Assembly (NCBI GenBank): GCA_016182185.1
Contig: JACOXU010000003.1
Location: 123,881 to 187,880 of the forward strand
Origin: Candidatus Levyibacteriota bacterium
GTDB taxonomy: Bacteria > Patescibacteriota > Microgenomatia > Levybacterales > UBA12049
Length of the DNA: 64,000 nucleotides
Reading direction: 5' to 3'
Shown here in pieces: positions 1 through 64,000 of the stretch. The translations under genes and the position numbers were made by a program. Positions within the stretch are counted from its first letter, which is position 1; each line of letters begins with the position of its first letter. Under the pieces are notes generated by a model that saw only the letters and a list, made by a program, of their open reading frames with translations, had not been told where the DNA came from and did not search any database.

Positions 1-151
1 AATTACTCAGGAAATGAAAGACAAAGCATCAAATAAACTTGCCTCTCTGGTAAACAATTCATCACCGACAAATATTATTCCTGATATGTTTTATCCCCGT
101 CTTGCGGAACATATTGCCAATTCCATTCTTACGAACTAAAATTAACAAACC

Positions 152-1453
152 ATGGATAACTCAAATATTTATCAAAAAGCAAAACAGGACCTGCTCGAAG
201 TTGGGAAAAAATACAATATTTCCGAAGATAAGTTAGAGGAATTTTTGGTACCTGACAAGGTTCTTGAAGTTAAACTTCCTTTAAATCTAGGATCTGAAAT
301 TATCGTATTTAAAGGATACAGAATTCAGCACAACAACAAACTCGGACCATATAAGGGTGGACTAAGATTTCATCCTCAAGTAAGTCGTGATGAAACAATG
401 GCTCTATCTTTATGGATGAGCCTAAAGGCAGCGGTTGCGGGAATTCCTTTTGGCGGTGCAAAAGGAGGAGTAACTGTTGATCCAAAAGTCCTCACAGAAA
501 AACAACTTGAAGAACTCTCAAGAGAATATGTAAGAAAAGTTTTTGATATTTTAGGACCCGACAAAGATATTCCGGCTCCGGATATTAATACCAATCCTAA
601 GATAATCGACTGGATGGTTGATGAGTACGTTAAGCTAAGTCAAAAAGCAACCCATTCGGCAGGCTCAGGGCAAGATGTCAAAAGTCAAAAGTCACAACCC
701 TATGCTGCTTTTACGGGCAAGAAAGCTCATGGTTTATCAGCTCGTATCGAATCTACAGGGTTTGGCGGTGTAATTGTTCTTGAAAAGCTTATTGAAAAAT
801 TAAATTTAAACCCTAAAGAACTTCAAGTCGCAGTTATGGGTTTTGGGAATGTCGGGTATCATTTTGCCGATTTTGCGAGTAAAAAGGGGTATAAAATAGT
901 CGCAGTTTCAGATTCAAAAGGAGGAATTGTTAAGAAAAATAAAGATAAATTTATTCCGCTTGACATTCCCCTCGTCAATGAATGCAAGCAAGAAAAAGGA
1001 AGCTTGGCCGGATGCTACTGTGCAGGCGGAGTCTGCGATACAAGAGGCGGGCAAATGATAACAAATGAAGAACTTCTGGAACTTCCGGTTGATATTCTTG
1101 TTCCGGCGGCTCTTGAGAATGTCATAAATGAAAATAATATGCAAAATATAAAAGCCAAAATAATCATTGAAATGGCCAATGGTCCAGTATCGCCTAAGGC
1201 ATATCATTATCTGGTTAATAAAGGGGTAATTATAGTTTCTGATATTCTGGCAAATTCAGGCGGAATTGTCGGATCGTATCTTGAATGGGAACAGAATTTT
1301 AAAAATATGAAATTTTCCCAAAAAGAAGCGCTTGCCAAAATTCAATCTATTCTTGAAAAATCTTTCGACAATGTCTGGAATCTTGCCAAGAAAAACAAAA
1401 CAAATCTGGTCGAAGCCTCATACCTCCTCGCCCTCGAGAAACTAATTAAATAA
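152..1453 (+). CDS. gdhA: Glu/Leu/Phe/Val dehydrogenase family protein (likely glutamate dehydrogenase)
   Basis: 433 aa; GGAKGG glycine-rich motif and K-containing catalytic region (GPYKGGLRFHP), C-terminal NAD(P) Rossmann GFGNVG; full-length. Confidence 0.8.
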   Translation: MDNSNIYQKAKQDLLEVGKKYNISEDKLEEFLVPDKVLEVKLPLNLGSEIIVFKGYRIQHNNKLGPYKGGLRFHPQVSRDETMALSLWMSLKAAVAGIPFGGAKGGVTVDPKVLTEKQLEELSREYVRKVFDILGPDKDIPAPDINTNPKIIDWMVDEYVKLSQKATHSAGSGQDVKSQKSQPYAAFTGKKAHGLSARIESTGFGGVIVLEKLIEKLNLNPKELQVAVMGFGNVGYHFADFASKKGYKIVAVSDSKGGIVKKNKDKFIPLDIPLVNECKQEKGSLAGCYCAGGVCDTRGGQMITNEELLELPVDILVPAALENVINENNMQNIKAKIIIEMANGPVSPKAYHYLVNKGVIIVSDILANSGGIVGSYLEWEQNFKNMKFSQKEALAKIQSILEKSFDNVWNLAKKNKTNLVEASYLLALEKLIK

Positions 1454-1461
1454 TTTGCGAT

Positions 1462-2058
1462 TTATTTTATTTCTCTTAAGGATATCAACGGTCTAACGCT
1501 GGAGTAATTTCTTGAATAGCGATTTTTTACGAATTTAATTTCTTCGTCTCCACCCTTACCGTCTGTATAAACCAAAACTGCTGCAGTTTCTTTGTCAAGC
1601 GGAATTTCTACGACTAGCTTCTCTTCAAATTCTTGATCTACTTGATCTTTCACTTGTTGAAAAGACACCCTCTCTGCTCCTAATACATAAATTTTAAATT
1701 CCGGTAATCTAGGATTTTCAATTCCTTGATCACTAACAACCTCAACTGCCGCTGCTAAAGCTAAGCTATCAAGCTCAAACCCCTCTAGCCCAATAACCGC
1801 AATGTCGTATGCTTTAGTCCATGCCTGACTACGATTCATTTTAGTTGTTTGAGAAGCTGCAACATTCCAAGCTCTTCCAAACGCACCCCTCCAACTTCCT
1901 TTTTCTTTAAATGGTCTTGCCTTATCAAAAACTTCCTGCGCTAGTTCTGTGATTTGCGGAATTAATTTATTTACTTCTTCGGGGGTTTTTGTAATATCCC
2001 AACCAATTTTTCTTTTTTCCCTAAACAATGATAAAGCTTGGACAAGATTTTGTTGCAC
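1462..2058 (-). CDS. hypothetical protein (non-ATG start, preceded in-frame by a 26-codon ORF ending in TAA)
   Basis: 198 aa ORF; no recognisable motifs; short upstream in-frame ORF repeats the QAWTK motif. Confidence 0.35.
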   Translation of the reverse strand: MQQNLVQALSLFREKRKIGWDITKTPEEVNKLIPQITELAQEVFDKARPFKEKGSWRGAFGRAWNVAASQTTKMNRSQAWTKAYDIAVIGLEGFELDSLALAAAVEVVSDQGIENPRLPEFKIYVLGAERVSFQQVKDQVDQEFEEKLVVEIPLDKETAAVLVYTDGKGGDEEIKFVKNRYSRNYSSVRPLISLREIK

Positions 2059-2216
2059 TTAGTCAGGAAGCATACCAAACACCATCGGCAAGTCTTTTGT
2101 CCATGCTTGTTCTCGTCCCGTTTCTGCGCGTTTCGTCATATTGCTTTGGAATATAGCACCAAAGAAACATTGTGTCAATCATAGAAATTAGGAATTAGAA
2201 ATTAGAAATTCTCAGG

Positions 2217-3338
2217 TTAGGGTTTGGGGAGAATGGATTGGCCTGAGATAAGGCGAATAATATCAGAAAGAGTTATAAAAGCAATAAGTGCTAGAAGTAT
2301 TGCCATCCCTATTGCATGAGCATAGGCTTCATATTTCTGAGGAACTTTTCTGCCTGTTACTCCCTCTATAAGAATAAAAAACAGTCTTCCGCCGTCAAGT
2401 GCCGGAATAGGCAGAATATTTAAGATTGCAAGATTTAAAGAAAGAAGTGAAACCAAAGACAGAACTGCCAAGGGGCCGAATTGAATAAACTGCCCTGTAA
2501 GTTGCGCTATGCCTACAGGTCCTGCGACGCCTTTGGGAATTTGCGCATGAAACAAGAGCTGGGAGAATACCATACCAAGCCCTGCAATAATAGCCCATGA
2601 CTGCTTAAATGCTTCCATAAGCCCAATAAGCGGAGCCTGATAAAGAGGATATTTTTTCGTTACTATATTTGAGGATATAGAAATTCCCATGGGTCCTTCG
2701 TTGGTGGGATAATTTTTTCGGGGAACCAATGTTATATCTTTTTCTTCCCCTGATTCTTTTTGAACATGAAGTGCTATTTTTTCTCCCAAATGGCTTTTGG
2801 TAACTGAAACAAGTGTTTTGGGACTTGTGATTTGTATGCCATTAATTGTCTCAATAATATCTCCGCTTTTAAGCCCCGACTTATCAGCCGGAGAATTTTT
2901 GACAATTTGACTCACGATCACTTTGTCCCCCGGAGCTTGGACACCGGCAACTCCAAAAAAGTAGGTTATTATAACAACTGCCAGCAAAAAATTCATTACA
3001 ACCCCTGCAACGACCACCAATGCTCTTTGCCAGACTGGCCGGGCAAAAAAAGCCCGATCTTTATCTACAGCCTTTGATTCTTTTTCAGTGAAACCGCGTT
3101 TGACGCGGCCTGCTCCTGCCTCATCTTCTCCATAAAGCTTTACAAATCCACCTATGGGTAGTAAATTAATCGAATAAATTGTTTCTCCCCTTTTGATTCC
3201 AAAAATTCTTGGCGGAAGTCCAAATCCGAATTCTTCAACTTTAATCCCCAATTTTTTTGCCACAAAAAAATGCCCCGCCTCATGAACAAGAACCAAAACA
3301 CTAAGTATTAATAAAAAAACTAAAACTGTAATGATCAT
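2217..3338 (-). CDS. rseP: RIP site-2 zinc metalloprotease RseP (M50 family with PDZ domain)
   Basis: 373 aa; N-terminal HEAGH zinc motif (VHEAGHFFVAKKLG), central PDZ-like segment, C-terminal LDGG motif and multiple TM helices. Confidence 0.8.
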   Translation of the reverse strand: MIITVLVFLLILSVLVLVHEAGHFFVAKKLGIKVEEFGFGLPPRIFGIKRGETIYSINLLPIGGFVKLYGEDEAGAGRVKRGFTEKESKAVDKDRAFFARPVWQRALVVVAGVVMNFLLAVVIITYFFGVAGVQAPGDKVIVSQIVKNSPADKSGLKSGDIIETINGIQITSPKTLVSVTKSHLGEKIALHVQKESGEEKDITLVPRKNYPTNEGPMGISISSNIVTKKYPLYQAPLIGLMEAFKQSWAIIAGLGMVFSQLLFHAQIPKGVAGPVGIAQLTGQFIQFGPLAVLSLVSLLSLNLAILNILPIPALDGGRLFFILIEGVTGRKVPQKYEAYAHAIGMAILLALIAFITLSDIIRLISGQSILPKP

Positions 3339-3466
3339 AATGATAAATTTCTAATTATTCTAATTTCTAATTGATCTAAACAAATTCCAATTTCAAAATT
3401 TCCCAAATAAAACTTTATGCTTGTAATTTTTTAGAAATTAGGTTAATTAGATCAATTAGGTCAATT
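3339..3466. repeat. intergenic AT-rich degenerate tandem repeat array (AATTAGRAATT family)
   Basis: CTAATTTCTAATTGATCTAA ... TTAGAAATTAGGTTAATTAGATCAATTAGGTCAATT. Confidence 0.5.
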
Positions 3467-4021
3467 TTATATTTGCAGGAGCTCTTCTTCCTTCTTTTTT
3501 CCCAGTCCTTCAATATCCACCATCAACTCATCCGTAAGTTTTTGCACTTCTTTCTCATGCCTTGCCATCTCATCTTCTGAAATTTCTTTATCGGCATGTT
3601 GCTTCTTGACATGGACCATTGCCTCATGTCTTATTTGACGCACCATAATTCTGGCATTTTCAAGTTTTTGGTGCATAAGATGAATCAGCTCTTTTCTTCT
3701 CTCCTCGGAAAGCTGAGGAATTGTAATTCTTATAACTTGCCCATCGTTTGCAGGATTAAGGCCTAAATTTGCCTCAAGAATTCCTTTCTGAATCTCTCCA
3801 ATAATAGAAGCGTCAAACGGGGTAATCATCAAAGTTTGTGAATCAGATGTGGTGATTGTAGCAAGCTCCATGAGTTTAAGCTTTTGAGTTCCGCCATAAA
3901 CTGAAAGGACGATATTTTCTACGAGGGACGGGGCTGCGCGTCCAGTTCTGACTGTGGCAAGGTCAGACCTTAAAAGATCAAGAACTTTCTGCATTCTTAA
4001 TCTTACTTTTTCTAAATTCAT
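3467..4021 (-). CDS. frr: ribosome recycling factor
   Basis: 184 aa; typical RRF sequence (RTGRA..., VRQIRH...), conserved position downstream of tsf. Confidence 0.9.
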   Translation of the reverse strand: MNLEKVRLRMQKVLDLLRSDLATVRTGRAAPSLVENIVLSVYGGTQKLKLMELATITTSDSQTLMITPFDASIIGEIQKGILEANLGLNPANDGQVIRITIPQLSEERRKELIHLMHQKLENARIMVRQIRHEAMVHVKKQHADKEISEDEMARHEKEVQKLTDELMVDIEGLGKKKEEELLQI

Positions 4022-4033
4022 CTGTACTTTTTA

Positions 4034-4258
4034 TTATACACTATTATGATTTGTCGGAAACGAAGCGGCTACTTCTTCTAAAACCTCCATTTTCCTAGCA
4101 TAGAAGAGGTTTATTTCTTTTCTGTTATTCTGTCTCACTGCAGTCCGAATGCCAGCTTCGTAGTATCCTGCGTGAGCCAACAGGTCTATTCTCCTGGCTT
4201 CTTCTGGTGTTCGAGGGTCAGATGATATTATATTCCCTTCTGATTCAGATTTATTCAT
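4034..4258 (-). CDS. hypothetical small protein occupying the position where pyrH normally lies
   Basis: 74 aa ORF between tsf and frr; no similarity to UMP kinase; may be spurious. Confidence 0.2.
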   Translation of the reverse strand: MNKSESEGNIISSDPRTPEEARRIDLLAHAGYYEAGIRTAVRQNNRKEINLFYARKMEVLEEVAASFPTNHNSV

Positions 4259-4269
4259 ATTATTTAACT

Positions 4270-4725
4270 CTAAAGTGAGAATCTGGTAATTTTTTTAACT
4301 ACAATATTTTCTCCAAGTTTCCCGATTGCCTGCTTTATTAAATCTGAAATCGTAATTGAGGAATCTCGGATATACTCCTGCTTAAGAAGTGAGTTGACAT
4401 CCTTGGGATCCATAGCCGCAACCTGCATTGCAATCTCATGAGCGAGTTTTTTGAACTCATCCGTTCTTGCCACAAAATCTGTTTCGCAAAGAATCTCGAT
4501 GAGTGCTCCCACCTTTCCGTTTTGATGTATGTAAGCCTCGACTAGTCCTTGTGAAGTTTCACGATCTTTCTTTTTTTCTGCCTTCTCTTTACTTCTTTTT
4601 TGAATGAAGGCAAGTGCCTTTTTATAATCGTTATTTGACTCCTCAAGAGCAATCCTGCAATCAGAAATTGAAGCCGAAGTTTCATCACGAAGTTTTTTAA
4701 GAAGCTTTATGTCTGCTGATATCAT
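4270..4725 (-). CDS. tsf: elongation factor Ts (short form)
   Basis: 151 aa; N-terminal UBA-like ISADIKLLKKLRDETSASISDCRIALEE motif; adjacent to rpsB with start/stop overlap. Confidence 0.75.
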   Translation of the reverse strand: MISADIKLLKKLRDETSASISDCRIALEESNNDYKKALAFIQKRSKEKAEKKKDRETSQGLVEAYIHQNGKVGALIEILCETDFVARTDEFKKLAHEIAMQVAAMDPKDVNSLLKQEYIRDSSITISDLIKQAIGKLGENIVVKKITRFSL

Positions 4726-5585
4726 TATTTTTTCTCCTTATTTTTTGGAACCTTTTCTTTTTTGACTGTTATTTTTTTTGCGCCTTCTTTCTTCTTCTCT
4801 GATTTTTCAGAACCTTCTTCTTTGATCTGGGTTTTCTCTTTTTTTTCTGTTTCTTTTTTCTCTTCTTTCTTCGCCTTTTGCTTTCCCTCTATCCATGCAT
4901 CAATTATATAATGAGTGATCAATTTTATTGAACCGGTAGCATCATCATTGGCCGGAATTGGATAGTCGATAATTTCAGGATTCGCATTCGTATCTACGAT
5001 ACCGACTGTTTTCACATTTTCCTTAAGCGCCTCTCTAACTACCAAATCTTCAAGATGCGTATCGATAATAAAAAGTAGATCAGGCTTCTGTATCAAGTTA
5101 TAAATTCCTCCGTATAACGTTTCGAGTTTTTGCTTTTCTTTAAACCAGAGTCCTATTTCTTTTTTCGTGTATTTTGCTTTTTCCTCTTCGTCCCCAAGAC
5201 GTTTTGTTAAATCCTTAAGTTTTTCAAAGTTTTTAGAAACTTCGGAAAAATTTGTAAGAATTCCTCCTATCCATCGGTTGGTTACAGAAAAGATTCCAGA
5301 TGTCTCTCCCCCGATCTGCTGGACGGCTCTTTTTACTTCTTCATCAACAATCCCGCGGGCTTGTCTTTTGGTTCCTACAACTATCAAAACTTTGTTTTGA
5401 GAAGCTTGATCTCGGATAAATACTAAGGCGTTTTCTAATCCTTCCTTGGTTTTGGCCAGATCTATGATGTGGATATTATCGCGGGCTTCAAAAATGTAGT
5501 CTCGTGCTTTTGGATTTCCGCGCGTTACTTGGTGTCCAAAATGGCAACCGGCCTCAAGAAGCTCTTCAAGTGTAATCTCTTTCAT
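4725..5585 (-). CDS. rpsB: 30S ribosomal protein S2 with K/E-rich C-terminal extension
   Basis: 286 aa; canonical S2 N-terminus (LLEAGCHFGHQVTRGNPK), about 50 aa lysine/glutamate-rich tail; GGAGGA SD upstream. Confidence 0.9.
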   Translation of the reverse strand: MKEITLEELLEAGCHFGHQVTRGNPKARDYIFEARDNIHIIDLAKTKEGLENALVFIRDQASQNKVLIVVGTKRQARGIVDEEVKRAVQQIGGETSGIFSVTNRWIGGILTNFSEVSKNFEKLKDLTKRLGDEEEKAKYTKKEIGLWFKEKQKLETLYGGIYNLIQKPDLLFIIDTHLEDLVVREALKENVKTVGIVDTNANPEIIDYPIPANDDATGSIKLITHYIIDAWIEGKQKAKKEEKKETEKKEKTQIKEEGSEKSEKKKEGAKKITVKKEKVPKNKEKK

Positions 5586-5747
5586 ATGTCCTTATATCCT
5601 CCGCTTGGTTTGGTTTTGAAAACCAGAACATTTAATTCAAGCGTGTGTGATAGCAGTAAATATATCAAATTTCCTGCCAAAAAACAACACTCAAAATAGA
5701 ATTTCAATTGACAGTAAAGGTCATAAATAAGTATCATAAAATAATAG

Positions 5748-6671
5748 ATGAAGCCTTCGAAAAATCATTTTAGTTTTTATATATACATCATTTTTGGAAT
5801 GATGGTAATCGGTGCATCCACTTTGGTAGGCGGATTTTTCCCCGAGAAAAAAAGCACATCTTCGGACTTCTATCAAATAGATAATTCCAAACTTCCTCAA
5901 AATAGTTCAACAAATTCGGTAATTCAGCTCCATGCATTAAAATTTAAAAAAAATTTTGAAAGTATCACGCCTATTCTTTCTCCTTCATCCTCTCCAACAA
6001 ATCCCACAGTCATTCCTACTGCCATTCCAGTTTCTTGCACTGAAAGTCTCACACTGGATCTTTTACTTGATAAATCAGGTTCTATGGACAGTCTAACCCC
6101 AAGCGGGGTCTCAAAAATAAGAAGATTAAAAGAAGCAGTCCTGTTTCTCTCAAGCAAGCTTGGACCTAACACGATTATTGGAGTTCAATCTTTTAATAAA
6201 CGTGATTGTAATGTTTTCGAAAAATGTCCTTATGGAATAAAAGAAGATATACCTATTTCATATTATAAAGATGTCTCAAGTATTTTTTCTTCAAAAATAA
6301 ATGGTTTGGTAATTGGAGGTTCTACGCCTACTAACGACGGGCTGGTTTTTTCGCTGGGCAAACTAAGAGAAGCTCAAACAAAGTTTCCAGATAGAAAATT
6401 TAAATTTATTCTAATTTCAGATGGACAACCTGTTCCCTCTTCTCAGGATCCATATGTAAATAATCCAAATCCAGTTACTGAAATTAAGAATTTAGGGATT
6501 GAGATCTACACAATTGCTATTTATGATTCCACTCAAGCTAACACTCCTAATTCGCCTCTAAAAAGACTTATGCAGAAAATTGCCTCAAGTCCTGGAAATT
6601 TTTATGAAGCAGATACTGCAGATCAATTAAAAAATTTAATGGATGACATCTTTAAAAAAACTTGTACGTAG
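5748..6671 (+). CDS. membrane-anchored von Willebrand factor A (vWA) domain protein
   Basis: 307 aa; N-terminal TM helix ending in GGFFP, Ser/Pro linker, MIDAS motif DKSGSMD, conserved C-terminal SSPGNFYEA...C tail shared with 8101..9000. Confidence 0.65.
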   Translation: MKPSKNHFSFYIYIIFGMMVIGASTLVGGFFPEKKSTSSDFYQIDNSKLPQNSSTNSVIQLHALKFKKNFESITPILSPSSSPTNPTVIPTAIPVSCTESLTLDLLLDKSGSMDSLTPSGVSKIRRLKEAVLFLSSKLGPNTIIGVQSFNKRDCNVFEKCPYGIKEDIPISYYKDVSSIFSSKINGLVIGGSTPTNDGLVFSLGKLREAQTKFPDRKFKFILISDGQPVPSSQDPYVNNPNPVTEIKNLGIEIYTIAIYDSTQANTPNSPLKRLMQKIASSPGNFYEADTADQLKNLMDDIFKKTCT

Positions 6672-6711
6672 CTTGATTGACAAACCCAGAAAGCAACTGT
6701 AGGATTTAATT

Positions 6712-8085
6712 GTGGTTAAATTTAAAAAAAGCAAAGAGAAATTTTTATTTGGAAAAAGCTCAATTGGCATTTTACTTGTTCTTCTTATTGTTGCTTTCGG
6801 ACTTCTATTTTCAGGAATTTTATCTAAAAGAAAATTTCAGCAAAGCCCCATCACAGGAAACGTTTCAAGCTACTGCTGCGATACTGGAAGCGGTGACAAC
6901 TGCCAACCTCAAACAGGTCCGGGACAAAAACTTACTTTCCGAGGCGCTGAGTATGGACTGCTACGGACAAATACTATTCTTGCCGAGGGAAATGTTCATC
7001 TTAAAGATTCTGGTGAGAACCTCGATGGCAAACCTATCATATTAAACTCATCTGATACGCACATCATTCCGGATCAATTTGCCACTGCAGATTGCAGAAC
7101 CGAGCCTAAGGATAAATATTTAAAGGCTATTCCTCCGCCCCCAATTGTCGTCGGCACTCCGCAATCTGTACCTTATTGCACTTCAATTCCCAACGATGAA
7201 ATTATATTCGTCTGTAAGAAAAATTGCCATCCGGCAACATGTTCGCCGATTTGGGGTTCTGAGGTTACATGTTATGGGGATAAAGATTCTGAATATGACG
7301 CGTATTTCAGACTTTCGGATGTCTCTTCTCCCGGAATTCCTGATTTTATTAAAAATTGTGATGCATCAACCCTCCCAACCGGAACGTCCTCAACTGGTAA
7401 ACAAGTAATAGTAACTCCTACAGGACAAGATGCCAAAAAAAATCTACAGCTTGAAACCTTTAAAATAAAACTTGAGACTCCTCTTATTCCCTGGCTGTCT
7501 CCCTTTTGTAAACCTGCAATTTATTTGTACCCTGAAGAAGAAACAAACGTTCACGTGGGTATTGCACCAAAAGGAAAACTTTCCTACACGATTCCGCCTT
7601 ATCCCTTAAATGGCTGGAAGGTAACGGCAAGACCTGACGGAATGATTACCTATAATCAAGGACAATACGATTATCTTTATTACGAGGCGGAAATTCCAGA
7701 CTCTGAGATTAAAAAACCAACCGAAGGATTTATTGTAGGAATGAATAAAATTAAACCATTTCTCGAAAGCCTATTACCCAAATTGTCACTGAATGAAAAA
7801 GAATCCGAACAATTTGTAGATTACTGGGTTTCAGTACTGCCGGACTCCCCCTACTACTTCATCGGGGTTATCTCAAGAAAGACTTTGGATTCAATCGCTC
7901 CTCTTTCTTTTTCTCCAAAACCGGATACTATTATAAGAGTTACGCTCTACTTTGAGGCGCTTGGAAAAACAATAGACGTTAAAGAACCAATAATTAATCC
8001 CATCAAAAGGCAAGGGTTTACGGTTGTTGAATGGGGAGGAATTTTCAAGAAAGACATAAACCATAATTTTTCCTGTTTTGAGTAA
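6712..8085 (+). CDS. membrane-anchored Cys-rich extracellular protein with C-terminal LNEKES domain
   Basis: 457 aa; N-terminal TM, many Cys pairs, C-terminal about 250 aa homologous to C-terminus of 24403..26610 (YLY..E, LNEKES, RxGFTxVE motifs). Confidence 0.5.
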   Translation: MVKFKKSKEKFLFGKSSIGILLVLLIVAFGLLFSGILSKRKFQQSPITGNVSSYCCDTGSGDNCQPQTGPGQKLTFRGAEYGLLRTNTILAEGNVHLKDSGENLDGKPIILNSSDTHIIPDQFATADCRTEPKDKYLKAIPPPPIVVGTPQSVPYCTSIPNDEIIFVCKKNCHPATCSPIWGSEVTCYGDKDSEYDAYFRLSDVSSPGIPDFIKNCDASTLPTGTSSTGKQVIVTPTGQDAKKNLQLETFKIKLETPLIPWLSPFCKPAIYLYPEEETNVHVGIAPKGKLSYTIPPYPLNGWKVTARPDGMITYNQGQYDYLYYEAEIPDSEIKKPTEGFIVGMNKIKPFLESLLPKLSLNEKESEQFVDYWVSVLPDSPYYFIGVISRKTLDSIAPLSFSPKPDTIIRVTLYFEALGKTIDVKEPIINPIKRQGFTVVEWGGIFKKDINHNFSCFE

Positions 8086-8100
8086 AACATATTATAATAA

Positions 8101-9000
8101 ATGATTAAGAACCTGTCTAAAATTCTTAAAAATTCCCGCGGCGGCGCGGAGATTCTTATCCTGGTGATAATAATTCTCGGCAGTGTGCTTCTGACAGGAG
8201 GATTTTTCCCAAAAATTATTCCCCCTGATCCTAATGCTCCCAGATATACTGAAATTTCTGAAATTCAACCGGACAGTCAAAAAACGCTTCAGCTTAAAAC
8301 GATAAAATTTAAAGGTTGCACTTCAATTGTTGCGGTTGATTTCTTGGTAGACAGATCCGGTTCCATGAGATACGGCACGAAACTTGATAATTTGAAAAAT
8401 GCATTAAATGTTTTTGCCGGCAGTTTCCCTGAGGATGGAATAATTGGCATGCAGTCATATAGCGAGCCATCGTTTGGACCAACCGCTGATGTTCCGATTG
8501 ATTATTTTAAAAACGTAAAATCTCAATTTTTATCCGCTGTTTCCAGCTTATTTCCAAATGGCGGAACTTATTCAAAAGACGCATTTTCTTTTACAAAACC
8601 ATTACTTGATTCTGCCAGGGCCAAATTCCCCGATCATAAATTTTCCTTGATTTTTATATCAGATGGGGTGCCGGAGACATGGGAAGGAACGCGAAGATTG
8701 TGTCCCGACGGACCCGCAACTGCAGATCAAAGATATTGCGGACCAAAACCCGATAATCCAACTCAATGCAGATGTTTTGATACGAACCAGGATCCAACAT
8801 CAGTTGCCAATGAAATAAAACTCTCAGGTGTCAGAATTTTCACCATCGGTTATATCCATGACGAGGACCTTAAATTTCAAGATGATTTAAGAACGCTGAT
8901 GACCAACACTGCATCCTCTCCAACTGACTTCTATGAAGCGCCAATCGATAATCAGCTTACAGATATTCTCTCCCAAATCTCCCAAAAACTCTGTAATTAA
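8101..9000 (+). CDS. membrane-anchored vWA domain protein (paralog of 5748..6671)
   Basis: 299 aa; TM ending in GGFFP, MIDAS DRSGSM, Cys-rich insert, C-terminal SSPTDFYEA...C tail. Confidence 0.65.
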   Translation: MIKNLSKILKNSRGGAEILILVIIILGSVLLTGGFFPKIIPPDPNAPRYTEISEIQPDSQKTLQLKTIKFKGCTSIVAVDFLVDRSGSMRYGTKLDNLKNALNVFAGSFPEDGIIGMQSYSEPSFGPTADVPIDYFKNVKSQFLSAVSSLFPNGGTYSKDAFSFTKPLLDSARAKFPDHKFSLIFISDGVPETWEGTRRLCPDGPATADQRYCGPKPDNPTQCRCFDTNQDPTSVANEIKLSGVRIFTIGYIHDEDLKFQDDLRTLMTNTASSPTDFYEAPIDNQLTDILSQISQKLCN

Positions 9001-9006
9001 GTAGTT

Positions 9007-10065
9007 TTATTTCTTATTTGGCAACCCAATCATTGGCAGAATTCCAGCAGCAAAAGTTAATCCTGCCCCAAAGGTTGCAAATAGAAGAATATCATTTCTT
9101 TTTATTTTTCCTTTATCCCATGCCTCTCTTAGTGCTGTCGGAATAGTTGCAGTTGAAGTATTACCGTATCTATCGATGGTAATAATTACTTTACTTTCAG
9201 GAATATTTAAAACCCCTGCAGTCTCCTTCATGATCGACAAGTTTGCTTGGTGAGGTATGAAAAGAGTTACATTCTCAATAGATAGATTTGCTTCTTCAAG
9301 AACTCTCTTACTAACCTCAGCCATTCTGACTGGGGCTTGCTCTCCGATCTCTTTTCCGTCCATGTGAAGCGTGTGCCATCCCTTTGCCATGGTTTCTATC
9401 GTGCCTGGATTTTTGCTTCCTCCTGCTCGCATGCATAGGTTCTCAGCAAATTTTCCATCAACTCCACATCTTATTACAGGCTTTATATCCATTCCGTTAT
9501 CTGGCTCAACTAAATCCGCGATGGTTGCCCCTGCACCATCGCCAAATAGAGGAAACGAAAGTCTTTCTTCTCTATTAAGAGCAGGGCTTAAGATCTCAGA
9601 ACCGATTGCTACCTGAGGTCCTCCATCCCCATAGGGACTTGAAATGTCGGAAAAGATATTTTTCAAAGCCTGGGCCCAACCGGTGCATCCCGCACTTACG
9701 TCATATCCTCGAACACTGACGGGCAAACCCATACGATCCTGAATAATAGCCGCATCTGCAACTCCGTAGTAATCAGGAGAAGAGGTTCCTACGACAATTG
9801 ATTTTAATGCCTCTTTTTCAATCCCTGCCATATCCAATGCCTGATTTAAGGCTTCGACTGCCAAATCAGAGGTTGTTTGTTCTCCCGGAATCACCCACCG
9901 TCTTTCCTGTATTCCTACTATTCTTCTCATCAGTCTATCAGTAAGGCCAGGCTTTCCTCCGATCATTGGATCTACCATTTCATTAGTTACGACTCTTTGT
10001 GGAAAAGCTGACCCCACACCAATAATTGCCGGAATTTTTTCTTTCATATTTACGCATGCTAGCAA
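9007..10065 (-). CDS. 3-oxoacyl-ACP synthase III (FabH/KAS III)-like condensing enzyme
   Basis: 352 aa; Cys-His-Asn triad contexts SAGCTGW, IPHQAN, YGNTSTATIP typical of FabH/type III PKS fold. Confidence 0.7.
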   Translation of the reverse strand: MLACVNMKEKIPAIIGVGSAFPQRVVTNEMVDPMIGGKPGLTDRLMRRIVGIQERRWVIPGEQTTSDLAVEALNQALDMAGIEKEALKSIVVGTSSPDYYGVADAAIIQDRMGLPVSVRGYDVSAGCTGWAQALKNIFSDISSPYGDGGPQVAIGSEILSPALNREERLSFPLFGDGAGATIADLVEPDNGMDIKPVIRCGVDGKFAENLCMRAGGSKNPGTIETMAKGWHTLHMDGKEIGEQAPVRMAEVSKRVLEEANLSIENVTLFIPHQANLSIMKETAGVLNIPESKVIITIDRYGNTSTATIPTALREAWDKGKIKRNDILLFATFGAGLTFAAGILPMIGLPNKK

Positions 10066-10135
10066 AGAAGTTTTTTCTTGTCAATAAATATCCAATTGAC
10101 AAACAAAAATCCTCTGTTATACTAGCGACAACATC

Positions 10136-10969
10136 ATGACAACACAGGAAAAAGAACCACGAAGTCATCATTCTTACGAAGAATTCACCAATCGCCCCTT
10201 TTATATAGCGCTCAACAAAGAGACTATGAGACTTGCTCCAAGACCAGTAAGATATGCAGTTGATATTGGGACAGGAAAAACTGCGATGATTGATCAGATG
10301 TTTGATGAGAAAAAACTAACAATTGACTTCCAAATTAGAGGCTATGACCCTGATGAAGAAGCATTGGCCGGCGACCGAATCAAATATTACCATTATAGAG
10401 ATAAGATTCTTTTTATTGAAGCCTGGGCAGAAAACATTCCCTTACAAGATAGATGGTCTGAGCTGACAGTTTGCGCAAATGCTATTCATTTAACAGAGGT
10501 ACCAAAGACAATCAAGGAATTTGCAAGAATTACAGACGATGAAGGAACTCTTCTTATAAATACTGCGTACACACGCGACCATGCATATCCTGAAGCGTCA
10601 GAAGCCTCATGGGGAGCATTAGTTGTCAATGCAAGAATCGCCGCACGAAAGACTCACGGAATAACTGATATTCCCAAGCCTGTTCAGCTTCAAACTTATA
10701 AGCTTGAAGATTATGAAGCTATGCTAAAGGACGCTGGATTTGTTGTTGAAAAAGCCTATCCCAAGGTAGTACACATGAATCGGGAAGATCTGGAAGCAAT
10801 TTGCCATTATGATGAATTTGCCAAGGGCGCACTTCCTGGCGTAGAACTTGAGCTTGCCAAAGAATTACTTGTTGATGCAATTAAACCGACTCTGGAAAGA
10901 AGAGGTTCCGACAGTTTACCCCGAGGATGGGGTATCATAAAAGCTACAAGACTTCCTAGAGCTGCGTGA
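10136..10969 (+). CDS. putative class I SAM-dependent methyltransferase
   Basis: 277 aa; motif I-like AVDIGTGKTA, acidic post-I GYDPDEEAL, motif II-like ELTVCANAIHL; weak. Confidence 0.4.
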   Translation: MTTQEKEPRSHHSYEEFTNRPFYIALNKETMRLAPRPVRYAVDIGTGKTAMIDQMFDEKKLTIDFQIRGYDPDEEALAGDRIKYYHYRDKILFIEAWAENIPLQDRWSELTVCANAIHLTEVPKTIKEFARITDDEGTLLINTAYTRDHAYPEASEASWGALVVNARIAARKTHGITDIPKPVQLQTYKLEDYEAMLKDAGFVVEKAYPKVVHMNREDLEAICHYDEFAKGALPGVELELAKELLVDAIKPTLERRGSDSLPRGWGIIKATRLPRAA

Positions 10970-10971
10970 TT

Positions 10972-12294
10972 TTACGGTAGAGAAAATTTACTACAGAGTG
11001 TTTTTACCTCTTCTTTAATTTCCAATAATTTTTTATTCTTCTCAACCCTTTTTTTGAAATCTTTCCAGAATTCGCTTCTTTTGGCTTTATCCAAAGGTAA
11101 AACCTCACTGGAAATCTCATTTATTACATCATTTATCCATTTGGCAATTTGCACCATTTCTTTCTCTTTTATGCCCCGAGTCGTGATAGCAGGAGTTCCC
11201 AATCGAATTCCTGAAGGATAAAATGGAGGCATGGGATCGTTGGGAACTGCATTCTTATTCACTACGATTCCTGCTACTTCCAAGGCATAAGCCGCCAAAG
11301 CGCCATTAATTTTCTTATTAGCAAGATCAATCAAAAGTAAATGGTTGTCTGTCCCGCCGCTTACAAGGTTGAACCTCGATTTGGTCAATTCCTCAGCCAA
11401 AACTTTCGCATTTTTAACAACCTGCTCTGAGTATTTTTTAAATTCCAGCTTACTTGCCTCAAGTAAAGAAACTGCAATTGCGGCTGTTTGGTTATCATGC
11501 GGTCCTCCCTGCAAGCCCGGAAAAACTGCTTTATCAATTTTACCTGCTAGCTCCGGGTCTTTTTTTAGTCCTTTTTCTGTCACCATAATCATGGCACCTC
11601 TTGGCCCCCTTAATGTCTTATGGGTTGTTGTCATGACGATATGAACATAAGGAATTGGGCTTGGATGAGTCCCTCCAATAATCAATCCCGCTATATGAGA
11701 TACGTCAGCTAGTAGATACGCTTCGACTTTATCTGCAATTTCTCCAAATCTTTTGAAATCTATAATTCGGGGATATGCCGTGGCTCCGCATACTATTATA
11801 TTGGGTCTTTCCTTCAAAGCTAGTTTTTCTACTTCGTCGTAATTAATCAGGCCGTTCTTGTCAAGATTATAAGGGATAATTTTAAAGTACTTTCCGGAAA
11901 ATGAAACGGGAGATCCGTGCGTTAAATGCCCTCCGAATGCAAGAGATAATCCTAAAATTTTGCTTTTAAAAGGCTCCAAAAGAGCAAAATATACGGCTGT
12001 ATTTGCCGGAGATCCGGAATATGGCTGCACATTTACATGCGGAACACCGAATAATTTTTTTGCTCTTTCTTGCGCTAAAATCTCTATATCGTCGATCAAA
12101 GTGTTTCCCTGATAATATCTTTTCTTCGGATAACCCTCTGAATATTTATTATTAAGAACTGATCCAAGAACTTCAAGCACGGCTTTTGAAGCGTAGTTTT
12201 CCGATGGAATCATCTCCAAAACATCTTCCTGCCTTTTTTCCTCTTCTTTTACTAATTTGTAAATTTGCGGATCAACCGCTTTTAAATTCTTCAT
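10972..12294 (-). CDS. glyA: serine hydroxymethyltransferase
   Basis: 440 aa; PLP-lysine motif VMTTTHKTLRGPRG, full-length SHMT. Confidence 0.9.
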   Translation of the reverse strand: MKNLKAVDPQIYKLVKEEEKRQEDVLEMIPSENYASKAVLEVLGSVLNNKYSEGYPKKRYYQGNTLIDDIEILAQERAKKLFGVPHVNVQPYSGSPANTAVYFALLEPFKSKILGLSLAFGGHLTHGSPVSFSGKYFKIIPYNLDKNGLINYDEVEKLALKERPNIIVCGATAYPRIIDFKRFGEIADKVEAYLLADVSHIAGLIIGGTHPSPIPYVHIVMTTTHKTLRGPRGAMIMVTEKGLKKDPELAGKIDKAVFPGLQGGPHDNQTAAIAVSLLEASKLEFKKYSEQVVKNAKVLAEELTKSRFNLVSGGTDNHLLLIDLANKKINGALAAYALEVAGIVVNKNAVPNDPMPPFYPSGIRLGTPAITTRGIKEKEMVQIAKWINDVINEISSEVLPLDKAKRSEFWKDFKKRVEKNKKLLEIKEEVKTLCSKFSLP

Positions 12295-12320
12295 ACTATC
12301 TTTACTGTAATGCGGAGAGC

Positions 12321-12412
12321 TTACAAAATTTTCTCAGCGAGCTTTTGCGCCATCAGTCAGCTTGTCAGGTAATAACTTACTCGCACTGCGAACGAGAAAA
12401 TTTTCGTAAGCG
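12321..12412 (-). ncRNA. structured intercistronic element between folA and glyA (long-range 17-bp stem)
   Basis: GCTTACAAAATTTTCTC ... GAGAAAATTTTCGTAAGC arms enclosing about 55 nt with internal GCGAG/CTCGC pairing. Confidence 0.3.
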
Positions 12413-12422
12413 ACCTCAGCAT

Positions 12423-12935
12423 TTATTTTTCTAGGTCAATAAATCTGAATTTTATTCCCTCTGATTCTCCAAATTCTTCTTTCATCAACCTTTTAAATTC
12501 TGAATAATCCGGAAAAAATGTATCAGCCCCAAAATCCCCCTCTACTATTGTTAAGTATAGCTTATCTACAAGCCCCTTTTCTATGGCCTCTCTGAAAATT
12601 TCTCCTCCTCCGAATATAAAAATTTCTTCGGATCCCGGACTTTGCTTTGCTTTTTCAATGCCTGCAATAAGATCTCGAGCGATCGTAACTTCAGGGGAAT
12701 AAAAACTTACGCTTCTAACCCGTTCAGGATCTCTGGTAATCACGATACTCGTTCTTTCAGGCAATACTCTTCCGATAGATTCAAATGTTTTCCTGCCCAT
12801 TACAAGCGGGTGGCCGCGGGTGAGTCGCCTCATCCTTTCAAAGTCCTGGGGAATGCGAAAAAGAAGATCATTATTCTTCCCTATCCCTCTTTTTTCATCC
12901 ATCGCCGCAACAATACTAACTAAATTTTCTTTCAT
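12423..12935 (-). CDS. folA: dihydrofolate reductase
   Basis: 170 aa; N-terminal IVAAMDEKRGIGKNNDLLFRIPQDF and GRKTFESIG motifs of DHFR. Confidence 0.85.
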   Translation of the reverse strand: MKENLVSIVAAMDEKRGIGKNNDLLFRIPQDFERMRRLTRGHPLVMGRKTFESIGRVLPERTSIVITRDPERVRSVSFYSPEVTIARDLIAGIEKAKQSPGSEEIFIFGGGEIFREAIEKGLVDKLYLTIVEGDFGADTFFPDYSEFKRLMKEEFGESEGIKFRFIDLEK

Positions 12936-13348
12936 AACTTCAATCCTTTTTTTACCACATCTTCTGTATTCTTCAGGAGATTATAGTTCTTTAAGCTCCC
13001 TATCTCAACCCATTCCGGAATCGTCTCTTCTGCTTTCTTAATTTCGCCTTTGAATACCCGGCAGAAAAATACCCTCCAGGAATATGTTTTTATCCCATCT
13101 TTTCTTTCAAGATCTGTGATATATAGATTTCCGGGAAAATCCAAAAGATTATCAATTGTCGTTTGAAGCCCAGTCTCTTCTTCTAATTCTCTTTTGGCTG
13201 CCTCGATTTCGTCTTCCCCTAGATCTAATCTTCCACCCGGCAGGCCGTAAATCCCAGTCAGGTGCCCTGCTTTTTCAGTATGTTTTACAAGTAAAACTTT
13301 TCCGTTTTTAATGATCAAAACCGCAACACTTGGAATTATTTCTGTCAT
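12932..13348 (-). CDS. NUDIX hydrolase
   Basis: 138 aa; Nudix box GGRLDLGEDEIEAAKRELEEETGL; 4-nt overlap with folA. Confidence 0.75.
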   Translation of the reverse strand: MTEIIPSVAVLIIKNGKVLLVKHTEKAGHLTGIYGLPGGRLDLGEDEIEAAKRELEEETGLQTTIDNLLDFPGNLYITDLERKDGIKTYSWRVFFCRVFKGEIKKAEETIPEWVEIGSLKNYNLLKNTEDVVKKGLKL

Positions 13349-13372
13349 TTATTAAAATATTAATTGCTGGAT

Positions 13373-13400
13373 TATAGTGATGTATCAATACATCACTATA
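13373..13400. promoter_or_regulatory. 28-bp perfect inverted repeat TATAGTGATGTAT-CA-ATACATCACTATA (putative operator)
   Basis: 13-bp arms, 2-bp spacer between trpR-like gene end and NUDIX/folA start; related split copy at about 13801..13853 upstream of the trpR-like gene. Confidence 0.5.
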
Positions 13401-13402
13401 AA

Positions 13403-13837
13403 TTAACCAAACCATCTTTTTACAAATTTTGAACTGTGAAGATATCTATCTTTAAATACCTTTCTCTCCTTATTTATTTCCTTTTCTGTTCTCTTTAATG
13501 CTAAAACAATTCCTCCTTCGCCTTCTTCGATTATTTTTTTTATTTTCGAAACAGTTTGAGTGCTTGTTTTTGATTTGGATGCGACAGTTCTTAAATCTAA
13601 ACCTTTTACCAAAAGGCTTGCTATGTGCCATCTCCTTTTAAGCATCCTAAGCTCGGATTTTGTAAGAATATCTTTCAAAAACTTTTTGATCTCCTCTGTA
13701 TTTTTTAAAGAATTGACAATTTCGTAAAGAAAATGAATTTCTTTGAAATATTCTTTATTTTGAACTTCTTCTTTTGGTTTTGACATATTAATTAAGAATT
13801 GTAGTCCTAAATTATCAAATTTGTTTCCATGTATCAA
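13403..13837 (-). CDS. TrpR/YerC-YecD-like HTH DNA-binding protein
   Basis: 144 aa; SELRMLKRRWHIASLL...GLDLRTVASKSKTSTQTVSKI resembles Trp-repressor-like YerC family; flanked by 28-bp palindromes. Confidence 0.5.
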   Translation of the reverse strand: MIHGNKFDNLGLQFLINMSKPKEEVQNKEYFKEIHFLYEIVNSLKNTEEIKKFLKDILTKSELRMLKRRWHIASLLVKGLDLRTVASKSKTSTQTVSKIKKIIEEGEGGIVLALKRTEKEINKERKVFKDRYLHSSKFVKRWFG

Positions 13838-13941
13838 TACATCACTACAATATCAAAATAAAACAAAGTATGGTAATTTCCAATTTCAATATGTAGGAAA
13901 CATCAAAAATAATTCGTAAAGACTTTTAAAAAGAGGGGTCT

Positions 13942-14925
13942 TTAAAATCCTCCCACCACTGTGACTTCTCCTCTAATCGGTGGCCAGGGATTATAATTTT
14001 CCAGTGTAAAATCTTCGTATTTTATATCATCGATATCTTTGAGTTTGGGATTTATTTTCATCCTCGGGAAAGGACGCGGTTTTCTTTTGAGCTGCTCTTT
14101 TACCTGTTCAAAATGATTGCTATAAATATGCGCATCTCCAAAAGTGTGAACAAAATCCCCTGCTGGATAACCAGTCAGATGAGCAAAAATCATGGTGAAA
14201 AGCGCGTAGCTTGCGATGTTAAAGGGAACTCCCAGAAAAAGATCAGCGCTTCTTTGATAAAGCTGGCATGAGAGCTTTCCGTTTATGACATTGAATTGAA
14301 AGAGTGTATGACAAGGCGGAAGAGCAACCGACTTTCCCTTGCCTGCCATCTCGTAGACAAATTCAGGATTCCAGGCAGAAATAACAATATGTCTTCTTTC
14401 CGGTGTTTTTTTGATCTTTTCAATCGCCCATTTCACCTGGTCAATTTTCCGTCCGTCTGATGCCGGCCATCTTCTCCACTGAACCCCATAAACCGGCCCC
14501 AATTCTCCAAATTTTTCCGCAAACTTTTTGTCATTTTTAACTCTTTCTATGTACTCGTCCTGGCTTAGCATTTTTTTATTTTTAATATTTTTTTTGTGTT
14601 TTTTATTTTTTATATTTAATTTTTTATTTTCAAACGATTCTTTATATCGTTTGAAACCCCAATCATCCCAGATATGAACACCATTATCCACCAGATATTT
14701 AATATTTGAATCGCCCCTGAGAAACCAGATCAGCTCATGCAGAATTCCGCGCAAGAATACTTTTTTGGTTGTAAGAAGAGGAAGTCCTCGAGAAAGATCG
14801 AAGCGTATCTGCCGACCAAACACGCTTTTAAACATGATGCCCGAATTAAACTCGTGCTTCTCGAATCCATTCTCCATAACGTCTTTTAATAAATTCAAAT
14901 ACTGATATTCTTCACTTCGTTTCAT
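13942..14925 (-). CDS. thyA: thymidylate synthase ThyA with lysine-rich insertion
   Basis: 327 aa; catalytic [21 protein letters not shown] (Asn specificity residue kept), about 45 aa K-rich insert. Confidence 0.9.
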
Positions 14926-14982
14926 ATTAAAAATTAAATATTAAATAGTAAATATTTTATTTTTTATATTTAATATTCTATA

Positions 14983-15516
14983 TTACACTTGCCGTTCCTT
15001 GCGCCGAGTCGTGACTCTTCCTCCCTGCCATTGGCCGCGGTATTTGCTTCCTCCACCCCTTACTTCATGGAATATTACATGCACAAATCTTGCTCCCATT
15101 TCTATCTCAACACTCACCGGCCCTTCGTTCTTAAGACCAAATGTAAGTTCTCCTTGATATCCGGGTTGTATCGGTCCGGTTCTGATAAAAACTCCCGAGC
15201 GAAAAGTCGTAGTTCTGGGAATTATAACCGCAGATAAATTAATGGGAAGATTTATTTTCTCAATTGTCTTGACCAGATAAAAATCTCCGGGTTTTATTTT
15301 GATTTTTTTATCTTTTCCGATTTTTGCTACAGTTTTTACCTCGGGTGTTTTTCTGTGCGTTTCTCCGAGGAGCGCCTCGCCTGAGATTTTGTAAACCTCA
15401 CCCAATCTTAAATCAAATCCTGCTCCTTCAGGATTCTTTAATTCTCTTCCTGATAAACCTTCTACCAGTTTTTTTGTTTTTACTAATTCTAAAAGTTTCT
15501 TTGGTCCAAGAATCAT
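14983..15516 (-). CDS. dUTPase/dCTP deaminase family protein (likely dUTPase role)
   Basis: 177 aa; motif GPIQPGYQGELTFGLKN typical of Dut/Dcd beta-clip fold. Confidence 0.6.
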   Translation of the reverse strand: MILGPKKLLELVKTKKLVEGLSGRELKNPEGAGFDLRLGEVYKISGEALLGETHRKTPEVKTVAKIGKDKKIKIKPGDFYLVKTIEKINLPINLSAVIIPRTTTFRSGVFIRTGPIQPGYQGELTFGLKNEGPVSVEIEMGARFVHVIFHEVRGGGSKYRGQWQGGRVTTRRKERQV

Positions 15517-15523
15517 AATATTC

Positions 15524-16204
15524 TTAATTCTTAAATCTTAAATCGTAAATCTTGATTATATCGGCAGTCACTTTCTCGACTGATTGTTCTCCATTTATTG
15601 TAATAATTTCATTGCTAAACTTTTTTGCGAGCCAGTCATATCCTTCCTTTATTTTCTTAAGTTTTTCCAAAGTTTCATAATATTCCTGTTTCTTATCCAT
15701 CTTTGCCAGTCTTTTTACTGCCGCCTCTTCTGAGATTTTAATGTAAAAAGTAAAATCCGGAATTATAAACTGATGATACATTGACAAAATACTTTGAGCC
15801 ACAAGGAGTATCTCGCTACCATTTAATTTATCTGACTTATCCAAAATCCCATAGGCAACTGATGACCAGAAACATCTATCAGTAATAATTATTTTTCCTT
15901 GTTCCAAAAACGGTTCAATAGTTGTCTTTGAGTGTACTTCCCGATCCGCTGCAAACAAATACTGAAAAGAGGAAGCAGGAAGTTTTATATTGCCCTGAAT
16001 AACATTATGAATAAGATCGCCGATTGGAGGTTTTCTGGTGGGCTCATGTGTTAATAAAACTTTTTTCCTTTTTTCTTCAAAATACTCTTTTAATTTTTCT
16101 GCCTGGGTTGACTTGCCGCTTCCGTCAATTCCTTCAACTGCAATATATCTACCTTTATACGGATTTCTTCTAAAATCTATATCGAACGAAACATGGTACT
16201 TCAT
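15524..16204 (-). CDS. tmk: thymidylate kinase
   Basis: 226 aa; P-loop IAVEGIDGSGKSTQ. Confidence 0.85.
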   Translation of the reverse strand: MKYHVSFDIDFRRNPYKGRYIAVEGIDGSGKSTQAEKLKEYFEEKRKKVLLTHEPTRKPPIGDLIHNVIQGNIKLPASSFQYLFAADREVHSKTTIEPFLEQGKIIITDRCFWSSVAYGILDKSDKLNGSEILLVAQSILSMYHQFIIPDFTFYIKISEEAAVKRLAKMDKKQEYYETLEKLKKIKEGYDWLAKKFSNEIITINGEQSVEKVTADIIKIYDLRFKN

Positions 16205-16348
16205 AAATTAAATTCTAAACTCAAAGCATCAAATCACAAATAATATCCAATTTCCAATACTCAAAATTCAAAATTGTTTTGGATATTAGAATTTTATATT
16301 TGTAATTTATTTGAAATTTGTAATTCTGGATTTAGAATTTAAGCAAGA

Positions 16349-16918
16349 TTATCTTTCTTCGTGAATTTTGCTTTCATCCGGTCCTTTTTGACCAACATAC
16401 TTCGCACTTTTCTTTTTGTAATAAGGAATTTCAGCTGGGGTAGAAAGTTGTTCAAAAGAGACGCTACAGATTCTCATTCCGGGGTAAAGTGCAACGGGCA
16501 TTTTGCCCATATTAGCAAGCTCAAGCGTAATGTGCCCTCGAAAACCGCATTCGATATGGGCCGCAGTTGAATGCACAACAACACCGAGCCTTCCAATGCT
16601 TGATCGTCCTTCAAGCCTCCCGGTCAGATCGTCCGGCACTTCGACATATTCAACTGTTGCACCCAAAACAAAATCCCCGGGCTGAATTATAAACGGCTGT
16701 CCATCTTTAACGCGGAATTCCTTGGTGATTTCTTCTCTTACCTCTTTCTTGAACGGATCCACATATGCATGGCGAGAATGTTCAAATACTCGAAATGAAT
16801 ACCCTAAGCGAAAATCTATCGAACACGCGCCAAGCTGGGTTGAAAAATCAGGGACAGGTTTTATCACAATTTTTTTAGACTTAATCGCCTTTTTAAGATC
16901 TCTGTCCGATAGCACCAT
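16349..16918 (-). CDS. dcd: dCTP deaminase
   Basis: ORF track gives 16349..16987; homology to Dcd begins at internal Met (MVLSDRDLKKAI vs MRLCDRDIEAWL), so start placed at 16918; palindrome ATCGCGTCTGACGCGAT lies just upstream. Confidence 0.75.
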   Translation of the reverse strand: MVLSDRDLKKAIKSKKIVIKPVPDFSTQLGACSIDFRLGYSFRVFEHSRHAYVDPFKKEVREEITKEFRVKDGQPFIIQPGDFVLGATVEYVEVPDDLTGRLEGRSSIGRLGVVVHSTAAHIECGFRGHITLELANMGKMPVALYPGMRICSVSFEQLSTPAEIPYYKKKSAKYVGQKGPDESKIHEER

Positions 16919-17073
16919 ATTAAAATTTAATTTTAAAGATGGAATCGCGTCTGACGCGATAAAACCATAGCAAAAGTTTAACATCAAAAAAGGAAATTTA
17001 AAAGTAGTAAATTAACCATCTCTTGACAATTAATTAAATTTACTTTACTGTTTTTATAGAACTTATTTAAATA

Positions 17074-17610
17074 ATGGCAAAAGTAAAATCAGGTCATGGA
17101 AGATTAATTGCGCTTTTTGTTTTATTTGTGATACTTGCGGCAATTCCCCTGACTGTTAAGATATCTCAGGAACAACAGGAAATCCGCCAGCGTGCGGCAT
17201 ATGTTATTCCAACACCAGCTCCCAGATCATCTCCTCCCTGTTTTGTTCCCCAAGCAGTTCTTGACAAGCTGAAAAGATCGATGAATATAATTTCTCAAAA
17301 TTATGGCTATGGTGATGTAGACCAAGATGGAAGTATAACAACAAAGGATGCCCTACTGATTTTAAGATATGTAGCCAAGGCGACTACTCTTTCTCCTCTT
17401 CAGATAGAAGTAGCAGATGTGGATGGAGCACCGAATCTTTTATCATATGCCTCAAACGTTACCGCAGTTGATTCCCTTTTGATACAAAGATATATCGCTA
17501 GACTTCCTCTTCCTGACGGAAGATACAGTTTTCCGGTCTGTCCCAAACCGACGCCAACTCCTGCCCCTCTTATTTCTCCTTGGTCAGTTACTCCGATTCC
17601 TACTAATTAA
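17074..17610 (+). CDS. membrane-anchored dockerin-like repeat protein
   Basis: 178 aa; TM then SQEQQEIRQRAA motif shared with next gene; Ca-binding dockerin-like segment GDVDQDGSITTKDALLILRYV ... VDSLLIQRYI. Confidence 0.5.
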   Translation: MAKVKSGHGRLIALFVLFVILAAIPLTVKISQEQQEIRQRAAYVIPTPAPRSSPPCFVPQAVLDKLKRSMNIISQNYGYGDVDQDGSITTKDALLILRYVAKATTLSPLQIEVADVDGAPNLLSYASNVTAVDSLLIQRYIARLPLPDGRYSFPVCPKPTPTPAPLISPWSVTPIPTN

Positions 17611-17661
17611 TGTCTTTTTTACTATTGACAAAGCATCTTTAACTATTCTATTCTTGTATTA

Positions 17662-20253
17662 ATGGGAAATCCTTTGCAGAAGGTAGTTGAACTTATTAAA
17701 ACATCAAGCCCCAAAAGGACAATAAGCATAATTGTCATCCTTATCATCGCCGCCGCCGTACCTCTCACTGTCATTGTTTCCCAACAACAGCAGGAAATCC
17801 GTCAGCGTGCAGCAGACTGTACAAACGGAATAATATCTGGAAGAGTCTTTTATGATAACAATCCCGAAAATGGCGTTTTTGACCCTACAGAACAAGGTTT
17901 CGATTTAATCGGACAACCAAATGTTGCCCAGGTGAACATGTGGAATAACGACACTGGAATAGCACTCAACAAAGATATAAGCGCCGGAAATGGTGTCTAT
18001 CAATTTACAGCCTCTACCAATAGAGATGGTTACCGCCTAAGATTTACTGCTCCCACGGGGTACAGGATCACAACGCCCCAAAATATTTCTCCATGGCAAG
18101 TAAGTCCGAGATCTGACGGGCGCTGGCAGGCAGATTACCCTGCCTTAAGACTCCCTCCATGTGCGCAAATATACGATTTTGGAATTACCAACGGTCAACC
18201 TCCTACGCCAACTGCTACACCTCCTCCAATCTCAAGCTGTGGTACAAATGGAAATGTTGTTTTTGACAATAAATCTTCGAGTCTCACAACTACAGCGGGC
18301 GCACCCACGACTCTTACGTGGAACCATACTGTGGGCTCTGGAAATAGTCGGCTATTGATTGTCGGGGTTAATCTTCGCACGTCTTCGGGAGGAAATATCA
18401 CTTCTGTTAGAGCCAACAATCAAAACTTGACTCGAATAGGAAATGTAATAAGTGTAGGCGGAACCTCAAGTCCGACAAGTAACTCCATGTGGTACTTACT
18501 TAATCCTCCCAGCGGTTTAGTGTCAATTTCGGTCACGGCAGACAGAAGTCTGACTATCTCAGCCGGTGCTTCAAGCTGGTCCAATGTAGACCCGAATAAT
18601 CCTTTGGGCAACTCAGTCGCAAATACAGGCAACAACTCCAATCCCAATCTATCAATAGCAGGACCTGCTTGCGGTGTTGTAGTTGATAATCTTGCCACAC
18701 CTATCGGCGACTGTCCTCAAACTCCATCTCCTGATTCGCTTCAGACCCTGCTTTGGAGCGTGAATGTGCCTGGAGATAATCTCTCTGATCAGGGAGGAAA
18801 GGGTCAAAGCGCAGGCAGTTATAAACAATCAGCTACTCAGACAACTATGTGGTGGAATAATGCTTGCAGCGGAGCTTGGGCTTTAAAAGCCGTTCCGGTA
18901 GCGGCATTTGAACCCACTCCCACACCAACAAATATTCCGACACCGACACCTACTCTAGTTGCTGGTGCCAAACCTCCCCCTTGTTTTGTCCCTGCTTCGC
19001 TTCTAAGTCAACTCGGGCTCCCAACTACTGCTGTAAGAGGCTATGGAGATGTTGATTTGGATGGTGATGTTGACATGACTGATGCTACCAAAATATTAAA
19101 TTTTGTTGCTCTAATTCCACCGCTTCCTTCACCTCTTCAAATTGAAGTGGCTGATGTTGATTCAACTTGGGGTGTTCTTTCCAATGCGTCAAGCATAACC
19201 TCAGTTGATTCACTCATGGTTCAAAGATATTTACAAAACTTACCCATACCATCACAATATAATCCACCGAACTCAAATACAATAAGTCTGCCGGTTTGTT
19301 TAGGCCAGCCTACAATCACGCCAACCCAACCGCCAACCCCTATTCCAACTACTATCAGGACGCCAACTCCAACCACTACGCCTCAGTGTACATCCGGTCA
19401 AACATGCACTGCATGTACTGCACCTGCTAATACTTGTAATGGTTCAGGCACTCAAAGCTGTACTCTGACAACAACCTCTACTGGATCTACAAACTGCCAG
19501 CAAGTTACGACTCATAATATTTCCTGTACCGGCGCGCCGGCCAACTGCACAAATGGTAATGTTTGTGTAAGTAACGCCTGTGTTGCTCCAACCGGAGTGC
19601 CCACGGCAACTGTTGTACCCACCCTGACGAAGCCTCCAGGAGTTACTGTTACAGAAGCGCCAAGAATAAGCCCGACCGCTGTTCCGACTATTCCAACCGG
19701 TAATACAGTCTTTGCCCTAAACATTGGACTTGATGGAATTGGAACTGTCGGAGATAATGTCAATCCGAATAATTCGAGTGGCTCCAATAAAAATCCATTG
19801 AGAACATCAAGAAGCGTAACTATTCAGGTGTTTGATAACAACAACACCGAGGTAGCAAATAAGTCCGGCACGCTTACCTATCAAACAGGAAGCGGCAGAT
19901 TTACCGGAAATGTGGATATGGATAGGCTTGCAAGCGCAAATTACAATGTCAAAGTAAAATCTCCAGGCTATCTAAGACGTCTTATTCCTGGAATTCAAAA
20001 TGTGACTGCCGGTCAGGCGTTTAATCTCCCGAATGAAAACTTGGTTACGGGCGATATCAACGGGGACAATGCAATTAATATTCTGGACTACAATATATTT
20101 ATAAGCTGTTCTATCTTCAGTAAAGACGGACAAGCAGTCTGCAACCAGAACCCTGACTACAAAACGCTCTCTGACCTTGATGACAACGGGGCAACTGATC
20201 AGTTTGATTACAATCTGTTTGTCAGAGAACTTTCAGTCCAAAACGGAGATTGA
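17662..20253 (+). CDS. large cell-surface protein with SdrD-B-like domain, Cys-rich module and two dockerin-like modules
   Basis: 863 aa; N-terminal TM+SQQQQEIRQRAAD; GRVFYDNNPENGVFD (Cna/SdrD B-like); Thr/Pro linkers; dockerin-like GDVDLDGDVDMTDATKILNFV...VDSLMVQRYL and C-terminal GDINGDNAINILDYNIF...DLDDNGATDQFDYNLF; about 180-aa domain shared with the giant protein at 58607..64000. Confidence 0.55.
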   Translation: MGNPLQKVVELIKTSSPKRTISIIVILIIAAAVPLTVIVSQQQQEIRQRAADCTNGIISGRVFYDNNPENGVFDPTEQGFDLIGQPNVAQVNMWNNDTGIALNKDISAGNGVYQFTASTNRDGYRLRFTAPTGYRITTPQNISPWQVSPRSDGRWQADYPALRLPPCAQIYDFGITNGQPPTPTATPPPISSCGTNGNVVFDNKSSSLTTTAGAPTTLTWNHTVGSGNSRLLIVGVNLRTSSGGNITSVRANNQNLTRIGNVISVGGTSSPTSNSMWYLLNPPSGLVSISVTADRSLTISAGASSWSNVDPNNPLGNSVANTGNNSNPNLSIAGPACGVVVDNLATPIGDCPQTPSPDSLQTLLWSVNVPGDNLSDQGGKGQSAGSYKQSATQTTMWWNNACSGAWALKAVPVAAFEPTPTPTNIPTPTPTLVAGAKPPPCFVPASLLSQLGLPTTAVRGYGDVDLDGDVDMTDATKILNFVALIPPLPSPLQIEVADVDSTWGVLSNASSITSVDSLMVQRYLQNLPIPSQYNPPNSNTISLPVCLGQPTITPTQPPTPIPTTIRTPTPTTTPQCTSGQTCTACTAPANTCNGSGTQSCTLTTTSTGSTNCQQVTTHNISCTGAPANCTNGNVCVSNACVAPTGVPTATVVPTLTKPPGVTVTEAPRISPTAVPTIPTGNTVFALNIGLDGIGTVGDNVNPNNSSGSNKNPLRTSRSVTIQVFDNNNTEVANKSGTLTYQTGSGRFTGNVDMDRLASANYNVKVKSPGYLRRLIPGIQNVTAGQAFNLPNENLVTGDINGDNAINILDYNIFISCSIFSKDGQAVCNQNPDYKTLSDLDDNGATDQFDYNLFVRELSVQNGD

Positions 20254-20330
20254 CAAGAAAAACAAAATATTTAATACTAAATTAAGTGTAGGTTTTGATT
20301 TTTGCCTTTTGAATTTTAAATTTAATTAGT

Positions 20331-20981
20331 ATGTCCAGACGAACAATTATATTAATCATAGCACTTGTCGGTATAACAGGAATCTTACTTGCTATTGCCC
20401 TGACTCAAAAAAAGGGTCCGGGACCTTCTGTGACTAAACCTTCGCCTCAGGTTCAGGTGCCTTACGCTCATACGTCGCTTGAGATAAGCAGTAATCCCGT
20501 TTCCCAGGCAACTTCTTCGGGATCATCCACCTATTCCCTGGATGTGAATATTAACACGGAAACAGATAAGGTGACTGCAGTCCAGCTTGAATTATCTTTC
20601 GACCCCAAGGCAATCTCAAATGTAGATGTTAAACCAGGCACTTTCTTTAAAAATCCTGCCCAACTTATCAAAAGAGTAAATGCTAAGGACGGAACAATCT
20701 CATATGCGCTAGGAATAAATCCCGGAGAAAATGGAATACAAGGAAGTGGAGTCGTTGCCGAAATCTCATATCGGGAAATTGGCCAATCCGGAACTTACAC
20801 CCAGATTAATTTTCTACCCAAAACATTGGTAAGCGCTGAGGGAACGGATAAATCTGTTCTTAAAAAATCAATCGGATCACTAATTATGCTCGGGGGAGCA
20901 AGTCCTGCAAATTCGACTAAGCCCGCCACTTCAGGTGCTATTCCTCAAACGACAAGAACTCAGCCTAATCCTTTTCAATAA
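20331..20981 (+). CDS. membrane-anchored cohesin-like domain protein
   Basis: 216 aa; TM anchor; LELSFDPKAISNVDVKPGTFF...DGTISYAL...GSGVVAEISYREIG pattern resembles cohesin type-I beta-sandwich. Confidence 0.45.
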   Translation: MSRRTIILIIALVGITGILLAIALTQKKGPGPSVTKPSPQVQVPYAHTSLEISSNPVSQATSSGSSTYSLDVNINTETDKVTAVQLELSFDPKAISNVDVKPGTFFKNPAQLIKRVNAKDGTISYALGINPGENGIQGSGVVAEISYREIGQSGTYTQINFLPKTLVSAEGTDKSVLKKSIGSLIMLGGASPANSTKPATSGAIPQTTRTQPNPFQ

Positions 20982-21718
20982 TCACCCTTCTCCCAGGAAA
21001 CAGCTTTTATAAGAGGAGCGTAAAGATCATCTTCGATGCTTATTTTTAATTCTTCTAATTCTTTTTCTGTAGGATTTCGTGACTGAAAATTGACAAATGG
21101 GACATCTTCAATAATTGCAAGCGGGGTTTGTTCATCTCCCTCACCCATCACGCCAACAGCCGAGGAGGCTAAAGAATCTGCAACATTTAGCTTTTCTGCC
21201 TGAAGTTTTCTTCCGAAGATATCAGGTTTCCCAATATAGCTGTTAAGAGCCGAAAAACCGCTGTGGGCAATTGCTACACCGGTTACTCCCCAGCGAAGAG
21301 GAGTAGTTTTACTGTCAGTAACTATAACTCCCAAATTTTTAATTTTAAATTTTTTCAAAAAATATTCGCGGATTTTATTGGCTGATCTTTGCGGATCTTT
21401 GGGCCAAAGAATATAGTATCCATTTCCGTTTGACTCGTCAATTCCAGCTGAGGCGGTAAAAATACCGCGCTTAATGCTTATAGAAAAATCGTACTTGCTC
21501 ATGTGTCTTGGAAGATAAAACTCTGCCTCTTTTTTTACCAATTCATCTTTAGTTTTACTGCCGATTCTGACCATCCTTCCCTCGCAAATTGAAATTATTT
21601 TGGATGTTACGGCGATTATCGACCTTTCAGGAGTTTTTTTTATATAACGGTCCACAATTTTAAGAATATCCTTATCTTTTTGCGTAATTTTGTGGGTCTT
21701 AACCGAGGTAACTTTCAT
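20975..21718 (-). CDS. CofE-like (F420-0:gamma-glutamyl ligase family) protein
   Basis: 247 aa; AVTSKIISICEGR, GIDESN, VTDS segments typical of PF01996. Confidence 0.5.
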   Translation of the reverse strand: MKVTSVKTHKITQKDKDILKIVDRYIKKTPERSIIAVTSKIISICEGRMVRIGSKTKDELVKKEAEFYLPRHMSKYDFSISIKRGIFTASAGIDESNGNGYYILWPKDPQRSANKIREYFLKKFKIKNLGVIVTDSKTTPLRWGVTGVAIAHSGFSALNSYIGKPDIFGRKLQAEKLNVADSLASSAVGVMGEGDEQTPLAIIEDVPFVNFQSRNPTEKELEELKISIEDDLYAPLIKAVSWEKGDY

Positions 21719-22170
21719 TAAAGCTCTTCAACAATCCAATCGTCATTCTTTTTTTTTACAAAAACAGGAACAACAGATACTGCGGGGAACATCATTTTGA
21801 CAAGTTCCGCTGTCTTTATTACGTCTTTTTTATGCTTTTCCTCAGAAACCGGATTTCCTGCGCAATCTTCATGTCCCGAAACGACAATATTTTGAGAATG
21901 ATGCTTCTCAATCGATATCAAAATCTTTCCCTTAATAGACTCCATCAGTTCTGACGATCCCGTATCGTTAGCCTTGAAATGATCACCTGATAATAAACCT
22001 ACTAATCCTGCCTCGGTAATCGCATCTGCATATTTGACTCCGAATTTTTCTCTTCCCCACTTGGCAACCGTGCATTCTGATCTTCCATCCATACACCCAA
22101 CGCTTGTAAAAAATGTTTCACCAGCCTTTGACATAAAACTGATAGTACAACAGTTTTCAAAAAAATTCAA
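21718..22170 (-). CDS. beta-carbonic-anhydrase-like protein
   Basis: 150 aa; CMDGRS and IVVSGHEDCAGN match C-x-D-x-R ... H-x-x-C zinc-ligand spacing of beta-CA. Confidence 0.35.
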   Translation of the reverse strand: MNFFENCCTISFMSKAGETFFTSVGCMDGRSECTVAKWGREKFGVKYADAITEAGLVGLLSGDHFKANDTGSSELMESIKGKILISIEKHHSQNIVVSGHEDCAGNPVSEEKHKKDVIKTAELVKMMFPAVSVVPVFVKKKNDDWIVEEL

Positions 22171-22209
22171 TTATTGAAAAACGAATAAAATTTGTTATAA
22201 TGACACCTT

Positions 22210-23400
22210 ATGCCAAATCCAGCAGAGCTAGGTCCCAATGGAAAAGATCTTGAAATAAGCGAACTAAGAACTAATATTACTATCGAAGGTCTTCTTCAAG
22301 ACAATCACTCATCAGCTGCAAAAAAGAGAATAAGAACATGGTTTGAGACAAAAGATGCTGGAGAGCTAGACAAACTAAGAATATGCGGTGATTCTAGAGT
22401 AATTCCTCCAAATCCCGACAAAGAAATCATCGTAAATTATATCGCGGGAGGATCAACCCCTGAGCCCGCTTCAGGCATCGTCAATAATCCAGGTGTAAAA
22501 TCAGCTATTATCATGACTCATTTTGATGGTGAAACAGCCACCCTTAAAAAACCTCCTAAAGGCTGTGCGGGCTTAGCAGCAAAAGAAGTTCAGATTCAAA
22601 ATGGAAAAAGTAACCAAAAACTCGACAATTATGTCGAAAAACATATTTGGCATCCTGATCCTGTAGTCCAGGCTGTCATTTCGGCTGAAGAACTTGCCTG
22701 TGAAACAGAAAAACCGGTGCTTGCCGCGACTCAAGATCACAGAGATGGTTCAATCTTTCCCCTCGCTGTTATGTATCCATGGAATAAAAGCGTTATAACT
22801 GTAGCTCCTAGGAGAATAAAAAAGATGCTTCATGGCCGAAGATACATTCCAGAAGAACTTTATGAAGAAGGAATTCCTACGATAGATGTGGACGAAGGCT
22901 TCAAGTTCTATGATTTTTTGGAAGAAAGTAAACGGCGAGTTCTAGAGCTCAAAGATGCTTATCCTGATCTTTATGAAGGATCTAGGGTGCAAAACCCATC
23001 CTTAATTGCCTGGTCAACTTGTGTAGTATCATTTCAAACTCGTTTCCCCATCATTGGGGACAGACCCGGAACTGTGTTTCAGGTATTTGTTTCAAGAACC
23101 AAGGATGATTTAGATAATCTAAAGATTTCTCCAGAAGACCTTCAATCATCTCTTGAGCAAATGGAATTTCCTGTAAAAGCATCTCTTGAAAATCATGCGC
23201 AGAGTAGGAAGTCTTTCGCAAGCACAAATACAATTCTCATTGATACGGAACATTTTGCTCATTCAGTTGCTCTTGCTCTTAGGTTTGTAAGAAAAGAGAG
23301 ATCAATACCAAGATGGCTTGAGCTTCCAAATCACAAAATACTGGTTTCAGAAACCACTGAAGGGGTAATTACTCGAATTGAAGAATTTAAACCACGATAA
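22210..23400 (+). CDS. hypothetical protein with beta-CA-like CGDSRV motif
   Basis: 396 aa; RICGDSRVIP and THFDGE...KGCAGL; divergent from 21718..22170. Confidence 0.3.
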   Translation: MPNPAELGPNGKDLEISELRTNITIEGLLQDNHSSAAKKRIRTWFETKDAGELDKLRICGDSRVIPPNPDKEIIVNYIAGGSTPEPASGIVNNPGVKSAIIMTHFDGETATLKKPPKGCAGLAAKEVQIQNGKSNQKLDNYVEKHIWHPDPVVQAVISAEELACETEKPVLAATQDHRDGSIFPLAVMYPWNKSVITVAPRRIKKMLHGRRYIPEELYEEGIPTIDVDEGFKFYDFLEESKRRVLELKDAYPDLYEGSRVQNPSLIAWSTCVVSFQTRFPIIGDRPGTVFQVFVSRTKDDLDNLKISPEDLQSSLEQMEFPVKASLENHAQSRKSFASTNTILIDTEHFAHSVALALRFVRKERSIPRWLELPNHKILVSETTEGVITRIEEFKPR

Positions 23401-23404
23401 TTTG

Positions 23405-23477
23405 TGGGCAGCCGTGGAATCGAACCACGTACCTCTTCTTTATCAGAGAAGCGTTCTAACCGGTGAACTAGCTGCCC
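23405..23477 (-). tRNA. tRNA-Ile (anticodon GAT)
   Basis: cloverleaf on minus strand: acceptor GGGCAGC/GCTGCCC, anticodon stem CTTCT/AGAAG with loop CTGATAA, T-arm GGTTCGATTCC. Confidence 0.75.
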
Positions 23478-23484
23478 AACTTCC

Positions 23485-23859
23485 CTATTCTATCAAATTC
23501 CACACTTCTTTTGGAACCATGTCTTTTTTAAGCTGTCCCTGGGGCTCCCAAACTAGACAATTCATCAGAATTTCCTGAATAAGTCGCAGTTTTCTCAACT
23601 GATCAAGCATTTTCTTTGCCTGTTTGGGATTGGTACCTACAAATTTGTAATACATTCCCACTAATTGATTCAAACGGTTGGATACTGCTTGATAAGTGGC
23701 AATTATTTTACCTTGTCTTGAACGTTTTTGATAAGTCCTGAATTTCTTAAGATTCTGCCATTCTCCTGCCCGTACTTCGATATCAAGATCCAATTCTTTT
23801 TCAGAAAATCCCTGATCGCCTGTTTCGCCATGAAATTTGTCAGCTTCGGGGTTATTCAT
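23485..23859 (-). CDS. hypothetical protein
   Basis: 124 aa ORF, no recognisable motif. Confidence 0.3.
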   Translation of the reverse strand: MNNPEADKFHGETGDQGFSEKELDLDIEVRAGEWQNLKKFRTYQKRSRQGKIIATYQAVSNRLNQLVGMYYKFVGTNPKQAKKMLDQLRKLRLIQEILMNCLVWEPQGQLKKDMVPKEVWNLIE

Positions 23860-24028
23860 TTTTCTTTCTACCTACTCTTCTTAAAATTTCTCCTCCAACT
23901 GCAGTTCCGACCCCCGCCGCAAAAATTGCAGGATTTGTAACAATGCCGATTATACCAGCAATCACCCCTCCGGCTCTTATGGCACGGCCGGTGTTTTCAA
24001 GAAAAGTCTCCCTCCTGTCGTCTTTCCT

Positions 24029-24259
24029 TCATAGCTTATGATCGTCCATAAATTTCTTTTCCTCTTGCATTGTTTTCCATTCCATAAAAGTATTAACTAT
24101 AGCTGCAGAGCTTACAGCCCCGGCCGATGCTAACATACTTTGTTCAAAGAATGAAACGGACGCAACAACTATTATTCCTATAATTCCAAAGTAATCTTTG
24201 ACATCGCTCGCATTTAATTCAGGATAACCTTTAGGCTGATTTTCTTTATTTCTGCCCAT
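24029..24259 (-). CDS. small glycine-zipper membrane protein (start trimmed to avoid tRNA-Cys)
   Basis: track ORF 24029..24322 overlaps tRNA-Cys; internal Met gives about 76 aa with YFGIIGIIVVASVSF helix; a second Gly-zipper mini-ORF (VIAGIIGIVTNPAIFAAGVG) follows at about 23873..24000. Confidence 0.25.
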   Translation of the reverse strand: MGRNKENQPKGYPELNASDVKDYFGIIGIIVVASVSFFEQSMLASAGAVSSAAIVNTFMEWKTMQEEKKFMDDHKL

Positions 24260-24276
24260 AGAAATAATAATTTGGG

Positions 24277-24349
24277 AGGCGCAGGGGGGAGTTGCACCCC
24301 CGAATAGATGTTCTGCAGACACCCGTGTTAGCTACTTCACCACTGCGCC
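24277..24349 (-). tRNA. tRNA-Cys (anticodon GCA)
   Basis: acceptor GGCGCAG/CTGCGCC, anticodon stem GGTGT/ACATC loop CTGCAGA, T-arm GGGGG-TGCAACT-CCCCC (non-canonical T-loop). Confidence 0.6.
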
Positions 24350-24402
24350 ATTGTGGGATAATTTTATCAAAAAACAAGCTGAATTACTATGGAAAGAGGA
24401 TT

Positions 24403-26610
24403 TTATCTCACCATGAAGCTTATCTCAACTGCAGTGAATCCTTTTCGTTCAATTTTTTCTATAACAGGCGGTATGTAAGAATAACTGGGGCTATTATCGA
24501 GATTTTCTATATAAAAAACTATATTTCGATAGGTGTCAGGAGATGGAGCTATTACGAGCGGGAGGATTTTTTTAGATGTCGCATCATCAAACAAAGATAT
24601 AAAAATATAAGAAGAAACTGCTCTCGTTTTTACAAATTCCAGGGTATCGGCAGATTCTTTCTCGTTTAAGCCCAACCGGCTAGATATTTGCTCAATTAAA
24701 TCCTGGACTTTTTCTTTCCTGACTACATATCCCTTAACTGGTTTATCAACATTAATCGCAGGCTCATAATCGAATTTAAAAGAAGAAACTCTTTCATTTC
24801 CGCTTGTAAAAGTACCATCACCATTTAGAATAACATTTAATCCCAAAGCTGGACTATAATTAGTATTTAAAGGATAAATGGCCGTAGTAGAATAAACAGA
24901 AACGCTTTTCCCTTCCTGTCCATACAGATACAATGGGCTGTCAGAGCATGATCCTGCCAAGTCTATCCAGGCATCGTGAAAACACTGTTGAAATTCAGGA
25001 TCTTCGGGATAATCAGGATCCCACACGCGGTTTTTCATGATATCCAATGGGTAATCTTTTCCGAGAATTTCATTGCATTGCGCAGCAGCTCTCGCGTAGC
25101 AAGCATTGGGATTTATGACATGCTTAGGAGCTGAACTTGGTGCCGGCTGAGGAGGCACAGGATCAGATTGCTGAACCAGTCTCTTGGGAGCAAGGGATGG
25201 TTTAAGTTCAAATGTTTGTAGTTGGATTTGGTTTCTTAATTGATCTGTTCCTAGAGAAAGAAGCTTAGACGAAAAATAACCCTGCGGTTTCAGATCAATC
25301 ATTTGCACGAGGCCTTTATCAAGATTCACCGTTGTTCTACTTTGAGCTGGTATATCCAGTAAATACATTGAATTAATTAATTGACTGTACTTCCCGCCAA
25401 GATTTCCCAGTTCTGAATCAGAGGTTGTTTTATCTACAGCAAGATACTTATTTTCAGAAACTAATGTAAGTATGTCCGTCAATTTTGTCCCAGTCGCAAT
25501 GTTATCTAAATTAATTTTTTGAGAGTTATTTGTGCTGACATTATAGAAATACGTGCCAGACAAAGAATCGTTTTTTGAAATTAATCTATAAACAATATTT
25601 CCGGTGAGCCTATCCCAGTTGGGATCTGAAAATATATCGTCGTTACTAGTTGCAAGAAGAGTCTTTTTCTGCCTTGTGGCAAGATCGAAGATTTCAAGCG
25701 TGTTGGATGACAAAATCGCCCTTCTGAATCCGTCAGTCTCCGAAGTTCCAGAACCTTTACGTCCATCGTAGCCTGCAAAAAGCAGTTTCTTGCCGTCCGG
25801 CGATACTTCAGGCTGGGTACTTATCATCCCATTGGTAAGTGAGGGAATATCCTGTTTATTCGTGCCTGTAAAATTTGAAACCGAGACACCGTAACCCCAG
25901 CCAGCACCTGAATTTGGGAGAAATTTATCAGTAAATAAATCTCCGCTGTCAGTTATGGCAATCGGATACGCCAGAGTAACTCCAAGTCCTGAAGTTTCAT
26001 CGTAGATAAGATTTTTTTGTGCTGGATTTGATGTATCAAGTGTATATACCCTTGATTTCCCCCCAAAGAGTGCGCCTCCCTCAGATGGGCTTACTTCCCA
26101 AACTGCCAAATATTTGGAGTTTGGGGAAACGACATAATCATCAATCCCATACCCGCTATCTGCGGTTATAACAGTTGTTTCTGTCTTAGTATCAAATGCT
26201 CTAATTACGACTTGTTTCCCGTAGTCATTTGCATCGGTATCTTTAATATAGCTAATTCTTTTCGAATCTAAAATTTTGACATGTTTTACATTCGATGGAA
26301 GCTCAACAAGTATACCGCTTTGACTTGTTGATAGGTCCAAAACTGAAATTGTTGATTTGTCTTTACTCCAAGATCCATAGATAAATGAAACTGGAGCGAT
26401 GTATGCGGTTTGTGTTTTATTTTTGTCGTCTTGCTGCTGTGGAGGATTATTTGCCTTATCGTTTTGGCTTTTTATAAATATGCCTCCTGCCAAAGAAAAA
26501 ACAACCAGAAAAAAGATTAAAATCCATTTGGCGCTATCAGAACCCAGACCAAAAAACCTTTTGACTTGAGGTGCTTCAGAAGGTAAATTTTGGGCAGTAT
26601 TTTCTTCCAT
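24403..26610 (-). CDS. large membrane-anchored extracellular protein, beta-propeller-like repeats plus C-terminal LNEKES domain
   Basis: 735 aa; N-terminal TM; TolB/WD-like SPDGKKL, SPNSKYLAVW repeats; C-terminal 250 aa homologous to 6712..8085. Confidence 0.5.
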   Translation of the reverse strand: MEENTAQNLPSEAPQVKRFFGLGSDSAKWILIFFLVVFSLAGGIFIKSQNDKANNPPQQQDDKNKTQTAYIAPVSFIYGSWSKDKSTISVLDLSTSQSGILVELPSNVKHVKILDSKRISYIKDTDANDYGKQVVIRAFDTKTETTVITADSGYGIDDYVVSPNSKYLAVWEVSPSEGGALFGGKSRVYTLDTSNPAQKNLIYDETSGLGVTLAYPIAITDSGDLFTDKFLPNSGAGWGYGVSVSNFTGTNKQDIPSLTNGMISTQPEVSPDGKKLLFAGYDGRKGSGTSETDGFRRAILSSNTLEIFDLATRQKKTLLATSNDDIFSDPNWDRLTGNIVYRLISKNDSLSGTYFYNVSTNNSQKINLDNIATGTKLTDILTLVSENKYLAVDKTTSDSELGNLGGKYSQLINSMYLLDIPAQSRTTVNLDKGLVQMIDLKPQGYFSSKLLSLGTDQLRNQIQLQTFELKPSLAPKRLVQQSDPVPPQPAPSSAPKHVINPNACYARAAAQCNEILGKDYPLDIMKNRVWDPDYPEDPEFQQCFHDAWIDLAGSCSDSPLYLYGQEGKSVSVYSTTAIYPLNTNYSPALGLNVILNGDGTFTSGNERVSSFKFDYEPAINVDKPVKGYVVRKEKVQDLIEQISSRLGLNEKESADTLEFVKTRAVSSYIFISLFDDATSKKILPLVIAPSPDTYRNIVFYIENLDNSPSYSYIPPVIEKIERKGFTAVEISFMVR

Positions 26611-26887
26611 TACTTAAATAATAGTGGAAAAATATTCGTCGGTCAAGAGGTGGTAGGAAACTATTGAATAGAATTTATCTACCCTCAGTATAACGGATAG
26701 ATCAAGCGCTATTCATTCTCCCGCCAAAGGCGGGATTCGCTTGTGGCCAATACACTTTCTCGCAAAATTTCTACTCTTAACCTAATTAGAAATTAGAAAA
26801 TTAAAAATTAGAAATTCCACTCCGCGTCAGCGGAGGGGCTTAGGTGTCTTCTCTCAATCCAATACTGAGTAAAATCGAAGTATTAGA

Positions 26888-28340
<1,453 letters not shown>

Positions 28341-28678
28341 TTCCTACCACTTCCTGACCGAGAAACCCTGAGTTTATCGAAGGGTTTCATTTCAAGAAGT
28401 AAATCCAAAATGTGTGCTGATTCACTTTTTAAAGTGCAACTTTTATATAAGATCTTAAGACAATCCACCTTGCCTTACCACTCGGCTTTAGATTCCATTC
28501 GAATACGCCTCGTGGAGCAGCTTTTGGCGGATAATGAATTTTTAATTTTCAAATGAGCATTAAAAATCCCGCCAAAGGCGGGTTCTATATTCCTTTTTTA
28601 GGAACCAGACTTTCGGCGAAAGGTCTTACATATCTTCAAATTTGCTTACCCAGTTAAAGGTTTACAAACAGTAAATCT

Positions 28679-28706
28679 ATTATAGTTGAATATTAATCTT
28701 TGTCAA
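28679..28706 (-). promoter_or_regulatory. consensus sigma70-type promoter (TTGACA-16-TATAAT) reading into 16S leader
   Basis: minus strand -35 TTGACA at 28701..28706 and -10 TATAAT at 28679..28684, about 340 nt upstream of 16S 5-prime end. Confidence 0.5.
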
Positions 28707-29229
28707 GAATCAGTTTGTCTTTCATTGACTGTTAAATTCGATCTTGCCTTATTCAAAAATTCTCTGACTTGATCACTTGACCATCTTTCATATTTTAACC
28801 CTCTTGGTTTTCTCATGCTGTGGTTCGTCTTTCTGACGCTAAAATCCTTAAAAGCAGGCTGTTCTTCGCGCGACAATCTGTTCCAAACTTGCCTGAGAAA
28901 ACTTATATTATGTAAAGATGTGCTTGCCCGTGTTTCATTGTAGCTATCAGCGATTTCCCTTAGATTACTCGGTCCAAAAACCCAAGCAATTCCTATATTT
29001 AATGTTTTTTCAGATATGCCTTCGTACAAAATCCTTTTTCGATAAGTTTTTGAACCAAGTACTGTCTCTGTTGATGACGCTTGGCCGGACTCATCTCTTT
29101 TTCCACCATAGCGTGGATTATAACATAAACATCGACTAAATCAGCTTTCCAGCAGTAAAATGGTCCAGGGAAAAGGATGGCGAACCTTTTTAATTGTCGA
29201 TTGTGAATTGTTAGTTGTAAATTGTTCAA
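28703..29229 (-). pseudogene. truncated/frameshifted tyrosine recombinase (integrase) N-terminal fragment
   Basis: two overlapping ORFs (28999..29229, 28703..29029); core-binding-domain-like TRASTSLHNISFLRQVWNRL and linker RKPRGLKYERWSSDQVREFL; catalytic domain absent. Confidence 0.35.
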
Positions 29230-29734
29230 ACCTCTTTGCCGTCCAGTGGTGGATGTGTTCGATGTCGTTTCCTAAACGAGTAATGTTTTTGCCTCTTAAA
29301 AAATTTGCCCCCATAAAAAACGGCTCATTGGGAACCGAAAGCAGAATATATTTTTTTGAAACTCGAATTAGTTCTTTTAAACCCTTTCTGGGATCTTCCA
29401 AATGCTCTAAGACTTCTGTCGCCATAACTAAATCGAATGCGTTGTCTTGATATTTAAGTTTATAGATATCTCCCTGATTTAAAATAAGATGTGGATGGGT
29501 TTTTTTACCAAGCTCTATGGCTGTTTCCAAAAAATCTACTCCTTCAAGTTTTTTGCCAATCTTATTTTCGTAAAGCTTGTTAAGAGTAAATCCCTCACCG
29601 CATCCCACATCCAAGACAGAGTTAATTTTTAAATCTTTGATAACGCTGATCAGATTCTTATAAAAATTATCTATAAGAAACTTTTGAAGAGGATTTTGAC
29701 TTGTGTGTTTTCTGAAATTATCTGTTTTTTCCAT
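29141..29734 (-). CDS. class I SAM-dependent methyltransferase
   Basis: 197 aa; motif I VLDVGCGEGFTL, motif II DLVMATEVLEHL. Confidence 0.7.
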   Translation of the reverse strand: MEKTDNFRKHTSQNPLQKFLIDNFYKNLISVIKDLKINSVLDVGCGEGFTLNKLYENKIGKKLEGVDFLETAIELGKKTHPHLILNQGDIYKLKYQDNAFDLVMATEVLEHLEDPRKGLKELIRVSKKYILLSVPNEPFFMGANFLRGKNITRLGNDIEHIHHWTAKRFEQFTTNNSQSTIKKVRHPFPWTILLLES

Positions 29735-30257
29735 ATTTTATTGCTTCAAATAGAACAATTCCTAAGGAAACAATGACATTCAAACTTTTGTTGACTCCCC
29801 ACATTGGAATTTCTGCTATATGATCTGCTATATCTAAAACCTCCTTTGAAACGCCTATGGTTTCATGTCCTACAACAAATGCAACAGGAAATTTATAATC
29901 GACTTTATTGTATGGAATACTTTTGGAATTCTGCTCAATGGCAATAATTTTGACTTTTGAATTTTGACTTTTGAGTTCGCGGATTGCTTGAACCGCGGTT
30001 GAAGAATAACTCCACGCCACCCATTCCGTTGTATTGATTGAGGCCTTTTTGATGCGAGAATTTGGCGGAGTCTCGGTTTCCCCGCACAAAATGACTTTTT
30101 CCGCCGCTACGGCATCGGCAAGCCTGAATATCCCGCCCACATTATAACTATCAAGTACATTGTCTACTATTATATATATGGAATTTTTCTTAATCTTTTT
30201 AAGATCTTTTTGCAAAGGAGAACTTGATCTTAATTCTTTGGCTCCCAGCTTGATCAT
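29718..30257 (-). CDS. SpoU/TrmH-family RNA 2-prime-O-methyltransferase
   Basis: 179 aa; SPOUT motifs VVGHETIGVSKEVL and IPMWGVNKSLNVIVSLGIVLFE. Confidence 0.7.
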   Translation of the reverse strand: MIKLGAKELRSSSPLQKDLKKIKKNSIYIIVDNVLDSYNVGGIFRLADAVAAEKVILCGETETPPNSRIKKASINTTEWVAWSYSSTAVQAIRELKSQNSKVKIIAIEQNSKSIPYNKVDYKFPVAFVVGHETIGVSKEVLDIADHIAEIPMWGVNKSLNVIVSLGIVLFEAIKYGKNR

Positions 30258-30291
30258 GGAACTAATTATACACTAAGAAGGTTTATTGAGG

Positions 30292-31338
30292 CTAATCTTC
30301 TTCCTCCTGCTCTCCGGATGAACTATTTCCGCTTGAAGATGAACCGCTATTTGAAGAGGAGCTACCACTTGAAGCAGATGGTCCAGAACTGTCGCTTGAT
30401 TCTTCATGAATTTTATCAACTTCGTTTTGGGCTTCCTCAAACTTCTTTGCCGCCTCTTTTGCTTTTTCGATAGCCTCTTTTGCACGCTCTGCCGCTTTTT
30501 TTCGAGCCTCAAACAATTTCTCCTGTTTTTTCTTTTCTGCTTCTAACAATTTTTCCTGGGCCTTTTTTCGAGCCTCATTTTTCTCCTCAATTGCTTTTCC
30601 TAGAGCCTCTTCTCTTCTTTTAAGAGCCCTTTGTGCGGCTTCTGTTGCTTCATGCTCGAGCTCATCCAATTCATCTTCAAGTTCCAGGGCCGATTCTGTC
30701 GCAGCTTCAATTCTTCTTTCAATTTCTCTATTTAGGTCATCACGAACTTCTATTTCGAATTCATCATCAGGTAAGCCATCCTCCACTTTTATCTTTGAAT
30801 TAAGAATTGATGCCTGAACGACTGAAACCATTAGTTCAAGTTGTCCGTCGGCTTGACTCTCTAAAACATCTAATAATTCCTGTCTTCTTTCGATATCAAC
30901 ATTGATTGTTCTTGCAGTCTCTGAAACATCTTCACCTTTAAGCTGTGCATTATTTAAATTATCTGCAGCCTGTTCCAGATTTTTGGAGACCCCTTCAAGA
31001 GCCGTTTCTATACCGCTTGGATTTTGGCGGGCAAGCATAAGACGAAGTTCTGCCAATCTCTCACCCGCAACTGCATTATGGATTTTTGCTTTGTCTTGAG
31101 GACTAAAGGTGAAGAACAAACGTGTTGCCTGCTTAATTTGATCTAAGAAAAAGAACGGGCTGTCAGGCAAGATCAATCCCGGTCCTTCAATAGTTGGCGG
31201 AAGTTGAGGAGTAGCAGATTGAGTTGAGACTCCCAACACTCTTCTGTGACGAGCATATACGGGTTCTGAGGTCACCAGAATTAAGATTAATATAGCGAAA
31301 GAGATTAAACCTATATAAACTGATGTTTTCCTGATCAC
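30292..31338 (-). CDS. membrane-anchored coiled-coil protein with acidic/Ser-rich C-terminus
   Basis: 348 aa; N-terminal TM, long E/K/A coiled-coil, C-terminal SSGSSSSNSGSSSSGNSSSGEQEEED. Confidence 0.4.
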   Translation of the reverse strand: MIRKTSVYIGLISFAILILILVTSEPVYARHRRVLGVSTQSATPQLPPTIEGPGLILPDSPFFFLDQIKQATRLFFTFSPQDKAKIHNAVAGERLAELRLMLARQNPSGIETALEGVSKNLEQAADNLNNAQLKGEDVSETARTINVDIERRQELLDVLESQADGQLELMVSVVQASILNSKIKVEDGLPDDEFEIEVRDDLNREIERRIEAATESALELEDELDELEHEATEAAQRALKRREEALGKAIEEKNEARKKAQEKLLEAEKKKQEKLFEARKKAAERAKEAIEKAKEAAKKFEEAQNEVDKIHEESSDSSGPSASSGSSSSNSGSSSSGNSSSGEQEEED

Positions 31339-31424
31339 ATTTTATTATGATCATATCTTTTAAATCTTGTCAAGTGTTGCCACTTAATACTTAATACTCT
31401 ATACTGAATACTAACTACAGTATT

Positions 31425-31865
31425 ATGACTGCAACCGGACACGCGATAATTGGAACTTTAATCGCTGCGAAATTTGGCGACCCTACTCTTGCCGTCCCCC
31501 TTGCTTTTGGCTCTCATATAGTAGCCGATGCACTACCCCATTGGGATGAAGGTGTTAACCCCAAAAAGAGTAAGCAAAAAATCGCATTTGATGCGGTAAT
31601 CGACGTAATCGCAGGTTTTATAATCTCCTATCTTATCGTTTTTATGCTCTTTCCGGGAACAAACCTTTTCTATGTTTTTATTTTGATTCTTGTTTCCCAA
31701 TCTCTTGACTGGATTACAGCACCTTATTATTTATTTGGAGTAAAACCGTTTAAGATTTTTTATAAATTTCAGAAGTTATTTGATAATCCGCAGGATAAAC
31801 CTTGGGGAATCATCAACCAGGTAGTAATTTTGGTTATATTGATTGCTCTTGCGAAGCTTTTTTGA
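31425..31865 (+). CDS. YdjM/DUF457-like membrane-bound metal-dependent hydrolase (putative)
   Basis: 146 aa; GSHIVADALPHWD motif and 3-4 TM helices. Confidence 0.35.
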   Translation: MTATGHAIIGTLIAAKFGDPTLAVPLAFGSHIVADALPHWDEGVNPKKSKQKIAFDAVIDVIAGFIISYLIVFMLFPGTNLFYVFILILVSQSLDWITAPYYLFGVKPFKIFYKFQKLFDNPQDKPWGIINQVVILVILIALAKLF

Positions 31866-33849
31866 TGTCTTGTAATTTCCAGGCGGCAAAAGTGCATTTG
31901 GGGTAATTTGAGCAACCATAAAAATATCGGCCTTTTTTTGACTTTTTGAGTATAATTTTCCCTCCATCATTTGGACAAATTTGGCCAGTCTCTTCTGCAT
32001 ATGGCTTGGTAAAATTACATTTAGGAAAAGCGCTGCATGCCAAAAACTTTCCAAATTTACCGATTCGAATTACGAGATCTGATCCGCATTTTGGACATTT
32101 TTCATCTGTTTTTTCAACTTCAATTTTGACTCTTTCGGCGTCTTTAACATCATTTAATGTTTTCTCAAAATCTTTATAAAAACTTCCTATCACAGGGATC
32201 CACTCTTTCTTGTCATTTGCAACAGCATCCAGCTCATCCTCCATTTCGGCCGTAAACGGTATGTCATCAACTGTTGAGAAATTTTTGACCAGAAAATCAT
32301 TTACTGCTACACCTACCGGTGTCGGGACAAATCTTCCTTCCATTCTCTCGATGTATTGCCTTGACTCAATTGTCGAAACGATAGTTGCATAAGTCGAAGG
32401 ACGCCCTATTCCCTTTTCCTCAAGAGTTGCTACCAAAGATGCATCATTGTAACGAGGTGGGGGTAATGTTTCATGTTCTTCTTCTTGAATTTTATCAGCC
32501 CTTAACTCTTCACCAGTCTTAAACTCAGGTAAAATTTTATCATTAATCGCCTGAGGCGTAAGCTTTAAGAATCCATCGAATATCAAAACCGACCCAGTCG
32601 TCTTCAACCGATATTTTTTGTCGTTTGAGTCTGTCAATACCGTAGTTGACTCAATGATTGCATCAGCCATCTGCGACGCTACTGCCCTATTCCAGATGAG
32701 TTCATAAAGTCTTCCATGATCTTGCTGCAGATCCTTCGCAACTTCTTCTTTTGAAACACTTATTGCAGTGGGTCGAATAGCTTCATGCGCTTCCTGAGCC
32801 AGCTTTTGCTTTGTTCTGTATACTCTTGGTACATCAGGCGTATATTTTTTTCCGAACTTCTTTTCTATATAATTTCTGATGGATGTTACTGCCGAGCTTG
32901 CTATGATTACCGAATCGGTTCGATGATAAGTAATATAACCTTCTTCATATAGCTTTTGAGCAAGTGCCATAGTTCTTTTTCCAGACATTCCGAGGCGTCT
33001 TGACGCATCTTGTTGAAGAGTTGAGGTGGTAAACGGAGCATAAGGGCTTCTTTTTGCTTCTTTCTGCAAAATATCAGCTACGACAAACTGCTTTGCCCTA
33101 AGATCTTCGACAATTTTCTTAGCTTGTTCCAACAATCCGATGGATGTTTTGCTGACTCTGTACTGCCCGTCATACAGCTCATGAATTTTTTGGATTTCTA
33201 ACTTTTCACCATTTATTTCTATTAGTTCAAATTCCGTAGTTTTATTCTCTTTTTCAAAAAAAACCGAAATAGTCCAATACTTTTCCTTTTTGAACTTTTC
33301 AATTTCTCTTTCTCTCTCAACAATAAGTCTTAAAGCAACTGATTGTACACGGCCGGCTGACAAGCCACGTCTAATCTTCTGCCACAAGATCGGTGAAAGT
33401 TTATAACCGACCAGCCTGTCCAACACCCTTCTTGCAGTTTGAGCATCGACCAAATTATCATCAACTTCCCGCGGATGATTCAAGGCTTCATCTATGGCTT
33501 CTTTGGTTATTTCATGAAAAACAATGCGGTTGAATTTTTTTGCCTTATCTTCCTCAAGTAAAATATCTCTTACATGGGCTGCTATGGCCTCTCCTTCACG
33601 GTCCGGATCTGTCGCCAGAATTACAGTTTCAGCAGTTTTACTGGCTGACTTAAGATCTGAGATGACCTTTTTTTTGGCCTCAACCAACTGAAAATCAGGC
33701 TTGAAGTTTTTTTCTGTATCGACTCCAAGTTTACTCTTGGGCAAATCCATAACATGCCCCATTGAGGCTTTTATTTCATAATCGCTGCCCAGGAATCTTC
33801 GCAGTGTTCTTGCCTTTGTCGGTGATTCAACAACTACCAAATGCTTCAT
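31834..33849 (-). CDS. topA: DNA topoisomerase I with C-terminal zinc ribbons
   Basis: 671 aa; Toprim N-terminus MKHLVVVESPTKARTL, catalytic Tyr region, three C4 zinc-ribbon repeats (CPKCGSDL..., CPNDGGKI...). Confidence 0.9.
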   Translation of the reverse strand: MKHLVVVESPTKARTLRRFLGSDYEIKASMGHVMDLPKSKLGVDTEKNFKPDFQLVEAKKKVISDLKSASKTAETVILATDPDREGEAIAAHVRDILLEEDKAKKFNRIVFHEITKEAIDEALNHPREVDDNLVDAQTARRVLDRLVGYKLSPILWQKIRRGLSAGRVQSVALRLIVEREREIEKFKKEKYWTISVFFEKENKTTEFELIEINGEKLEIQKIHELYDGQYRVSKTSIGLLEQAKKIVEDLRAKQFVVADILQKEAKRSPYAPFTTSTLQQDASRRLGMSGKRTMALAQKLYEEGYITYHRTDSVIIASSAVTSIRNYIEKKFGKKYTPDVPRVYRTKQKLAQEAHEAIRPTAISVSKEEVAKDLQQDHGRLYELIWNRAVASQMADAIIESTTVLTDSNDKKYRLKTTGSVLIFDGFLKLTPQAINDKILPEFKTGEELRADKIQEEEHETLPPPRYNDASLVATLEEKGIGRPSTYATIVSTIESRQYIERMEGRFVPTPVGVAVNDFLVKNFSTVDDIPFTAEMEDELDAVANDKKEWIPVIGSFYKDFEKTLNDVKDAERVKIEVEKTDEKCPKCGSDLVIRIGKFGKFLACSAFPKCNFTKPYAEETGQICPNDGGKIILKKSKKGRYFYGCSNYPKCTFAAWKLQDIKKASQEQSI

Positions 33850-33919
33850 AACTTATACAGTTTATTTTAAACTATACCATACTTGTCAAGAACGAATTAT
33901 TAACTCTTGACTCTTGCTG

Positions 33920-33947
33920 TTATAATGTGTTATAACAAATTATAACG
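33920..33947 (+). promoter_or_regulatory. three direct TTATAAY repeats at 10-nt spacing upstream of AbrB-like gene
   Basis: TTATAATgtgTTATAACaaaTTATAAC. Confidence 0.4.
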
Positions 33948-33961
33948 ATACAAACCTAACA

Positions 33962-34123
33962 ATGGTAAGAAAATTATTAAGAATTGGAAATTCAGTTGGA
34001 GTAACGCTTGACAAAAAGATGTTAAGAAGTCTTGGGATGGATGGCGTGACCTGGGTCTGGATTGAACCGGATAAAAAGCACAACACAATTCTAATCCGCA
34101 AACGCGAAGAAACCGACTGGTAA
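33962..34123 (+). CDS. AbrB/MazE (SpoVT-AbrB)-like small DNA-binding protein (not in ORF track, 53 aa)
   Basis: MVRKLLRIGNSVGVTLDKKMLRSLGMDG...WIEPDKKHNTILIRKRE matches swapped-hairpin antitoxin fold; three TTATAAY direct repeats upstream. Confidence 0.5.
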   Translation: MVRKLLRIGNSVGVTLDKKMLRSLGMDGVTWVWIEPDKKHNTILIRKREETDW

Positions 34124-34171
34124 TCTTTAGCAAAGTTTGATTTTACGGTCCACAGTGATATAATTTCCCCT

Positions 34172-34555
34172 ATGCAGTCGCATGAGAGAGAAAAAAGGCT
34201 ACCTGTTGGATTCGATATTGAAAAAATAGCTGAGAATTTAAGAGGATGGGAGTTAAGACAATTTTCTTTCATGAGAGAAGAAGGTGAATGGCAGCTTTAT
34301 AGAGTAGTCTCTGACGATAATGTAAGTCTAGAAATGAAACCGGCTAAGAGGTACGTTTGTTTAAGAGCAGCTACAGGAAGGCATTTTTCGACCAATGCTA
34401 ATATCTTTTGTAGAAATATAGAATCTGTTAATATTTCTAAAGGTGAGGTGGAATTTAAAGGAGATGTAAATTTAATTGTCCGAACATACAGCTTTGAAGT
34501 AAGACTCCCGGATGCTCCTCGAGAAGATGCTATTATTGTACATTTTACTCCTTAA
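34172..34555 (+). CDS. hypothetical protein, probably leaderless transcript
   Basis: 127 aa; own TTGATT-16-TGATATAAT promoter ending 7 nt before ATG. Confidence 0.35.
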   Translation: MQSHEREKRLPVGFDIEKIAENLRGWELRQFSFMREEGEWQLYRVVSDDNVSLEMKPAKRYVCLRAATGRHFSTNANIFCRNIESVNISKGEVEFKGDVNLIVRTYSFEVRLPDAPREDAIIVHFTP

Positions 34556-35657
34556 CTGAATAGGTACTATTACCCACATTTTTAACTATCCCCTTAATCT
34601 CCATCATTGATAAAATACTCCCGAGTTTTGAGGAATCAATCCTTGTCTTTCGGGCAATTTCATCAAAATACAATTCCTCATTCCTCAAAGCTTGTAAAAT
34701 CAATCTCTCTTCTTTACTCTCTGTTTTATATTTTGTAGTTTGGGTTTTTGGATTTATTTGAGATTTGTAATTTGGAATTTGTAATTTTAATTCATTTAGT
34801 ATATCTTCAGTAGACGTTACCAACTTCGCTCCCTTATTTATCAGCTTATAAGGTCCTTTCGACAAGACAGAATTAATCGGACCCGGCACTGCGAAAACCT
34901 TGCGATTAAATTTGAAGGCAAAATCAGCTGTAATAAGAGAGCCCGAATCCTCTGCTCCTTCTGTGACTAAAACTGCCTTGGATAATCCTGCTATAATTCT
35001 ATTTCGTGAAGGGAAAAGACCCTTGCCTGGTAAGTAACTTAGGGGAACCTCGGAAATTACGCAGCCTCTGCCATTAATAATTTTGTCATAAATATTTTTA
35101 TTATGTATCGGCGTGCAGCAATCCACTCCACATCCCAAAACTGCGATAGTCTTCCCGCCATTTTCAAGAGTAGATAAATGCGAAATCCCGTCAATGCCTA
35201 ACGCCAGACCAGATACTATTGTAAAACCTGATAAGCTTAAATCTTCAGCAAACTTCTGGGTGACTTCCTTTCCATAATTTGTTGGCTTTCTTGATCCGAC
35301 AATTCCAATTGTCTGTTTCAATTCATCTTTAAACTTCTCAAATCTTAATCCTCTGCCAAAAAGGACAAATGGCGGATTGGGAATCTCAAGAAGAAGTTCG
35401 GGATAACTTGTGTCATTACTTGTGATGAACCAGGCATTCTTCTTTTTTAATTTTTCCAAGTAATCTTTTATAGAAAATTCATTCCTGAATTTATCAAACT
35501 TAATTGTCAGCTTGTCCCCCAAAACTTTTTTTAAATCTGTTATTTCGGCTTTCCATGCTTTTTCTGCTGTTCCAAACTCGGCAAGCAGTTTTTTAAATTT
35601 CAAAGGTCCTACTCCAGAAAACACCGAAAACCCCAACCAATAATTTCTTTCCTCCAT
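34545..35657 (-). CDS. dprA: DNA processing protein DprA (Smf) with C-terminal winged helix
   Basis: 370 aa; Rossmann core GIVGSRKPTNYG...GLALGIDGISH; linker codes an intergenic-type repeat word. Confidence 0.8.
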   Translation of the reverse strand: MEERNYWLGFSVFSGVGPLKFKKLLAEFGTAEKAWKAEITDLKKVLGDKLTIKFDKFRNEFSIKDYLEKLKKKNAWFITSNDTSYPELLLEIPNPPFVLFGRGLRFEKFKDELKQTIGIVGSRKPTNYGKEVTQKFAEDLSLSGFTIVSGLALGIDGISHLSTLENGGKTIAVLGCGVDCCTPIHNKNIYDKIINGRGCVISEVPLSYLPGKGLFPSRNRIIAGLSKAVLVTEGAEDSGSLITADFAFKFNRKVFAVPGPINSVLSKGPYKLINKGAKLVTSTEDILNELKLQIPNYKSQINPKTQTTKYKTESKEERLILQALRNEELYFDEIARKTRIDSSKLGSILSMMEIKGIVKNVGNSTYSVKE

Positions 35658-35705
35658 TATCTAATAATATTTTCAAATTCTGGCAAAATAAGCAATATTG
35701 ACGGC

Positions 35706-36188
35706 GTGAAAACACTTTGGTATGATTTTCAAATGGAGTTAGGAGATATTCCAAAACAGCTTAAAAAGGCTCTAGGAAGGCCGCAACCTGCTCTACCAAA
35801 GCAATCTGGATTAGATATTCCTTTCCCCAGATCTCCTGTTGAACATTTAAGACCAGATCTTAAAAACGGTCCTTTAAAAGATTCTATTGCGGGAAACGGA
35901 ACTAAATCTTTGTCAAATGCGGTCGCACAAGGATTGATCAAACAAGGAGATAAAATACATGTAATATCAAAACCAGATTCTGGTGATGATCTTGTTTATT
36001 TAGGACCCAGTCAAAACAATAACCCAAACAATCCTCCTTCTCACAGCTTCTACTGGTTAAAAGAAAGACAACCTGTCGCAGTTAATAATATTACAAGATG
36101 GATGAGGCTTGGACAAGAATCAGAATTACCAGATCATGCTAAGCAGGCAATAGAAAAGTTTCAAACAAAAAAATCAGGTCAAAAATAA
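35706..36188 (+). CDS. hypothetical protein
   Basis: 160 aa ORF, Pro/Asn-rich, no motif recognised. Confidence 0.3.
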   Translation: MKTLWYDFQMELGDIPKQLKKALGRPQPALPKQSGLDIPFPRSPVEHLRPDLKNGPLKDSIAGNGTKSLSNAVAQGLIKQGDKIHVISKPDSGDDLVYLGPSQNNNPNNPPSHSFYWLKERQPVAVNNITRWMRLGQESELPDHAKQAIEKFQTKKSGQK

Positions 36189-36194
36189 TTATTT

Positions 36195-37985
36195 CTATTC
36201 TCTACTAAACCATTCCTCCAGCACCTTTTTTGCAATCGGTGTAGCAATATTTGATCCCTCACCGCTCTCCTCAGCCAAAACAGTAACAATTATTTGAGGA
36301 TCATATGCCGGTGCAAAAAGCGTTATCCAGGCGTGAGGAAGGGTCTTTTCTGTCCCGTGTTGTGCTGTTCCGGTTTTGCAGGCTATTGATATCTTTCTAT
36401 AATCTTTAAAGCTTCCCGAAGTAGTAGACTGCGGTGCCTCCAAAAAATTTTTTCCATCAACTTTTAACTTTTCATTTTTAACTGTAAAGTTAAAAAGCGG
36501 CCAGGCAACCCCGCCCGGACTGCAGGATTCAACCATGCCCTGGCGAATAAGATCTGCCGAATCAGGAGACAATAAATCTTTTTTAAAAACCATTGGCTTT
36601 GTATTCATTAGTAAATGTGGCTTATAAATGATTCCCTCATTGGAAATTGCCTGGGTCCAAATATTGACCTGAAGCGGAGTAGTCAAAACGTACCCCTGTC
36701 CAATTCCATAATGATAGGTATCACCCAAATACCATTGTTCCCCGATCTCCTTTTCTTTCCATAGCGGAGTTGGCACATTCCCAGCTGCTTCCCCGGCCAA
36801 GTCAATTCCGAGCCTTTCTCCAAGACCAAACTTTTCAGCAGTCTTTGAAATTTTTTCAACGCCGATTTTTTCGCCAAGTTTATAAAAAAATATGTCATTT
36901 GAGCGCTTGATTCCTTTGATAACGTCAACTGCCCCATCTTTTCTACCATACTGGCTGTAGTACCAATTTGAAAAGGAGAAAGAACCCACATTTATGATTC
37001 CTGTATCTTCGACTTCGTAGCTTCTGTCAATAATTTTATTTTCAAGGCCTGAGGCTGCAACTATCAATTTAAAGGTCGATCCGGGAGGATAAACACCTGA
37101 GATAGAACGATTTAATAACGGTTGGTTGTTGTTATCGGTAAGAGCTTGCTCTATTGTTTGATAGTTATTATCAGGATCTGTTCTATAATCTTGTCCCATT
37201 GTAAAGAGGTTGGGATCAAATGAAGGTTTTGAGACCATAGAAAGAACTTCCCCATTTGGTGTCGATACTATAACAGTTCCTTTTTTTACATTTTTTAATG
37301 CTTCAAAAGCTGTTTTCTGAAGCTTTGCATCAAGAGTAAATGTAAGATCTTTTCCAGGAATTGGATCTGTCTGACCGAGTTTTCTCACAGATTTTCCCAG
37401 ACTGTCTGTTTCGAGCAATTGTTTACCGTCTATTCCTTTAAGAAAGGTTTCGTATTCCTGCTCAACGCCCATCTTGCCAATTAAATCCCCTCCTTTATAG
37501 GCTGAAAATTTCGATTCTTTAAGCTCTTCTTTGTCAATTTGGCCAATGTATCCAACTACATGGGCAAAAATATCTTTATAGGGGTATGAACGGAGCGCAT
37601 CAACCTCAAGATCTTTCTTTCCCTGAGCAATCAATGTTATAGCTTTTTCATTATCAATTACTCTTGTCTTGCCGTTTATCGTTTCACGGAAACCCGGAAC
37701 ATTAAAAACCAATGGATCTTTATTTCGATCAAAGATTATACCGCGGGGAGCATGAATTACGACTGTTCTTATTCTGTTATTGTCAGACAAATCCCTATAA
37801 TATGATCCCTGAATAATCTGAAGATCAAATAGCCGAAAAAAGATAACCACTGCTGCTAGAACAAGCAAAAGCGGCATAAAGAAAACCCGCATATTACTGG
37901 GCTTGTCAAAATGTCTCGATGCACTGCTCCTTGGTTTTTCAGAGGTTATATAGTCAGGAAATGCAATTCCAGTCTTGAGCATCAT
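36195..37985 (-). CDS. mrdA: penicillin-binding protein 2 (transpeptidase)
   Basis: 596 aa; STFK (PPGSTFKL), SxN and KTGTA motifs; follows mreCD. Confidence 0.8.
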   Translation of the reverse strand: MMLKTGIAFPDYITSEKPRSSASRHFDKPSNMRVFFMPLLLVLAAVVIFFRLFDLQIIQGSYYRDLSDNNRIRTVVIHAPRGIIFDRNKDPLVFNVPGFRETINGKTRVIDNEKAITLIAQGKKDLEVDALRSYPYKDIFAHVVGYIGQIDKEELKESKFSAYKGGDLIGKMGVEQEYETFLKGIDGKQLLETDSLGKSVRKLGQTDPIPGKDLTFTLDAKLQKTAFEALKNVKKGTVIVSTPNGEVLSMVSKPSFDPNLFTMGQDYRTDPDNNYQTIEQALTDNNNQPLLNRSISGVYPPGSTFKLIVAASGLENKIIDRSYEVEDTGIINVGSFSFSNWYYSQYGRKDGAVDVIKGIKRSNDIFFYKLGEKIGVEKISKTAEKFGLGERLGIDLAGEAAGNVPTPLWKEKEIGEQWYLGDTYHYGIGQGYVLTTPLQVNIWTQAISNEGIIYKPHLLMNTKPMVFKKDLLSPDSADLIRQGMVESCSPGGVAWPLFNFTVKNEKLKVDGKNFLEAPQSTTSGSFKDYRKISIACKTGTAQHGTEKTLPHAWITLFAPAYDPQIIVTVLAEESGEGSNIATPIAKKVLEEWFSRE

Positions 37986-38404
37986 AAGGTTACTTTAGAA
38001 CTATCTGATTTCATTATTTTTTTAACTGCTATAAAAGAAAGAATCCCTATGATCGAACTCGTAATTGCCTGAAACAAAATATCGCGATAGCCGAAAAAAA
38101 TAAGATATGCGATGCTTCCCAAAAATGATGCCATAAATACAAAAGGAACTGTTCTTATTTCAAATTTTTTGTCGTAGAGAAGAACTATGAATAAAAAAAT
38201 TGTCAGAAAAAGACTTGTTTTTCCTATTGGGTTTAGTTTTATTAGATCGATCATTAATCCTGCCGAAAAAGCCAAAAGGAAAATCCAAGATTTCTTGCTT
38301 ATTACTGATATTAGCAAAATGGCCAGCAGAACTAAAGGAATCGTAGTGATACTTGCTTCAAGAAGTATAAGAAATATGATAAAGATTATCAAGAAGATAT
38401 ACAT
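37982..38404 (-). CDS. mreD: rod shape-determining protein MreD (putative)
   Basis: 140 aa polytopic membrane protein between mreC and pbp2. Confidence 0.5.
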   Translation of the reverse strand: MYIFLIIFIIFLILLEASITTIPLVLLAILLISVISKKSWIFLLAFSAGLMIDLIKLNPIGKTSLFLTIFLFIVLLYDKKFEIRTVPFVFMASFLGSIAYLIFFGYRDILFQAITSSIIGILSFIAVKKIMKSDSSKVTL

Positions 38405-38406
38405 GA

Positions 38407-39291
38407 TTATTGGCTCTTGATTACAAATACTGTAGAAAGGCTAGAAAAATTCAAATCACTCACTATATTAGCGTTTTGAAAAAGAGCGCTTGGTTTTTTT
38501 TCAACCGAAATAATTGTTCCTACAGTCAAATCTGGTGGATATCCGCTTCCCCCCAACTCCTGGCCTCCCTTTGTGACAATTATGTCCTTTTCCTTGATAT
38601 CTGCTTCCTGCATTATATTTTGAAGACTCATTTCCCTTCCTGCCTCTCCTCTCACAACGCCGATCGCACCAGTTCTTAAGGTTTTGGCCGTAAATGAAGA
38701 TGTTGCATTTGTAATCAAATTTACCTTGGATCGAAATTCAGTAACTTCTGTTATACTTCCTACTAAATTATCTTTCAAAATCACAGCATCGTGAATTCTT
38801 ATTCCGCTTGATTTTCCAACATCAAGGATAAATATTGAAGGCTCTGTCACTCCCGGGACGAAATTAGGAGCGCCAATAATCTTAGCCGCAATTAAAGTAG
38901 TGCTTTTAATAGTTGCGGTTTGAAACTGATCCCGAAGAGCTGAATTTTCTTTCTCAAGCTTCTCTTGATTCACCAATTGGCGGGCAAGATTAATATTTTC
39001 TTCTTTTAGATTCTTGAGATTCTCTTCTTCATTTAAATTTAAAATTGACTGAAATGTTTGAAATGTAACTTCTTGCACAGGAGAAAAAATATTTCCAATT
39101 GCTCCAAAGAGATTGTTGAAAAAATTAAATCTTATTAGTCCAAGAATTATGAGCGAGAAAGCTAAAAAGAAGATAAAAATAGGAGCAAAATTTTCCTTTT
39201 TTTTCATAGGTCCATTGTAGACTTTTTGAGAAAATCTTACAAGCTGCAATGAATCTGGTATAATTATGGCCACAAATGAAGAGATTGGCAA
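38407..39291 (-). CDS. mreC: rod shape-determining protein MreC
   Basis: 294 aa; N-terminal TM, coiled coil, C-terminal beta-barrel region (VGTIISVEK); position between mreB and mreD. Confidence 0.7.
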   Translation of the reverse strand: MPISSFVAIIIPDSLQLVRFSQKVYNGPMKKKENFAPIFIFFLAFSLIILGLIRFNFFNNLFGAIGNIFSPVQEVTFQTFQSILNLNEEENLKNLKEENINLARQLVNQEKLEKENSALRDQFQTATIKSTTLIAAKIIGAPNFVPGVTEPSIFILDVGKSSGIRIHDAVILKDNLVGSITEVTEFRSKVNLITNATSSFTAKTLRTGAIGVVRGEAGREMSLQNIMQEADIKEKDIIVTKGGQELGGSGYPPDLTVGTIISVEKKPSALFQNANIVSDLNFSSLSTVFVIKSQ

Positions 39292-40430
39292 AAAAAAATT
39301 TGACTAAAGTCATCTTTGCTCTTATTCTAATATTTATTCTCTCTACTCAAATTCAACCAACCAGAGCATTTTATCAAGCGGTTCTTACAGCGCCTGAGTT
39401 AATTCAAAATTTTCCCTTAAAACCGCTGATCTATCTGACTAATAAACCAAAAGTAAAAGAAGTGGTAATCAAATCGTCAAATCGAGAGATTTATGCAGAT
39501 CTCTATATTCCAAATGATAGGGAAAAACACCCAGCTGCGGTATTGGACCTTGGTCTTGATATTGATCGGAAAGACCCAAGAGTTGTCAAAGTCGCTGAAA
39601 CATTTGCCAGAAATGAATATATTATACTTGCTCCTAATATTCCTTATCTTTCATCAAGAAGATTAACAACAACCGCAGTTGAAGATTTCATAGCCTCCTA
39701 TAAATTTCTTGAAAACCAACCAAACGTCAAAAAAAATAAAATCGGATTCATTGGTTTCTGTACCTCGGGAGGATTAACATTAATAGCAGCCGAAAACGAA
39801 AAAATCTCCCAAAAAGTCTCCTTCGTTGTCGCCATTAATCCTTATTTCGATCTTAAAAGCCTCTATATTGCCTTAACTATAAGAGAGGTTGAAGGTCAAA
39901 AATGGACCCCTCACTTCAAGAGCGTTGAAGTATTCAACCGGGAAGCCATCGCCCTACTGGACAAAACTGCTGATCAGACAATTCTGTTTAATAATCTTGT
40001 AAATATCAGCGAGGAGGATCTAGCAAAAGGAAATTTCCCCAAACTTTTAAAAGAGGACGAACTTAGACTTTCAAAAGCAGCAATATTTACTTACCACACT
40101 CTGACCAATAAAGACTCCGATAAATCCACATTCTACTTGGAAAATGCTCAGGATTCGCAAAAAGAATTTTTAATCTCAATGTCACCTTCTACAAACATTC
40201 AGAAATTAAACGCCAAAACGTATATTTTTGCTGAAAAAGGTTTTAATTACATTCCCTATACCGAAGCAAGAAGACTTTCCCGGAAACTTGAAAAAGAAGG
40301 TAAATATCTCACTTACCAAGAAATATCAGTCCTACCGCAATCGATTCAAGAACAAACATTTAAAGAACAATTGGTTGGAATAATTAAACTTACACAGTTC
40401 ATTTTCGGTTTTTTTAAAGAGACTAACTAA
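39276..40430 (+). CDS. secreted alpha/beta-hydrolase (dienelactone-hydrolase-like, Cys nucleophile?)
   Basis: 384 aa; signal/TM; GFIGFCTSGG nucleophile-elbow-like motif. Confidence 0.35.
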   Translation: MKRLAKKNLTKVIFALILIFILSTQIQPTRAFYQAVLTAPELIQNFPLKPLIYLTNKPKVKEVVIKSSNREIYADLYIPNDREKHPAAVLDLGLDIDRKDPRVVKVAETFARNEYIILAPNIPYLSSRRLTTTAVEDFIASYKFLENQPNVKKNKIGFIGFCTSGGLTLIAAENEKISQKVSFVVAINPYFDLKSLYIALTIREVEGQKWTPHFKSVEVFNREAIALLDKTADQTILFNNLVNISEEDLAKGNFPKLLKEDELRLSKAAIFTYHTLTNKDSDKSTFYLENAQDSQKEFLISMSPSTNIQKLNAKTYIFAEKGFNYIPYTEARRLSRKLEKEGKYLTYQEISVLPQSIQEQTFKEQLVGIIKLTQFIFGFFKETN

Positions 40431-41392
40431 TTTGAGGGACAATTCTGATAATAACTATTATAAATAACGGTGCCGCCGTAAAATAAAAGCCCGTGTCCAA
40501 AAGTGCTGTCAATGCCCGTGGTTCCAATATCCTGAGCGGGATTTAAAACTGCATCTTTAAGCTTACCCACTGTAAAATTTGGAATACACGCAGCAACAGC
40601 TGCCGCAGTCCCCGAAACAAATGGTGCCGCAATCGATGTCGCTTGAGCATTTACAACCGTATTTGAGCCATCATTTAACACCATTAGTGTTTTAATGTCA
40701 TGACCCGGTGCCGAGATATCGACTCCCGAATATGTATTTCCGTCCAGTGTAGTCCGGTTGCAACCGTAACTATGATGATAGACAGAATTGGCATCACGCC
40801 AAACGGCGACCACAGATACTACTTGCCAATAAGCAGCCGGAAAGCCGATGAAGCAATTTTCAGGAGCAGTAAAATCATCCTCATTCTTCGCCCCAGCGAC
40901 CACTAGAACATTGCGATTATAGGCATTACCGATTGCATCTCGAAGCTCCAGATGATCGATATCATTCGTTGAAGCTAAACTTATATTAATCACCCTGATG
41001 TTTAAGTTTGAATATATTGGATTTGTAATAACATCGTTAATAGCAGCAGCCAAGTCTTGAACAGTCCCTTCGTTGGCTCCATTTTGAACCCTGGAAATTA
41101 ATACTTTTGTTTTCCAGTTAACCGCCGCGATATCCTGTCCGTTATTCGTTTTTGCCAGAATGATAGAAGCCACCTTAGTCCCGTGACCGTCATCGTCAGT
41201 CACATCGCTTGAACCATCGATATAATTTTTTCCCAGCACTGTCCTCGCAACATCCGTATCCCTGTGAATGTCGTAGCCGGTATCCAAAACGGCAACAGTT
41301 GATGCCCCGGCAACAATCCCGGGCTTCTTTTCGGGCTGATTATTTCTAAAATAACCGTTGGCAGGCTGCGGGCTAAATTCAACTCTGCTCAT
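40427..41392 (-). CDS. subtilisin-like serine protease (S8)
   Basis: 321 aa; Asp AVLDTGYD, His DDGHGTKVAS, Ser ATSIAAPFVSG. Confidence 0.7.
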   Translation of the reverse strand: MSRVEFSPQPANGYFRNNQPEKKPGIVAGASTVAVLDTGYDIHRDTDVARTVLGKNYIDGSSDVTDDDGHGTKVASIILAKTNNGQDIAAVNWKTKVLISRVQNGANEGTVQDLAAAINDVITNPIYSNLNIRVINISLASTNDIDHLELRDAIGNAYNRNVLVVAGAKNEDDFTAPENCFIGFPAAYWQVVSVVAVWRDANSVYHHSYGCNRTTLDGNTYSGVDISAPGHDIKTLMVLNDGSNTVVNAQATSIAAPFVSGTAAAVAACIPNFTVGKLKDAVLNPAQDIGTTGIDSTFGHGLLFYGGTVIYNSYYQNCPSN

Positions 41393-41435
41393 GTTTGTGA
41401 CGCGAACATACTCCTTTTGACCCTTTTTGTCAAAC

Positions 41436-42584
41436 TTATCTTAGCCCGCCTATGACCTTTACTCTATGAAGAAGTGTGTCGTCCTCAAGAACTTTCCCAG
41501 CTCCTCTTACAACGGTCGTAAGGGGATCATCGGATCTTATCACCGGAAGATGAGTTCTCTCAACTATCATATGTTCAAGACCCGGCAGAAGAGATCCTCC
41601 GCCTGTTAAAACAATACCATGTTCCAAAATATCAGAAGTAAGCTCTGGCGGCGCATCTTCTAAGACATCTGAAATTCCTTCGATTATTTCGGATAACACC
41701 GGAGCAAGTGCCTCTCTTACCTCAGTTTCACTAATTCGAAGACTTTTAGGAAGTCCTGTTTCTATATCTCTTCCTCTTACCACAGCAAATTTTTCTCTAG
41801 GCGTCACATTTATCGTTTCTGATTTACCTTCTTCGCTTTTGAGCCTTGAGCTTTGCCGTGCGTCGCCAGAGGCTATGCCGGCGGCGCGAGGTTTGACTTT
41901 TTCTTCATATGCGCTGCCAATTTTTATTTTTAAATCTTCAATTGTTTTTTCACCCAAAAGTAGTCCGTGACGTAGTCTAATATAATGAGCAATTGCTTTA
42001 TCCATCTCATCGCCTGCAGAAAGCAATGACTTGCTAATCACAATTCCACCTAATGAGATAACAGCTATCTCGGTGGTCCCTCCTCCGATATCAACAACCA
42101 TTGCTCCTGTTGGAGAAAATACAGATATACCTTCTCCAATTGCTGCTGCCATTGGCTCCTCGATGAGAAATGCTTCTCTTGCCCCGCTTGCCAAAGCTGC
42201 CTCCCAAACAGCTCTTCTTTGCACCTCGGTGACTGCCGAAGGAATTCCGATCACAACTCTTGGCTTTGACAAAGCAGTTGGTAAATAACTTCCGACCTCA
42301 TGAACTGCCTGGATGTAGTGAGAAATCATGCTTGCTGTTGCATCAAAATCAGCTATCACTCCGCCTCTTATTGGCCGCACAGTTATAATAGATGCCGGAG
42401 TTTTACCTAACATTCTTTTGGCCTCGCTCCCTATTGCAATAACTTTTTTGCTTCTCTTGTGCATTGCCACAACCGAAGGCTCTCTTATTACGATCCCCTT
42501 CCCTTTCACCCACACAAGCGTATTGGCAGTTCCTAGATCAATGCCGATATCATGAGAAAAGAAACCAAAAAGTTTATTTAACAT
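41436..42584 (-). CDS. mreB: rod shape-determining protein MreB (with about 35 aa insertion)
   Basis: 382 aa; actin-fold motifs DLGTANT, VVDIGGGTTE, GGGSLLPGL. Confidence 0.9.
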   Translation of the reverse strand: MLNKLFGFFSHDIGIDLGTANTLVWVKGKGIVIREPSVVAMHKRSKKVIAIGSEAKRMLGKTPASIITVRPIRGGVIADFDATASMISHYIQAVHEVGSYLPTALSKPRVVIGIPSAVTEVQRRAVWEAALASGAREAFLIEEPMAAAIGEGISVFSPTGAMVVDIGGGTTEIAVISLGGIVISKSLLSAGDEMDKAIAHYIRLRHGLLLGEKTIEDLKIKIGSAYEEKVKPRAAGIASGDARQSSRLKSEEGKSETINVTPREKFAVVRGRDIETGLPKSLRISETEVREALAPVLSEIIEGISDVLEDAPPELTSDILEHGIVLTGGGSLLPGLEHMIVERTHLPVIRSDDPLTTVVRGAGKVLEDDTLLHRVKVIGGLR

Positions 42585-42713
42585 CTGGATAGGTCAATTT
42601 GTAATTCCCATCATACCATCTTGCCCAAAGATTTCCAATATGATAATCTTAAATAAATTTTTAATTTCTAATTTAGGTGAATTAGGTTAATTAGAACAAT
42701 TAGGTCAATTTAG

Positions 42714-45008
42714 ATGAAGATCATTAATATTTGTAACCGTGTTATCGAGTTTTCCTTCTATTTTCTTTTCTTCTTTATCCCTCTTATTCTTTTCGGAACT
42801 ACATCAGAACTTTTTGAATTCAATAAAATGTGGTTCACTTTTGGAATCACGATTTTAATTTCGGTAAGCTGGATAATTAAATCAATCATTAAAAAACAGT
42901 TTCAAATCCAGAAAACTCCTCTTGATATTCCAATTCTTCTTTTTCTACTTTCTCAAATAATCTCTACCCTTTTCTCATGGGATTTTCATGTTTCATTTTG
43001 GGGTTACTATTCGAGGTTCAACGGAGGGCTCCTCTCTACAATTTCTTACATTGCCCTTTATTATGCTTTTGTCAGCAACTTCACTGCAAAAAATGAAAAC
43101 AATAAAATTGAAACTCTCGAAGGCACAAAAATGGTAAAAAACGTTCTCTTGGTCAGTCTCATGTCAGGAGTTGTTGTTGCCCTATGGGGAATTCCCTCTC
43201 ATTTTGGCTATGACCCGACTTGTCTTGTTTTCAGGGGAACGTTTGATGTATCGTGTTGGACTTTTGACTTTCAACCAAAAGTGAGAATTTTTTCAACGCT
43301 TGGTCAACCGGGATGGCTTGCAGCCTATCTTGCAATTCTTCTGCCTATATCTATTTATTTTTTTATTAAAAATTTTAAGCACAAAGATAATGAAGAAAAA
43401 TCTTCATTTTTTGATTTAAAGTTTCCAGACAAACCTAAGCCTATACTGCTCTCTCTATTTTATCTTTCATCAATTATTTTGTTTTCCATATCTCTTATTT
43501 ATTCTGTCTCTCGTTCTGGTGTCCTGGGCGTTTTAATCTCCTTAGGTTTTTTTGTCGCCGTCTATATATGGCATCGATACAAGAAAAGCTCAATTAATTT
43601 ACCAATCCTTATTATCCTCGCAGGATTAATCGTTCTTATTCTTTCAAATCAGACGCTGATAAATCTAAAATTCGATATCGGTTCTGAGCCTACCAATATT
43701 GCGAAGGAGTCCTCAGAACAAATTCAAGAGGTAAAACCTCATGTTGAAGCACTCGGTGGAACCGATTCAGGAAGGATCAGAGAGTATGTTTGGAGCGGTG
43801 CAATTGAGGCCTGGAAAAATTACCCGCTCTTTGGCACAGGAGTTGAGACATTTGCATTTGCCTATTATAAATACAAACCCGTCGGTCAAAACTTAACAAG
43901 TGAATGGAATTTCCTGTACAATAAAGCCCATAACGAATTTCTTAATTACCTCGCAACGACAGGAATTTTTGGTCTCGGGAGTTATCTCTTGTTAATCGGT
44001 TACTTTTTTTATCTTCTTTTCAAAAGACTTAAATATGCCGTTTTAAAACCCCAGGAAAACCGCCTGCCTCTTCTTACTCTTGCTCTTCTTTCTTCCTATA
44101 TATCGATTCTTATAACTAATTTTTTTGGCTTCTCCGTTGTAATAGTAAATATTTATTTTTTCCTTATACCTGCCTTCGTTTTGCTTCAGGAAAAACTTAT
44201 AGATCCTGAAAGAAAAATAATGATCCCAAAAACAGTTTCTGAGAATAGCGATTCTTCAAAGTTTTCACCATTTCAATGGAGTAGCATAACCATAACTGCC
44301 CTTATAGCTCTATATTTTCTTTATACTCTTTATGTCTATTGGGATTCAGACAAGCTATACGCTTACGGCTCGAATCTTGATAAAGCCGGATACCCGCAAG
44401 AAGCATATAAATATCTTCATAAAGCGGTTGCGCGCAGAAGCTCTGAACCGGTTTTCAAGGACGCCTTGATTGTTAACAATGCAAATGTTGCTGCACAAAT
44501 GCTTCTTGAATCTGATAAAGTAACGAGCGAGTCCGCCCAGCAAGCATCGGCGATTGCCCAAGAGGCAATAAATATAAGTAATGAATTGACTCTCAATTAT
44601 TCAAATAACATTGTTTTTTGGAAATCTCGGGTGCGCATGTTTTACACCTTATCGCAAGTTGATGCAAGATTCTTGCCGCAAGCCCTTGAGGCAATAAGAC
44701 GTGCAAGTGAACTTGCTCCGAATGATACAAGCATTCTTTACAACCATGGCGTACTTGAGGGACAAAATGGGAATATCAACGAAGCAATAAGGGTTCTTGA
44801 AAAGACAGTTACGCTTAAGCCGGATTATAGAGATCCTCATTTTGCTTTGGGACTTTTCTATCATCAGGCCGCGGTTGACAAAAACGGTAAGGTTATAAAT
44901 CAGGAATTTTTTCAAAAAGGGGTCGATCAAATGCAGTTTATCCTGAATCGCCTAAGCCCCACTGATGATGGTGCCAAAGAAGCACTCAAATCCTGGGGAA
45001 AACTATAA
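42714..45008 (+). CDS. O-antigen ligase (Wzy_C)-like polytopic membrane protein with C-terminal TPR repeats
   Basis: 764 aa; about 12 TM helices, SRSG loop region, C-terminal TPR-like repeats. Confidence 0.6.
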   Translation: MKIINICNRVIEFSFYFLFFFIPLILFGTTSELFEFNKMWFTFGITILISVSWIIKSIIKKQFQIQKTPLDIPILLFLLSQIISTLFSWDFHVSFWGYYSRFNGGLLSTISYIALYYAFVSNFTAKNENNKIETLEGTKMVKNVLLVSLMSGVVVALWGIPSHFGYDPTCLVFRGTFDVSCWTFDFQPKVRIFSTLGQPGWLAAYLAILLPISIYFFIKNFKHKDNEEKSSFFDLKFPDKPKPILLSLFYLSSIILFSISLIYSVSRSGVLGVLISLGFFVAVYIWHRYKKSSINLPILIILAGLIVLILSNQTLINLKFDIGSEPTNIAKESSEQIQEVKPHVEALGGTDSGRIREYVWSGAIEAWKNYPLFGTGVETFAFAYYKYKPVGQNLTSEWNFLYNKAHNEFLNYLATTGIFGLGSYLLLIGYFFYLLFKRLKYAVLKPQENRLPLLTLALLSSYISILITNFFGFSVVIVNIYFFLIPAFVLLQEKLIDPERKIMIPKTVSENSDSSKFSPFQWSSITITALIALYFLYTLYVYWDSDKLYAYGSNLDKAGYPQEAYKYLHKAVARRSSEPVFKDALIVNNANVAAQMLLESDKVTSESAQQASAIAQEAINISNELTLNYSNNIVFWKSRVRMFYTLSQVDARFLPQALEAIRRASELAPNDTSILYNHGVLEGQNGNINEAIRVLEKTVTLKPDYRDPHFALGLFYHQAAVDKNGKVINQEFFQKGVDQMQFILNRLSPTDDGAKEALKSWGKL

Positions 45009-45044
45009 ATTCCAAATTCCGCTTATATTTGCTATAATTTCAAG

Positions 45045-45611
45045 ATGCTCAAAATTATTACTGCTCCTGATCGAGTTCTCTCTCAAAGAGCAAAAAGAGT
45101 TAAAAAGATAGATAAATCCATCTTGGAATTTGTTGAAGAGATGAAAATGGCGCTTCTTGCGGCCAAAGATCCCGAAGGCGTGGGTCTTGCCGCACCTCAG
45201 GTTGGCAAATCTCTTTCAGTTTTTATCACAAAGCAAAACGCTAAGTCACCCATCAAAGTCTTTATAAATCCCCACCTTAAACTTGATCAAATAAATTTTA
45301 ATCCTGAAAATAAAAATCAAAAAAGAGGAGCAAAAAAATCAATTTCAAAAAGACTAGAAGGATGTCTTTCTCTTCCGAACATTTGGGGACACGTAAAACG
45401 TGGCTCCAATTTATCGATTTCGTATCAGGATGAAAATGGCAAAAATCATTCGAAAAAATTTACTGGGTTTATGGCCACAATAATTCAACACGAAATGGAT
45501 CATTTAAACGGCGCTCTTTTTACCAAAAGAGTTCTTCAACAGAATGGAATTCTCTATAAATCACATAAAAATGAACAAGGCGAAGATATTTTTGAAGAAA
45601 TAGAAGTGTAA
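45045..45611 (+). CDS. def: peptide deformylase
   Basis: 188 aa; GVGLAAPQVG, EGCLS, QHEMDHLNG motifs. Confidence 0.85.
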   Translation: MLKIITAPDRVLSQRAKRVKKIDKSILEFVEEMKMALLAAKDPEGVGLAAPQVGKSLSVFITKQNAKSPIKVFINPHLKLDQINFNPENKNQKRGAKKSISKRLEGCLSLPNIWGHVKRGSNLSISYQDENGKNHSKKFTGFMATIIQHEMDHLNGALFTKRVLQQNGILYKSHKNEQGEDIFEEIEV

Positions 45612-45694
45612 ATTAACCTAATTAATCTAATTGACCTAATTTCTAAATTGGGATTCTGTTTAGGTTAACTAGAAATTAGAGTGATTAGAAATTT

Positions 45695-46519
45695 ATGAAG
45701 ATCATCTTCTTTGGAAGCTCAAAATATTCGGTCATTGTTGCTAAAAAACTCCATCAGGAATTCAATTTAAAACTTGTTGTTACTACTCAAGCCGATTCCT
45801 TTCCTGTTAAATTTGCAGCAGAAAATAATATCGACCATAAGGTTGTCTCGAAGTTTGATAGAGAAACTATCGAACAGATAGAAAAATACAAACCCGATTT
45901 TAATGTTGTGGCTGATTTTGGCAAAATTCTTCCCGAAGAATTGCTCAAACTACCTAAATTTGATTCTTTAAATGTCCATCACTCACTTCTTCCCAAATAT
46001 CGAGGGCCATCCCCTGCTCCCACTGCGATTTTAAATGGAGAGAAAGTAACCGGCGTGTCAATTATTTCTATGCAAAGGGGCGTGGATCAAGGACCAGTCT
46101 TTCTCCAAAATGAATATGAAATAAAAGATATCGATACAACTGATTCGCTTCTTACCAAATTGAATGTTTTGGGCGCTGATTTAGTATCTAAAGTCATTAA
46201 AAATTTTGAGAATGAAAAGCCTATTCCGCAAGATGAATCCGAAGTGACGATTACATATCTTTTAAAAAGAGCTGATGGTTTTATTGATATAGATAATCCT
46301 CCACCGCCTGATAAATTAAATCGAATGATCAGAGCTTATTTTCCTTGGCCCAATGTTTTCTTTGAGGCTAAATTAAATGGAAAGGGGAAAATTATTAAGC
46401 TCTTGCCGGATAAACAAATTCAAGCCGAGGGAAAAAAGCCAATGAGCTATAAAGACTTTATCAATGGCTATAAAGAGGGAAAATATTTACTCCGCAAAAT
46501 TAACCTAATTTCTAATTGA
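45695..46519 (+). CDS. fmt: methionyl-tRNA formyltransferase (short C-terminus)
   Basis: 274 aa; SLLPKYRGPSP motif, follows def. Confidence 0.8.
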   Translation: MKIIFFGSSKYSVIVAKKLHQEFNLKLVVTTQADSFPVKFAAENNIDHKVVSKFDRETIEQIEKYKPDFNVVADFGKILPEELLKLPKFDSLNVHHSLLPKYRGPSPAPTAILNGEKVTGVSIISMQRGVDQGPVFLQNEYEIKDIDTTDSLLTKLNVLGADLVSKVIKNFENEKPIPQDESEVTITYLLKRADGFIDIDNPPPPDKLNRMIRAYFPWPNVFFEAKLNGKGKIIKLLPDKQIQAEGKKPMSYKDFINGYKEGKYLLRKINLISN

Positions 46520-46610
46520 TCTAATGTCTAAAACTTTGTTTTGAATTTAAGATTTTGAATTTGGAATTTGTTTAGAAATTGGAAATTAGGATTTAGAAAT
46601 TTGGTGCTAT
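46500..46610. repeat. intergenic degenerate tandem repeat array (GGAATTTGG / AGAAATT units, about 11-bp period)
   Basis: TTGAATTTAAGATTTTGAATTTGGAATTTGTTTAGAAATTGGAAATTAGGATTTAGAAATTTGG. Confidence 0.5.
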
Positions 46611-46831
46611 ACAGTTATGCTAATCGTAGCTTCAGGGGACTTAACAGATTCTTTTGTTTTACTTTTAAACATCCTCAGGCATTTTGTACAAAGCTTCATT
46701 CTCCTTGAAATACCATTTACCATTACCCTTGCCATATGAAGATTTGGCTTGAAAATCCTTCTGGTTCTCCTTTTGGAATGAGAAACATTATGGCCGTACA
46801 TTATGCCTTTTCCGCAATTTTCACATTTCAT
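46607..46831 (-). CDS. rpmB: 50S ribosomal protein L28
   Basis: track ORF 46607..46855; conserved start MKCENCGKG...NVSHSKRRTRRIFKPNLH chosen. Confidence 0.7.
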   Translation of the reverse strand: MKCENCGKGIMYGHNVSHSKRRTRRIFKPNLHMARVMVNGISRRMKLCTKCLRMFKSKTKESVKSPEATISITV

Positions 46832-46875
46832 ACCCATAGGCAAATATGATATCATATTAAATGTTTTAAGACAAC

Positions 46876-47523
46876 ATGAACCTTCTTGCCGGACTAATCT
46901 CTCTTATCATACTTTTATTTTCAGCCATACTTCACGAGGTAGCACACGGTTTTGTGGCAGAACGTCTGGGAGACCCGACTGCAAGGCTTGCCGGAAGACT
47001 AACTCTGAACCCAAGAAAACATATAGATCTTTATATGAGCATTCTTCTTCCGCTCTTACTGATCATTTCAGGTTCTCCTGTTATCTTCGGCGCGGCTAAG
47101 CCCGTTCCGGTTGATCCTTTTAATCTCAAAGACGGAAGAAAGGATATGGCCCTCGTTTCTCTAGCCGGGCCTCTGACCAATATTATAATTGCAATAATTT
47201 CTGTAACGCTTATTAAAATCATTAATTTGACTGCCGGACCGTTTTTCCCTCCTTTTTTATCTTTAATTTATTTTTTGCTTCTTCAGATTACGCACCTTAA
47301 CCTTCTTCTGGCAATCTTTAATCTTATTCCAATTCCGCCTCTTGACGGATCGAAGATATTTGCGCTAATCCTCCCTGATAAAGAAGCGGCAATTTATCTT
47401 TCTCTTTCGTCAATCGGATTTTTCATCATTTTTTTTCTTCTTCTTTTTCCAATTGGCGGATTTTCGCTGGGAAGCATGGTCTACAACATTCTAATCTTTG
47501 CCGAAAAGCTTTTGGGAATTTGA
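46876..47523 (+). CDS. M50-family (SpoIVFB-type) membrane zinc metalloprotease
   Basis: 215 aa; HEVAHGF zinc motif in TM, second motif region LIPIPPLDGSKI. Confidence 0.6.
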   Translation: MNLLAGLISLIILLFSAILHEVAHGFVAERLGDPTARLAGRLTLNPRKHIDLYMSILLPLLLIISGSPVIFGAAKPVPVDPFNLKDGRKDMALVSLAGPLTNIIIAIISVTLIKIINLTAGPFFPPFLSLIYFLLLQITHLNLLLAIFNLIPIPPLDGSKIFALILPDKEAAIYLSLSSIGFFIIFFLLLFPIGGFSLGSMVYNILIFAEKLLGI

Positions 47524-47535
47524 TATACTGAGTCT

Positions 47536-48141
47536 ATGGCAATACTTGCCCTAGTCAGACACGGCGAATCAGAATGGAACGCAAAGGGTCTTTGGACTGG
47601 CTGGACAGATATTTCGCTCTCCAAAATTGGAAGAGATGAGGCCAAACAGGCCGCAGAAACACTTCGAAATGTTCAGTTTGACGTATCATATACCTCTATA
47701 CTCTCAAGAGCCAAAGAAACACTTGAAATAATAAAGCAAACTATTGGAAGTACTGGTTTAAAAACCATTGAATCTCCAGCCTTAAACGAAAGAGATTATG
47801 GAGAATTTACCGGCAAAAATAAATGGGAAATAGAAAAAGAAGTAGGCCGAGAAAATTTTCAAAAACTACGACGTGGCTGGTATTATCCGATTGAAAATGG
47901 AGAGACGCTTAAAGATGTTTATGAAAGAGTAGTCCCGTATTACAGACAGGAGATTTTGCCGAACCTAGAACAAGGTAAAAATGTACTAATTTCTGCCCAC
48001 GGCAACAGTCTCAGGGCGCTTGTAAAATACCTGGATAATATTTCAGATGTTGATATCTCAAATCTTGAAATCGCCACAGGTGAGGCAGTAATCTACGAGG
48101 TAAATTCAGAAGGGAAAGCAATCCGCAAAAAAGTTAGCTAA
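47536..48141 (+). CDS. gpmA: histidine phosphatase family protein, phosphoglycerate mutase-like
   Basis: 201 aa; LVRHGESEWN catalytic His motif, SAHGNSLRAL. Confidence 0.75.
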   Translation: MAILALVRHGESEWNAKGLWTGWTDISLSKIGRDEAKQAAETLRNVQFDVSYTSILSRAKETLEIIKQTIGSTGLKTIESPALNERDYGEFTGKNKWEIEKEVGRENFQKLRRGWYYPIENGETLKDVYERVVPYYRQEILPNLEQGKNVLISAHGNSLRALVKYLDNISDVDISNLEIATGEAVIYEVNSEGKAIRKKVS

Positions 48142-48146
48142 ACCTT

Positions 48147-48218
48147 GCAGGGACGCTCGGACTCGAACCGAGAAAAGCAGTTTTGGAGACTGCTGTGATA
48201 ACCATTTCACCACGTCCC
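48147..48218 (-). tRNA. tRNA-Trp (anticodon CCA)
   Basis: acceptor GGGACGT.., anticodon stem GCAGT/ACTGC loop CTCCAAA, T-arm GGTTCGAGTCC. Confidence 0.75.
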
Positions 48219-48304
48219 TAATTTAAAGTTAAAATTCAAAAGACAAAAGTCAAAATTGCCTTTTTAATATACAGTTTTCGTAACAAACTTGCAATTTTGG
48301 TTTC

Positions 48305-48481
48305 TTACTTTAATTTTTCTGTTTCCTTGTGATCGGTTTTCTTTCGACAATGTCTGCAATATTTTTTAAGCAATAATTTCTCGGTCGTATTTAACTTATT
48401 TCTAGTTGTTACATAATTTCTGTTTTTGCAGACCGTACAGACAAGTCCGACTTTTACCCTGTGTTCACCTTTTTTCGCCAT
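48305..48481 (-). CDS. rpmG: 50S ribosomal protein L33 (not in ORF track, 58 aa)
   Basis: translation MAKKGEHRVKVGLVCTVCKNRNYVTTRNKLNTTEKLLLKKYCRHCRKKTDHKETEKLK; AGGAGG SD upstream. Confidence 0.75.
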   Translation of the reverse strand: MAKKGEHRVKVGLVCTVCKNRNYVTTRNKLNTTEKLLLKKYCRHCRKKTDHKETEKLK

Positions 48482-48508
48482 AAATTCCTCCTTTCATGTT
48501 AATTTGAG

Positions 48509-48578
48509 CCGACGATGGGAATCGAACCCATGACCTAGTCATTACCAATGACTTGCTCTGCCACTGAGCCACGTCGGC
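48509..48578 (-). tRNA. tRNA-Thr (anticodon GGT)
   Basis: acceptor GCCGACG/CGTCGGC, anticodon stem AGTCA/TGACT loop TTGGTAA, T-arm GGGTTCGATTCCC. Confidence 0.7.
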
Positions 48579-48600
48579 CTACAAAGCCCGTTTGACGCAG

Positions 48601-48684
48601 TGCTAGGTGAGGGACTCGAACCCCCGTAGCCCTTCCGGGCGCCTCGTCTACAGCGAGGAGCAATTGCCGCTATGCGAACCTAGC
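48601..48684 (-). tRNA. tRNA-Tyr (anticodon GTA, long variable arm)
   Basis: acceptor GCTAGGT/ACCTAGC, anticodon stem CCTCG/CGAGG loop CTGTAGA, variable arm CGCCCGGAAGGGCTAC. Confidence 0.7.
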
Positions 48685-49041
48685 ATTTAAATTCATTCCA
48701 ACTTTTAGAACCAACAACTATATGAGCTTTTGTGATTACTTTTTCTGCAGGAATCAAATATTTTTCTCCATTACTGCAATAAATAAATAAGAAATCGAAA
48801 TCCTCGCTTTTATATCTATTATGATATGTCTTTTTTCTATATCCACCAAATGTTCTTAAATCAATATTGTAACCACCGCTTGATTCCTTGTCATCTGTAT
48901 ATTTACATTGAATCTTCTTAAAATTACCATCGTCTATCACCAAATCATACAAATCGCAATCCGCTATTGGAAGAAGAACAGTATTCCCTTTGGCTATAAA
49001 ATGATCGATGGCTACTCCCAATGCCAAACTTCCTTTTCGTT
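48680..49041 (-). CDS. hypothetical small protein with possible PD-(D/E)xK / Hjc-like nuclease core (start trimmed; track ORF reads through tRNA-Thr)
   Basis: about 120 aa; LLPIADCDLYDLVIDDGNFKKIQCK resembles restriction-endonuclease-like core; inserted between tRNA-Thr(TGT) and tRNA-Tyr. Confidence 0.3.
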
Positions 49042-49093
49042 TAGTATTCACGTATTTATTATACGTGGTTACTATACACGTGTCAATGTGCTG

Positions 49094-49165
49094 AGCCGAA
49101 GGTGGGATTCGAACCCACGACTTGCTGTTTACAAAACAGCTACTCTGCCACTGAGTTACTTCGGC
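49094..49165 (-). tRNA. tRNA-Thr (anticodon TGT)
   Basis: acceptor GCCGAAG/CTTCGGC, D-arm ACTCAGTGGCAGAGT, anticodon stem GCTGT/ACAGC loop TTTGTAA, T-arm GGGTTCGAATCCC. Confidence 0.7.
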
Positions 49166-49470
49166 CAATCCAACCTATTTTACCAAAAAGAAAATGAAAT
49201 TAATATCCCCTTTGGGGCCTGAACCAGAAGATTGTAGGAGAGATAAATTCGTCCTTGATACCGAGAACAGCTGGTGTCTCCCCATATATGTAATTTAGGA
49301 AGGCTATTAAATTTGGCGCACCAAACCTAAACTTGCCTCGTCCCCCCCCTTTTTTAAAAAAGAGGGGGTACCTCATATGTGGTGAATTTGTAGAGGAAAA
49401 ATATCCAACTTTCTCTAGTATCAAAGAACAAGAATAGTATAAATCTATTTACTGAAAAAAGTCAATCCCA

Positions 49471-49860
49471 TTATTCTCTTGTTTTAACCAGCTGAAAGTA
49501 ATTTCCATCAGGATCCGCGAGGGTTGCTATCAAACCGTAATTTTCAACGTGATAGATGTCTGCAACAATTTTTACTTTTTCCTTTTTAAGTCTCTTTAAC
49601 TCTTTTTCTATATCATCTACTTCAAGATTAAACATTACTCTATCAGGTGAAACGCTCTTCCCTTTCACTTTGGAATGATCAATTATATAAAGACTGACAT
49701 TATTTTTGAGATCAAATCCAATTCCGTATTCATTATTTTCGCCAAATTCCATCTCTTCAATGACTTTAAGTTTCAAGGTATCTTTGTAAAATTTACCCAG
49801 TTTTTTTGCATCTGGTGATCCTATCAGGATTGTTTCAAGTCCTAGTATCATTTTTTCCAC
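49471..49860 (-). CDS. VOC/glyoxalase-family protein
   Basis: 129 aa; paired beta-alpha-beta-beta-beta modules typical of glyoxalase I fold. Confidence 0.45.
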   Translation of the reverse strand: MEKMILGLETILIGSPDAKKLGKFYKDTLKLKVIEEMEFGENNEYGIGFDLKNNVSLYIIDHSKVKGKSVSPDRVMFNLEVDDIEKELKRLKKEKVKIVADIYHVENYGLIATLADPDGNYFQLVKTRE

Positions 49861-49983
49861 CTCCTTTGCCCGCCGAAGCCTTGTGCGAAGGCGGGTTCGC
49901 GCTTTACCAAGCTATAAAATCCCACTCAAAAAGTCAACCCCTTTCTTGCAAATAAATTGCTAATTGGTATAATTATCAACCGT

Positions 49984-50619
49984 ATGTCAGTCGAATCCTT
50001 AATCGGAAGAAAATATAGCCAAATTCTAGAAGCTCAATCCTATGTGAATGAAAAAGTTAGAAGAGAAAAGGAATTGGGCCATACAAGATCTCATATTTAT
50101 ATCGTTTCGAGTGTTTTTATAGATAAAGGACGAAAAGAACTTAAGGAAATTTCTGAAAAATTGAATAAATCAGGTATCAGGATTAATCCAATCTCCCACA
50201 TTCCTCTTTTCCGTCAAGTTCCCAAAACAGAGCGGAAAAAGGCAGGTTTGGCCTATGCAGCGCTTACTTTTGGAGTGGTAATGATTTCTGCTAAGCAACT
50301 CGTCGATGATAAGATATTCAGACCTTCGGAAATGGTTGGGCTGTTTAATTATTCTGTAGATGGAACTTTTATTCCTAAATGGAACTCGAATGGATTGGGA
50401 GATATCGCTATACCGAAACCCCAACAGCTACTTCTAAATAATTTTGCCCATGATGATCCTTCTCTTTCGTTCATATTCACAAAAGGATGGGAACAACTTC
50501 CCGAGCAATTAAGAAGAGTTATCGAGAACGTCGGTCTTGTTCCTCTGGCGACTACTGTACTTATCCCTCCCTATTCACGCCTTGTAAGAAAACAGATTAG
50601 AGAAACTAGAGGGCGATGA
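49984..50619 (+). CDS. hypothetical protein (start moved to ATG downstream of TTGCAA-17-TATAAT promoter)
   Basis: track ORF 49957..50619 begins with TTG inside promoter -10; ATG at 49984 preferred. Confidence 0.35.
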   Translation: MSVESLIGRKYSQILEAQSYVNEKVRREKELGHTRSHIYIVSSVFIDKGRKELKEISEKLNKSGIRINPISHIPLFRQVPKTERKKAGLAYAALTFGVVMISAKQLVDDKIFRPSEMVGLFNYSVDGTFIPKWNSNGLGDIAIPKPQQLLLNNFAHDDPSLSFIFTKGWEQLPEQLRRVIENVGLVPLATTVLIPPYSRLVRKQIRETRGR

Positions 50620-51229
50620 GTGATATTAAGCCTAGGCTTGTCCCAAGGAGTGCACCGCCTATCACATCGGAGGTCCAGTGTTCCCCCAGATAGACTCTGC
50701 TGACAAGCATAGCAATATCAAAGAGCAAAACTAGAGAGAAAAGTATGGTTTTCTGAAAGGGTGTTAGTTTTTTAGAACTTCCAATCATAAACATTAAAAC
50801 CATAGAAATAAATAGTGTCCGCGTGCTATGGCCGGACGGATAAGATGATCCCGGTTGAACATAAGAACTGGGAAAATTAAACGGAATATCGTTTCGAAAA
50901 AAAAGATAAGGAGGACCGGGATGAATAACAAAAATCTTTCCGTAAAGCTCAAGGAAAATCGCCGAAAAATATAAAATAAAAACCAATACAGCCTTAATTT
51001 TCCGCCTTATAATAACCAGAAATAACAAAAAAAGAGTTGATATTTCAAAACTACCTATAAGACTTAAAACTGAAAAAGGGGTGTCAAATCTTCTGCTTAT
51101 TCGGTCCTGAAGTTTAACCGTATTATCAAAATCTAATTGCGTAAATAAATCCTTGTGAACTAAATAAGAGAAGAGTATGAAAACCAAAAACAACAAAATA
51201 CCCAACAGAAAAAGATTTTTTTTATTCAT
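50606..51229 (-). CDS. PAP2-family membrane phosphatase
   Basis: 207 aa; PSGHS and SRVYLGEHWTSDV phosphatase motifs. Confidence 0.7.
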   Translation of the reverse strand: MNKKNLFLLGILLFLVFILFSYLVHKDLFTQLDFDNTVKLQDRISRRFDTPFSVLSLIGSFEISTLFLLFLVIIRRKIKAVLVFILYFSAIFLELYGKIFVIHPGPPYLFFRNDIPFNFPSSYVQPGSSYPSGHSTRTLFISMVLMFMIGSSKKLTPFQKTILFSLVLLFDIAMLVSRVYLGEHWTSDVIGGALLGTSLGLISLIAL

Positions 51230-51235
51230 GAAGAT

Positions 51236-52126
51236 CTAGAACTTTAACCCTTCGAGAAACTTGCGGAAATCTCCATTTATATCTTCGTGTTCAAGCCCAA
51301 ATTCAACCACAGTCTTCATGTATTCGAGCTTGTTTCCTGTATCATAGTACTTTCCGCCTCTAATTTCTGAGGCAATCATTCTTTTTTCATCCGAAAGCAT
51401 GAGTTTAAGCGCATCGTTATAATATAGCTCCTCCCCTTCGTTTAAATTAGCCATTGCTTTATGAATATATTCAAAAATATCCGGAGTAAATATAAATCCT
51501 GAGACAGTAGCAAGATCAGACGGTGCATTTTTTTTGCCGGGTTTTTCTATGATCTTATCTACATCAATTAAACCCTCCTTTAATTTTTTTCCTCCTGCAA
51601 ATCCATATTTTTCATAATCCCCTTCGCTTCTTGCCTTGACAGCGCTTAAAACAGAACATCCATACTCCTCGTACACATTAATTAACTGTTTAAAACGCGA
51701 AGGATCAGCCTTGATAAAATCATCGCTCCAGGTATAAATAAATGGCTCATCGCCAATGATTGCCTCAACATTAAGAAGCGGGGTTCCATTCCCGTATGGC
51801 CCTTTTTGCCTTATGTATACAAAATTTGCCAGAGTTGAAATATTCTCAACATCTTCAATCAGTTTAAGTTTTGTTTCCCCGCCGTTACGGAGATTTTCAA
51901 TAAGCTCAAGACTGGGTCTATCGAAATGATCTTCGATTGTTCTTTTGTGATATCCTGTAACAATAATTATGTCTTCTATTCCAACTCCGACAAGTTCTTC
52001 CACAATATATTGAATTATCGGCTTGTCAACAATTGGCAGCATTTCCTTAGGCATCGCCTTTGTTTGAGGCAAAAATCTGGTGCCAAAACCTGCCGCGGGA
52101 ATTACAGCCTTGCGTATTTTCTTCAT
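51236..52126 (-). CDS. galU: UTP-glucose-1-phosphate uridylyltransferase
   Basis: 296 aa; AVIPAAGFGTRFLPQTKAMPKEMLPIVDKP signature. Confidence 0.85.
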   Translation of the reverse strand: MKKIRKAVIPAAGFGTRFLPQTKAMPKEMLPIVDKPIIQYIVEELVGVGIEDIIIVTGYHKRTIEDHFDRPSLELIENLRNGGETKLKLIEDVENISTLANFVYIRQKGPYGNGTPLLNVEAIIGDEPFIYTWSDDFIKADPSRFKQLINVYEEYGCSVLSAVKARSEGDYEKYGFAGGKKLKEGLIDVDKIIEKPGKKNAPSDLATVSGFIFTPDIFEYIHKAMANLNEGEELYYNDALKLMLSDEKRMIASEIRGGKYYDTGNKLEYMKTVVEFGLEHEDINGDFRKFLEGLKF

Positions 52127-52310
52127 AACAAACTAGTCTATCGTCATATGGTAAATGGTAAATTGTAAATTGTCAATCCCGCCAAGAGGCGGGACTCTTT
52201 ACATGTCAGTTAACTTTTGTTAAAATAACAAAAGCAAATTCTAAATTCAAAATCCTAAATTCTAAATAAACTCAATATCAGAATTTTGAAAATTAAAAAT
52301 TATTTGGGAT

Positions 52311-52529
52311 TTGGTGCTTGAAATTTGGGATTTATTTTTTGTTATGGCAACCACACCAACGGTTTTCTTAAAGGAAGTTCAGGATGAGCTTAAGAAGGTT
52401 ACCTGGCCCACCAGAAGTGAGGTTATAAGACTCACCGCTGTAGTAATCATTGTAAGTCTTATCGTCGGGGTTTTTTTAGGCGGATTGGATTTTGTTTTTG
52501 TCAACGTTACAAAACTATTACTAAAATAG
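52311..52529 (+). CDS. secE: preprotein translocase subunit SecE
   Basis: 72 aa; KVTWPTRSEV + single TM; precedes nusG. Confidence 0.8.
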   Translation: MVLEIWDLFFVMATTPTVFLKEVQDELKKVTWPTRSEVIRLTAVVIIVSLIVGVFLGGLDFVFVNVTKLLLK

Positions 52530-52568
52530 TTTAGAAATTAGAAATTAAGATTTAGAAATTTTAAGGAT

Positions 52569-53159
52569 ATGGATACTCAAAAAACAGAACAGTCAAAGGA
52601 AAATATACCGTCCAAATCGGACAAAAAAGTTTCAGGACAAGATAAGTGGTACATAGTTCATACCTACTCGGGCCATGAAGACAGAGTTACCAAGTCTCTC
52701 AAACAAAGAGTTCAAAGTTTGGGTTTTGAGGACAGAATTTTTGATATTATCGTTCCTAAACGAAATACAATCAAGGTGTCAGGAGGCAAAAAGGAATCCG
52801 TCAAGGAAAAGATTTTCCCCGGATATATTATAGTCAGAATGATCTTAGATGATGAGAGCTGGCTTTTGGTTCGAACCACACAAGGCGTTACCTCTTTCAT
52901 TGGTGCCGGAAATAAACCGACTCCGATTTCCGAAAAGGAAGTAGAAGCTATTCAGAAATTTATGACCATGGAGGAACCCCTTTACAAAGCTGCTTTTACC
53001 AAGGGTGAAGCTGTAAAAATTATTGACGGGCCCTTCGCAGACTTCTTAGGAACCATCGACGAGATTGATGAAGCCAAAGGGAGGCTTAAGGTTTTGGTTT
53101 CAATCTTCGGGCGCGAAACACCCGTGGAATTGGACTTTCTGCAGGTGACGAAGCTTTAA
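52569..53159 (+). CDS. nusG: transcription antiterminator NusG
   Basis: 196 aa; NGN domain [16 protein letters not shown]-terminal KOW. Confidence 0.9.
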
Positions 53160-53261
53160 TTCTAAAATAGAAAATCAAAAATAAAAGATAAAAAATACAT
53201 ATGAAAAATAAAATAGAAAGAAATATTTTATATTTAATTTTTAATATTTAATATTCCAACC

Positions 53262-53684
53262 ATGGCAAAAAAGATTAAAACTATTATTAAATTAAATATC
53301 TCAGGCGGAGAAGCAACTCCTGCTCCGCCCGTGGGTCCGGCATTGGGGCAGCACGGACTCCCTATCATGGAGTTTGTCAAAGCCTTCAACGATAAAACTG
53401 CCGATCAAAAAGGAACTATAATTCCTGCGGTTATTACTGTTTACGAAGACCGCACCTTTTCTTTTATCACCAAGAAACCGCCAGTGGCTGAAATGATCAA
53501 AAAAGCAGCAGGTCTTGAAAAAGGTTCCCAAAAACCGGGACGAGAATCAGGCGGAACACTGTCCAAAGCCCAGGTTGAAGAAATTGCCAAAGCCAAGATG
53601 GAAGATCTCAACGCAAATGATCTTGAGGCAGCAGCGAAAATTGTTGAAGGTGCAGCAAGATCAATGGGAATACAAGTAAAGTAG
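53262..53684 (+). CDS. rplK: 50S ribosomal protein L11
   Basis: 140 aa; [11 protein letters not shown] motif. Confidence 0.9.
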
Positions 53685-53773
53685 CTCAGAGTTAAAAACT
53701 AAGAGTTAAAAGTTAAAAAAGTTTTTAGTTATTCGTTTTTAGTTCTTAGCTTGACTGACTGAAAGGAAAAAAC

Positions 53774-54601
53774 ATGGGAAAAGTAAGAGTAAAAACTTTC
53801 GGGTTACCCGAAGAAGAACAAGAAAAGAAAAAGTTAAAGCAAAAAAAAGAAGCCAAAAAGATGGCCAAAGCTCCCGGTCTTAAGGGCGGAGAGCGCGTAG
53901 TTTCTGTGGGCCCAAGCGAGGAAGAAATTTTGGAATCTGCAGAAAATGTTCAAGAAGTCTCTGAGGAAACTCAGGAAAAAAAGACAAAATCGAAAAAAGA
54001 AAAATTCATTAAAAAAAGGACGAGATCCCAAAGATACCAGCAAAGCGCACAGGTTTTGGACAAAACAAAAACATATTCGTTAAATCAAGCGTTGGAGCTT
54101 CTTTCCAAATTCCAGAAAACAAAATTCGATGAAACAGTCGAGCTTCACGTCAATACAACTCAAGGCGGTGTTTCCGCAACTATTGCCCTTCCCCATGGAA
54201 CAGGCAAGAAAGTGCGGGTTGCTGTTGCGGATGAGAAATTAATTACAGAAATAGAAACAGGGAAGATTAATTTTGACATACTTGTCTCAACTCCTGCGAT
54301 GATGCCCAAGCTTGCCAAAGTTGCCAAAATTTTAGGCCCGCGTGGACTTATGCCCAATCCCAAAAATGGTACGATAACCGACAAACCCCAGGATCTTATC
54401 AAAAAGTATGAAGACGGACAGATTAATATCCGAACAGAAGCCAAAGCTCCATTAATTCACCTCACAGTGGGTAAAGTTTCTTTTGGAGAAAAAAAACTGG
54501 CGGACAATATAGAAAGCATAATCAGTGCAATCAAGAAGGAAAATATCACAAAAGTCATCCTTAAATCCACCATGTCCCCCGGAATAAAAATTAAGGTATA
54601 A
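53774..54601 (+). CDS. rplA: 50S ribosomal protein L1 with about 75-aa K/E-rich N-terminal extension
   Basis: 275 aa; L1 core from YSLNQALELL onward. Confidence 0.85.
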   Translation: MGKVRVKTFGLPEEEQEKKKLKQKKEAKKMAKAPGLKGGERVVSVGPSEEEILESAENVQEVSEETQEKKTKSKKEKFIKKRTRSQRYQQSAQVLDKTKTYSLNQALELLSKFQKTKFDETVELHVNTTQGGVSATIALPHGTGKKVRVAVADEKLITEIETGKINFDILVSTPAMMPKLAKVAKILGPRGLMPNPKNGTITDKPQDLIKKYEDGQINIRTEAKAPLIHLTVGKVSFGEKKLADNIESIISAIKKENITKVILKSTMSPGIKIKV

Positions 54602-54617
54602 ATTAATTTTCTGCTCT

Positions 54618-55940
54618 TTATTTCAATTTGTCACTAACAAAGACGTCTCCTGCAAGCGGAATTCTTGGACCTCTTCTTATCTTCCACTTGGGTAATTCCC
54701 CGTGTTTTGAAAGCACTTCGTCATAATATGCGACATGTTGTCCAGCGATTATTTTCCAGGCAAATCTTTCCCGAACATCCTGTCCTGATTTCACTCTTAT
54801 TTCTCTGGCGGCCTCCTCCGGAAGACTTAAAACCCTATTTATCTGAGTTGCAAGACTATCGGAATCAAAAGGCCTTGCCATAAATCCATATAAATCATCA
54901 CCTATTGCCTCATTCTGTCCTCTAATGTCAGTACAAACCACCAATGTTCCACAGCTTCTGGCCTCAGCTATCGTTCTGTTGAATCCCTCTCCTCCAATTG
55001 ATGGAGCAACTACAACATCCGCACTTCTGTAAGCCCGCGCAAGATCTTCTTTGGATAAGACTCCAAGAAATTCTACGTCAGGAATGTCCTCTTTTTTAAC
55101 TATTTCTTTTAACCTTTCCGTCATGTCCCCTTTCCCGGCTAGTTTTAATTTAAGAGCATCAAATCCTACCCGTCTCAAAGAGGCATAAGCCTGCAAGAGA
55201 TATTCAAGTCCTTTCCGCCCGTCATGTCTTCCGGCAAAAAAGATCGTTTTCTTTCCATCTTCCCATTTTTCAAGTTTTGGGCCATCCGGATTAAAAAATC
55301 CTACATTAATTCCGTTATAAATCACTCTGTACTCTCCCGGAAACATTTCATTCCAAAACTGCGCAGTCCCATTTGAGACTGCAATTCTTCCGCTCAAAGT
55401 CTTTTCTATTGTATTTACATATCCCATAGTCAATCCTGTAGGAATACCATAACTAAACTTTGGCCTGCGAAGTATCTTTGCTGCAATTGTATATGCCCTG
55501 GCCAGCGCATCGATTCCATGCGGAGGATAACCGGCATGAAATTGTCCGACAACAGGAACTATCCTTTTTTCATTTTCATCTTTGGGAATAGCAGAAAATA
55601 GTGTGTGCGAAGAATTGGGAACACCCGGCTCATGGGAAATAATAATATGAGGCTTTACAGCCTCAAGAATCTGCCTTGCTCTTCCTTTATTAAATGTCAC
55701 AGCGGCATCAATTTTGGTTTCGATGACAGGAATACTTACGGGATTGCCTAAATGATAATCCGCCCTGTCACTTTGTCTATTTTTATTGGTAGGACCAAGT
55801 GTCCTCACATCACAGCCCTGTGCCTCAAGAAACGGGATTATTTCCTGTATAAAACTACTAACCCCGCTGGGATAATCAGTTCTGATCGGATATGGTGAAT
55901 GAATTAAGACTTTAAGACTTGATCGTCTTTCCTGATTCAT
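54618..55940 (-). CDS. GT4-family glycosyltransferase
   Basis: 440 aa; C-terminal EGFNRTIAEARSCGTLVV (E-x7-E region). Confidence 0.7.
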   Translation of the reverse strand: MNQERRSSLKVLIHSPYPIRTDYPSGVSSFIQEIIPFLEAQGCDVRTLGPTNKNRQSDRADYHLGNPVSIPVIETKIDAAVTFNKGRARQILEAVKPHIIISHEPGVPNSSHTLFSAIPKDENEKRIVPVVGQFHAGYPPHGIDALARAYTIAAKILRRPKFSYGIPTGLTMGYVNTIEKTLSGRIAVSNGTAQFWNEMFPGEYRVIYNGINVGFFNPDGPKLEKWEDGKKTIFFAGRHDGRKGLEYLLQAYASLRRVGFDALKLKLAGKGDMTERLKEIVKKEDIPDVEFLGVLSKEDLARAYRSADVVVAPSIGGEGFNRTIAEARSCGTLVVCTDIRGQNEAIGDDLYGFMARPFDSDSLATQINRVLSLPEEAAREIRVKSGQDVRERFAWKIIAGQHVAYYDEVLSKHGELPKWKIRRGPRIPLAGDVFVSDKLK

Positions 55941-55959
55941 AGGGTGGATTCTAGCATTT

Positions 55960-56170
55960 CCCTAGTTAGGTTTCAATAAACTTCTTGACTATTCCAAAAT
56001 GTTTTGCTAAACTTACAAAACCTAAGACAGCAAGAGTTCAGCGGCTAGCAATTAGTAATTAGCCACTAGAACATAAACACTTGCCGAGGATATTAGCAAC
56101 TAGCCACTAGTAGCTGGATACTAGTTGCTTCGCTACTCGCTTAGGCGAGTTTTTTTATGAGCAAATAACT
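55960..56170 (+). promoter_or_regulatory. rplJ (L10) leader: promoter TTGACT-17-TAAACT, stem-loops and intrinsic-terminator-like attenuator (CTCGC-TTAG-GCGAG-T7)
   Basis: about 190-nt leader with alternative stems (GGCTA...TAGCC; GCAACTAG...CTAGTTGC) ending in hairpin+T-run 56136..56157 just before rplJ ATG. Confidence 0.45.
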
Positions 56171-56174
56171 ACAT

Positions 56175-56714
56175 ATGAGTAATAAAATAAGTACCAACAG
56201 ACAGAAAAAAGAACAGATAATTGCCGGCCTTAGCGAGAAGATCGAAAAGGCTCAAAGCATAGTCTTTACCAACTATCAGGGGCTTACTCACAAACAGCTT
56301 GAAGATCTTAAAAAAGCTTTAAGGGCTTTGAATGCAGAAATCATCGTAGTGAAAAATACCCTACTTGCCCGCGCGCTTCAAATTTCATCCGCCAATTCGG
56401 CGGATCAAATTTCAAATTTTGAGGGCCCTACCGGTGCCCTCTTTATCTATGAAGATATCATTCTTCCTCTAAAACAGCTAGCCAAAAGTATCAAATTATT
56501 AGGTTTGCCCACGATAAAATTTGGCATATTGGATAATCAAGCGCTAACCGGCGAACAGGTGCTAAAATTAGCCTCACTTCCCTCCCGTGAAGTCCTCCTA
56601 GCGCAAGTGGTCGGCGGACTCAAGTCGCCTATTTATGGACTACATCGCGCACTTAATTGGAACCTTAATAAACTTGCATTAACAATCTCTGCTATAAGGC
56701 AGAACAAATCCTAA
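56175..56714 (+). CDS. rplJ: 50S ribosomal protein L10
   Basis: 179 aa; typical L10 N-terminus. Confidence 0.85.
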   Translation: MSNKISTNRQKKEQIIAGLSEKIEKAQSIVFTNYQGLTHKQLEDLKKALRALNAEIIVVKNTLLARALQISSANSADQISNFEGPTGALFIYEDIILPLKQLAKSIKLLGLPTIKFGILDNQALTGEQVLKLASLPSREVLLAQVVGGLKSPIYGLHRALNWNLNKLALTISAIRQNKS

Positions 56715-56719
56715 GCACA

Positions 56720-56805
56720 AAATTCAAAACAGTTTGGAATTTGGGATTTTGAGAATTGGAATTTGTTTAGAATTTAGATATTTGGATTTAGAAATTACCG
56801 ACCGA
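56720..56805. repeat. intergenic degenerate tandem repeat array between rplJ and rplL
   Basis: GTTTGGAATTTGGGATTTTGAGAATTGGAATTTGTTTAGAATTTAGATATTTGGATTTAGAAATT. Confidence 0.5.
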
Positions 56806-56819
56806 AGGGAGGTGTACAT

Positions 56820-57221
56820 ATGGCAGAAAAGAAATCGAAAATTGATGAATTAATGAAGACAGTCGAGGAAATGTCTGTTCTTGAACTTTCAGAGTTTGTG
56901 AAAGCACTGGAAGAAAAATTTGGTGTAACTGCACAAGCTATGGCCACGTCAAACGTGGTTACAGGAGGAAGCGAAGCCGCGTCTGACGCGGAGCCGAAAG
57001 AGGAACAAACAGTCTTTAACGTAGTAGTCGCAAGTTCCGGCGCCAACAAAATCTCTGTTATCAAAGCCTTAAGAGAACTCGTTCCCACATTGGGACTTAA
57101 AGAAGCCAAAGATTTGGTCGATGCAGCTCCAAAAGAAGTAATGACCCAAGTCAACAAAAAAACAGCAGACGAAGCCAAGGAAAAACTCACGGCAGCCGGC
57201 GCAACAATAGAGCTAAAGTAA
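56820..57221 (+). CDS. rplL: 50S ribosomal protein L7/L12
   Basis: 133 aa; NTD MAEKKSKIDELMKTVEEMSVLELSEFVKALEEKFGV, Ala/Glu hinge, CTD; carries 26-nt GC element in hinge. Confidence 0.9.
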   Translation: MAEKKSKIDELMKTVEEMSVLELSEFVKALEEKFGVTAQAMATSNVVTGGSEAASDAEPKEEQTVFNVVVASSGANKISVIKALRELVPTLGLKEAKDLVDAAPKEVMTQVNKKTADEAKEKLTAAGATIELK

Positions 57222-57239
57222 GAATCGCTAAAAAGTCTT

Positions 57240-57350
57240 AACGAGTCTTAATGAGATTTCTTAACGATCTTAACGATACGGGATCGTCAAATGTCATCAA
57301 ATGTCATCAAAGAAATGCGTTGTTCTTACGTAATTATCTGCGTAATTCTG
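57240..57350. repeat. cluster of short direct-repeat iterons downstream of rplL
   Basis: 4x CTTAAYGA(G/T), 2.5x GTCATCAAAT, 2x GCGTAATTnTCTGCG, followed by palindrome GGGCAACAAGTTGCCC and TTGACA. Confidence 0.5.
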
Positions 57351-57471
57351 CGGAGGGCAACAAGTTGCCCCTTGACAAGAAGTGTTATGGTTTGTTATTT
57401 TGTAGATAGTTAACTTATATATTGATCCTAATTAAATATGGATTGATTAGAATAAATATAGTCTTGAGCCT

Positions 57472-57687
57472 ATGAGTAATCAAACTCTATCAATCAATAA
57501 TCTTCCTGATCTTCTTACTGTTCGTGAAGTTGCTCAAATTCTCCGTGTTTCTCCGCTTACTATAAAACGCTGGGGCAAAAGAGGTAAGCTTCCTGCCATC
57601 CGTATAAATTCCCGTGGCGACCGAAGATATAAAAAAGAAGCAGTAATGTGGCTACTTGGCATACAGGAAAAAAGAGAAATCCTCTAG
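57472..57687 (+). CDS. excisionase-family (MerR-like) HTH DNA-binding protein
   Basis: 71 aa; LLTVREVAQILRVSPLTIKRWGKRGKLPAIRINSRGDRRYKKE matches helix_turn_helix excisionase-family pattern. Confidence 0.55.
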   Translation: MSNQTLSINNLPDLLTVREVAQILRVSPLTIKRWGKRGKLPAIRINSRGDRRYKKEAVMWLLGIQEKREIL

Positions 57688-57781
57688 AAAATTCCTAAAT
57701 CCTAATTACCCTAATTACTCTAAATAAATCCCAAGTCCCAATTTTAAATTTTTAGATCAATTAGGTCAATTAGAAATTAGG
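57688..57781. repeat. intergenic degenerate tandem repeat array (AATTAGGTCAATTAGAAATTAGG family)
   Basis: CCTAAATCCTAATTACCCTAATTACTCTAAAT...TTAGATCAATTAGGTCAATTAGAAATTAGGTTAATTA. Confidence 0.5.
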
Positions 57782-58135
57782 TTAATTATTAATACTTAAT
57801 ATCCTTCCAAATATTCTGATTAGAGCTTCGCTTTCATCCTCAATAAACCCGATTGTCTGATGAGGCTTTCTACCCTCTGAGCTCTTCAGGATTTTTACCC
57901 AGTATTTAGTTTCTCTCATTTCTCTTTTGGCCTGTGTCATTTTAAACACGAAGTCTTTCCCTTCTGCAACTTTGGCTTTTTCATAAACCTCCTCTGCCAT
58001 TTTGATCTTGCGCGTAATCTGATTGGAAAGTACAAAATTCACACTGCTGTAAGGAAGTTTCTCCCTAAGCTCCATTGCGAAAGACAGGAGGTTCAATATC
58101 CTTCTCTCTATATAATGCGTTAGTTCAATACTCAT
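57782..58135 (-). CDS. four-helix-bundle protein (PF05635 / bAvd-like)
   Basis: 117 aa; RETKYWVKILKSS ... EALIRIFGRIL matches conserved ETxYWL core of family. Confidence 0.5.
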   Translation of the reverse strand: MSIELTHYIERRILNLLSFAMELREKLPYSSVNFVLSNQITRKIKMAEEVYEKAKVAEGKDFVFKMTQAKREMRETKYWVKILKSSEGRKPHQTIGFIEDESEALIRIFGRILSINN

Positions 58136-58197
58136 ATTATAAAATTTCTAAATCCTAATTATTCTAATTACTAATCAAATCCCAATTCTCCAATTTA

Positions 58198-58557
58198 TTA
58201 TTTAACTTTTTTATATATTGAATTGAAAATTAAGTTTAGTTCTTTTGCTTCCTGCCATAATATTCTTGCTTCTTCTTTTAACTGTGGGGCAGCAACTACA
58301 ATCATTCGCAGAAAATGTTTTACTTCTCTTGCTTCTTTTTTGCAGATTCCTATTTTATGCTTAAAATCTTGTTTACTTTCTGCATCATCCGCTTCTGAGT
58401 AATTTGCGCCAATACTTGTCTCTGCTTTAACAAGCTGACTAATCAAAGGGTTGGTTATTGGGTTTTTAGAAATTGACTTACAAAAGATAATGACATTCTT
58501 TCCAAACTTTGCCGTCCTCTCTTCCAGATCGTACTTGTTATTTATTTTTTTATTCAT
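58198..58557 (-). CDS. four-helix-bundle protein (PF05635 / bAvd-like)
   Basis: 119 aa; QLVKAETSIGANYSEADDAESKQDFKHKIGICKKEAREVKHFLRMI matches 23S-rRNA-IVS/Avd family core. Confidence 0.6.
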   Translation of the reverse strand: MNKKINNKYDLEERTAKFGKNVIIFCKSISKNPITNPLISQLVKAETSIGANYSEADDAESKQDFKHKIGICKKEAREVKHFLRMIVVAAPQLKEEARILWQEAKELNLIFNSIYKKVK

Positions 58558-58606
58558 TTATTAGGTTAATTAGGTCAATTAGAAATTAGTTCAATTTGCT
58601 GGTGAG
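58558..58606. repeat. intergenic repeat array between giant gene and 4HB gene
   Basis: TTAGGTTAATTAGGTCAATTAGAAATTAGTTCAATTT. Confidence 0.5.
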
Positions 58607-61600
58607 CTACCGTTCGTCGACTATCCACCAATCAAACTTGATATCTCGACTGTAGCGTCTTTCAATCTCAACTGTGAAGCCTGAGCCGGCTGCTTTATTC
58701 GTAACCACGAGCGGCTGGCCTCCGGTAAGGCTTGTGGCAGTCACAAATATTCTGGATTTATTGGTCACGGCAGCCGTATCAACTACCACACTCGTATCTC
58801 CTGCGAGCAGGGTCCCCGAACCCAGCGAAGCCGCGTTTGACGCGGTGGTATCGATATTGACTTTCTTGGCTGTGATTTCACCTTCTGTTTTTATATTTCC
58901 ATTGGTATCAATCGTGACTTTGCCTGAGAGTATATTTATCCCACCCAAGCCATTGCTCTGAAGGTTCAAATCTCCAATACTATTTATAGATGCTCCCCCA
59001 TCTCCATTGTTAAGCGATGAGTCAAGTCCGTGAATTGACAAGAGCCCTGCTGCGATGTTACCGGTCACTCCCAGATCTGCAGTCGTCGTTCTGCCCAGCA
59101 CCATCAAGTTGCCTGATATTGTCGCGCTCTCTGCGTTGATATTGGTCAGATCAGGTAGAAGCGAAGCCGCGTTTGACGCGGTTGAGACACCCAATACTGC
59201 TCCATTCAGCATGCTCTGCAGGAAGGCAGATTCTGATGCCAGCTGATCCACTCTTTGTGAGAGACTATTGGTATTAAGCTCTAAGCCGGTTACTCTATTT
59301 TGCATATCCGCGAACAACGGATCACTACTCAAATCAAATGTCCCCGAAGATGAAGCTGACGATACGGGATCGTTACTTGGGTTGATCAGTCCCAGCAACT
59401 GGCTCGCCTCCTCCGCACTAAACTGCGCATATGGATTAGTCACGCTCCCATCTGCTGCAATTTGAATCCTCGGATCTCTCCAGGAAAGGTTTATAAATAC
59501 TGAAATTTTACCAATAATATCCGGATCTGAGTTGCTGTAGCCTTCAATAGCAATCCCTATAACCATTCCCGGCTTTGTTGCCTTCATGGCTACACCGGGC
59601 TTACTTGATGCAGTAAGAGAATCACCCGGCATTATTTCTCCATTTTCCGCAGATACTTTTACAGGAACACGACCAGAAAGAGCAACAGCGACTTCTTTTA
59701 CTGATCGGGGGTCTGTTTTCTGACCATGCCCACCAAGCAACACACCTGGTTTTTCTGAGATGACACCAAGCATTGCAGAATTTGTGGATGACTTTTGAAC
59801 AAATTCTGTTTCGTAGTCATGTTCAAAAGGATTATCAGGTGGGGTATCAGGTTTGGGCTGATAATTTAAACTTACAACGTCCCCAGCTTCTATTGAATCA
59901 TCAAGCGTCGGGAAATTTTCAGCTATATCATCAATCGTAAAGCTTGAACTAATACCATATACAGTACCTGCAGTTCTTGAAGCATCAATACAGTCGTCTG
60001 CAGTATCTAGAGAATCATCTGCGCAGATAGCTCCATAGGCTAGTATACCATTGCCGCCTATATTAGTAGTCACATTAGCTCCGGCTGCTCCGACAAGCAA
60101 ATCCCCCCCGCTTCCTCCTGTGACAGTAAATATAGTAGCCCCCGAGGCTGAGGCGGTAAAAATATCTAGACCAGATGTTTGGTTTATAACTGCTGCTGCC
60201 TTACCGCCTGATGCTCCGGAAAGATTAAGCATCGAACCAAGACCCGAGCTTGTGACGTTAAGTACGGCCCCTGTTGAAAGCCCATTACTCTGGGTAAGAG
60301 AAAGAACATTTGCAGTATCGGTACAGCCGCCAGTGGTAATACTGCAATTGGATGTCAGATTTGCCAATGAGCCAGATAGACTAACAGATCCAACTGGTAT
60401 CATAGAGACTCCATTGTCTACCCAATTGCCTGACCCCGTATTAGACCACGAATGAGTTGGATTCTCTTGCGTGCTGTCTGAATAAGCTACGGATGGATTA
60501 AGAAATCCGCCCTGTCTTTTTGTATTAACCCCCGTAGTCGTGAGTGTTCCGCTAACCGCTGAGGCTACTATATCTATTGCCGTTCTGCCCAAAGAGTTTG
60601 TGATGGCATTATTAGGCGTAGTACTAGAACCAGTTGAAGAGGTACAACCTGCAAAAGCGCTTCCTACAGTTTGATTAATGTTAAAGTAGCTGGCAGTAAT
60701 AACATAACCACGATCACTTCCACTTCCATTGGTGAAGTTTACACTTGTTGTATTAGCGCCTGAAGATGAAGAATCCCCCATTGCTATAGCAAAAATATCC
60801 GTAGCTACACTAGTGCCATTTGTAGCCTGACTACAGACTCTCGTAGCGGAACTTCCGCCGTACGTTACAGTATTAATTGTTTCAGAATTTGCATTCTGAT
60901 ATGCAATGGCTATTACCACCATACGGTTGCTTCCTGCTCCCAAAGTATGGCTGTTAGTTATTGTAGTATTAGTAAGAGTCCAACTACTTATAACAGAGGA
61001 GTCATAAACACTTGTATTTATGCTTAAATTTCGATTTAGATTTAGCAAATTACCGGAGTCAGTATTGATAGCTGTATATGTAGCGGTATGATCTCCATTG
61101 ATAAGATTGGCAGAAGTCAAATTGGCAGAAGTGGAAAGGACATTTAGGCCCTTACCCGTAGTTAGGGAATTTGCGGCGATTGAGAACGCGTCTCCTGTAG
61201 TTGCAGAAGAGGTTGCAAAGACAGACCCCCAATTATTTATAGTAAAGACTGTGCTTCCCGATTTTGATGCTGTGAAAATATCTGCATTTGGTGAAAGGTC
61301 TGTTTGATTTACTCTAAGAGCTGCGTTATTCCCGCTGATGCCGGATATGTCTAATAATCCTATTGGACTTGTATTTCCGATACCTACTCTGCCAATATTA
61401 TTTATAACAAATTTTGTAGAGCCTGAAGAAGAGGCGGATAGAATATAATCATTTGTATTAGTTCCAGTTTGGTTGAGAATCATCAAAGCGTTGTGTCCGT
61501 TGTTGCCTGATAGATCAAGGAGTCCAAGTGGGCTTGTGTTGCCGACCCCGACCCTACCAAGATTGTTGATGACAAATTTGGTAACACCAGAGGATGAGGC

Positions 61601-64000
61601 AGCCAAAACATAATCGTTGGCATTGGTACCAGTCTGGTTAAGGATCATTAAGGCGTTTTGTCCGTTATTACCAGATAGATCAAAAAGACCTAAGGGAGTC
61701 GAATTCCCAATCCCAACTTTACCGAGTTTATTTATAACGAACTTAGTTGTCCCGCTCTTTGAAGCTGTAAAGATGTCATTATTCCCTGTCTGATTGATAA
61801 TTGCAGCTGCCTTACCACCGGAGGCTCCTGAAATATTTAGCATTGGCCCAAGACCTGAGGTGGCGATGTTGAGTACCGCACCTGTCGAAAGACCATAACT
61901 CTGGTTAAGAGAAAGAAGATTTGAACTATCATTGCAAATTCCAGCTGTTACAGTACAATTAGAGGTTATTGACGCAAGGCTTCCCGTAAGATCTGCTGTG
62001 CCTACTCCGGGAACGAGTGCCACTCCTAGATGATACCAAGATAAATCAGTACCACCGGCAGTCCAGGCCATGTTGGTGCTTGCACCTGTAGCTGATTCTT
62101 CCGAATAAGCGGCTACATAGACTGTCGAGCCGTATGTTTGGTTCCATCTCTGCGTTTGATTACTTCCTCCAGGAAGTGAGAGTGTCGGGTTTATGCCTGC
62201 ATTCAGCATAGAATCTATTACAACATCCCCGCTCTGGCTTGTAACATTTAAGCTTGGGCTGGTACCCGAACCTGTTTCGGTCTGACAAGTAGCACGAAAT
62301 GGGCTTGTTTGAGAGACTCCGCTATAAGTTGTTGCTAAAGCGACCCAGGTCTCACTATTACCTAATGTTATTGATACAGTATTTGAACCCGAACTTGGAT
62401 TAAGCAAATAATACATATCTATGGCTTCTGTTCCTGGTGAAAAAGTACAGCCTGGAATCAAAGTGAGCGCTGAACCGTTATAAGTAATAGATGATATTCC
62501 AGCATTTCCTGCTCTTGATACGGTAACTATTAATATACGGTTGTCACCCGTTCCGGTAGTGTGTGAAAAATTAGCTGAACTACCTGTTTGCTCAGCCAGA
62601 GTGGTACTATTATCATAAGCAATAGTTTGAGTTGAGGTATTCAGAGTATAATTTCTACTAAGGCTTGCTAAATTTCCAGAAATATTAGCATTACTCGTAC
62701 CGGTATACGTATTGGTCTGGTTTACATTTAATCCTTTACCACTCGTCAGCGAATTTGCTACGATTGAGAAGGCGTCTGTCGAAACTGCAGAAGAAGTGGC
62801 ATAGATACCTCTATTTATAGTATCAAAATTGAGCATCGAACTTCCGGCAGCATCTGCAATCTGAAGAGCTGTTGATGAATTGGTCAAAGGCAGCCATTGC
62901 GCACCTGCGACGGAGACCAGATTTCCTCCGTTTGTAATTCTGAACTTGGTCGTTCCGCTTGTTGAGGCGGCTAGAATGTCATTCGTGCTTGCGCCGGTTT
63001 GGTTGATGATAAGAGCGGCGTTTCCTCCCTGATTTCCTCCTTGCAAATCCAGAAGCGCAGTTGGGGTGGTTGTGCCGATGCCCGCCCAGACATAATTCGC
63101 TCCAGTCCCTCCAAGAACCAGCCTATTGCTTGCTCCCACAATCGCGTTGTATCCAAGGGCTGTAGAACCGTTGATGCTGTTTGATGATGTTTGAGATAGA
63201 TATCCTATGAATGTGTTGTTGCTTCCCGAGGTGAGTGGAACACCTTGAGTGCCTGCTGAAACTCCGATGGCTGTATTGCCCGAGCCTGTAACATTTTGAA
63301 GAGCAGCGTTTCCCAACGCAGTGTTATTGGTTCCTGTATTTCCAGAGCTAAGACCTACGAAGGTGTTCGTTCCTCCGGGTGCTCTGAATAGATTATTATT
63401 GGATTGTTTTATGATAATCTCTCCGGTCGTATCTCCTCCGATAGTCAAAGTCCTTTGGGCGGTTGACTGTATACTTCCGCCTGCTCCGAGCGAGAAATTA
63501 CCGGCGATAGAAGCAGTAGGAGTACCCGAATTGATATTCAAGACTGCGAACTTTGCAGATTGGGTCGTGGTTCCACCCAGAAGAAGATCAACTGTATTGG
63601 CAAAGGCAGGAGTATAAGCTCCACTCACCAGATCCCATCTTGCGCCTGCACAGTCACTTGAAGCAGTAACTATACCATTTGAGGTAGTTACACAGGAGCC
63701 TGATACATCTGCTCCGGCTGTGCCATTGATCCTGAGCTTACTTGATCCAGCCAAGCTGATATTTATATCTCCTGTGTCTCCTCCGCCCAAGGTCAGAGTT
63801 TGTCTATTCGTAGACGTAAGACTTCCTGCTGTATCTATAGTAAATCCTGCAGCAGATGAAGCATTACCGCTGTTGGTGACTCTGAATTTAGTTGCACCGG
63901 ATGAAGAGGCGGCAAGAATATCACCGTTTGAAGTAGAATTATTGACTATAAGAGTCGCGTTGTTGCCTGCGTCTCCGGTTATTTCAAGAAATGCTTTAGG
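58607..64000 (-). CDS. giant Gly/Ser/Thr/Asn-rich repetitive surface protein (partial; N-terminus beyond window)
   Basis: ORF track 58607..63790 (1727 aa) starts at an in-frame TTG; reading frame stays open to position 64000; tandem about 57-aa repeats (NQTGTN..DY.L.ASSSG.TKFVINN.GRVG.GNTSP.GLLD), two copies of about 180-aa domain shared with 17662..20253. Confidence 0.6.
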   Translation of the reverse strand, partial: PKAFLEITGDAGNNATLIVNNSTSNGDILAASSSGATKFRVTNSGNASSAAGFTIDTAGSLTSTNRQTLTLGGGDTGDINISLAGSSKLRINGTAGADVSGSCVTTSNGIVTASSDCAGARWDLVSGAYTPAFANTVDLLLGGTTTQSAKFAVLNINSGTPTASIAGNFSLGAGGSIQSTAQRTLTIGGDTTGEIIIKQSNNNLFRAPGGTNTFVGLSSGNTGTNNTALGNAALQNVTGSGNTAIGVSAGTQGVPLTSGSNNTFIGYLSQTSSNSINGSTALGYNAIVGASNRLVLGGTGANYVWAGIGTTTPTALLDLQGGNQGGNAALIINQTGASTNDILAASTSGTTKFRITNGGNLVSVAGAQWLPLTNSSTALQIADAAGSSMLNFDTINRGIYATSSAVSTDAFSIVANSLTSGKGLNVNQTNTYTGTSNANISGNLASLSRNYTLNTSTQTIAYDNSTTLAEQTGSSANFSHTTGTGDNRILIVTVSRAGNAGISSITYNGSALTLIPGCTFSPGTEAIDMYYLLNPSSGSNTVSITLGNSETWVALATTYSGVSQTSPFRATCQTETGSGTSPSLNVTSQSGDVVIDSMLNAGINPTLSLPGGSNQTQRWNQTYGSTVYVAAYSEESATGASTNMAWTAGGTDLSWYHLGVALVPGVGTADLTGSLASITSNCTVTAGICNDSSNLLSLNQSYGLSTGAVLNIATSGLGPMLNISGASGGKAAAIINQTGNNDIFTASKSGTTKFVINKLGKVGIGNSTPLGLFDLSGNNGQNALMILNQTGTNANDYVLAASSSGVTKFVINNLGRVGVGNTSPLGLLDLSGNNGHNALMILNQTGTNTNDYILSASSSGSTKFVINNIGRVGIGNTSPIGLLDISGISGNNAALRVNQTDLSPNADIFTASKSGSTVFTINNWGSVFATSSATTGDAFSIAANSLTTGKGLNVLSTSANLTSANLINGDHTATYTAINTDSGNLLNLNRNLSINTSVYDSSVISSWTLTNTTITNSHTLGAGSNRMVVIAIAYQNANSETINTVTYGGSSATRVCSQATNGTSVATDIFAIAMGDSSSSGANTTSVNFTNGSGSDRGYVITASYFNINQTVGSAFAGCTSSTGSSTTPNNAITNSLGRTAIDIVASAVSGTLTTTGVNTKRQGGFLNPSVAYSDSTQENPTHSWSNTGSGNWVDNGVSMIPVGSVSLSGSLANLTSNCSITTGGCTDTANVLSLTQSNGLSTGAVLNVTSSGLGSMLNLSGASGGKAAAVINQTSGLDIFTASASGATIFTVTGGSGGDLLVGAAGANVTTNIGGNGILAYGAICADDSLDTADDCIDASRTAGTVYGISSSFTIDDIAENFPTLDDSIEAGDVVSLNYQPKPDTPPDNPFEHDYETEFVQKSSTNSAMLGVISEKPGVLLGGHGQKTDPRSVKEVAVALSGRVPVKVSAENGEIMPGDSLTASSKPGVAMKATKPGMVIGIAIEGYSNSDPDIIGKISVFINLSWRDPRIQIAADGSVTNPYAQFSAEEASQLLGLINPSNDPVSSASSSGTFDLSSDPLFADMQNRVTGLELNTNSLSQRVDQLASESAFLQSMLNGAVLGVSTASNAASLLPDLTNINAESATISGNLMVLGRTTTADLGVTGNIAAGLLSIHGLDSSLNNGDGGASINSIGDLNLQSNGLGGINILSGKVTIDTNGNIKTEGEITAKKVNIDTTASNAASLGSGTLLAGDTSVVVDTAAVTNKSRIFVTATSLTGGQPLVVTNKAAGSGFTVEIERRYSRDIKFDWWIVDER
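61390..61900 (-). repeat. intragenic tandem repeats, about 171-nt unit x3, inside giant gene
   Basis: units share about 80 percent identity (…CAAATTTGGTAACACCAGAGGATGAGGCAGCCAAAACATAATC… vs …CAAATTTTGTAGAGCCTGAAGAAGAGGCGGATAGAATATAATC…). Confidence 0.6.

What the first reader, a model, noticed from the sequence alone, without database searches (positions are those of the whole stretch)
5748..9000. Paralogous membrane-anchored vWA (MIDAS) proteins flanking a Cys-rich secreted protein; conserved GGFFP post-TM motif
ORFs 5748..6671 and 8101..9000 both have an N-terminal TM helix ending in L(V/T)GGFFP(E/K), a vWA domain with an intact MIDAS D-x-S-G-S motif, and a conserved C-terminal SSP(G/T)(N/D)FYEA...C tail. 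Between them sits a 457-aa TM-anchored, Cys-rich protein. This is a three-gene extracellular module of unknown function. vWA/MIDAS proteins typically mediate metal-dependent protein-protein adhesion. The shared GGFFP motif at the membrane boundary may be a processing or sorting signal.
Basis: seen in the sequence. Interest (0 to 1): 0.6.

Follow-up and report, generated by a model that had tools for sequence, protein, structure and literature searches.

The report
Variable surface-protein island with vWA adhesins
Two related metal-dependent adhesion-type (vWA) proteins and a cysteine-rich protein of unknown function sit together in a Levybacteria genome as part of a fast-changing island of exported proteins; all share a ~70-residue N-terminal leader, and the reported 'GGFFP' is only a local, non-conserved spelling of one part of it.

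Summary
The sequence facts are correct. Three same-strand ORFs (A 5748-6671, M 6712-8085, B 8101-9000) exist. A and B are paralogs (32% identity, E=4e-29) with an N-terminal hydrophobic helix, a vWA domain and a complete MIDAS. M has 12 Cys and matches no known family.

- **GGFFP:** the exact motif occurs in 2 of 48 related leaders, only in this window. GG is kept in 79% and GGxxP in 48%.
- **Trio:** the vWA-M-vWA order recurs in 3 of 31 distinct loci, all in relatives.
- **What is conserved:** a ~70-aa leader (basic N-terminus, helix, GG-phi-phi-P, ~29-aa spacer, LQLxT-phi-K-F). It is shared by vWA proteins, proteins with M's C-terminal domain ('Mc') and small Pro/Thr-rich proteins, all clustered between rpsB and SHMT in Levybacteria.
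- **Turnover:** two near-identical strains keep the first 45 codons but swap vWA cargo for Cys-rich+Mc cargo.
- **Mc:** a very large unannotated family (6,438 cluster representatives).

The vWA fold is closest to pilus-tip adhesins (SpaC, Mfa5, PilB). My best reading is a variable repertoire of surface-displayed, MIDAS-dependent binding modules, probably for attachment. The functions of Mc and of the LQL motif are unknown. Interest is moderate.

The parts
5708..5737 (+). Sigma-70-like promoter match (TTGACA-18-TATCAT, 11/12) just upstream of gene A
   Evidence: This is a consensus match only; the total number of such sites in the region is not above the shuffled expectation.
5748..6671 (+). 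Gene A: leader + Pro/Thr-rich linker + vWA domain (307 aa), A-type (no Cys-rich insert)
   Evidence: vWA HMM covers aa 97-307; leader HMM covers aa 8-68, E=1e-15
5829..5843 (+). GGFFP (aa 28-32) at the end of A's hydrophobic helix
5922..5945 (+). A's copy of the conserved linear motif (IQLHALKF, aa 59-66)
6069..6083 (+). A's MIDAS loop 1, D-K-S-G-S (aa 108-112)
6712..8085 (+). Gene M (457 aa): split leader + Cys-rich Mn domain + Mc domain
6856..7377 (+). Mn: Cys-rich, mostly beta N-terminal domain (aa ~49-222) with the CCDxGxGxxC motif, inserted between the helix and the LQL motif
   Evidence: Mn HMM covers aa 49-222, E=6e-63
7444..7467 (+). M's LQLETFKI motif (aa 245-252) in a low-confidence linker
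7495..8079 (+). Mc: C-terminal alpha/beta domain (aa ~262-456), bracketed by C266 and C455; a large family with no annotation
8101..9000 (+). Gene B: leader + vWA domain (299 aa), B-type (with Cys-rich insert); the constant member of the island
8197..8211 (+). GGFFP (aa 33-37) at the end of B's hydrophobic helix
8287..8310 (+). B's LQLKTIKF motif (aa 63-70); Q64 is invariant; pLDDT below 50
8350..8364 (+). B's MIDAS loop 1, D-R-S-G-S (aa 84-88); T156 and D188 complete the site
8701..8775 (+). B-type four-Cys insert (C201, C213, C223, C225) immediately after the MIDAS 'SDG' strand; absent from A
24403..26610 (-). Second Mc-domain protein of the window (735 aa): helix ending ...AGGIFIK, a large unannotated insert, IQLQTFELK, then Mc

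Best explanation
The three genes are the local state of a lineage-specific, rapidly reshuffled island of exported cell-surface proteins in Candidatus Levybacteria (Patescibacteria). The island sits in the conserved slot between rpsB-tsf-frr-rseP and SHMT-DHFR-thyA. Every member is built on one ~70-residue N-terminal leader: a basic N-terminus (often [K/R]-G), a 17-20-residue hydrophobic helix ending in G-G-phi-phi-(P/S), a ~29-residue low-complexity spacer, and the linear motif LQLxT-phi-K-F. A 'cargo' follows. The cargo is either a single vWA domain with a complete MIDAS (A and B), or the Mc domain, sometimes with an extra domain such as Mn inserted between the helix and the LQL motif (as in M), or a short Pro/Thr-rich tail. 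The helix most likely acts as a Sec signal-anchor that tethers the cargo outside the single membrane. The vWA domains would then bind an acidic group of a ligand through a MIDAS-held Mg2+/Mn2+, as pilus-tip adhesins do. The four-Cys insert next to the MIDAS in B, which A lacks, would give the two paralogs different specificities. The most probable role is attachment, to a host cell or to partner surface proteins. Shown: the architecture, the paralogy, the MIDAS conservation, the shared leader, the variable synteny, the strain-level cargo swap and the fold similarity. Inferred: the membrane topology, the disulfides, metal and ligand binding, the adhesion role, and any A-M-B interaction.
For: vWA and MIDAS: Pfam VWA passes its cutoff for both proteins. 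D84, S86, S88, T156 and D188 are invariant in 35 sequences. The AF2 vWA model is confident (pLDDT 83.5 overall, mostly above 90 in the domain). The best solved matches are the SpaC pilus-tip adhesin (E=4e-12), the Mfa5 tip protein, CMG2/TEM8, the S. sanguinis PilB minor pilin and integrin I domains. Shared leader: an HMM built only from vWA N-termini hits PT-rich proteins (E~1e-12), short Mc proteins (E 1e-10 to 7e-16) and M-type proteins in two pieces, helix at the N-terminus and LQL just before Mc. The helix-to-LQL spacer is tightly constrained at 27-42 residues, median 29. Island and variability: among 31 distinct loci, 18 have an Mc or Mn gene, 13 a leader-only gene and 7 two vWA genes; rpsB and SHMT flank the island repeatedly. 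L003 and L004 are 96-97% identical upstream and through codon 45, unrelated across the cargo, and identical again from the stop codon. The A ortholog in L010 carries an in-frame TAA. Export: 216 of 234 Mc-family proteins have an N-terminal hydrophobic helix. Invariant Cys pairs bracket both cargo types: C73/C298 in vWA, and C266/C455 in Mc (233 and 231 of 234). Patescibacteria depend on surface adhesins and pili for epibiotic growth (PMC10633639, read).
Against: There is no experimental or expression data. With only ~35-60 residues between helix and domain, the vWA domains would sit close to the membrane, which is unlike long-reach adhesins. The functions of M (Mn and Mc) and of the LQL motif are unknown: there are no Pfam, NCBIfam, PDB-sequence or Foldseek-PDB matches. 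Anchoring versus cleavage of the leader was not resolved. The enrichment of Mc genes next to vWA genes was not tested against a whole-genome background. Many genome titles are uninformative ('uncultured Gammaproteobacteria' labels on bulk-assembled MAGs), so the statement on taxonomic restriction rests on the named records and on the small hit list.
Confidence: 0.55

Rival explanations
1. The hydrophobic N-terminus is a cleavable Sec signal peptide of the long, Gram-positive type. The conserved [V/T/A]-x-G just before the phi-phi-P would be the signal peptidase I site (the -3/-1 rule). A, M and B would then be released or wall-associated, not membrane-anchored, and GGFFP would be an ordinary cleavage region.
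For: The nearly invariant residue at the helix end is a small one (G34 at least 90%), usually with V, T, A, L or I two positions before it. 38 of 48 leaders have GG there. The N-terminus is basic, as in signal peptides.
Against: The Gly follows directly after a 17-20-residue hydrophobic stretch without a polar c-region, which fits a signal-anchor better (sequence; inference from general signal-peptide rules). Another exported protein in the same window has a more classical site (...PTRA|F, ORF 39276). No signal-peptide predictor could be run.
Confidence: 0.25
2. The leader is a divergent class III (prepilin-like) signal. Cleavage after the [K/R]-G that precedes the helix would let the helix insert into a type IV filament, displaying vWA or Mc cargo at a pilus, as in the modular pilin PilB of Streptococcus sanguinis.
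For: [K/R/Q]-G lies directly before the hydrophobic core in 23 of 48 leaders, and any G in 34 of 48. Some leaders have Glu two residues later, for example B's SRGGAEILIL, and RRRGFVEILL and QKGGIEFVLL in M homologs. PilB, a vWA-bearing pilin, is among the structural matches (PMC8179133). Type IV pili are central to Patescibacteria attachment (PMC10633639).
Against: None of the 48 leaders has a canonical G-[FMLIVAS]-[ST]-L-[IL]-E motif, and where a Glu is present it is at +3, not +5. NCBIfam gives no N-terminal match at all for A, M or B at E<=1; the only hits are weak vWA-region matches. The AF2 helix is only residues 15-31, followed by a Pro-rich coil, with no ~50-residue alpha1 helix and no pilin head, whereas PilB has a 180-residue pilin module. 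There are no pilus-machinery or prepilin-peptidase genes in the 64-kb window.
Confidence: 0.08
3. A, M and B form an obligatory three-subunit extracellular complex, a dedicated 'module', in which the two MIDAS sites clamp acidic residues of M.
For: The genes are on the same strand with 40-nt and 15-nt gaps and a promoter-like site upstream of A. The same order is found in L010 and, with a short Mc protein, in L012. vWA and Mc genes are neighbours in 18 of 31 loci.
Against: The trio order is present in only 3 of 31 loci. B-like genes occur alone (L001, L005, L022, L024, L033, L035). A is interrupted by a stop codon in the closest relative. A is replaced by an Mc protein in a sister strain. The M family is vastly more widespread than the vWA family (6,438 Mc cluster representatives against 35 word-indexed vWA hits; different search tools) and lacks vWA neighbours elsewhere. 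No complex prediction could be run.
Confidence: 0.1
4. The genes encode BatA/BatB-like membrane vWA proteins (aerotolerance or MoxR-associated systems) or a TadG-like pseudopilin.
For: The architecture is a TM helix plus a vWA domain. There is a weak NCBIfam hit to VWA_BatA_Lepto (E=0.005).
Against: The score is 16 bits against a cutoff of 380. No MoxR, DUF58 or TPR neighbours are seen in any locus. There are no Tad or TadE Pfam hits.
Confidence: 0.02

Closest known systems
vWA tip adhesins of sortase-assembled and type V pili (SpaC of L. rhamnosus GG, RrgA, EbpA, Mfa5)
   Same: They have a vWA fold with a complete MIDAS and are the best Foldseek matches (6m48 E=4e-12, 6tnj E=2e-11). They carry extra structure next to the MIDAS, the 'arms' in SpaC/RrgA/PilB (PMC8179133), comparable in position to B's four-Cys insert after the SDG strand. 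MIDAS-dependent adhesion is documented for this class (PMC3419518, PMC7835359, listed).
   Different: Here the proteins are single-domain and ~300 aa long, anchored or exported by an N-terminal helix. They have no C-terminal LPXTG sorting signal, no stalk or isopeptide domains, and no sortase or pilin genes nearby. Sequence identity is only ~14-20%.
PilB of Streptococcus sanguinis, a bimodular type IV pilin with a vWA module (PMC8179133)
   Same: Both have an N-terminal hydrophobic targeting segment followed by a MIDAS-containing vWA cargo. Both embody the idea of one N-terminal module carrying interchangeable functional modules. PilB is a structural match (7b7p E=8e-9).
   Different: PilB has a canonical class III signal and a 180-residue pilin fold. 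A and B have neither.
VWF A1/A3-type disulfide-clasped A domains (my own knowledge of VWF: one disulfide links the N- and C-termini of the A1 and A3 domains)
   Same: An invariant Cys lies immediately before strand beta1 (C73) and another at the end of the last helix (C298). The equivalent pair in A is C97/C306.
   Different: The organism is a bacterium with no identified Dsb system in this window.
BatA/BatB membrane vWA proteins
   Same: An N-terminal TM helix plus a vWA domain.
   Different: They fail the NCBIfam cutoff (16 vs 380 bits), and the partner genes (MoxR ATPase, DUF58, BatC/D) are absent from all loci examined.
Variable surface-protein loci with a conserved leader and variable mature part (for example Mycoplasma Vlp/Vsa lipoprotein families; my own knowledge, not tested here)
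   Same: A conserved N-terminal export segment, variable exposed cargo, clustering at one locus, and differences between closely related strains.
   Different: There is no lipobox: the first Cys is at residue 73 in B and 97 in A. No repeats or invertible promoters were seen. The variation is by gene or cargo replacement, not phase switching, as far as the data show.

Membership tests
von Willebrand factor type A domain (Pfam PF00092) | Profile match above the curated gathering score | tested here: met
   A scores 43 bits and B 39.1 bits against a cutoff of 23.8.
von Willebrand factor type A domain (Pfam PF00092) | Complete MIDAS: DxSxS, plus Thr, plus Asp on three separate loops | tested here: met
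   D84, S86, S88, T156 and D188 are invariant in 35 sequences including A.
von Willebrand factor type A domain (Pfam PF00092) | Alpha/beta Rossmann-like fold | tested here: met
   The AF2 model shows alternating strands and helices with pLDDT mostly above 90 over residues 72-299. 342 PDB matches have E<=1e-3, and the top 50 listed are almost all vWA or I domains.
von Willebrand factor type A domain (Pfam PF00092) | Divalent-cation binding and ligand binding at the MIDAS | not testable with these tools
   This needs purified protein (thermal shift with Mg2+/Mn2+, MIDAS mutants).
Sortase-dependent pilus tip adhesins (SpaC/RrgA class) | C-terminal LPXTG-type cell-wall sorting signal | tested here: not met
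   A ends ...FKKTCT and B ends ...QKLCN. Neither has an LPXTG motif or a C-terminal hydrophobic tail.
Sortase-dependent pilus tip adhesins (SpaC/RrgA class) | Pilin and sortase genes in the same locus | tested here: not met
   There are none within the island in the window or in any of the 31 loci. The only sortase gene seen (L005) lies ~3.5 kb upstream of a lone vWA gene with unrelated genes in between.
Type IV (modular) pilins | Class III signal: leader ending in Gly, then ~21 hydrophobic residues, usually with Glu at +5 | tested here: not met
   No canonical motif in any of 48 leaders. [KRQ]-G lies before the core in 23 of 48, and an acidic residue follows within 4 positions in 9; in the examples read it is at +1 to +3, not +5. 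There are no N-terminal NCBIfam hits for A, M or B at E<=1.
Type IV (modular) pilins | Pilin fold: a long N-terminal helix packed on a beta-sheet | tested here: not met
   The AF2 helix covers residues 15-31 only, followed by a Pro-rich coil leading into the vWA domain.
BatA/BatB | NCBIfam model score above the cutoff | tested here: not met
   16 bits (A) and 11.5 bits (B) against a cutoff of 380.
BatA/BatB | Operon with a MoxR-type ATPase, DUF58 and BatC/D | tested here: not met
   These are absent from the window and from the related loci.
Bacterial lipoproteins | Lipobox L-x-x-C at the end of the signal peptide | tested here: not met
   The first Cys is at residue 97 in A, 55 in M and 73 in B, well beyond the helix.
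Known anti-phage defence or phage protein families | Match to PADLOC-DB or PHROGs profiles | tested here: not met
   No hits at E<=0.01 for A, M, B or the 735-aa Mc protein.

The most novel reading that the evidence does not exclude
The ~70-residue leader, and in particular the invariant-Gln linear motif LQLxT-phi-K-F held ~29 residues from the helix end or directly in front of the cargo domain, is a previously undescribed sorting, processing or docking signal of Patescibacteria. A dedicated partner (a protease, a transpeptidase-like enzyme or a surface scaffold) would recognise it and mark a large exported proteome, including the >6,000-cluster Mc family. The rpsB-SHMT island would then be a cassette-swapping repertoire that sets host-attachment specificity in Levybacteria.
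Probability: 0.2. Interest if true: 0.7.

Novelty: new variant of a known kind. Interest (0 to 1): 0.42.

Why it matters
Patescibacteria are ultrasmall and mostly uncultivated, and they are thought to live attached to host cells. Which surface proteins mediate and specify that attachment is largely unknown outside a few Saccharibacteria (PMC10633639). This locus offers three things. First, it gives concrete, testable candidates: small MIDAS-bearing vWA domains that could be expressed and screened for ligands. Second, it is an example of strain-level cargo replacement behind a conserved leader, which is the pattern expected for host-range or immune-evasion determinants. Third, it points to a very large exported domain family (Mc) and a conserved linear motif (LQLxT-phi-K-F) that current databases do not describe. 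If the motif proves to be a sorting or processing signal, it would help define the exported proteome of a major bacterial radiation. If not, the finding is an ordinary lineage-specific set of vWA surface proteins.

Tried and rejected
1. Identifying M by sequence: Pfam, NCBIfam, PADLOC and PHROGs gave no hits. A profile of 55 homologs against PDB sequences gave only noise (E=0.6).
3. Function from domain fusions of Mc: ankyrin repeats (P0156, three Mc copies) and CarboxypepD_reg/SdrD_B (P0278) only indicate an interaction or extracellular context. Eight other long members had no Pfam domain.
4. Gene conversion as the source of the shared GGFFP: rejected. A and B share only a 15-nt match at the motif and no extended DNA identity.
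5. GG-phi-phi as a generic feature of this genome's exported proteins: rejected. Other N-terminal helices in the window end differently.
6. LQL as a structural strand of the cargo: unlikely. Its pLDDT is below 60 in both models. It precedes unrelated cargos. It is absent from the Mc repeats of P0156.
7. Prepilin, BatA/B, TadG, lipoprotein and LPXTG readings were each tested and not met (see the membership table).
8. Literature searches for a described CPR vWA module or leader motif found nothing specific.
9. I ran no further search on protein A, because A-type orthologs and other insert-less vWA proteins were already recovered in the fetched loci.


Full report
**1. Observation**

The window comes from a Candidatus Levybacteria MAG (Patescibacteria). 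Proteins B and M are 100% identical to NCBI records from that taxon, on a 190-kb contig. They are separated by 40 and 15 nt and flanked by rpsB-tsf-frr-rseP and a FabH-like gene on the opposite strand.

A and B are paralogs, 32% identical with E=4e-29, and both exceed the Pfam VWA gathering score. GGFFP occurs exactly twice in all six frames of the window, each time closing the N-terminal hydrophobic segment of A or B. M has 12 Cys and a single N-terminal helix. The sequence observation is therefore confirmed.

**2. What is conserved in the vWA proteins**

A search of 5.8 billion proteins returned only 35 relatives of B. The records that carry a name are Levybacteria or unclassified Patescibacteria. 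In the 35-sequence alignment the invariant positions are:
- the five MIDAS residues (D84, S86, S88, T156, D188);
- Q64;
- a QDP motif (Q230, D231, P232; D231 at least 90%);
- the C-terminal Cys, C298. C73, just before the first strand, is at least 90% conserved.

Its terminal Cys most likely pairs with C73, as in the VWF A1 and A3 domains (inference from my own knowledge). B-type proteins carry a four-Cys insert directly after the MIDAS 'SDG' strand. A and a few other members lack it. This places variable, disulfide-stapled structure beside the metal site, much like the 'arms' of RrgA, SpaC and PilB (PMC8179133).

The AF2 model of B is confident for residues 72-299. Its best solved matches are bacterial pilus-tip adhesins (SpaC, Mfa5, PilB) and metazoan receptor or integrin I domains.

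**3. GGFFP is a local spelling of a degenerate helix end**

In the alignment only one Gly (G34) reaches 90%. The closest orthologs read GGSFS (A, L010) and GGLFP (B, L010). Across 48 contiguous leaders from distinct loci:
- GG is present in 38;
- GGxxP in 23;
- exact GGFFP in 2, both from this window.

A and B share no extended DNA identity, so the identical pentapeptide is not a gene-conversion tract. The ending is not generic for this genome, because other exported proteins in the window end their helices differently. It is shared by a specific set of proteins, described next.

**4. A shared leader across different cargos**

I built an HMM from the first ~72 residues of the vWA proteins alone. 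It also recognises the following:
- small Pro/Thr-rich proteins (E~1e-12);
- short proteins whose only other domain is M's C-terminal domain, 'Mc' (E 1e-10 to 7e-16);
- M-type proteins and the window's 735-aa Mc protein, each in two pieces. The helix matches at the N-terminus and the second half matches just upstream of Mc. For the 735-aa protein the match is marginal (E≈0.07).

The best-conserved leader element is not GGFFP but LQLxT-phi-K-F. Q64 is invariant in the vWA family. L245, Q246, L247 and F250 are at least 90% conserved in 55 M homologs from across Patescibacteria. In short forms the motif lies 27-42 residues (median 29) after the helix-end Gly. In long forms an extra domain is inserted before it: Mn in M, and an unannotated ~400-residue region in the 694-735-aa proteins. 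In Mc-family proteins it sits 20-24 residues before the domain's first Cys.

Both AF2 models leave the motif unfolded, with pLDDT below 60. It precedes unrelated cargos, and it is absent from the three Mc repeats of the ankyrin protein P0156. It therefore behaves like a conserved linear motif, not a strand of the cargo domain. What recognises it is unknown.

**5. The middle protein**

M has two confidently modelled domains:
- **Mn**, residues ~53-222: Cys-rich, with seven invariant Cys and a CCDxGxGxxC motif.
- **Mc**, residues ~268-445: bracketed by C266 and C455.

Neither domain matches Pfam, NCBIfam, PDB sequences or PDB folds by Foldseek. The more sensitive fold libraries were unavailable.

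Mc alone finds 6,438 cluster representatives at E<=1e-3 and 5,319 at E<=1e-10 among 1.84 billion. It is nearly always at the extreme C-terminus of proteins of 200-1,120 aa. Of 234 family members examined, 216 have an N-terminal helix, 233 have the Cys before KPA(I/V)YLYP, and 231 have a Cys in the last eight residues. Mc is thus a major unannotated exported domain family of Patescibacteria with some members elsewhere. Its many invariant aromatic and charged residues suggest a binding or catalytic site, but I could not assign one.

**6. Synteny**

I combined look-ups of individual homologs with a scan of species-representative genomes, then classified neighbours with the four HMMs. This gave 31 distinct vWA-anchored loci.
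- The slot between rpsB-tsf and SHMT-DHFR is used again and again.
- 18 loci hold an Mc or Mn gene within 6 kb, usually adjacent and on the same strand.
- 13 loci hold a leader-only small gene.
- 7 loci hold two vWA genes.
- The vWA-Mc-vWA order is seen only in the window, in L010 (B 82% identical) and in L012 (with a short Mc protein).
- Several B-like genes stand alone.

M homologs in other Patescibacteria (L006-L009) have tandem Mc paralogs, ClpB-like ATPases or S8 peptidases as neighbours, but no vWA genes.

Two observations show active turnover. The A ortholog in L010 has an in-frame TAA where the window has GAA. Sister strains L003 and L004 are 96-97% identical upstream and through codon 45 (the helix and GGLLPS), unrelated across the rest of the gene (vWA versus Cys-rich+Mc), and identical again from the stop codon onwards. 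That is a clean cargo replacement behind a conserved leader.

**7. Mechanism**

The best-supported reading is a variable repertoire of exported surface proteins. The leader targets them to, and probably tethers them in, the single membrane. The vWA cargos act as MIDAS-dependent binding modules. A and B differ in the loop structure beside the metal site and so probably in ligand.

Attachment to a host or to partner envelope proteins is the most likely role, given the structural relatives and the documented dependence of epibiotic Patescibacteria on adhesins and pili (PMC10633639). The short tether argues against long-range adhesion and leaves room for a role in organising a surface complex with Mc proteins.

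The rivals are:
- a cleavable signal peptide with GG as the SPase I site (plausible, unresolved);
- a divergent prepilin-like signal (its canonical features were tested and not met);
- an obligatory A-M-B complex (contradicted by the variable synteny);
- BatA/B- or TadG-like systems (failed cutoffs, absent partner genes).

No defence-system or phage-family match exists.

**8. Novelty and verdict**

The vWA proteins themselves are new members of a well-known kind. The arrangement is a new variant of the familiar theme of variable surface-protein loci: one leader carrying interchangeable vWA, Mc or PT-rich cargos, concentrated in a conserved genomic slot and swapped between strains. I found no description of the leader, the LQL motif or the Mc domain in the family libraries or in the literature searches I ran.

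The broader idea of an extracellular module with a shared N-terminal signal survives in modified form. Interest is moderate. It would rise substantially if the LQL motif proved to be a true sorting or processing signal.

Noticed in passing
window 17074-17610 (+), 17662-20253 (+), 20331-20981 (+): There is a cohesin-dockerin set. Two proteins carry type I dockerin domains (178 aa; 863 aa, which also has SdrD_B), and a small membrane-anchored protein carries a cohesin domain. The two dockerin proteins share a different conserved leader...AA(I/V)PLTV..SQ(E/Q)QQEIRQRAA. This suggests a second leader class and a cellulosome-like surface assembly in this Levybacterium.
   Followed up: partly
window 24403-26610 (-): A second Mc-domain protein (735 aa): helix ending ...SLAGGIFIK, a ~400-residue region with no Pfam match, IQLQTFELK, a Pro-rich linker, then Mc. 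Similar 694- and 731-aa proteins sit next to the vWA gene in L013.
   Followed up: partly
L003 4367-5512 vs L004 311-1243: Sister strains from the same groundwater site have the same promoter region and first 45 codons but unrelated cargo (Cys-rich+Mc versus vWA). DNA identity resumes exactly at the stop codon. This looks like cassette replacement by recombination.
   Followed up: yes
L010 2674-3603: The ortholog of gene A (67% identity) is interrupted by a single in-frame TAA where the window has GAA. It is a pseudogene or a sequencing error.
   Followed up: partly
window 26887-28338 (-): A complete 16S rRNA gene (Rfam SSU_rRNA_bacteria, 1340 bits). In the 26400-29300 region scanned, no other rRNA gene was detected.
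   Followed up: partly
window 58607-63790 (-): A very large ORF (1,727 aa) with no Pfam match at E<=0.01. It may be another giant surface protein; I did not examine it further.
   Followed up: no
P0156 (from; not in the window): A 1,120-aa protein with a classical signal peptide, ankyrin repeats and three tandem Mc domains that lack both the Cys clasp and the LQL motif. The Mc fold therefore exists outside the CPR-type leader context.
   Followed up: partly
L007 and L008 (M homologs in other Patescibacteria): M homologs there sit next to an ~800-aa ClpB-like AAA+ protein (AAA_2, ClpB_D2-small) and a large S8 peptidase, near nusA-infB, in two different genomes. This may be a conserved neighbourhood that was not explored.
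   Followed up: no
window 9007-10969: A FabH-like ketoacyl-ACP synthase III gene and a class I methyltransferase gene lie between gene B and SHMT. They are absent from this slot in L001, although a methyltransferase recurs in L003, L004 and L010.
   Followed up: no

Follow-up and report, generated by a model that had tools for sequence, protein, structure and literature searches.

A YerC/YecD-Family TrpR-Like Protein and Its Likely 28-bp Palindromic Operators in a Thymidylate-Folate Gene Cluster of Levybacteria

Does the small TrpR-like protein encoded in the midst of a thymidylate-folate gene cluster of Levybacteria (candidate phyla radiation) control its own gene and its folate-cycle neighbors, and are the palindromes on either side of its gene the sites through which it would do so? 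The locus lies in a 64-kb stretch of Levybacteria DNA, referred to here as the window. The original prediction, made from the sequence of this window, proposed both autoregulation and control of folA. Our analysis of the window and of related genome and metagenome loci suggests that the protein and its palindromes form a pair, indicative of a regulator of thymidylate/folate genes that has not been described before.

RESULTS

The regulator gene lies within a run of thymidylate and folate genes

All eight genes of the predicted cluster are present on the minus strand in the order dcd, tmk, DCD-family paralog, thyA, YerC/TrpR-like gene, NUDIX, folA, and glyA (Table 1), and the profile-based identities of these genes uphold the proposed pathway, which runs from dCTP deamination to dTDP with a coupled folate cycle. 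The top solved relative of the dcd product, whose N-terminal MVLSD is common to its homologs, is the M. tuberculosis dCTP deaminase:dUTPase (2QXX/4A6A, 178 bits; E. coli 1XS1, 129 bits), and the enzyme may be bifunctional and dUMP forming. In the second member of this family, Gly (LTFGL) replaces the Glu of the Dcd TLE motif, as seen in three genomes; the first paralog retains this Glu, which corresponds to catalytic residue E138 of E. coli Dcd. With this replacement and a score below the dCTP deaminase cut-off, the second paralog is probably a dUTPase and not a deaminase.

The NUDIX protein fell under all NCBIfam equivalog cut-offs (MutT, 46; NudG, 38.6). In the majority of the 15 genome loci, its homologs lie within the cluster, on one side or the other of the regulator, and in the window the NUDIX stop and folA overlap by 4 nt. 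The final gene of the run is glyA, given that the neighboring open reading frame (10136..10969, plus strand) is convergent. The spacer between folA and glyA had been described as structured, a description that our results do not sustain: the z score of its fold was only -2.0 (10 of 200 shuffles were as stable), a comparison to Rfam matched no family, and among relatives the spacer is absent, 0 to 460 nt long, or broken up by other genes.

Table 1. Features of the regulator locus, in window coordinates
Feature	Coordinates	Strand	Evidence or remark
glyA, serine hydroxymethyltransferase	10972..12294	-	Pfam SHMT 524 bits; NF000586 547 bits
folA-glyA spacer with long-range stem of doubtful significance	12295..12422	-	MFE -37.4 kcal/mol
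folA, dihydrofolate reductase	12423..12935	-	Pfam DHFR_1 143.9 bits
NUDIX hydrolase	12932..13348	-	Pfam NUDIX 56.5 bits
Downstream 28-bp operator-like site	13373..13400		Perfect palindrome; PWM 30.6
YerC/YecD-family TrpR-like regulator, 127 aa	13403..13786	-	Pfam PF01371 56.5 bits; TIGR02531 53.6 bits
Predicted regulator promoter	13809..13837	-	Putative, read from sequence
Upstream 28-bp operator-like site	13822..13849		PWM 40.5, top score in window
thyA, thymidylate synthase, long form with Lys-rich insert	13942..14925	-	TIGR03284 416.6 bits; NF002496 410 bits (cut-off 325)
DCD/dUTPase-superfamily paralog	14983..15516	-	dCTP_deam (TIGR02274) 87.2 bits, below cut-off of 92.8; archaeal-type dUTPase model PRK02253 68 bits
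tmk, dTMP kinase	15524..16204	-	TIGR00041 155 bits; Pfam Thymidylate_kin 142.7 bits
dcd, dCTP deaminase	16349..16918	-	TIGR02274 207.5 bits (cut-off 92.8)

The regulator is a TrpR-fold protein of the YerC/YecD family

The proposal that the gene encodes a TrpR-like helix-turn-helix (HTH) protein was borne out. The protein exceeded both the gathering score of the Trp repressor family PF01371 (27, with a match to profile positions 2-87 of 88) and the curated cut-off of the YerC/YecD family TIGR02531 (42.2), and a profile built from 32 of its homologs matched 3FRW at 1.8e-14. As a TrpR tryptophan repressor (TIGR01321), it was rejected at 21.6 bits, under the equivalog cut-off of 67.25. The AF2 model (pLDDT, 76.3) has six helices, and its best Foldseek matches were the YerC-type structures 3KOR, 3FRW, and 3G1C (E values of 2e-4 to 1e-3; TM-scores on the target of 0.74 to 0.82), followed by the TrpR structures 1TRR, 1TRO, and 1ZT9. 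A C-terminal extension of about 35 aa comprises a helix (residues 92-115) and a tail ending in the conserved motif GGSKFVKxWF. At least 120 homologs were found; they range from 121 to 152 aa, with most at 127 to 130 aa, and those with a named host belong to the Patescibacteria. The homolog alignment contains 24 invariant columns.

Translation starts at ATG 13786, where the N-terminal MSKPK is kept in 32 homologs, and not at an upstream TTG; the original prediction had spoken of a 144-aa protein. Because the gene begins at this ATG, the upstream site is located 36 to 63 nt before the start codon, with no overlap of the two, contrary to what had been claimed. We infer that this TrpR-fold, YerC/YecD-family protein of 127 aa binds the two sites described next and acts by repression rather than activation.

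Two uninterrupted 28-bp palindromes stand out in the window

The downstream site has exactly the sequence that had been given for it, TATAGTG ATGTAT CA ATACAT CACTATA, with 13-nt arms (14 nt with one flanking base) around a nonpalindromic 2-nt center. No other inverted repeat in the 64-kb window has arms of 13 nt or more, and 30 first-order Markov simulations produced no arm of this length, the longest being 12 nt. The second copy predicted upstream of the regulator also exists. When the 28-bp PWM was run over the 64 kb, the next highest score after those of the two sites was -9.9, and a half-site with no more than one mismatch occurs nowhere else in the window. A 23-nt insert had been thought to interrupt the left arm of the upstream site, which is instead an intact 28-mer, TGTAGTG-ATGTATTGATACAT-GGAAACA on the coding strand. 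The variant GGAAACA (= TGTTTCC), which forms its second outer arm, recurs among relatives as the second most frequent outer half-site; the ACTACA at 13801..13806 is not conserved. Sites of the GGAAACA/GGATACA-arm type also lie upstream of the regulator in seven related loci.

The predicted promoter of the regulator gene consists of a -35 element TTGATA (13837..13832), a 17-nt spacer, and an extended -10 element TGaTAATTT (TG at 13817..13816, hexamer at 13814..13809). At the level of sequence, the center of the upstream palindrome doubles as this -35 element, and the operator overlaps the regulator's own -35/-10 region. At least 12 relatives have a TGnTAnnnT element at an equal offset, +5 from the end of the 28-mer. 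The center dinucleotide of the upstream site, read in the direction of the gene, is TG in 15 loci and CA in a single one. The conserved promoter TTGATA-N17-TGnTAnnnT, with its -35 element in the palindrome center, supports the proposed autoregulation.

The regulator and its palindromes are conserved as a pair

Of 25 distinct Levybacteria-type loci, 24 have a site on each side of the regulator, the two lying 429 to 503 bp apart. The gene is located between thyA and folA in 14 of the 15 genome loci, and synteny with these two genes persists down to 57% regulator identity. In the window, as in the 15 genome loci and in about 10 loci from metagenomes, the neighboring genes are thyA, folA, NUDIX, and glyA. 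Close relatives have further sites: in two loci 200 nt upstream of folC, and in one locus in the interval that separates the regulator from a divergent thyX. The Moranbacteria homologs are bracketed by other palindromes, CTTCAGTAAWTTAAWTTACTGAAG in locus L016 and ATCCTTTAGTATWGTACWATACTAAAGGAT in loci L139 and L140, and thus motif and protein co-vary. Given that the pair is conserved and that the motif changes with the protein clade, the palindromes are most likely the regulator's own operators, as had been predicted.

The consensus of these sites is a 28-bp composite palindrome, TGT-WKYN-ATGTAT-YG-ATACAT-NRMW-ACA, and palindromy ends sharply at 28 bp. The outer 8-mer TGTWKYNA is a degenerate version of the inner TGTATYGA, such that each arm contains two 8-bp-phased units; some sites, as in locus L029, have 3+2 such units. 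At the four variable positions of the outer arm, 50% of sites show full self-complementarity, versus the 7.6% expected from pooled half-sites, and three loci each have two different symmetric outer-arm variants. This excess of self-complementarity, together with the paired symmetric variants, is unpredicted by a simple dimer-operator model. The sites were rejected as intrinsic terminators: the terminator scan made no call, the stems are A+T-rich, and a T-tract is rare, with five or more T residues in the next 8 nt at 24 of 148 sites.

DISCUSSION

We consider it probable, although well short of certain, that the protein is an autoregulated repressor that recognizes the 28-bp composite palindrome and that controls folA too, as well as folC and thyX in relatives. 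The regulator would bind each site as two adjacent dimers, in the manner of E. coli TrpR at its operators, a tandem arrangement suggested by the two phased units of each arm, the outer of which is a degenerate copy of the inner. Binding at the upstream site would cover the -35 element and the spacer of the regulator promoter and lead to autorepression. At the downstream site, which lies ahead of NUDIX-folA(-glyA), the bound protein could block access to a promoter or stop transcripts that read through from thyA. A loop may also form if the protein bridges the two sites over the roughly 450 bp between them, perhaps through the C-terminal helix and tail, which TrpR and HisR do not have. In Levybacteria, the folate-cycle half of the thymidylate cluster, meaning folA plus folC and thyX in some relatives, would thereby come under a switch that presumably responds to a small molecule.

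The regulon is not purely one of folate and thymidylate genes, given that a metagenome scan placed the motif at more than 120 places, most of which do not adjoin TrpR-like or thy/fol genes (a TrpR-like open reading frame adjoins the site in about 21 of 120 loci, or about a sixth), and that many sites are intragenic or lie between convergent genes. At least 12 sites are of the convergent kind. Within open reading frames of at least 200 aa, we counted 29 of 135 sites, and ten of these reading frames were confirmed by Pfam as real genes; the intragenic sites include those in MurB, MiaA, MurT, DHPS, TyrRS, TatD, FemAB, and glycosyltransferase genes. Reverse transcriptase genes of three lineages carry the site at the same codons, and the copies in FemAB and TyrRS bring no change in length compared to homologs (two cases, judged by eye). 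One 174-kb contig contains three exact sites. The core motif is shared by another subfamily of TrpR-like proteins (144 to 147 aa), whose gene surroundings are quite unlike those here and include yebC, and the genes next to other sites include recA, UDG, dprA, and pcrA-like genes, as well as SerRS, GatA, and Def; no his gene was found beside the sites examined. The original prediction had associated occurrence at many unrelated loci with a generic repeat. Such occurrence is seen in part, in the metagenomic places, and to that extent weakens the prediction; the 64-kb window has two copies.

This distribution would fit a protein that binds these palindromes as a CPR-wide, site-specific chromosome-binding protein (a global regulator, a roadblock, or a ParB/Noc-like organizer) instead of a thymidylate/folate regulator, with sites selected wherever they are needed, even in genes, and with the position between thyA and folA a lineage-specific accident. 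The palindromes of the ParB-parS and Noc-NBS systems are likewise sharply bounded, sparse, present in coding sequence without indels, and adjacent to the gene of the binding protein, and the outer-arm variant TGTTTCC...GGAAACA resembles the arms of parS (TGTTTCAC-GTGAAACA). However, the regulator belongs to another protein family, with no ParB or CTPase domain, and the core sequence differs. We regard a chromosome-binding role as unlikely: the window and loci L001 to L015, together some 180 kb of Levybacteria DNA, have no site beyond the regulator locus, the extra sites of the closest relatives are at folC and thyX, and synteny with thyA and folA is retained even with the more divergent regulators.

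In the window, the downstream site starts 2 nt past the regulator stop codon, and 24 nt separate its end from the NUDIX ATG. Its distal arm together with the two next bases reads TATAAT on the coding strand (13376..13371), a possible -10 element for NUDIX-folA. The downstream site lies 2 to 20 nt past the stop codon in all 25 distinct Levybacteria-type loci. The gene that follows it most often is folA, directly in 8 loci and elsewhere by way of NUDIX or another small gene; dprA and a HAD hydrolase gene follow in one locus each. The TG of its center points downstream in 13 loci versus 2. Control of folA by the regulator, as originally predicted, is plausible from these arrangements. In four loci from other clades, a convergent gene or a terminator follows, and thus the downstream site is not a promoter operator for a downstream gene there. 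The bracket is kept even in these four loci, and no -10 element is conserved at a fixed distance past the downstream site among relatives, both of which would fit sites that serve autorepression alone through an operator-gene-operator loop, with folA-glyA transcribed independently. We think this quite improbable, in view of the perfect TATAAT so close to the NUDIX start, the orientation of the center dinucleotide, and the presence of folA after the site in most Levybacteria-type loci.

Very improbable is the idea that the palindromes act as RNA or DNA hairpins with no relation to the protein (terminators, mRNA stabilizers, or REP/MITE-like selfish repeats), for which the surplus self-complementarity at variable positions, the placement of sites just behind stop codons, between convergent genes, or at numerous unconnected locations, and several paralogs beside DUF87/TrwB-like genes in one Moranbacteria genome could be cited, but against which stand the A-rich flank without a T-tract, the conserved upstream hybrid sites whose noncomplementary outer arms cannot form a full stem and so argue against a hairpin requirement, the variation of the motif with protein clade, the separate canonical terminators further downstream of the sites in L139 and L140, the presence of two copies in the window with no transposase near the sites, and the two intragenic copies that, by eye, are not insertions.

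The regulon of this protein had been called uncharacterized, which is true only in part. The B. subtilis member of the family, YerC, has been described as HisR, a TrpR-family histidine repressor with a 20-bp operator, cacTTTA-N6-TAAAgtg, and operators of the TrpR family are palindromes with TGTA..TACA ends (PMC9413887). Here, both the operator and the neighbors are different. The regulator resembles HisR in belonging to the same NCBIfam family, in having its closest solved structures in the HisR/YerC group, and in being a small all-helical HTH protein with predicted palindromic operators, one of them at its own gene. The sites, however, are 28 bp long and of the form TGTWKYNATGTAT-YG-ATACATNRMWACA; the neighbors are thyA, folA, NUDIX, folC, and thyX, whereas the HisR regulon covers his biosynthesis and uptake; the protein has 127 aa and a conserved C-terminal extension, compared to fewer than 100 aa in HisR; and the gene is bracketed by two sites. 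A functional ortholog of HisR was rejected on operator type, neighboring genes, and length.

The likeness to E. coli TrpR lies in the fold (Foldseek TM-scores on the query of about 0.5 to 0.6), in palindromic operators with TGTA...TACA ends, and in autoregulation, which is proposed for the Levybacteria protein. The 8-bp phasing of the half-site units recalls the tandem dimers of TrpR (1TRR, which is among the fold matches, and 1TRO). By manual alignment, the Arg that matches TrpR R54 is kept in the KRRWH motif of the regulator, whereas R84 is not conserved. The two proteins differ further in that identity is 12 to 22% in structural alignments, in site length (28 bp versus about 20 bp), and in that no trp genes are involved here. 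As for LacI (O1-O2), GalR, and DeoR, two high-quality operators lie a few hundred base pairs apart, one of them at a promoter, but in the Levybacteria locus the entire regulator gene would sit within the putative loop, and the second operator comes right after its stop codon.

Organization of the gene cluster

The source name of an identical protein assigns the DNA to a Candidatus Levybacteria bacterium, a member of the candidate phyla radiation (CPR). The genes from dcd to glyA lie on the minus strand (see the table), and the run ends at glyA because the next gene is convergent. The original prediction had read the cluster as a route from dCTP through dUTP, dUMP and dTMP to dTDP, coupled to a cycle from DHF through THF to CH2-THF, and this reading fits the Pfam and NCBIfam assignments. 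For the first Dcd, the best match is the bifunctional dCTP deaminase:dUTPase of M. tuberculosis (2QXX, 178 bits, versus 129 bits for E. coli 1XS1). The second DCD paralog scores under the deaminase cut-off (TIGR02274) and, in three genomes, has Gly at the position of the TLE-motif Glu of Dcd, which we take to be the catalytic residue; dUTPase is therefore a likelier function for this paralog than deaminase. No substrate could be assigned to the NUDIX enzyme from its NCBIfam and Pfam scores. ThyA carries a Lys/Asn-rich insert encoded by very A/T-rich DNA, the same stretch being reported as low-complexity repeats. The spacer between folA and glyA had been described as structured; it can form a long-range stem of ~27 bp (GCGGAGAGCTTACAAAATTTTCTC... 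/ ...GAGAAAATTTTCGTAAGCGACCTCAGC) around ~60 nt, which is weak (z-score -2.0) and not conserved in the relatives compared. An Rfam E-value scan over 10500..17500 gave no match, and the idea of a riboswitch or other known RNA was rejected for the cluster as well as for the spacer.

Positions of the features discussed, in window coordinates unless preceded by the number of a relative or metagenome locus
Feature	Position	Strand	Basis or remark
dcd	16349..16918	-	TIGR02274, 207 bits
tmk	15524..16204	-	Pfam / NCBIfam
Second DCD-superfamily protein	14983..15516	-	Pfam / NCBIfam
thyA, 327 aa, long form	13942..14925	-	Pfam / NCBIfam
Lys/Asn-rich insert of thyA	14500..14640		Codons about 95-140
Upstream site	13822..13849		Unbroken 28-mer
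TTGATA	13837..13832		Centre of upstream palindrome
Trp_repressor/YerC-YecD protein (regulator)	13403..13786	-	Pfam / NCBIfam
Downstream site	13373..13400		Perfect 28-bp palindrome
NUDIX hydrolase	12932..13348	-	Pfam / NCBIfam
folA	12423..12935	-	Pfam / NCBIfam; 4-nt overlap with NUDIX stop
folA-glyA spacer	12295..12422		128 nt
glyA	10972..12294	-	Pfam / NCBIfam
Secreted-looking proteins, 178 and 863 aa	17074..20253	+	Adjacent; divergent from dcd
Pro_CA_2 homolog	21721..22119
16S rRNA gene	26887..28338	-
Palindrome CCCCTCTTTTTTAAAAAAGAGGGG	28147..28170		Perfect, 24 nt
Ribosomal protein L10 leader match	56003..56164	+	44.6 versus Rfam gathering score 44
Extra sites of close relatives	L135:12432-12459, L114:1750-1777		Perfect
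Moranbacteria TrpR-like paralogs	L139:1-700, L140:600-1400, L141:3800-4700		GCA_001784675.1; at least three in the genome
Reverse-transcriptase sites	L019:6867, L040:1882, L092:1438, L025:944		Core conserved, outer arms differ
Paired palindromes	L051:2799/2850, L053:2817/2849, L116:1181/1232, L118:1442/1474		32 or 51 bp apart

Two palindromic sites bracket the regulator gene

The downstream site was found as originally described, with arms of 13 nt (14 counting one flanking base) and a centre of 2 nt. No other inverted repeat in the 64-kb window has arms of 13 nt or longer, and 30 Markov simulations produced none. On the coding strand, the upstream site reads TGTAGTG-ATGTATTGATACAT-GGAAACA, with the alternative half-site TGTTTCC, the second commonest among relatives, as its distal outer arm. 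This site had been thought to have its left arm split by a 23-nt insert and to overlap the start of the regulator. Comparison with relatives shows instead that it is uninterrupted, and the regulator starts at the ATG at 13786 rather than at an upstream TTG, its N-terminus being M-[SGATV]-K in 32 of 32 aligned homologs, with P next in most; the site is therefore promoter-proximal and clear of the start codon. With a PWM made from related sites, the two score 40.5 and 30.6 versus -9.9 for the next best match in the window, a score comparable to that of shuffled sequence. With these two descriptive errors corrected, the observation is well beyond chance. A 3-mismatch match at 26392, considered as a third site, lies inside an ORF and was dismissed as noise.

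With one genome per species, a scan found three distant relatives and a close group of 15 (L001 to L015) at 57 to 79% identity. Of these 15, 14 have the regulator between thyA and folA, and in this group the NUDIX gene is found on either side of it, with dcd-tmk-dcd2 usually upstream. Genome and metagenome loci together gave 25 distinct loci with a Levybacteria-type regulator; 24 have the upstream site and all have a site 2 to 20 nt past the stop codon, at an upstream-to-downstream distance of 429 to 503 bp. The gene after the downstream site is folA directly in eight loci, NUDIX-folA in the window and in L001 and L002, and in others a small unknown protein, a membrane protein, HAD hydrolases or dprA.

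The regulator as the candidate binder

The prediction that the protein is TrpR-like was borne out, given that it scores above the Pfam and YerC/YecD thresholds and that its AF2 model (pLDDT 76) matches YerC-type structures first and E. coli TrpR next. Comparative data suggest that it very likely binds the sites, and the strongest argument for it as the putative binder is the co-variation of motif and protein across clades. A homolog from Moranbacteria (L016, 38% identity) has a different palindrome, CTTCAGTAAWTTAAWTTACTGAAG, both upstream and downstream. In one other Moranbacteria genome, a palindrome of 30-34 bp, ATCCTTTAGTATWGTACWATACTAAAGGAT, brackets two paralogs (L139 and L140), and farther downstream a canonical terminator distinct from the palindrome follows each of them; the third paralog, L141, has no such palindrome. 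The different palindromes around these homologs, together with the separate terminators, indicate that the operator-gene-operator arrangement is a family trait and that the palindromes are not terminators. Intrinsic termination was also rejected for the absence of a T-tract from the 3' flank profile of the sites. The L139 and L140 paralogs adjoin DUF87/TrwB-like (T4SS coupling-protein-like) and DUF5663 genes. The core motif and the bracket of the Levybacteria type recur in a second subfamily, of 144 to 147 aa. All these CPR proteins have a C-terminal extension absent from TrpR and from the B. subtilis repressor HisR, and this extension is a candidate for dimer-dimer contact.

Site architecture and proposed mechanism

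A site profile built from 149 unique sites gave the arm consensus T-G-T-W-K-Y-N-A-T-G-T-A-T with a YG centre; palindromy stops abruptly at 28 bp, and the flank on the 3' side is rich in A. Each outer 8-mer, TGTWKYNA, is a degenerate version of the inner one, TGTATYGA, and some sites (L029) have three plus two 8-mer units. Given the 8-bp phasing, the TGTA..TACA ends and the presence of 1TRR, the tandem-binding complex of E. coli TrpR, among the structures matching the regulator's fold, we infer that two dimers could bind side by side on one 28-bp site.

The TTGATA at the centre of the upstream palindrome is followed after 17 nt by TGaTAATTT, and TGnTAnnnT occurs at equal offset in at least 12 relatives. 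The centre TG faces the regulator gene in 15 loci versus 1. Such an overlap of palindrome and promoter is the layout of a repressor that would occlude its own -35. The downstream site is followed by no -10 that is conserved at a constant spacing; in the window, its distal arm together with two more bases reads TATAAT, which lies 22 nt ahead of the NUDIX ATG. Overall, we consider it probable that the protein is an autoregulated TrpR-fold repressor, which would act on two bracketing 28-bp composite operators and gate the folate half of the cluster, and we lean slightly toward folA being under its control.

Dispersed and intragenic sites

Metagenomes were scanned with TGT-N4-ATGTATYGATACAT-N4-ACA, with N4, the four variable outer-arm positions, left free in the pattern, and at least 120 stretches matched. 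Among the matches listed, a TrpR-like ORF adjoins the site in only about 21 loci, convergent genes flank at least 12 sites, and 29 of 135 sites fall inside ORFs of at least 200 aa. Ten host ORFs were confirmed as real genes by Pfam (MurB, MiaA, amidohydrolase, class I Trp/Tyr-tRNA synthetase, DHPS, TatD, reverse transcriptase, FemAB, MurT and GT1 glycosyltransferase), with a domain alignment that spans the site except in MurB, where it lies between two domains. The sites within bona fide genes (in L019, L020, L022, L025, L027, L039, L040, L049, L054, L085, L092, L123 and L134) use all three reading frames (peptides such as LYRCIDTLKQ, CSDVLIHHYN and NVLMYRYIKT), and length is unchanged versus homologs in two cases compared by eye. 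The reverse transcriptase (Pfam RVT_1) looks DGR-like; in three diverged lineages of it the motif occupies identical codons, about 15 aa past YADD. N4 is fully self-complementary in 50% of sites versus 7.6% expected, and different symmetric variants may share one locus. Four intergenic regions each hold two different family palindromes, one with a TA centre and ATTA/TAAT arms and the other with a CG centre and AGCG/CGCT or AGTG/CACT arms; the pairs at L053 and L118 adjoin a cytidylyltransferase-like gene.

A plain operator model does not explain the dispersed sites, the intragenic sites and the N4 symmetry, which leave room for a more global role of the protein. A broader, non-pathway role for the regulator is the main rival explanation, and an unlikely one: it draws on the dispersed and intragenic sites of other CPR genomes, whereas in ~180 kb of Levybacteria DNA (the window and L001 to L015) sites are confined to the two at the regulator. 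The extra sites of the closest relatives also lie at folC and thyX. In L135 and L114 (the same contigs as L056 and L033), the extra site, about 12.7 kb away from the regulator, comes just past a Pro_CA_2 gene and has a folC-like Mur-ligase gene 200 nt downstream, and in L031 it lies beside a divergent thyX. The window has a Pro_CA_2 homolog, and it has neither folC nor a site there. Occurrence at many unrelated loci, which the original prediction would count as a sign of a generic repeat rather than an operator, is partly borne out by the metagenome copies.

Also unlikely is the possibility that the CPR TrpR-like proteins form an expanded family whose members bind the chromosome at specific sites, with clade-specific long palindromes, two copies bracketing each gene and further copies selected in place between convergent genes and inside essential genes (murB, miaA, folP, tyrS and DGR-type reverse transcriptases), which would serve as a genome-wide roadblock, organizer or silencer rather than as pathway repressors. 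The logic would be analogous to that of ParB-parS or Noc-NBS, here with a TrpR fold instead. A mobile cassette of the form inverted repeat-gene-inverted repeat is disfavored by the conserved synteny and the lack of a transposase, and a LexA/SOS box, suggested by the TGTAT half-sites and by recA, UDG and dprA neighbors, is at odds with a spacing unlike CTGT-N8-ACAG and with a bracketed gene that is TrpR-like, not lexA.

Relation to known systems

CPR bacteria are not culturable alone and encode few regulators, and to our knowledge almost nothing is known about their transcription control. The autoregulated repressor that we favor and its putative operators form a pair with unusually strong comparative support, kept in 24 of 25 loci with a motif that co-varies with the protein clade. 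If confirmed, it would add thymidylate/folate as a third TrpR-family regulon type beside Trp and His, would document the operator-gene-operator architecture and would offer a handle on the balance of dTMP synthesis versus folate recycling in nucleotide-scavenging organisms. The intragenic motif copies raise the separate question of selection on DNA sites within genes.

The closest characterized system is B. subtilis YerC, which has been described as HisR, a TrpR-family histidine repressor with the 20-bp operator cacTTTA-N6-TAAAgtg (PMC9413887). The regulator shares its sequence family with HisR but differs in operator sequence and length, in protein size and in lacking the his regulon, and it scores below the TrpR equivalog cut-off. 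Our literature search for a thymidylate/folate-linked or CPR TrpR-like regulator, or for a CPR palindrome or transcription factor, returned nothing relevant beyond the HisR paper.

Other features of the window

The palindrome CCCCTCTTTTTTAAAAAAGAGGGG lies near the 5' end of the 16S rRNA gene; for 23S rRNA, the window holds no match at the Rfam gathering score. The two secreted-looking proteins have in common an N-terminal ...QQQQEIRQRAA, dockerin-like YGDVD(L/Q)DG repeats and Pro/Thr-rich linkers. The ribosomal protein L10 leader match lies just at the Rfam gathering score.

Follow-up and report, generated by a model that had tools for sequence, protein, structure and literature searches.

A probable cargo-then-anchor cohesin–dockerin cassette for surface display in Candidatus Levybacteria

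Three consecutive genes in the 64-kb stretch of DNA analysed here (the window), encoding proteins that we call P1, P2 and P3 (Table 1), probably make up a surface-display cassette of the 'cargo then anchor' type that is conserved in Candidatus Levybacteria (CPR/Patescibacteria). The cassette that we propose, with good though not overwhelming confidence, is non-cellulosomal, and its cohesin holds exported cargo ending in an X-module plus dockerin dyad (XDoc). A cellulosome cell-attachment device has apparently been reused, in a bacterium with a tiny genome, for the display of adhesin-like proteins. The prevailing view is that CPR/Patescibacteria live on other cells, and to our knowledge little has been learnt of how they construct and equip their cell surface. 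The locus offers a concrete, testable module, in which a probably membrane-anchored cohesin and interchangeable XDoc-tagged cargo keep the same place on the chromosome throughout Levybacteria. XDoc–cohesin pairs related to this one rank with the most force-resistant of all protein complexes measured, and small orthogonal cohesin–XDoc pairs are useful protein-engineering parts. We found no description in the literature of a cohesin–dockerin cassette of this kind in CPR/Microgenomates.

The three open reading frames were confirmed on the + strand where a first-pass annotation of this DNA had placed them, and P1 is 100% identical to NCBI HYT08_05085 of Candidatus Levybacteria. Hydropathy profiles gave one N-terminal hydrophobic segment for each protein. 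Profile searches, which that annotation had suggested as a check, recovered dockerin and cohesin domains above curated thresholds, including the one dockerin module claimed for P1 and the two claimed for P2 (gathering threshold (GA) for Pfam PF00404, Dockerin_1, 22.9 bits).

Table 1. Features of the P1–P2–P3 locus, in positions of the window.
Feature	Position	Strand	Extent	Description	Evidence
P1	17074..17610	+	178 aa	Leader, Pro/Thr linker, Cys-flanked dockerin (DocB), Pro/Thr tail; no passenger domain	ORF, Pfam
P1 N-terminal leader	17074..17199	+	aa 1-42		Matched by leader profile A3
DocB of P1	17239..17541	+	C56 to C156		Pfam, alignment
P2	17662..20253	+	863 aa	Multidomain cargo protein	ORF, Pfam; NCBI HYT08_05090
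P2 N-terminal leader	17662..17814	+	aa 1-51	End ...AAAVPLTVIVSQQQQEIRQRAA	
SdrD B-like domain of P2	17839..18084	+	aa 60-141	Borderline	Pfam PF17210
Central 'head' domain of P2	18229..18936	+	aa 190-425	~235 aa	
Internal DocB-type dockerin of P2	18982..19299	+	C441 to C546		Pfam 31.5 bits, local jackhmmer, alignment
Cys-rich module of P2	19387..19581	+	aa 576-640	10 Cys; between Pro/Thr linkers	
X-module-like beta-sandwich of P2	19687..20046	+	aa 676-795	Always fused to DocA	
C-terminal dockerin DocA of P2, with stop	20047..20253	+	aa 796-863		Pfam 24.5 bits
P3	20331..20981	+	216 aa	Single-cohesin protein, proposed membrane anchor	ORF, Pfam; NCBI HYT08_05095
P3 N-terminal hydrophobic helix	20337..20405	+	aa 3-25		AF2 helix, KD profile
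P3 cohesin beta-sandwich	20472..20888	+	aa 48-186		AF2, Foldseek

The earlier cohesin call for P3 held in Pfam (Cohesin, PF00963; E = 5.7e-10; 40 bits against a GA of 24.1). The AF2 model of P3 (pLDDT 87.6 overall, ~97 in the beta-sandwich core) and its Foldseek matches show the nine-stranded beta-sandwich (jelly-roll) of a cohesin. A generic Ig-like fold had been raised as the result that would overturn the call; the best ~43 PDB matches of the model were cohesins only (E down to 1.8e-8; TM (target) 0.7-0.77), mostly of type I, and the Archaeoglobus fulgidus cohesin 2xdh was among the structural matches. A profile of the P3 family also matched PDB cohesins such as 4ums (8e-6). All 120 relatives of P3 are single-cohesin proteins of ~200 aa (range ~130-240 aa), and 111 of them have a precomputed PF00963 match. 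Conservation in the family peaks at beta3 (3.47 bits), beta6 (3.15) and beta8/LPKT (3.97), with sheet membership taken from known cohesin topology, not from model coordinates; strands 3, 6 and 8 belong to the dockerin-binding 8-3-6-5 sheet in known cohesins. Besides the cohesin, P3 has no SLH or other Pfam domain and no C-terminal hydrophobic or LPXTG signal; its sole hydrophobic segment is N-terminal. P3 is best described as a single type-I-like cohesin, which would be kept at the cytoplasmic membrane by its conserved N-terminal transmembrane helix.

P2 matched Dockerin_1 at two places (E = 1.3e-9), each above GA when scanned separately, and its two dockerins are of different kinds, DocB internally and DocA at the C-terminus. 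The DocA match covers the full profile (2-56/57). DocA consists of two duplicated segments with Ca-loops DINGDNAINILD and DLDDNGATDQFD, and a DYN[IL]F helix comes after each loop; the pattern expected of a dockerin segment is a 12-residue Ca-loop of the form D-x-[DN]-x-[DN]-G-x-[IV]-x-x-x-D with a helix behind it. Its linker carries a conserved Cys pair and its terminus is a conserved ...SVQNGD-COOH. The AF2 model of P2 aa 676-863 (pLDDT 92.5, pTM 0.87; helices at 132-141, 156-162 and 172-182) has the X-module directly N-terminal to the dockerin and packed against it, as in type II XDoc, and its 10 best Foldseek matches were without exception type II XDoc dyads, with alignments of 185-200 columns. 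The first-pass annotation had quoted GDVDQDG-type modules as the dockerins; the likely partner of the P3 cohesin is instead this C-terminal dyad of P2. We propose that the rigid dyad would plug into the P3 cohesin in a Ca2+-dependent manner. As modelled, P3 and XDoc are not a textbook type II couple, because the P3 ectodomain contains no helix (DSSP of the model) and so lacks the crowning alpha-helix, which type II cohesins have between strands 6 and 7 in addition to their beta-flaps.

P1 and P2 begin with a common motif that had been read as a membrane anchor. The motif itself stands: in a six-frame translation of the window, the only copies of SQ[EQ]QQEIRQRAA behind a hydrophobic segment are those of P1 and P2. 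It may not be an anchor, however, and has the look of a modular export leader moving together with dockerins. In P1 it is laid out as a basic n-region, a hydrophobic segment with the end AIPLTV and a polar box, SQEQQEIRQRAA; across the leader family, a basic n-region leads into a hydrophobic segment that closes with A-x-P-L-T-V, and a polar helix Q-x-x-Q-E-I-R-Q-R-A-A comes next. The codons of the P1 and P2 leaders are not conserved, and selection therefore acts on the protein. A leader profile of 45 N-terminal positions matched at least 1,299 cluster representatives, at the N-terminus every time, and leader proteins with C-terminal dockerins span 300 to more than 1,000 aa. Among new leader matches of at least 250 aa (n = 110), a DocA-type dockerin was found in 76, at the extreme C-terminus in 69 of these, and the strict Ca-loop occurred in 83, compared with 1 of 49 window ORFs used as a control. 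Anchor cohesins never carry the leader; the one leader-bearing cohesin (L018) also has an XDoc. Its occurrence in so many clusters, most of them dockerin-terminated, makes the leader a simple sequence marker by which the displayed surface proteome of these uncultured bacteria could be catalogued. This family-specific N-terminal leader of ~45 residues would export P2, and it may be removed instead of anchoring the protein. Immediately after RQRAA, information content drops from more than 3 bits to ~0.4 bits, a conservation boundary suggesting that removal probably takes place nearby.

It is possible, and we advance it tentatively, that the leader is a hitherto undescribed, CPR-specific sorting signal with its own processing enzyme and that, together with a C-terminal (X)dockerin, it defines an 'export, cleave, re-capture on membrane cohesin' pathway used by more than 1,000 Microgenomates protein families. 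If true, this pathway would be a non-covalent functional analogue of sortase/LPXTG that arms the Microgenomates surface for an episymbiotic lifestyle. The likeness to two-signal sorting (Sec signal peptide plus LPXTG/sortase; PEP-CTERM/exosortase) is one of analogy only: unrelated passengers share a terminal sorting module and a second retention module, the pair here being the N-terminal leader and the C-terminal XDoc. Unlike in those systems, retention would be non-covalent, through cohesin and dockerin, the conserved box is N-terminal and follows the hydrophobic segment, and the cassette has no identified dedicated processing enzyme.

The topology could also be reversed or doubly anchored, which we consider unlikely. 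The leader would then stay uncleaved and retain P1 and P2 in the membrane as a signal-anchor, and P3 would either be cleaved after AIA to give a soluble cap or cross-linker on XDoc ends, or be anchored as well, making the cargo a surface loop. The hydrophobic segment of the leader measures ~20 residues, which suffices for a TM helix. RQRAA does not have the AXA form of a canonical signal-peptidase site and lies ~12 residues beyond the hydrophobic core. The hydrophobic segment of P3, for its part, ends in a plausible A-I-A motif (…LLAIA|LT…) and could be a cleavable Gram-positive-type signal peptide; a P1 without a passenger also fits a membrane-anchored dockerin better than a free one. However, the P3 helix is as conserved as the beta-core (2.74 bits, against 1.48 for the linker; 65 relatives, ~40% identity), and a signal peptide that is discarded is not usually so conserved. 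Moreover, the leader co-occurs with C-terminal dockerins, its homology breaks off precisely where the box ends, as would be expected of a processing site, and the cohesin is the cell-anchored partner in known XDoc systems (PMC4266597).

Gene order ties the proposed partners together. Levybacteria MAGs show the order ThyA-Dcd-Tmk-Dcd, leader/XDoc genes and cohesin, usually followed by CofE-like and/or Pro_CA_2 genes. In an HMM census, 17 of 18 loci had leader-bearing and XDoc cargo genes as the direct upstream neighbours of the cohesin gene, in agreement with the earlier description of the system as self-contained; one related locus (L015) has the cohesin but no adjacent cargo. Tandem cohesin genes are rare (L012, L014), and one locus (L018) encodes a cohesin+XDoc adaptor. 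Cohesin and adjacent DocA also co-diverge (r = 0.83; partial r given the neighbouring Dcd = 0.80; partial Mantel p ~6e-4; 10 loci), which could stem from co-inheritance of linked, fast-evolving surface genes rather than from physical contact.

P1 adds a second dockerin subtype. Its Dockerin_1 match (E = 2e-9, 38 bits) covers profile positions 1-40 of 57 only. The first Ca-loop, DVDQDGSITTKD, is canonical; the second reads ADVD, a 7-aa insertion and NVTAVD. The internal dockerin of P2 is of the same subtype (local jackhmmer, alignment), and the second loop of both follows ADVD + 7-residue insertion + [NS]-[VI]-T-[AS]-V-D, as judged against a canonical paralogue in L004. The DocB helices of P1 (DALLILRYV, DSLLIQRYI) present surfaces that differ from those of DocA, so DocB probably binds a partner other than DocA's. 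P1 is a small, passenger-less protein of leader plus Cys-clasped dockerin. It is conceivable, at low probability, that these are genuine modules and yet the neighbouring cohesin and dockerins bind not each other but other partners (cohesins or dockerins elsewhere, host-cell ligands, glycans), adjacency reflecting only co-regulation of surface proteins. The window has two dockerin subtypes for one cohesin, DocB has no obvious partner, the L015 cohesin stands without cargo, and non-cellulosomal dockerins often lack cognate cohesins (PMC9012536). Against this, XDoc sits on the gene immediately upstream of the cohesin in nearly every locus, cohesin–DocA co-divergence exceeds the housekeeping control, and, in proteins that otherwise vary, conservation is highest in DocA and in the putative binding sheet of the cohesin.

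The passengers of P2 comprise an SdrD-B-like domain, the head domain and a Cys-rich module. The SdrD-B assignment made in the first-pass annotation was recovered by Pfam but is borderline (29.7 bits, exactly GA; profile 5-77 of 112), and the Cys-rich module that it described is real, although no Pfam family matched aa 576-640. The head domain gave no Pfam or PDB match, searched alone and as a profile; segments homologous to it are found in a type IV pilin-like protein, in a protein annotated as MshQ and in RHS-associated and LamG_3 proteins, and the family has an invariant H and D and a near-invariant S. In relatives, adhesin-like passengers include VWA, SdrD_B, LamG_3, fn3, Big_7 and CBM_4_9. 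The XDoc tether would hold the passengers of P2 on the cell surface, most plausibly for adhesion, and we infer host attachment, which had been proposed earlier, as a plausible role of the cassette.

In line with the first-pass annotation, the cassette is not a cellulosome: each anchor protein has one cohesin, a scaffoldin is lacking, and neither glycoside hydrolases nor CBMs are recognisable in the trio. Pfam GH/CBM families were absent from P1-P3 and from 14 further window ORFs scanned. A minimal cellulosome, its cohesin anchoring dockerin-borne polysaccharide-degrading enzymes for plant-fibre breakdown, is very improbable: a few leader-bearing relatives have CE2_N, GH2_C or CBM_4_9 and the P2 head could be catalytic, but the trio and the scanned window ORFs hold no glycoside hydrolase, CBM or multi-cohesin scaffoldin, the cohesin relatives are without exception single-cohesin, and passengers are mostly adhesin-type or without assignment.

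The cassette can be compared with several known systems. In Clostridium (Acetivibrio) thermocellum type II attachment, the CipA X-module+dockerin is bound to SdbA/OlpB/Orf2p cohesins (PDB 2b59, 3kcp, 5g5d, 4fl4). By contrast, anchoring here would fall to a single cohesin that has a hydrophobic helix at its N-terminus and no SLH domains, its model is type-I-like without the crowning helix, the cargo consists of individual adhesin-like proteins rather than a multi-cohesin scaffoldin, DocA has a linker Cys pair and internally symmetric helices, and the bacterium belongs to the CPR and has a locus free of cellulases. The Ruminococcus flavefaciens CttA XDoc–ScaE cohesin pair (type III) is similar in that a non-enzymatic protein is tethered through a C-terminal XMod-Doc to a single-cohesin anchor; CttA is substrate-binding, and the complex is specialised for mechanical load (PMC4266597). 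However, ScaE is joined to peptidoglycan through a C-terminal sortase motif, whereas P3 would be membrane-held by its N-terminus, giving a different pulling geometry, and CttA carries CBMs where P2 carries SdrD-B-like, head and Cys-rich modules. The cassette also resembles non-cellulosomal cohesin/dockerin modules of Archaeoglobus fulgidus (2xdh), ANME archaea, Omnitrophota giant proteins and Clostridium perfringens, whose hosts are not known as cellulose degraders, which lack a large scaffoldin, and for which surface assembly or adhesion has been proposed (PMC9012536, PMC10066038). The present system differs from these in the tight synteny of its cargo→cohesin cassette, which is conserved across a CPR lineage, in its XDoc dyad and in the dedicated N-terminal leader that at least 1,299 protein clusters have in common.

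The first-pass annotation had placed three consecutive plus-strand genes here, and all three were recovered as open reading frames with the same boundaries. They encode a dockerin protein (P1), a multidomain dockerin protein (P2) and a cohesin (P3), each 100% identical to a hypothetical protein from one Candidatus Levybacteria MAG (HYT08_05085, HYT08_05090 and HYT08_05095, respectively). Levybacteria are Microgenomates, inside the CPR/Patescibacteria, and the window is bacterial, with a G+C content of about 38-40%. The best-supported reading of these genes is a non-cellulosomal display system that combines the P3 cohesin with cargo, meaning exported dockerin-bearing proteins, that ends in an X-module–dockerin dyad (XDoc). 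Within the 64-kb window, dockerins and the N-terminal leader discussed below were found only in P1 and P2, and a cohesin only in P3. An NCBIfam scan of the three proteins returned nothing meaningful, and promoter and terminator scans gave background level only.

Coordinates of the three genes, their modules and other features of the window and of related loci (L numbers; coordinates within each locus)
Feature	Position	Strand	Description
P1	17074-17610	+	178 aa ORF
P2	17662-20253	+	863 aa ORF
P3	20331-20981	+	216 aa ORF
DocA	P2 aa 796-863		two canonical Ca-loops, DINGDNAINILD and DLDDNGATDQFD
DocB	P1 aa 56-156 and P2 aa 441-546		cysteines at both ends (PPCFVP...PVC)
SdrD_B	P2 aa 60-141		Pfam 29.7 bits, exactly at threshold
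Central domain	P2 aa 190-425, window 18229-18936	+	~235 aa, no family
10-Cys module	P2
dTMP-synthesis cluster	10972-16987	-	compact
16S rRNA gene and adjoining ORF	26887-28338 and 24403-26610	-	16S rRNA gene complete
1727-aa ORF	58607-63790	-
Leader–cohesin–XDoc protein	L018:9942-11267	+	441 aa
Cohesin gene without adjoining cargo	L015:5601-6851	+
Tandem single-cohesin genes	L012:265-1690 and L014:5785-6972
Small first genes	L009:5889-6497, L010:2297-3031, L016:5248-5733	+	leader-bearing, no passenger
LAGLIDADG ORFs	L004:10419-11676, L017:14041-14547	-

P3 matched the Pfam Cohesin profile with 40 bits (E = 5.7e-10; gathering threshold (GA) 24.1), and an AlphaFold2 model built from a 65-sequence family alignment had a mean pLDDT of 87.6, and about 97 over the beta-sandwich. 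Foldseek comparison of this model with the PDB returned cohesins without exception among the top ~43 matches, among them cohesins from dockerin co-crystals and the Archaeoglobus fulgidus cohesin, which is non-cellulosomal. The Pfam score and the predicted structure thus bear out the cohesin that had been proposed for the third protein. Cohesin and dockerin matches in single-sequence PDB searches were weak, and profile and fold searches were required; the P3 family profile matched cohesins among PDB sequences (for example, 4ums at 8e-6). Because the ectodomain model lacks any helix, P3 appears closer to type I than to type II cohesins. Conservation in the family peaks at beta3, beta6 and the beta8/LPKT segment (sheet membership taken from established cohesin topology), strands that in known cohesins are part of the dockerin-binding sheet. 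The relatives of P3 form 120 clusters, every one single-cohesin and ~130-240 aa long, and the named ones are from CPR bacteria.

Pfam Dockerin_1 likewise recognised the dockerin-like segments noted earlier, one in P1 and two in P2. P1 scored 38 bits (E = 2e-9; GA 22.9), covering only profile positions 1-40 of 57, and the internal and C-terminal dockerins of P2, each scanned alone, scored 31.5 and 24.5 bits. Two subtypes are present. The C-terminal dockerin of P2 (DocA) has internally symmetric helices (ILDYNIFIS and QFDYNLFVRE), two invariant linker cysteines and a conserved C-terminus (...SVQNGD). The subtype in P1 and inside P2 (DocB) has a canonical loop 1, a loop 2 with a 7-residue insertion and classical helices (DALLILRYV, DSLLIQRYI). 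Since their helix surfaces are unlike, DocA and DocB probably have separate partners. P1 is a dockerin protein without a passenger domain, and a homologue search found only 3 relatives.

The same beta-rich module, for which there is no Pfam family, always precedes DocA, in P2 and in about 27 of 38 database homologues. The AlphaFold2 model for aa 676-863 of P2, based on a 20-sequence alignment, had a pLDDT of 92.5 and a pTM of 0.87, the latter indicating that the region is one rigid unit. Its ten best Foldseek matches in the PDB were type II X-module–dockerin dyads (CipA, CipB and ScaA), aligned over 185-200 columns, and by its predicted fold the C-terminal unit of P2 is an XDoc dyad. In cellulosomes, the XDoc attaches the complex to anchoring cohesins on the cell surface. 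We propose that P3 would act as a single, membrane-held cohesin and would capture exported P2 by its C-terminal XDoc, in a manner expected to depend on Ca2+, and that the cargo set would be interchangeable between strains. R. flavefaciens fastens an adhesin to its wall by means of the CttA XDoc and its partner ScaE (PMC4266597). Cohesins and dockerins outside cellulosomes are familiar from earlier work (PMC9012536, PMC10066038).

Proteins with unrelated passengers share the N-terminal 45-residue segment seen in P1 and P2, which includes an RQRAA box. The first-pass annotation had called this motif an anchor; the motif is real and shared, but we read it instead as an export/sorting leader. A profile of these 45 residues only, searched against 1.84 billion representative proteins, gave 1,299 matches at E ≤ 1e-3, of which 241 reached E ≤ 1e-10, and 150 of the 150 matches listed lay at the extreme N-terminus. 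In a sample of 110 newly found members at least 250 aa long, a strict Ca-loop motif was present in 83, compared with 1 of 49 window ORFs as a control, and in 81 of the 83 it lay inside the last 90 residues. The DocA HMM matched 76 of the 110, with 69 matches ending 15 or fewer residues from the C-terminus, and 47 of the 57 C-termini tallied end in GD. Pfam alone detected Dockerin_1 in 30 of 90 leader proteins. A logo of 128 proteins showed A-20, P-18, L-17, T-16, V-15, Q-11 and Q-8 at 91-99% conservation, with positions -5 to -1 set by the anchoring pattern, and information content was at background right after the box. The profile, dockerin-association and logo data therefore suggest a modular export/sorting leader tied to dockerin-mediated retention. 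Judging from the sequence, the leader is probably processed near RQRAA, which is non-canonical as an AXA site. Identical codons occur at only 7 of 20 identical residues in the P1 and P2 leaders; because synonymous sites differ, constraint appears to act on the peptide, and gene conversion or an RNA-level origin of the shared leader is rejected. One of 10 leader proteins looked up came from a 'Patescibacteria group bacterium'.

The leader is absent from all P3-type anchor cohesins, which have their own conserved N-terminus (MSRRTLILI...). A rival account reverses the topology; we favour P3 as the membrane-held partner and the XDoc-bearing proteins as its cargo. The single cohesin bearing the leader is a 441-aa protein of a related Patescibacteria genome (L018), which joins the leader to a P3-type cohesin, a Pro/Thr linker and an XDoc dyad. 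The XDoc beside its cohesin marks this protein as an adaptor, which could extend the anchor, or polymerise head-to-tail if its own cohesin accepts its own XDoc type.

We fetched 19 related loci, in part with an 11-sequence alignment as query. Those in Levybacteria MAGs share a layout in which ThyA-Dcd-Tmk-Dcd on the minus strand is followed by one to four or more plus-strand cargo genes and then the cohesin gene, usually with CofE-like and/or Pro_CA_2 genes downstream. Of the 18 loci with upstream sequence, 17 had leader-bearing and XDoc cargo genes immediately before the cohesin gene in an HMM census, and the first cassette gene was often a small, leader-only protein. Pairs of loci with more diverged cohesins also have more diverged adjoining DocA modules (r = 0.83), and with the nearby housekeeping gene Dcd as a control the correlation stays at a partial r of 0.80 (10 loci; partial Mantel p about 6e-4). 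We consider this co-divergence supportive, although linkage in one cassette is a confound, and it speaks against a second rival, in which the cohesin and dockerins do not bind each other. A mini-cellulosome was considered and rejected, in agreement with the first-pass annotation. P1, P2 and P3 had already been flagged by automated Pfam annotation, and our literature search found no paper in which CPR bacteria or Microgenomates have a cohesin–dockerin system. The pairing of a TM-type single-cohesin anchor with an XDoc dyad, the fixed operon conserved across one CPR lineage and the dedicated leader family appear to be new.

P2 also carries the predicted Cys-rich module, with 10 Cys, and an SdrD-B-like domain that Pfam matches, albeit as a borderline case. 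Its central domain matched neither Pfam nor, even with an alignment profile, the PDB; single homologues gave weak sub-threshold Pfam matches (E ≥ 0.007) to unrelated families. H, P, V, P, D and Q are invariant in this domain, and W and S near-invariant. Its homologues include a type IV pilin-like protein (N_methyl), an MshQ-annotated protein and RHS-associated and LamG_3 proteins, contexts that fit an adhesive head, short of proof; the domain may be either an adhesin head or an enzyme. Passengers in relatives comprise VWA, SdrD_B, LamG_3, fn3, Big_7, CBM_4_9, and S8 and M64 peptidases.

The small first genes of three related loci are the counterpart of P1; besides the leader, such proteins hold just dockerin(s) or a Cys-rich module (for example, 202 aa with two complete dockerins, or 161 aa and Cys-rich). 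In two loci, L012 and L014, a tandem pair of P3-type single-cohesin genes takes the place of the usual one; L014 also encodes more leader-bearing dockerin proteins, both downstream and on the other strand. The sole cohesin gene without adjoining cargo (L015) directly follows a gene for an M50/S2P-like membrane metalloprotease (HEIAHG motif), speculatively a candidate enzyme class for leader processing. The window's dTMP cluster encodes SHMT, DHFR, thymidylate synthase, thymidylate kinase and two dCTP-deaminase/dUTPase-like paralogues, and its ThyA-Dcd-Tmk-Dcd part stays syntenic with the cohesin cassette throughout Levybacteria. The 1727-aa ORF has no Pfam family or hydrophobic segment in the listed frame, and its real start may lie upstream. 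In L004 and L017 the cassette is followed, a few kb further downstream, by ORFs for LAGLIDADG homing endonucleases, which are absent from the corresponding place in the window; they may be inside rRNA introns, a common situation in CPR. The 16S rRNA gene is complete and the 64-kb window lacks any 23S rRNA gene, so the rRNA genes are unlinked. The ORF directly downstream of the 16S rRNA gene encodes 735 aa, has a single hydrophobic segment at its N-terminus and matches no Pfam family; tRNA-Cys and tRNA-Ile lie further along.
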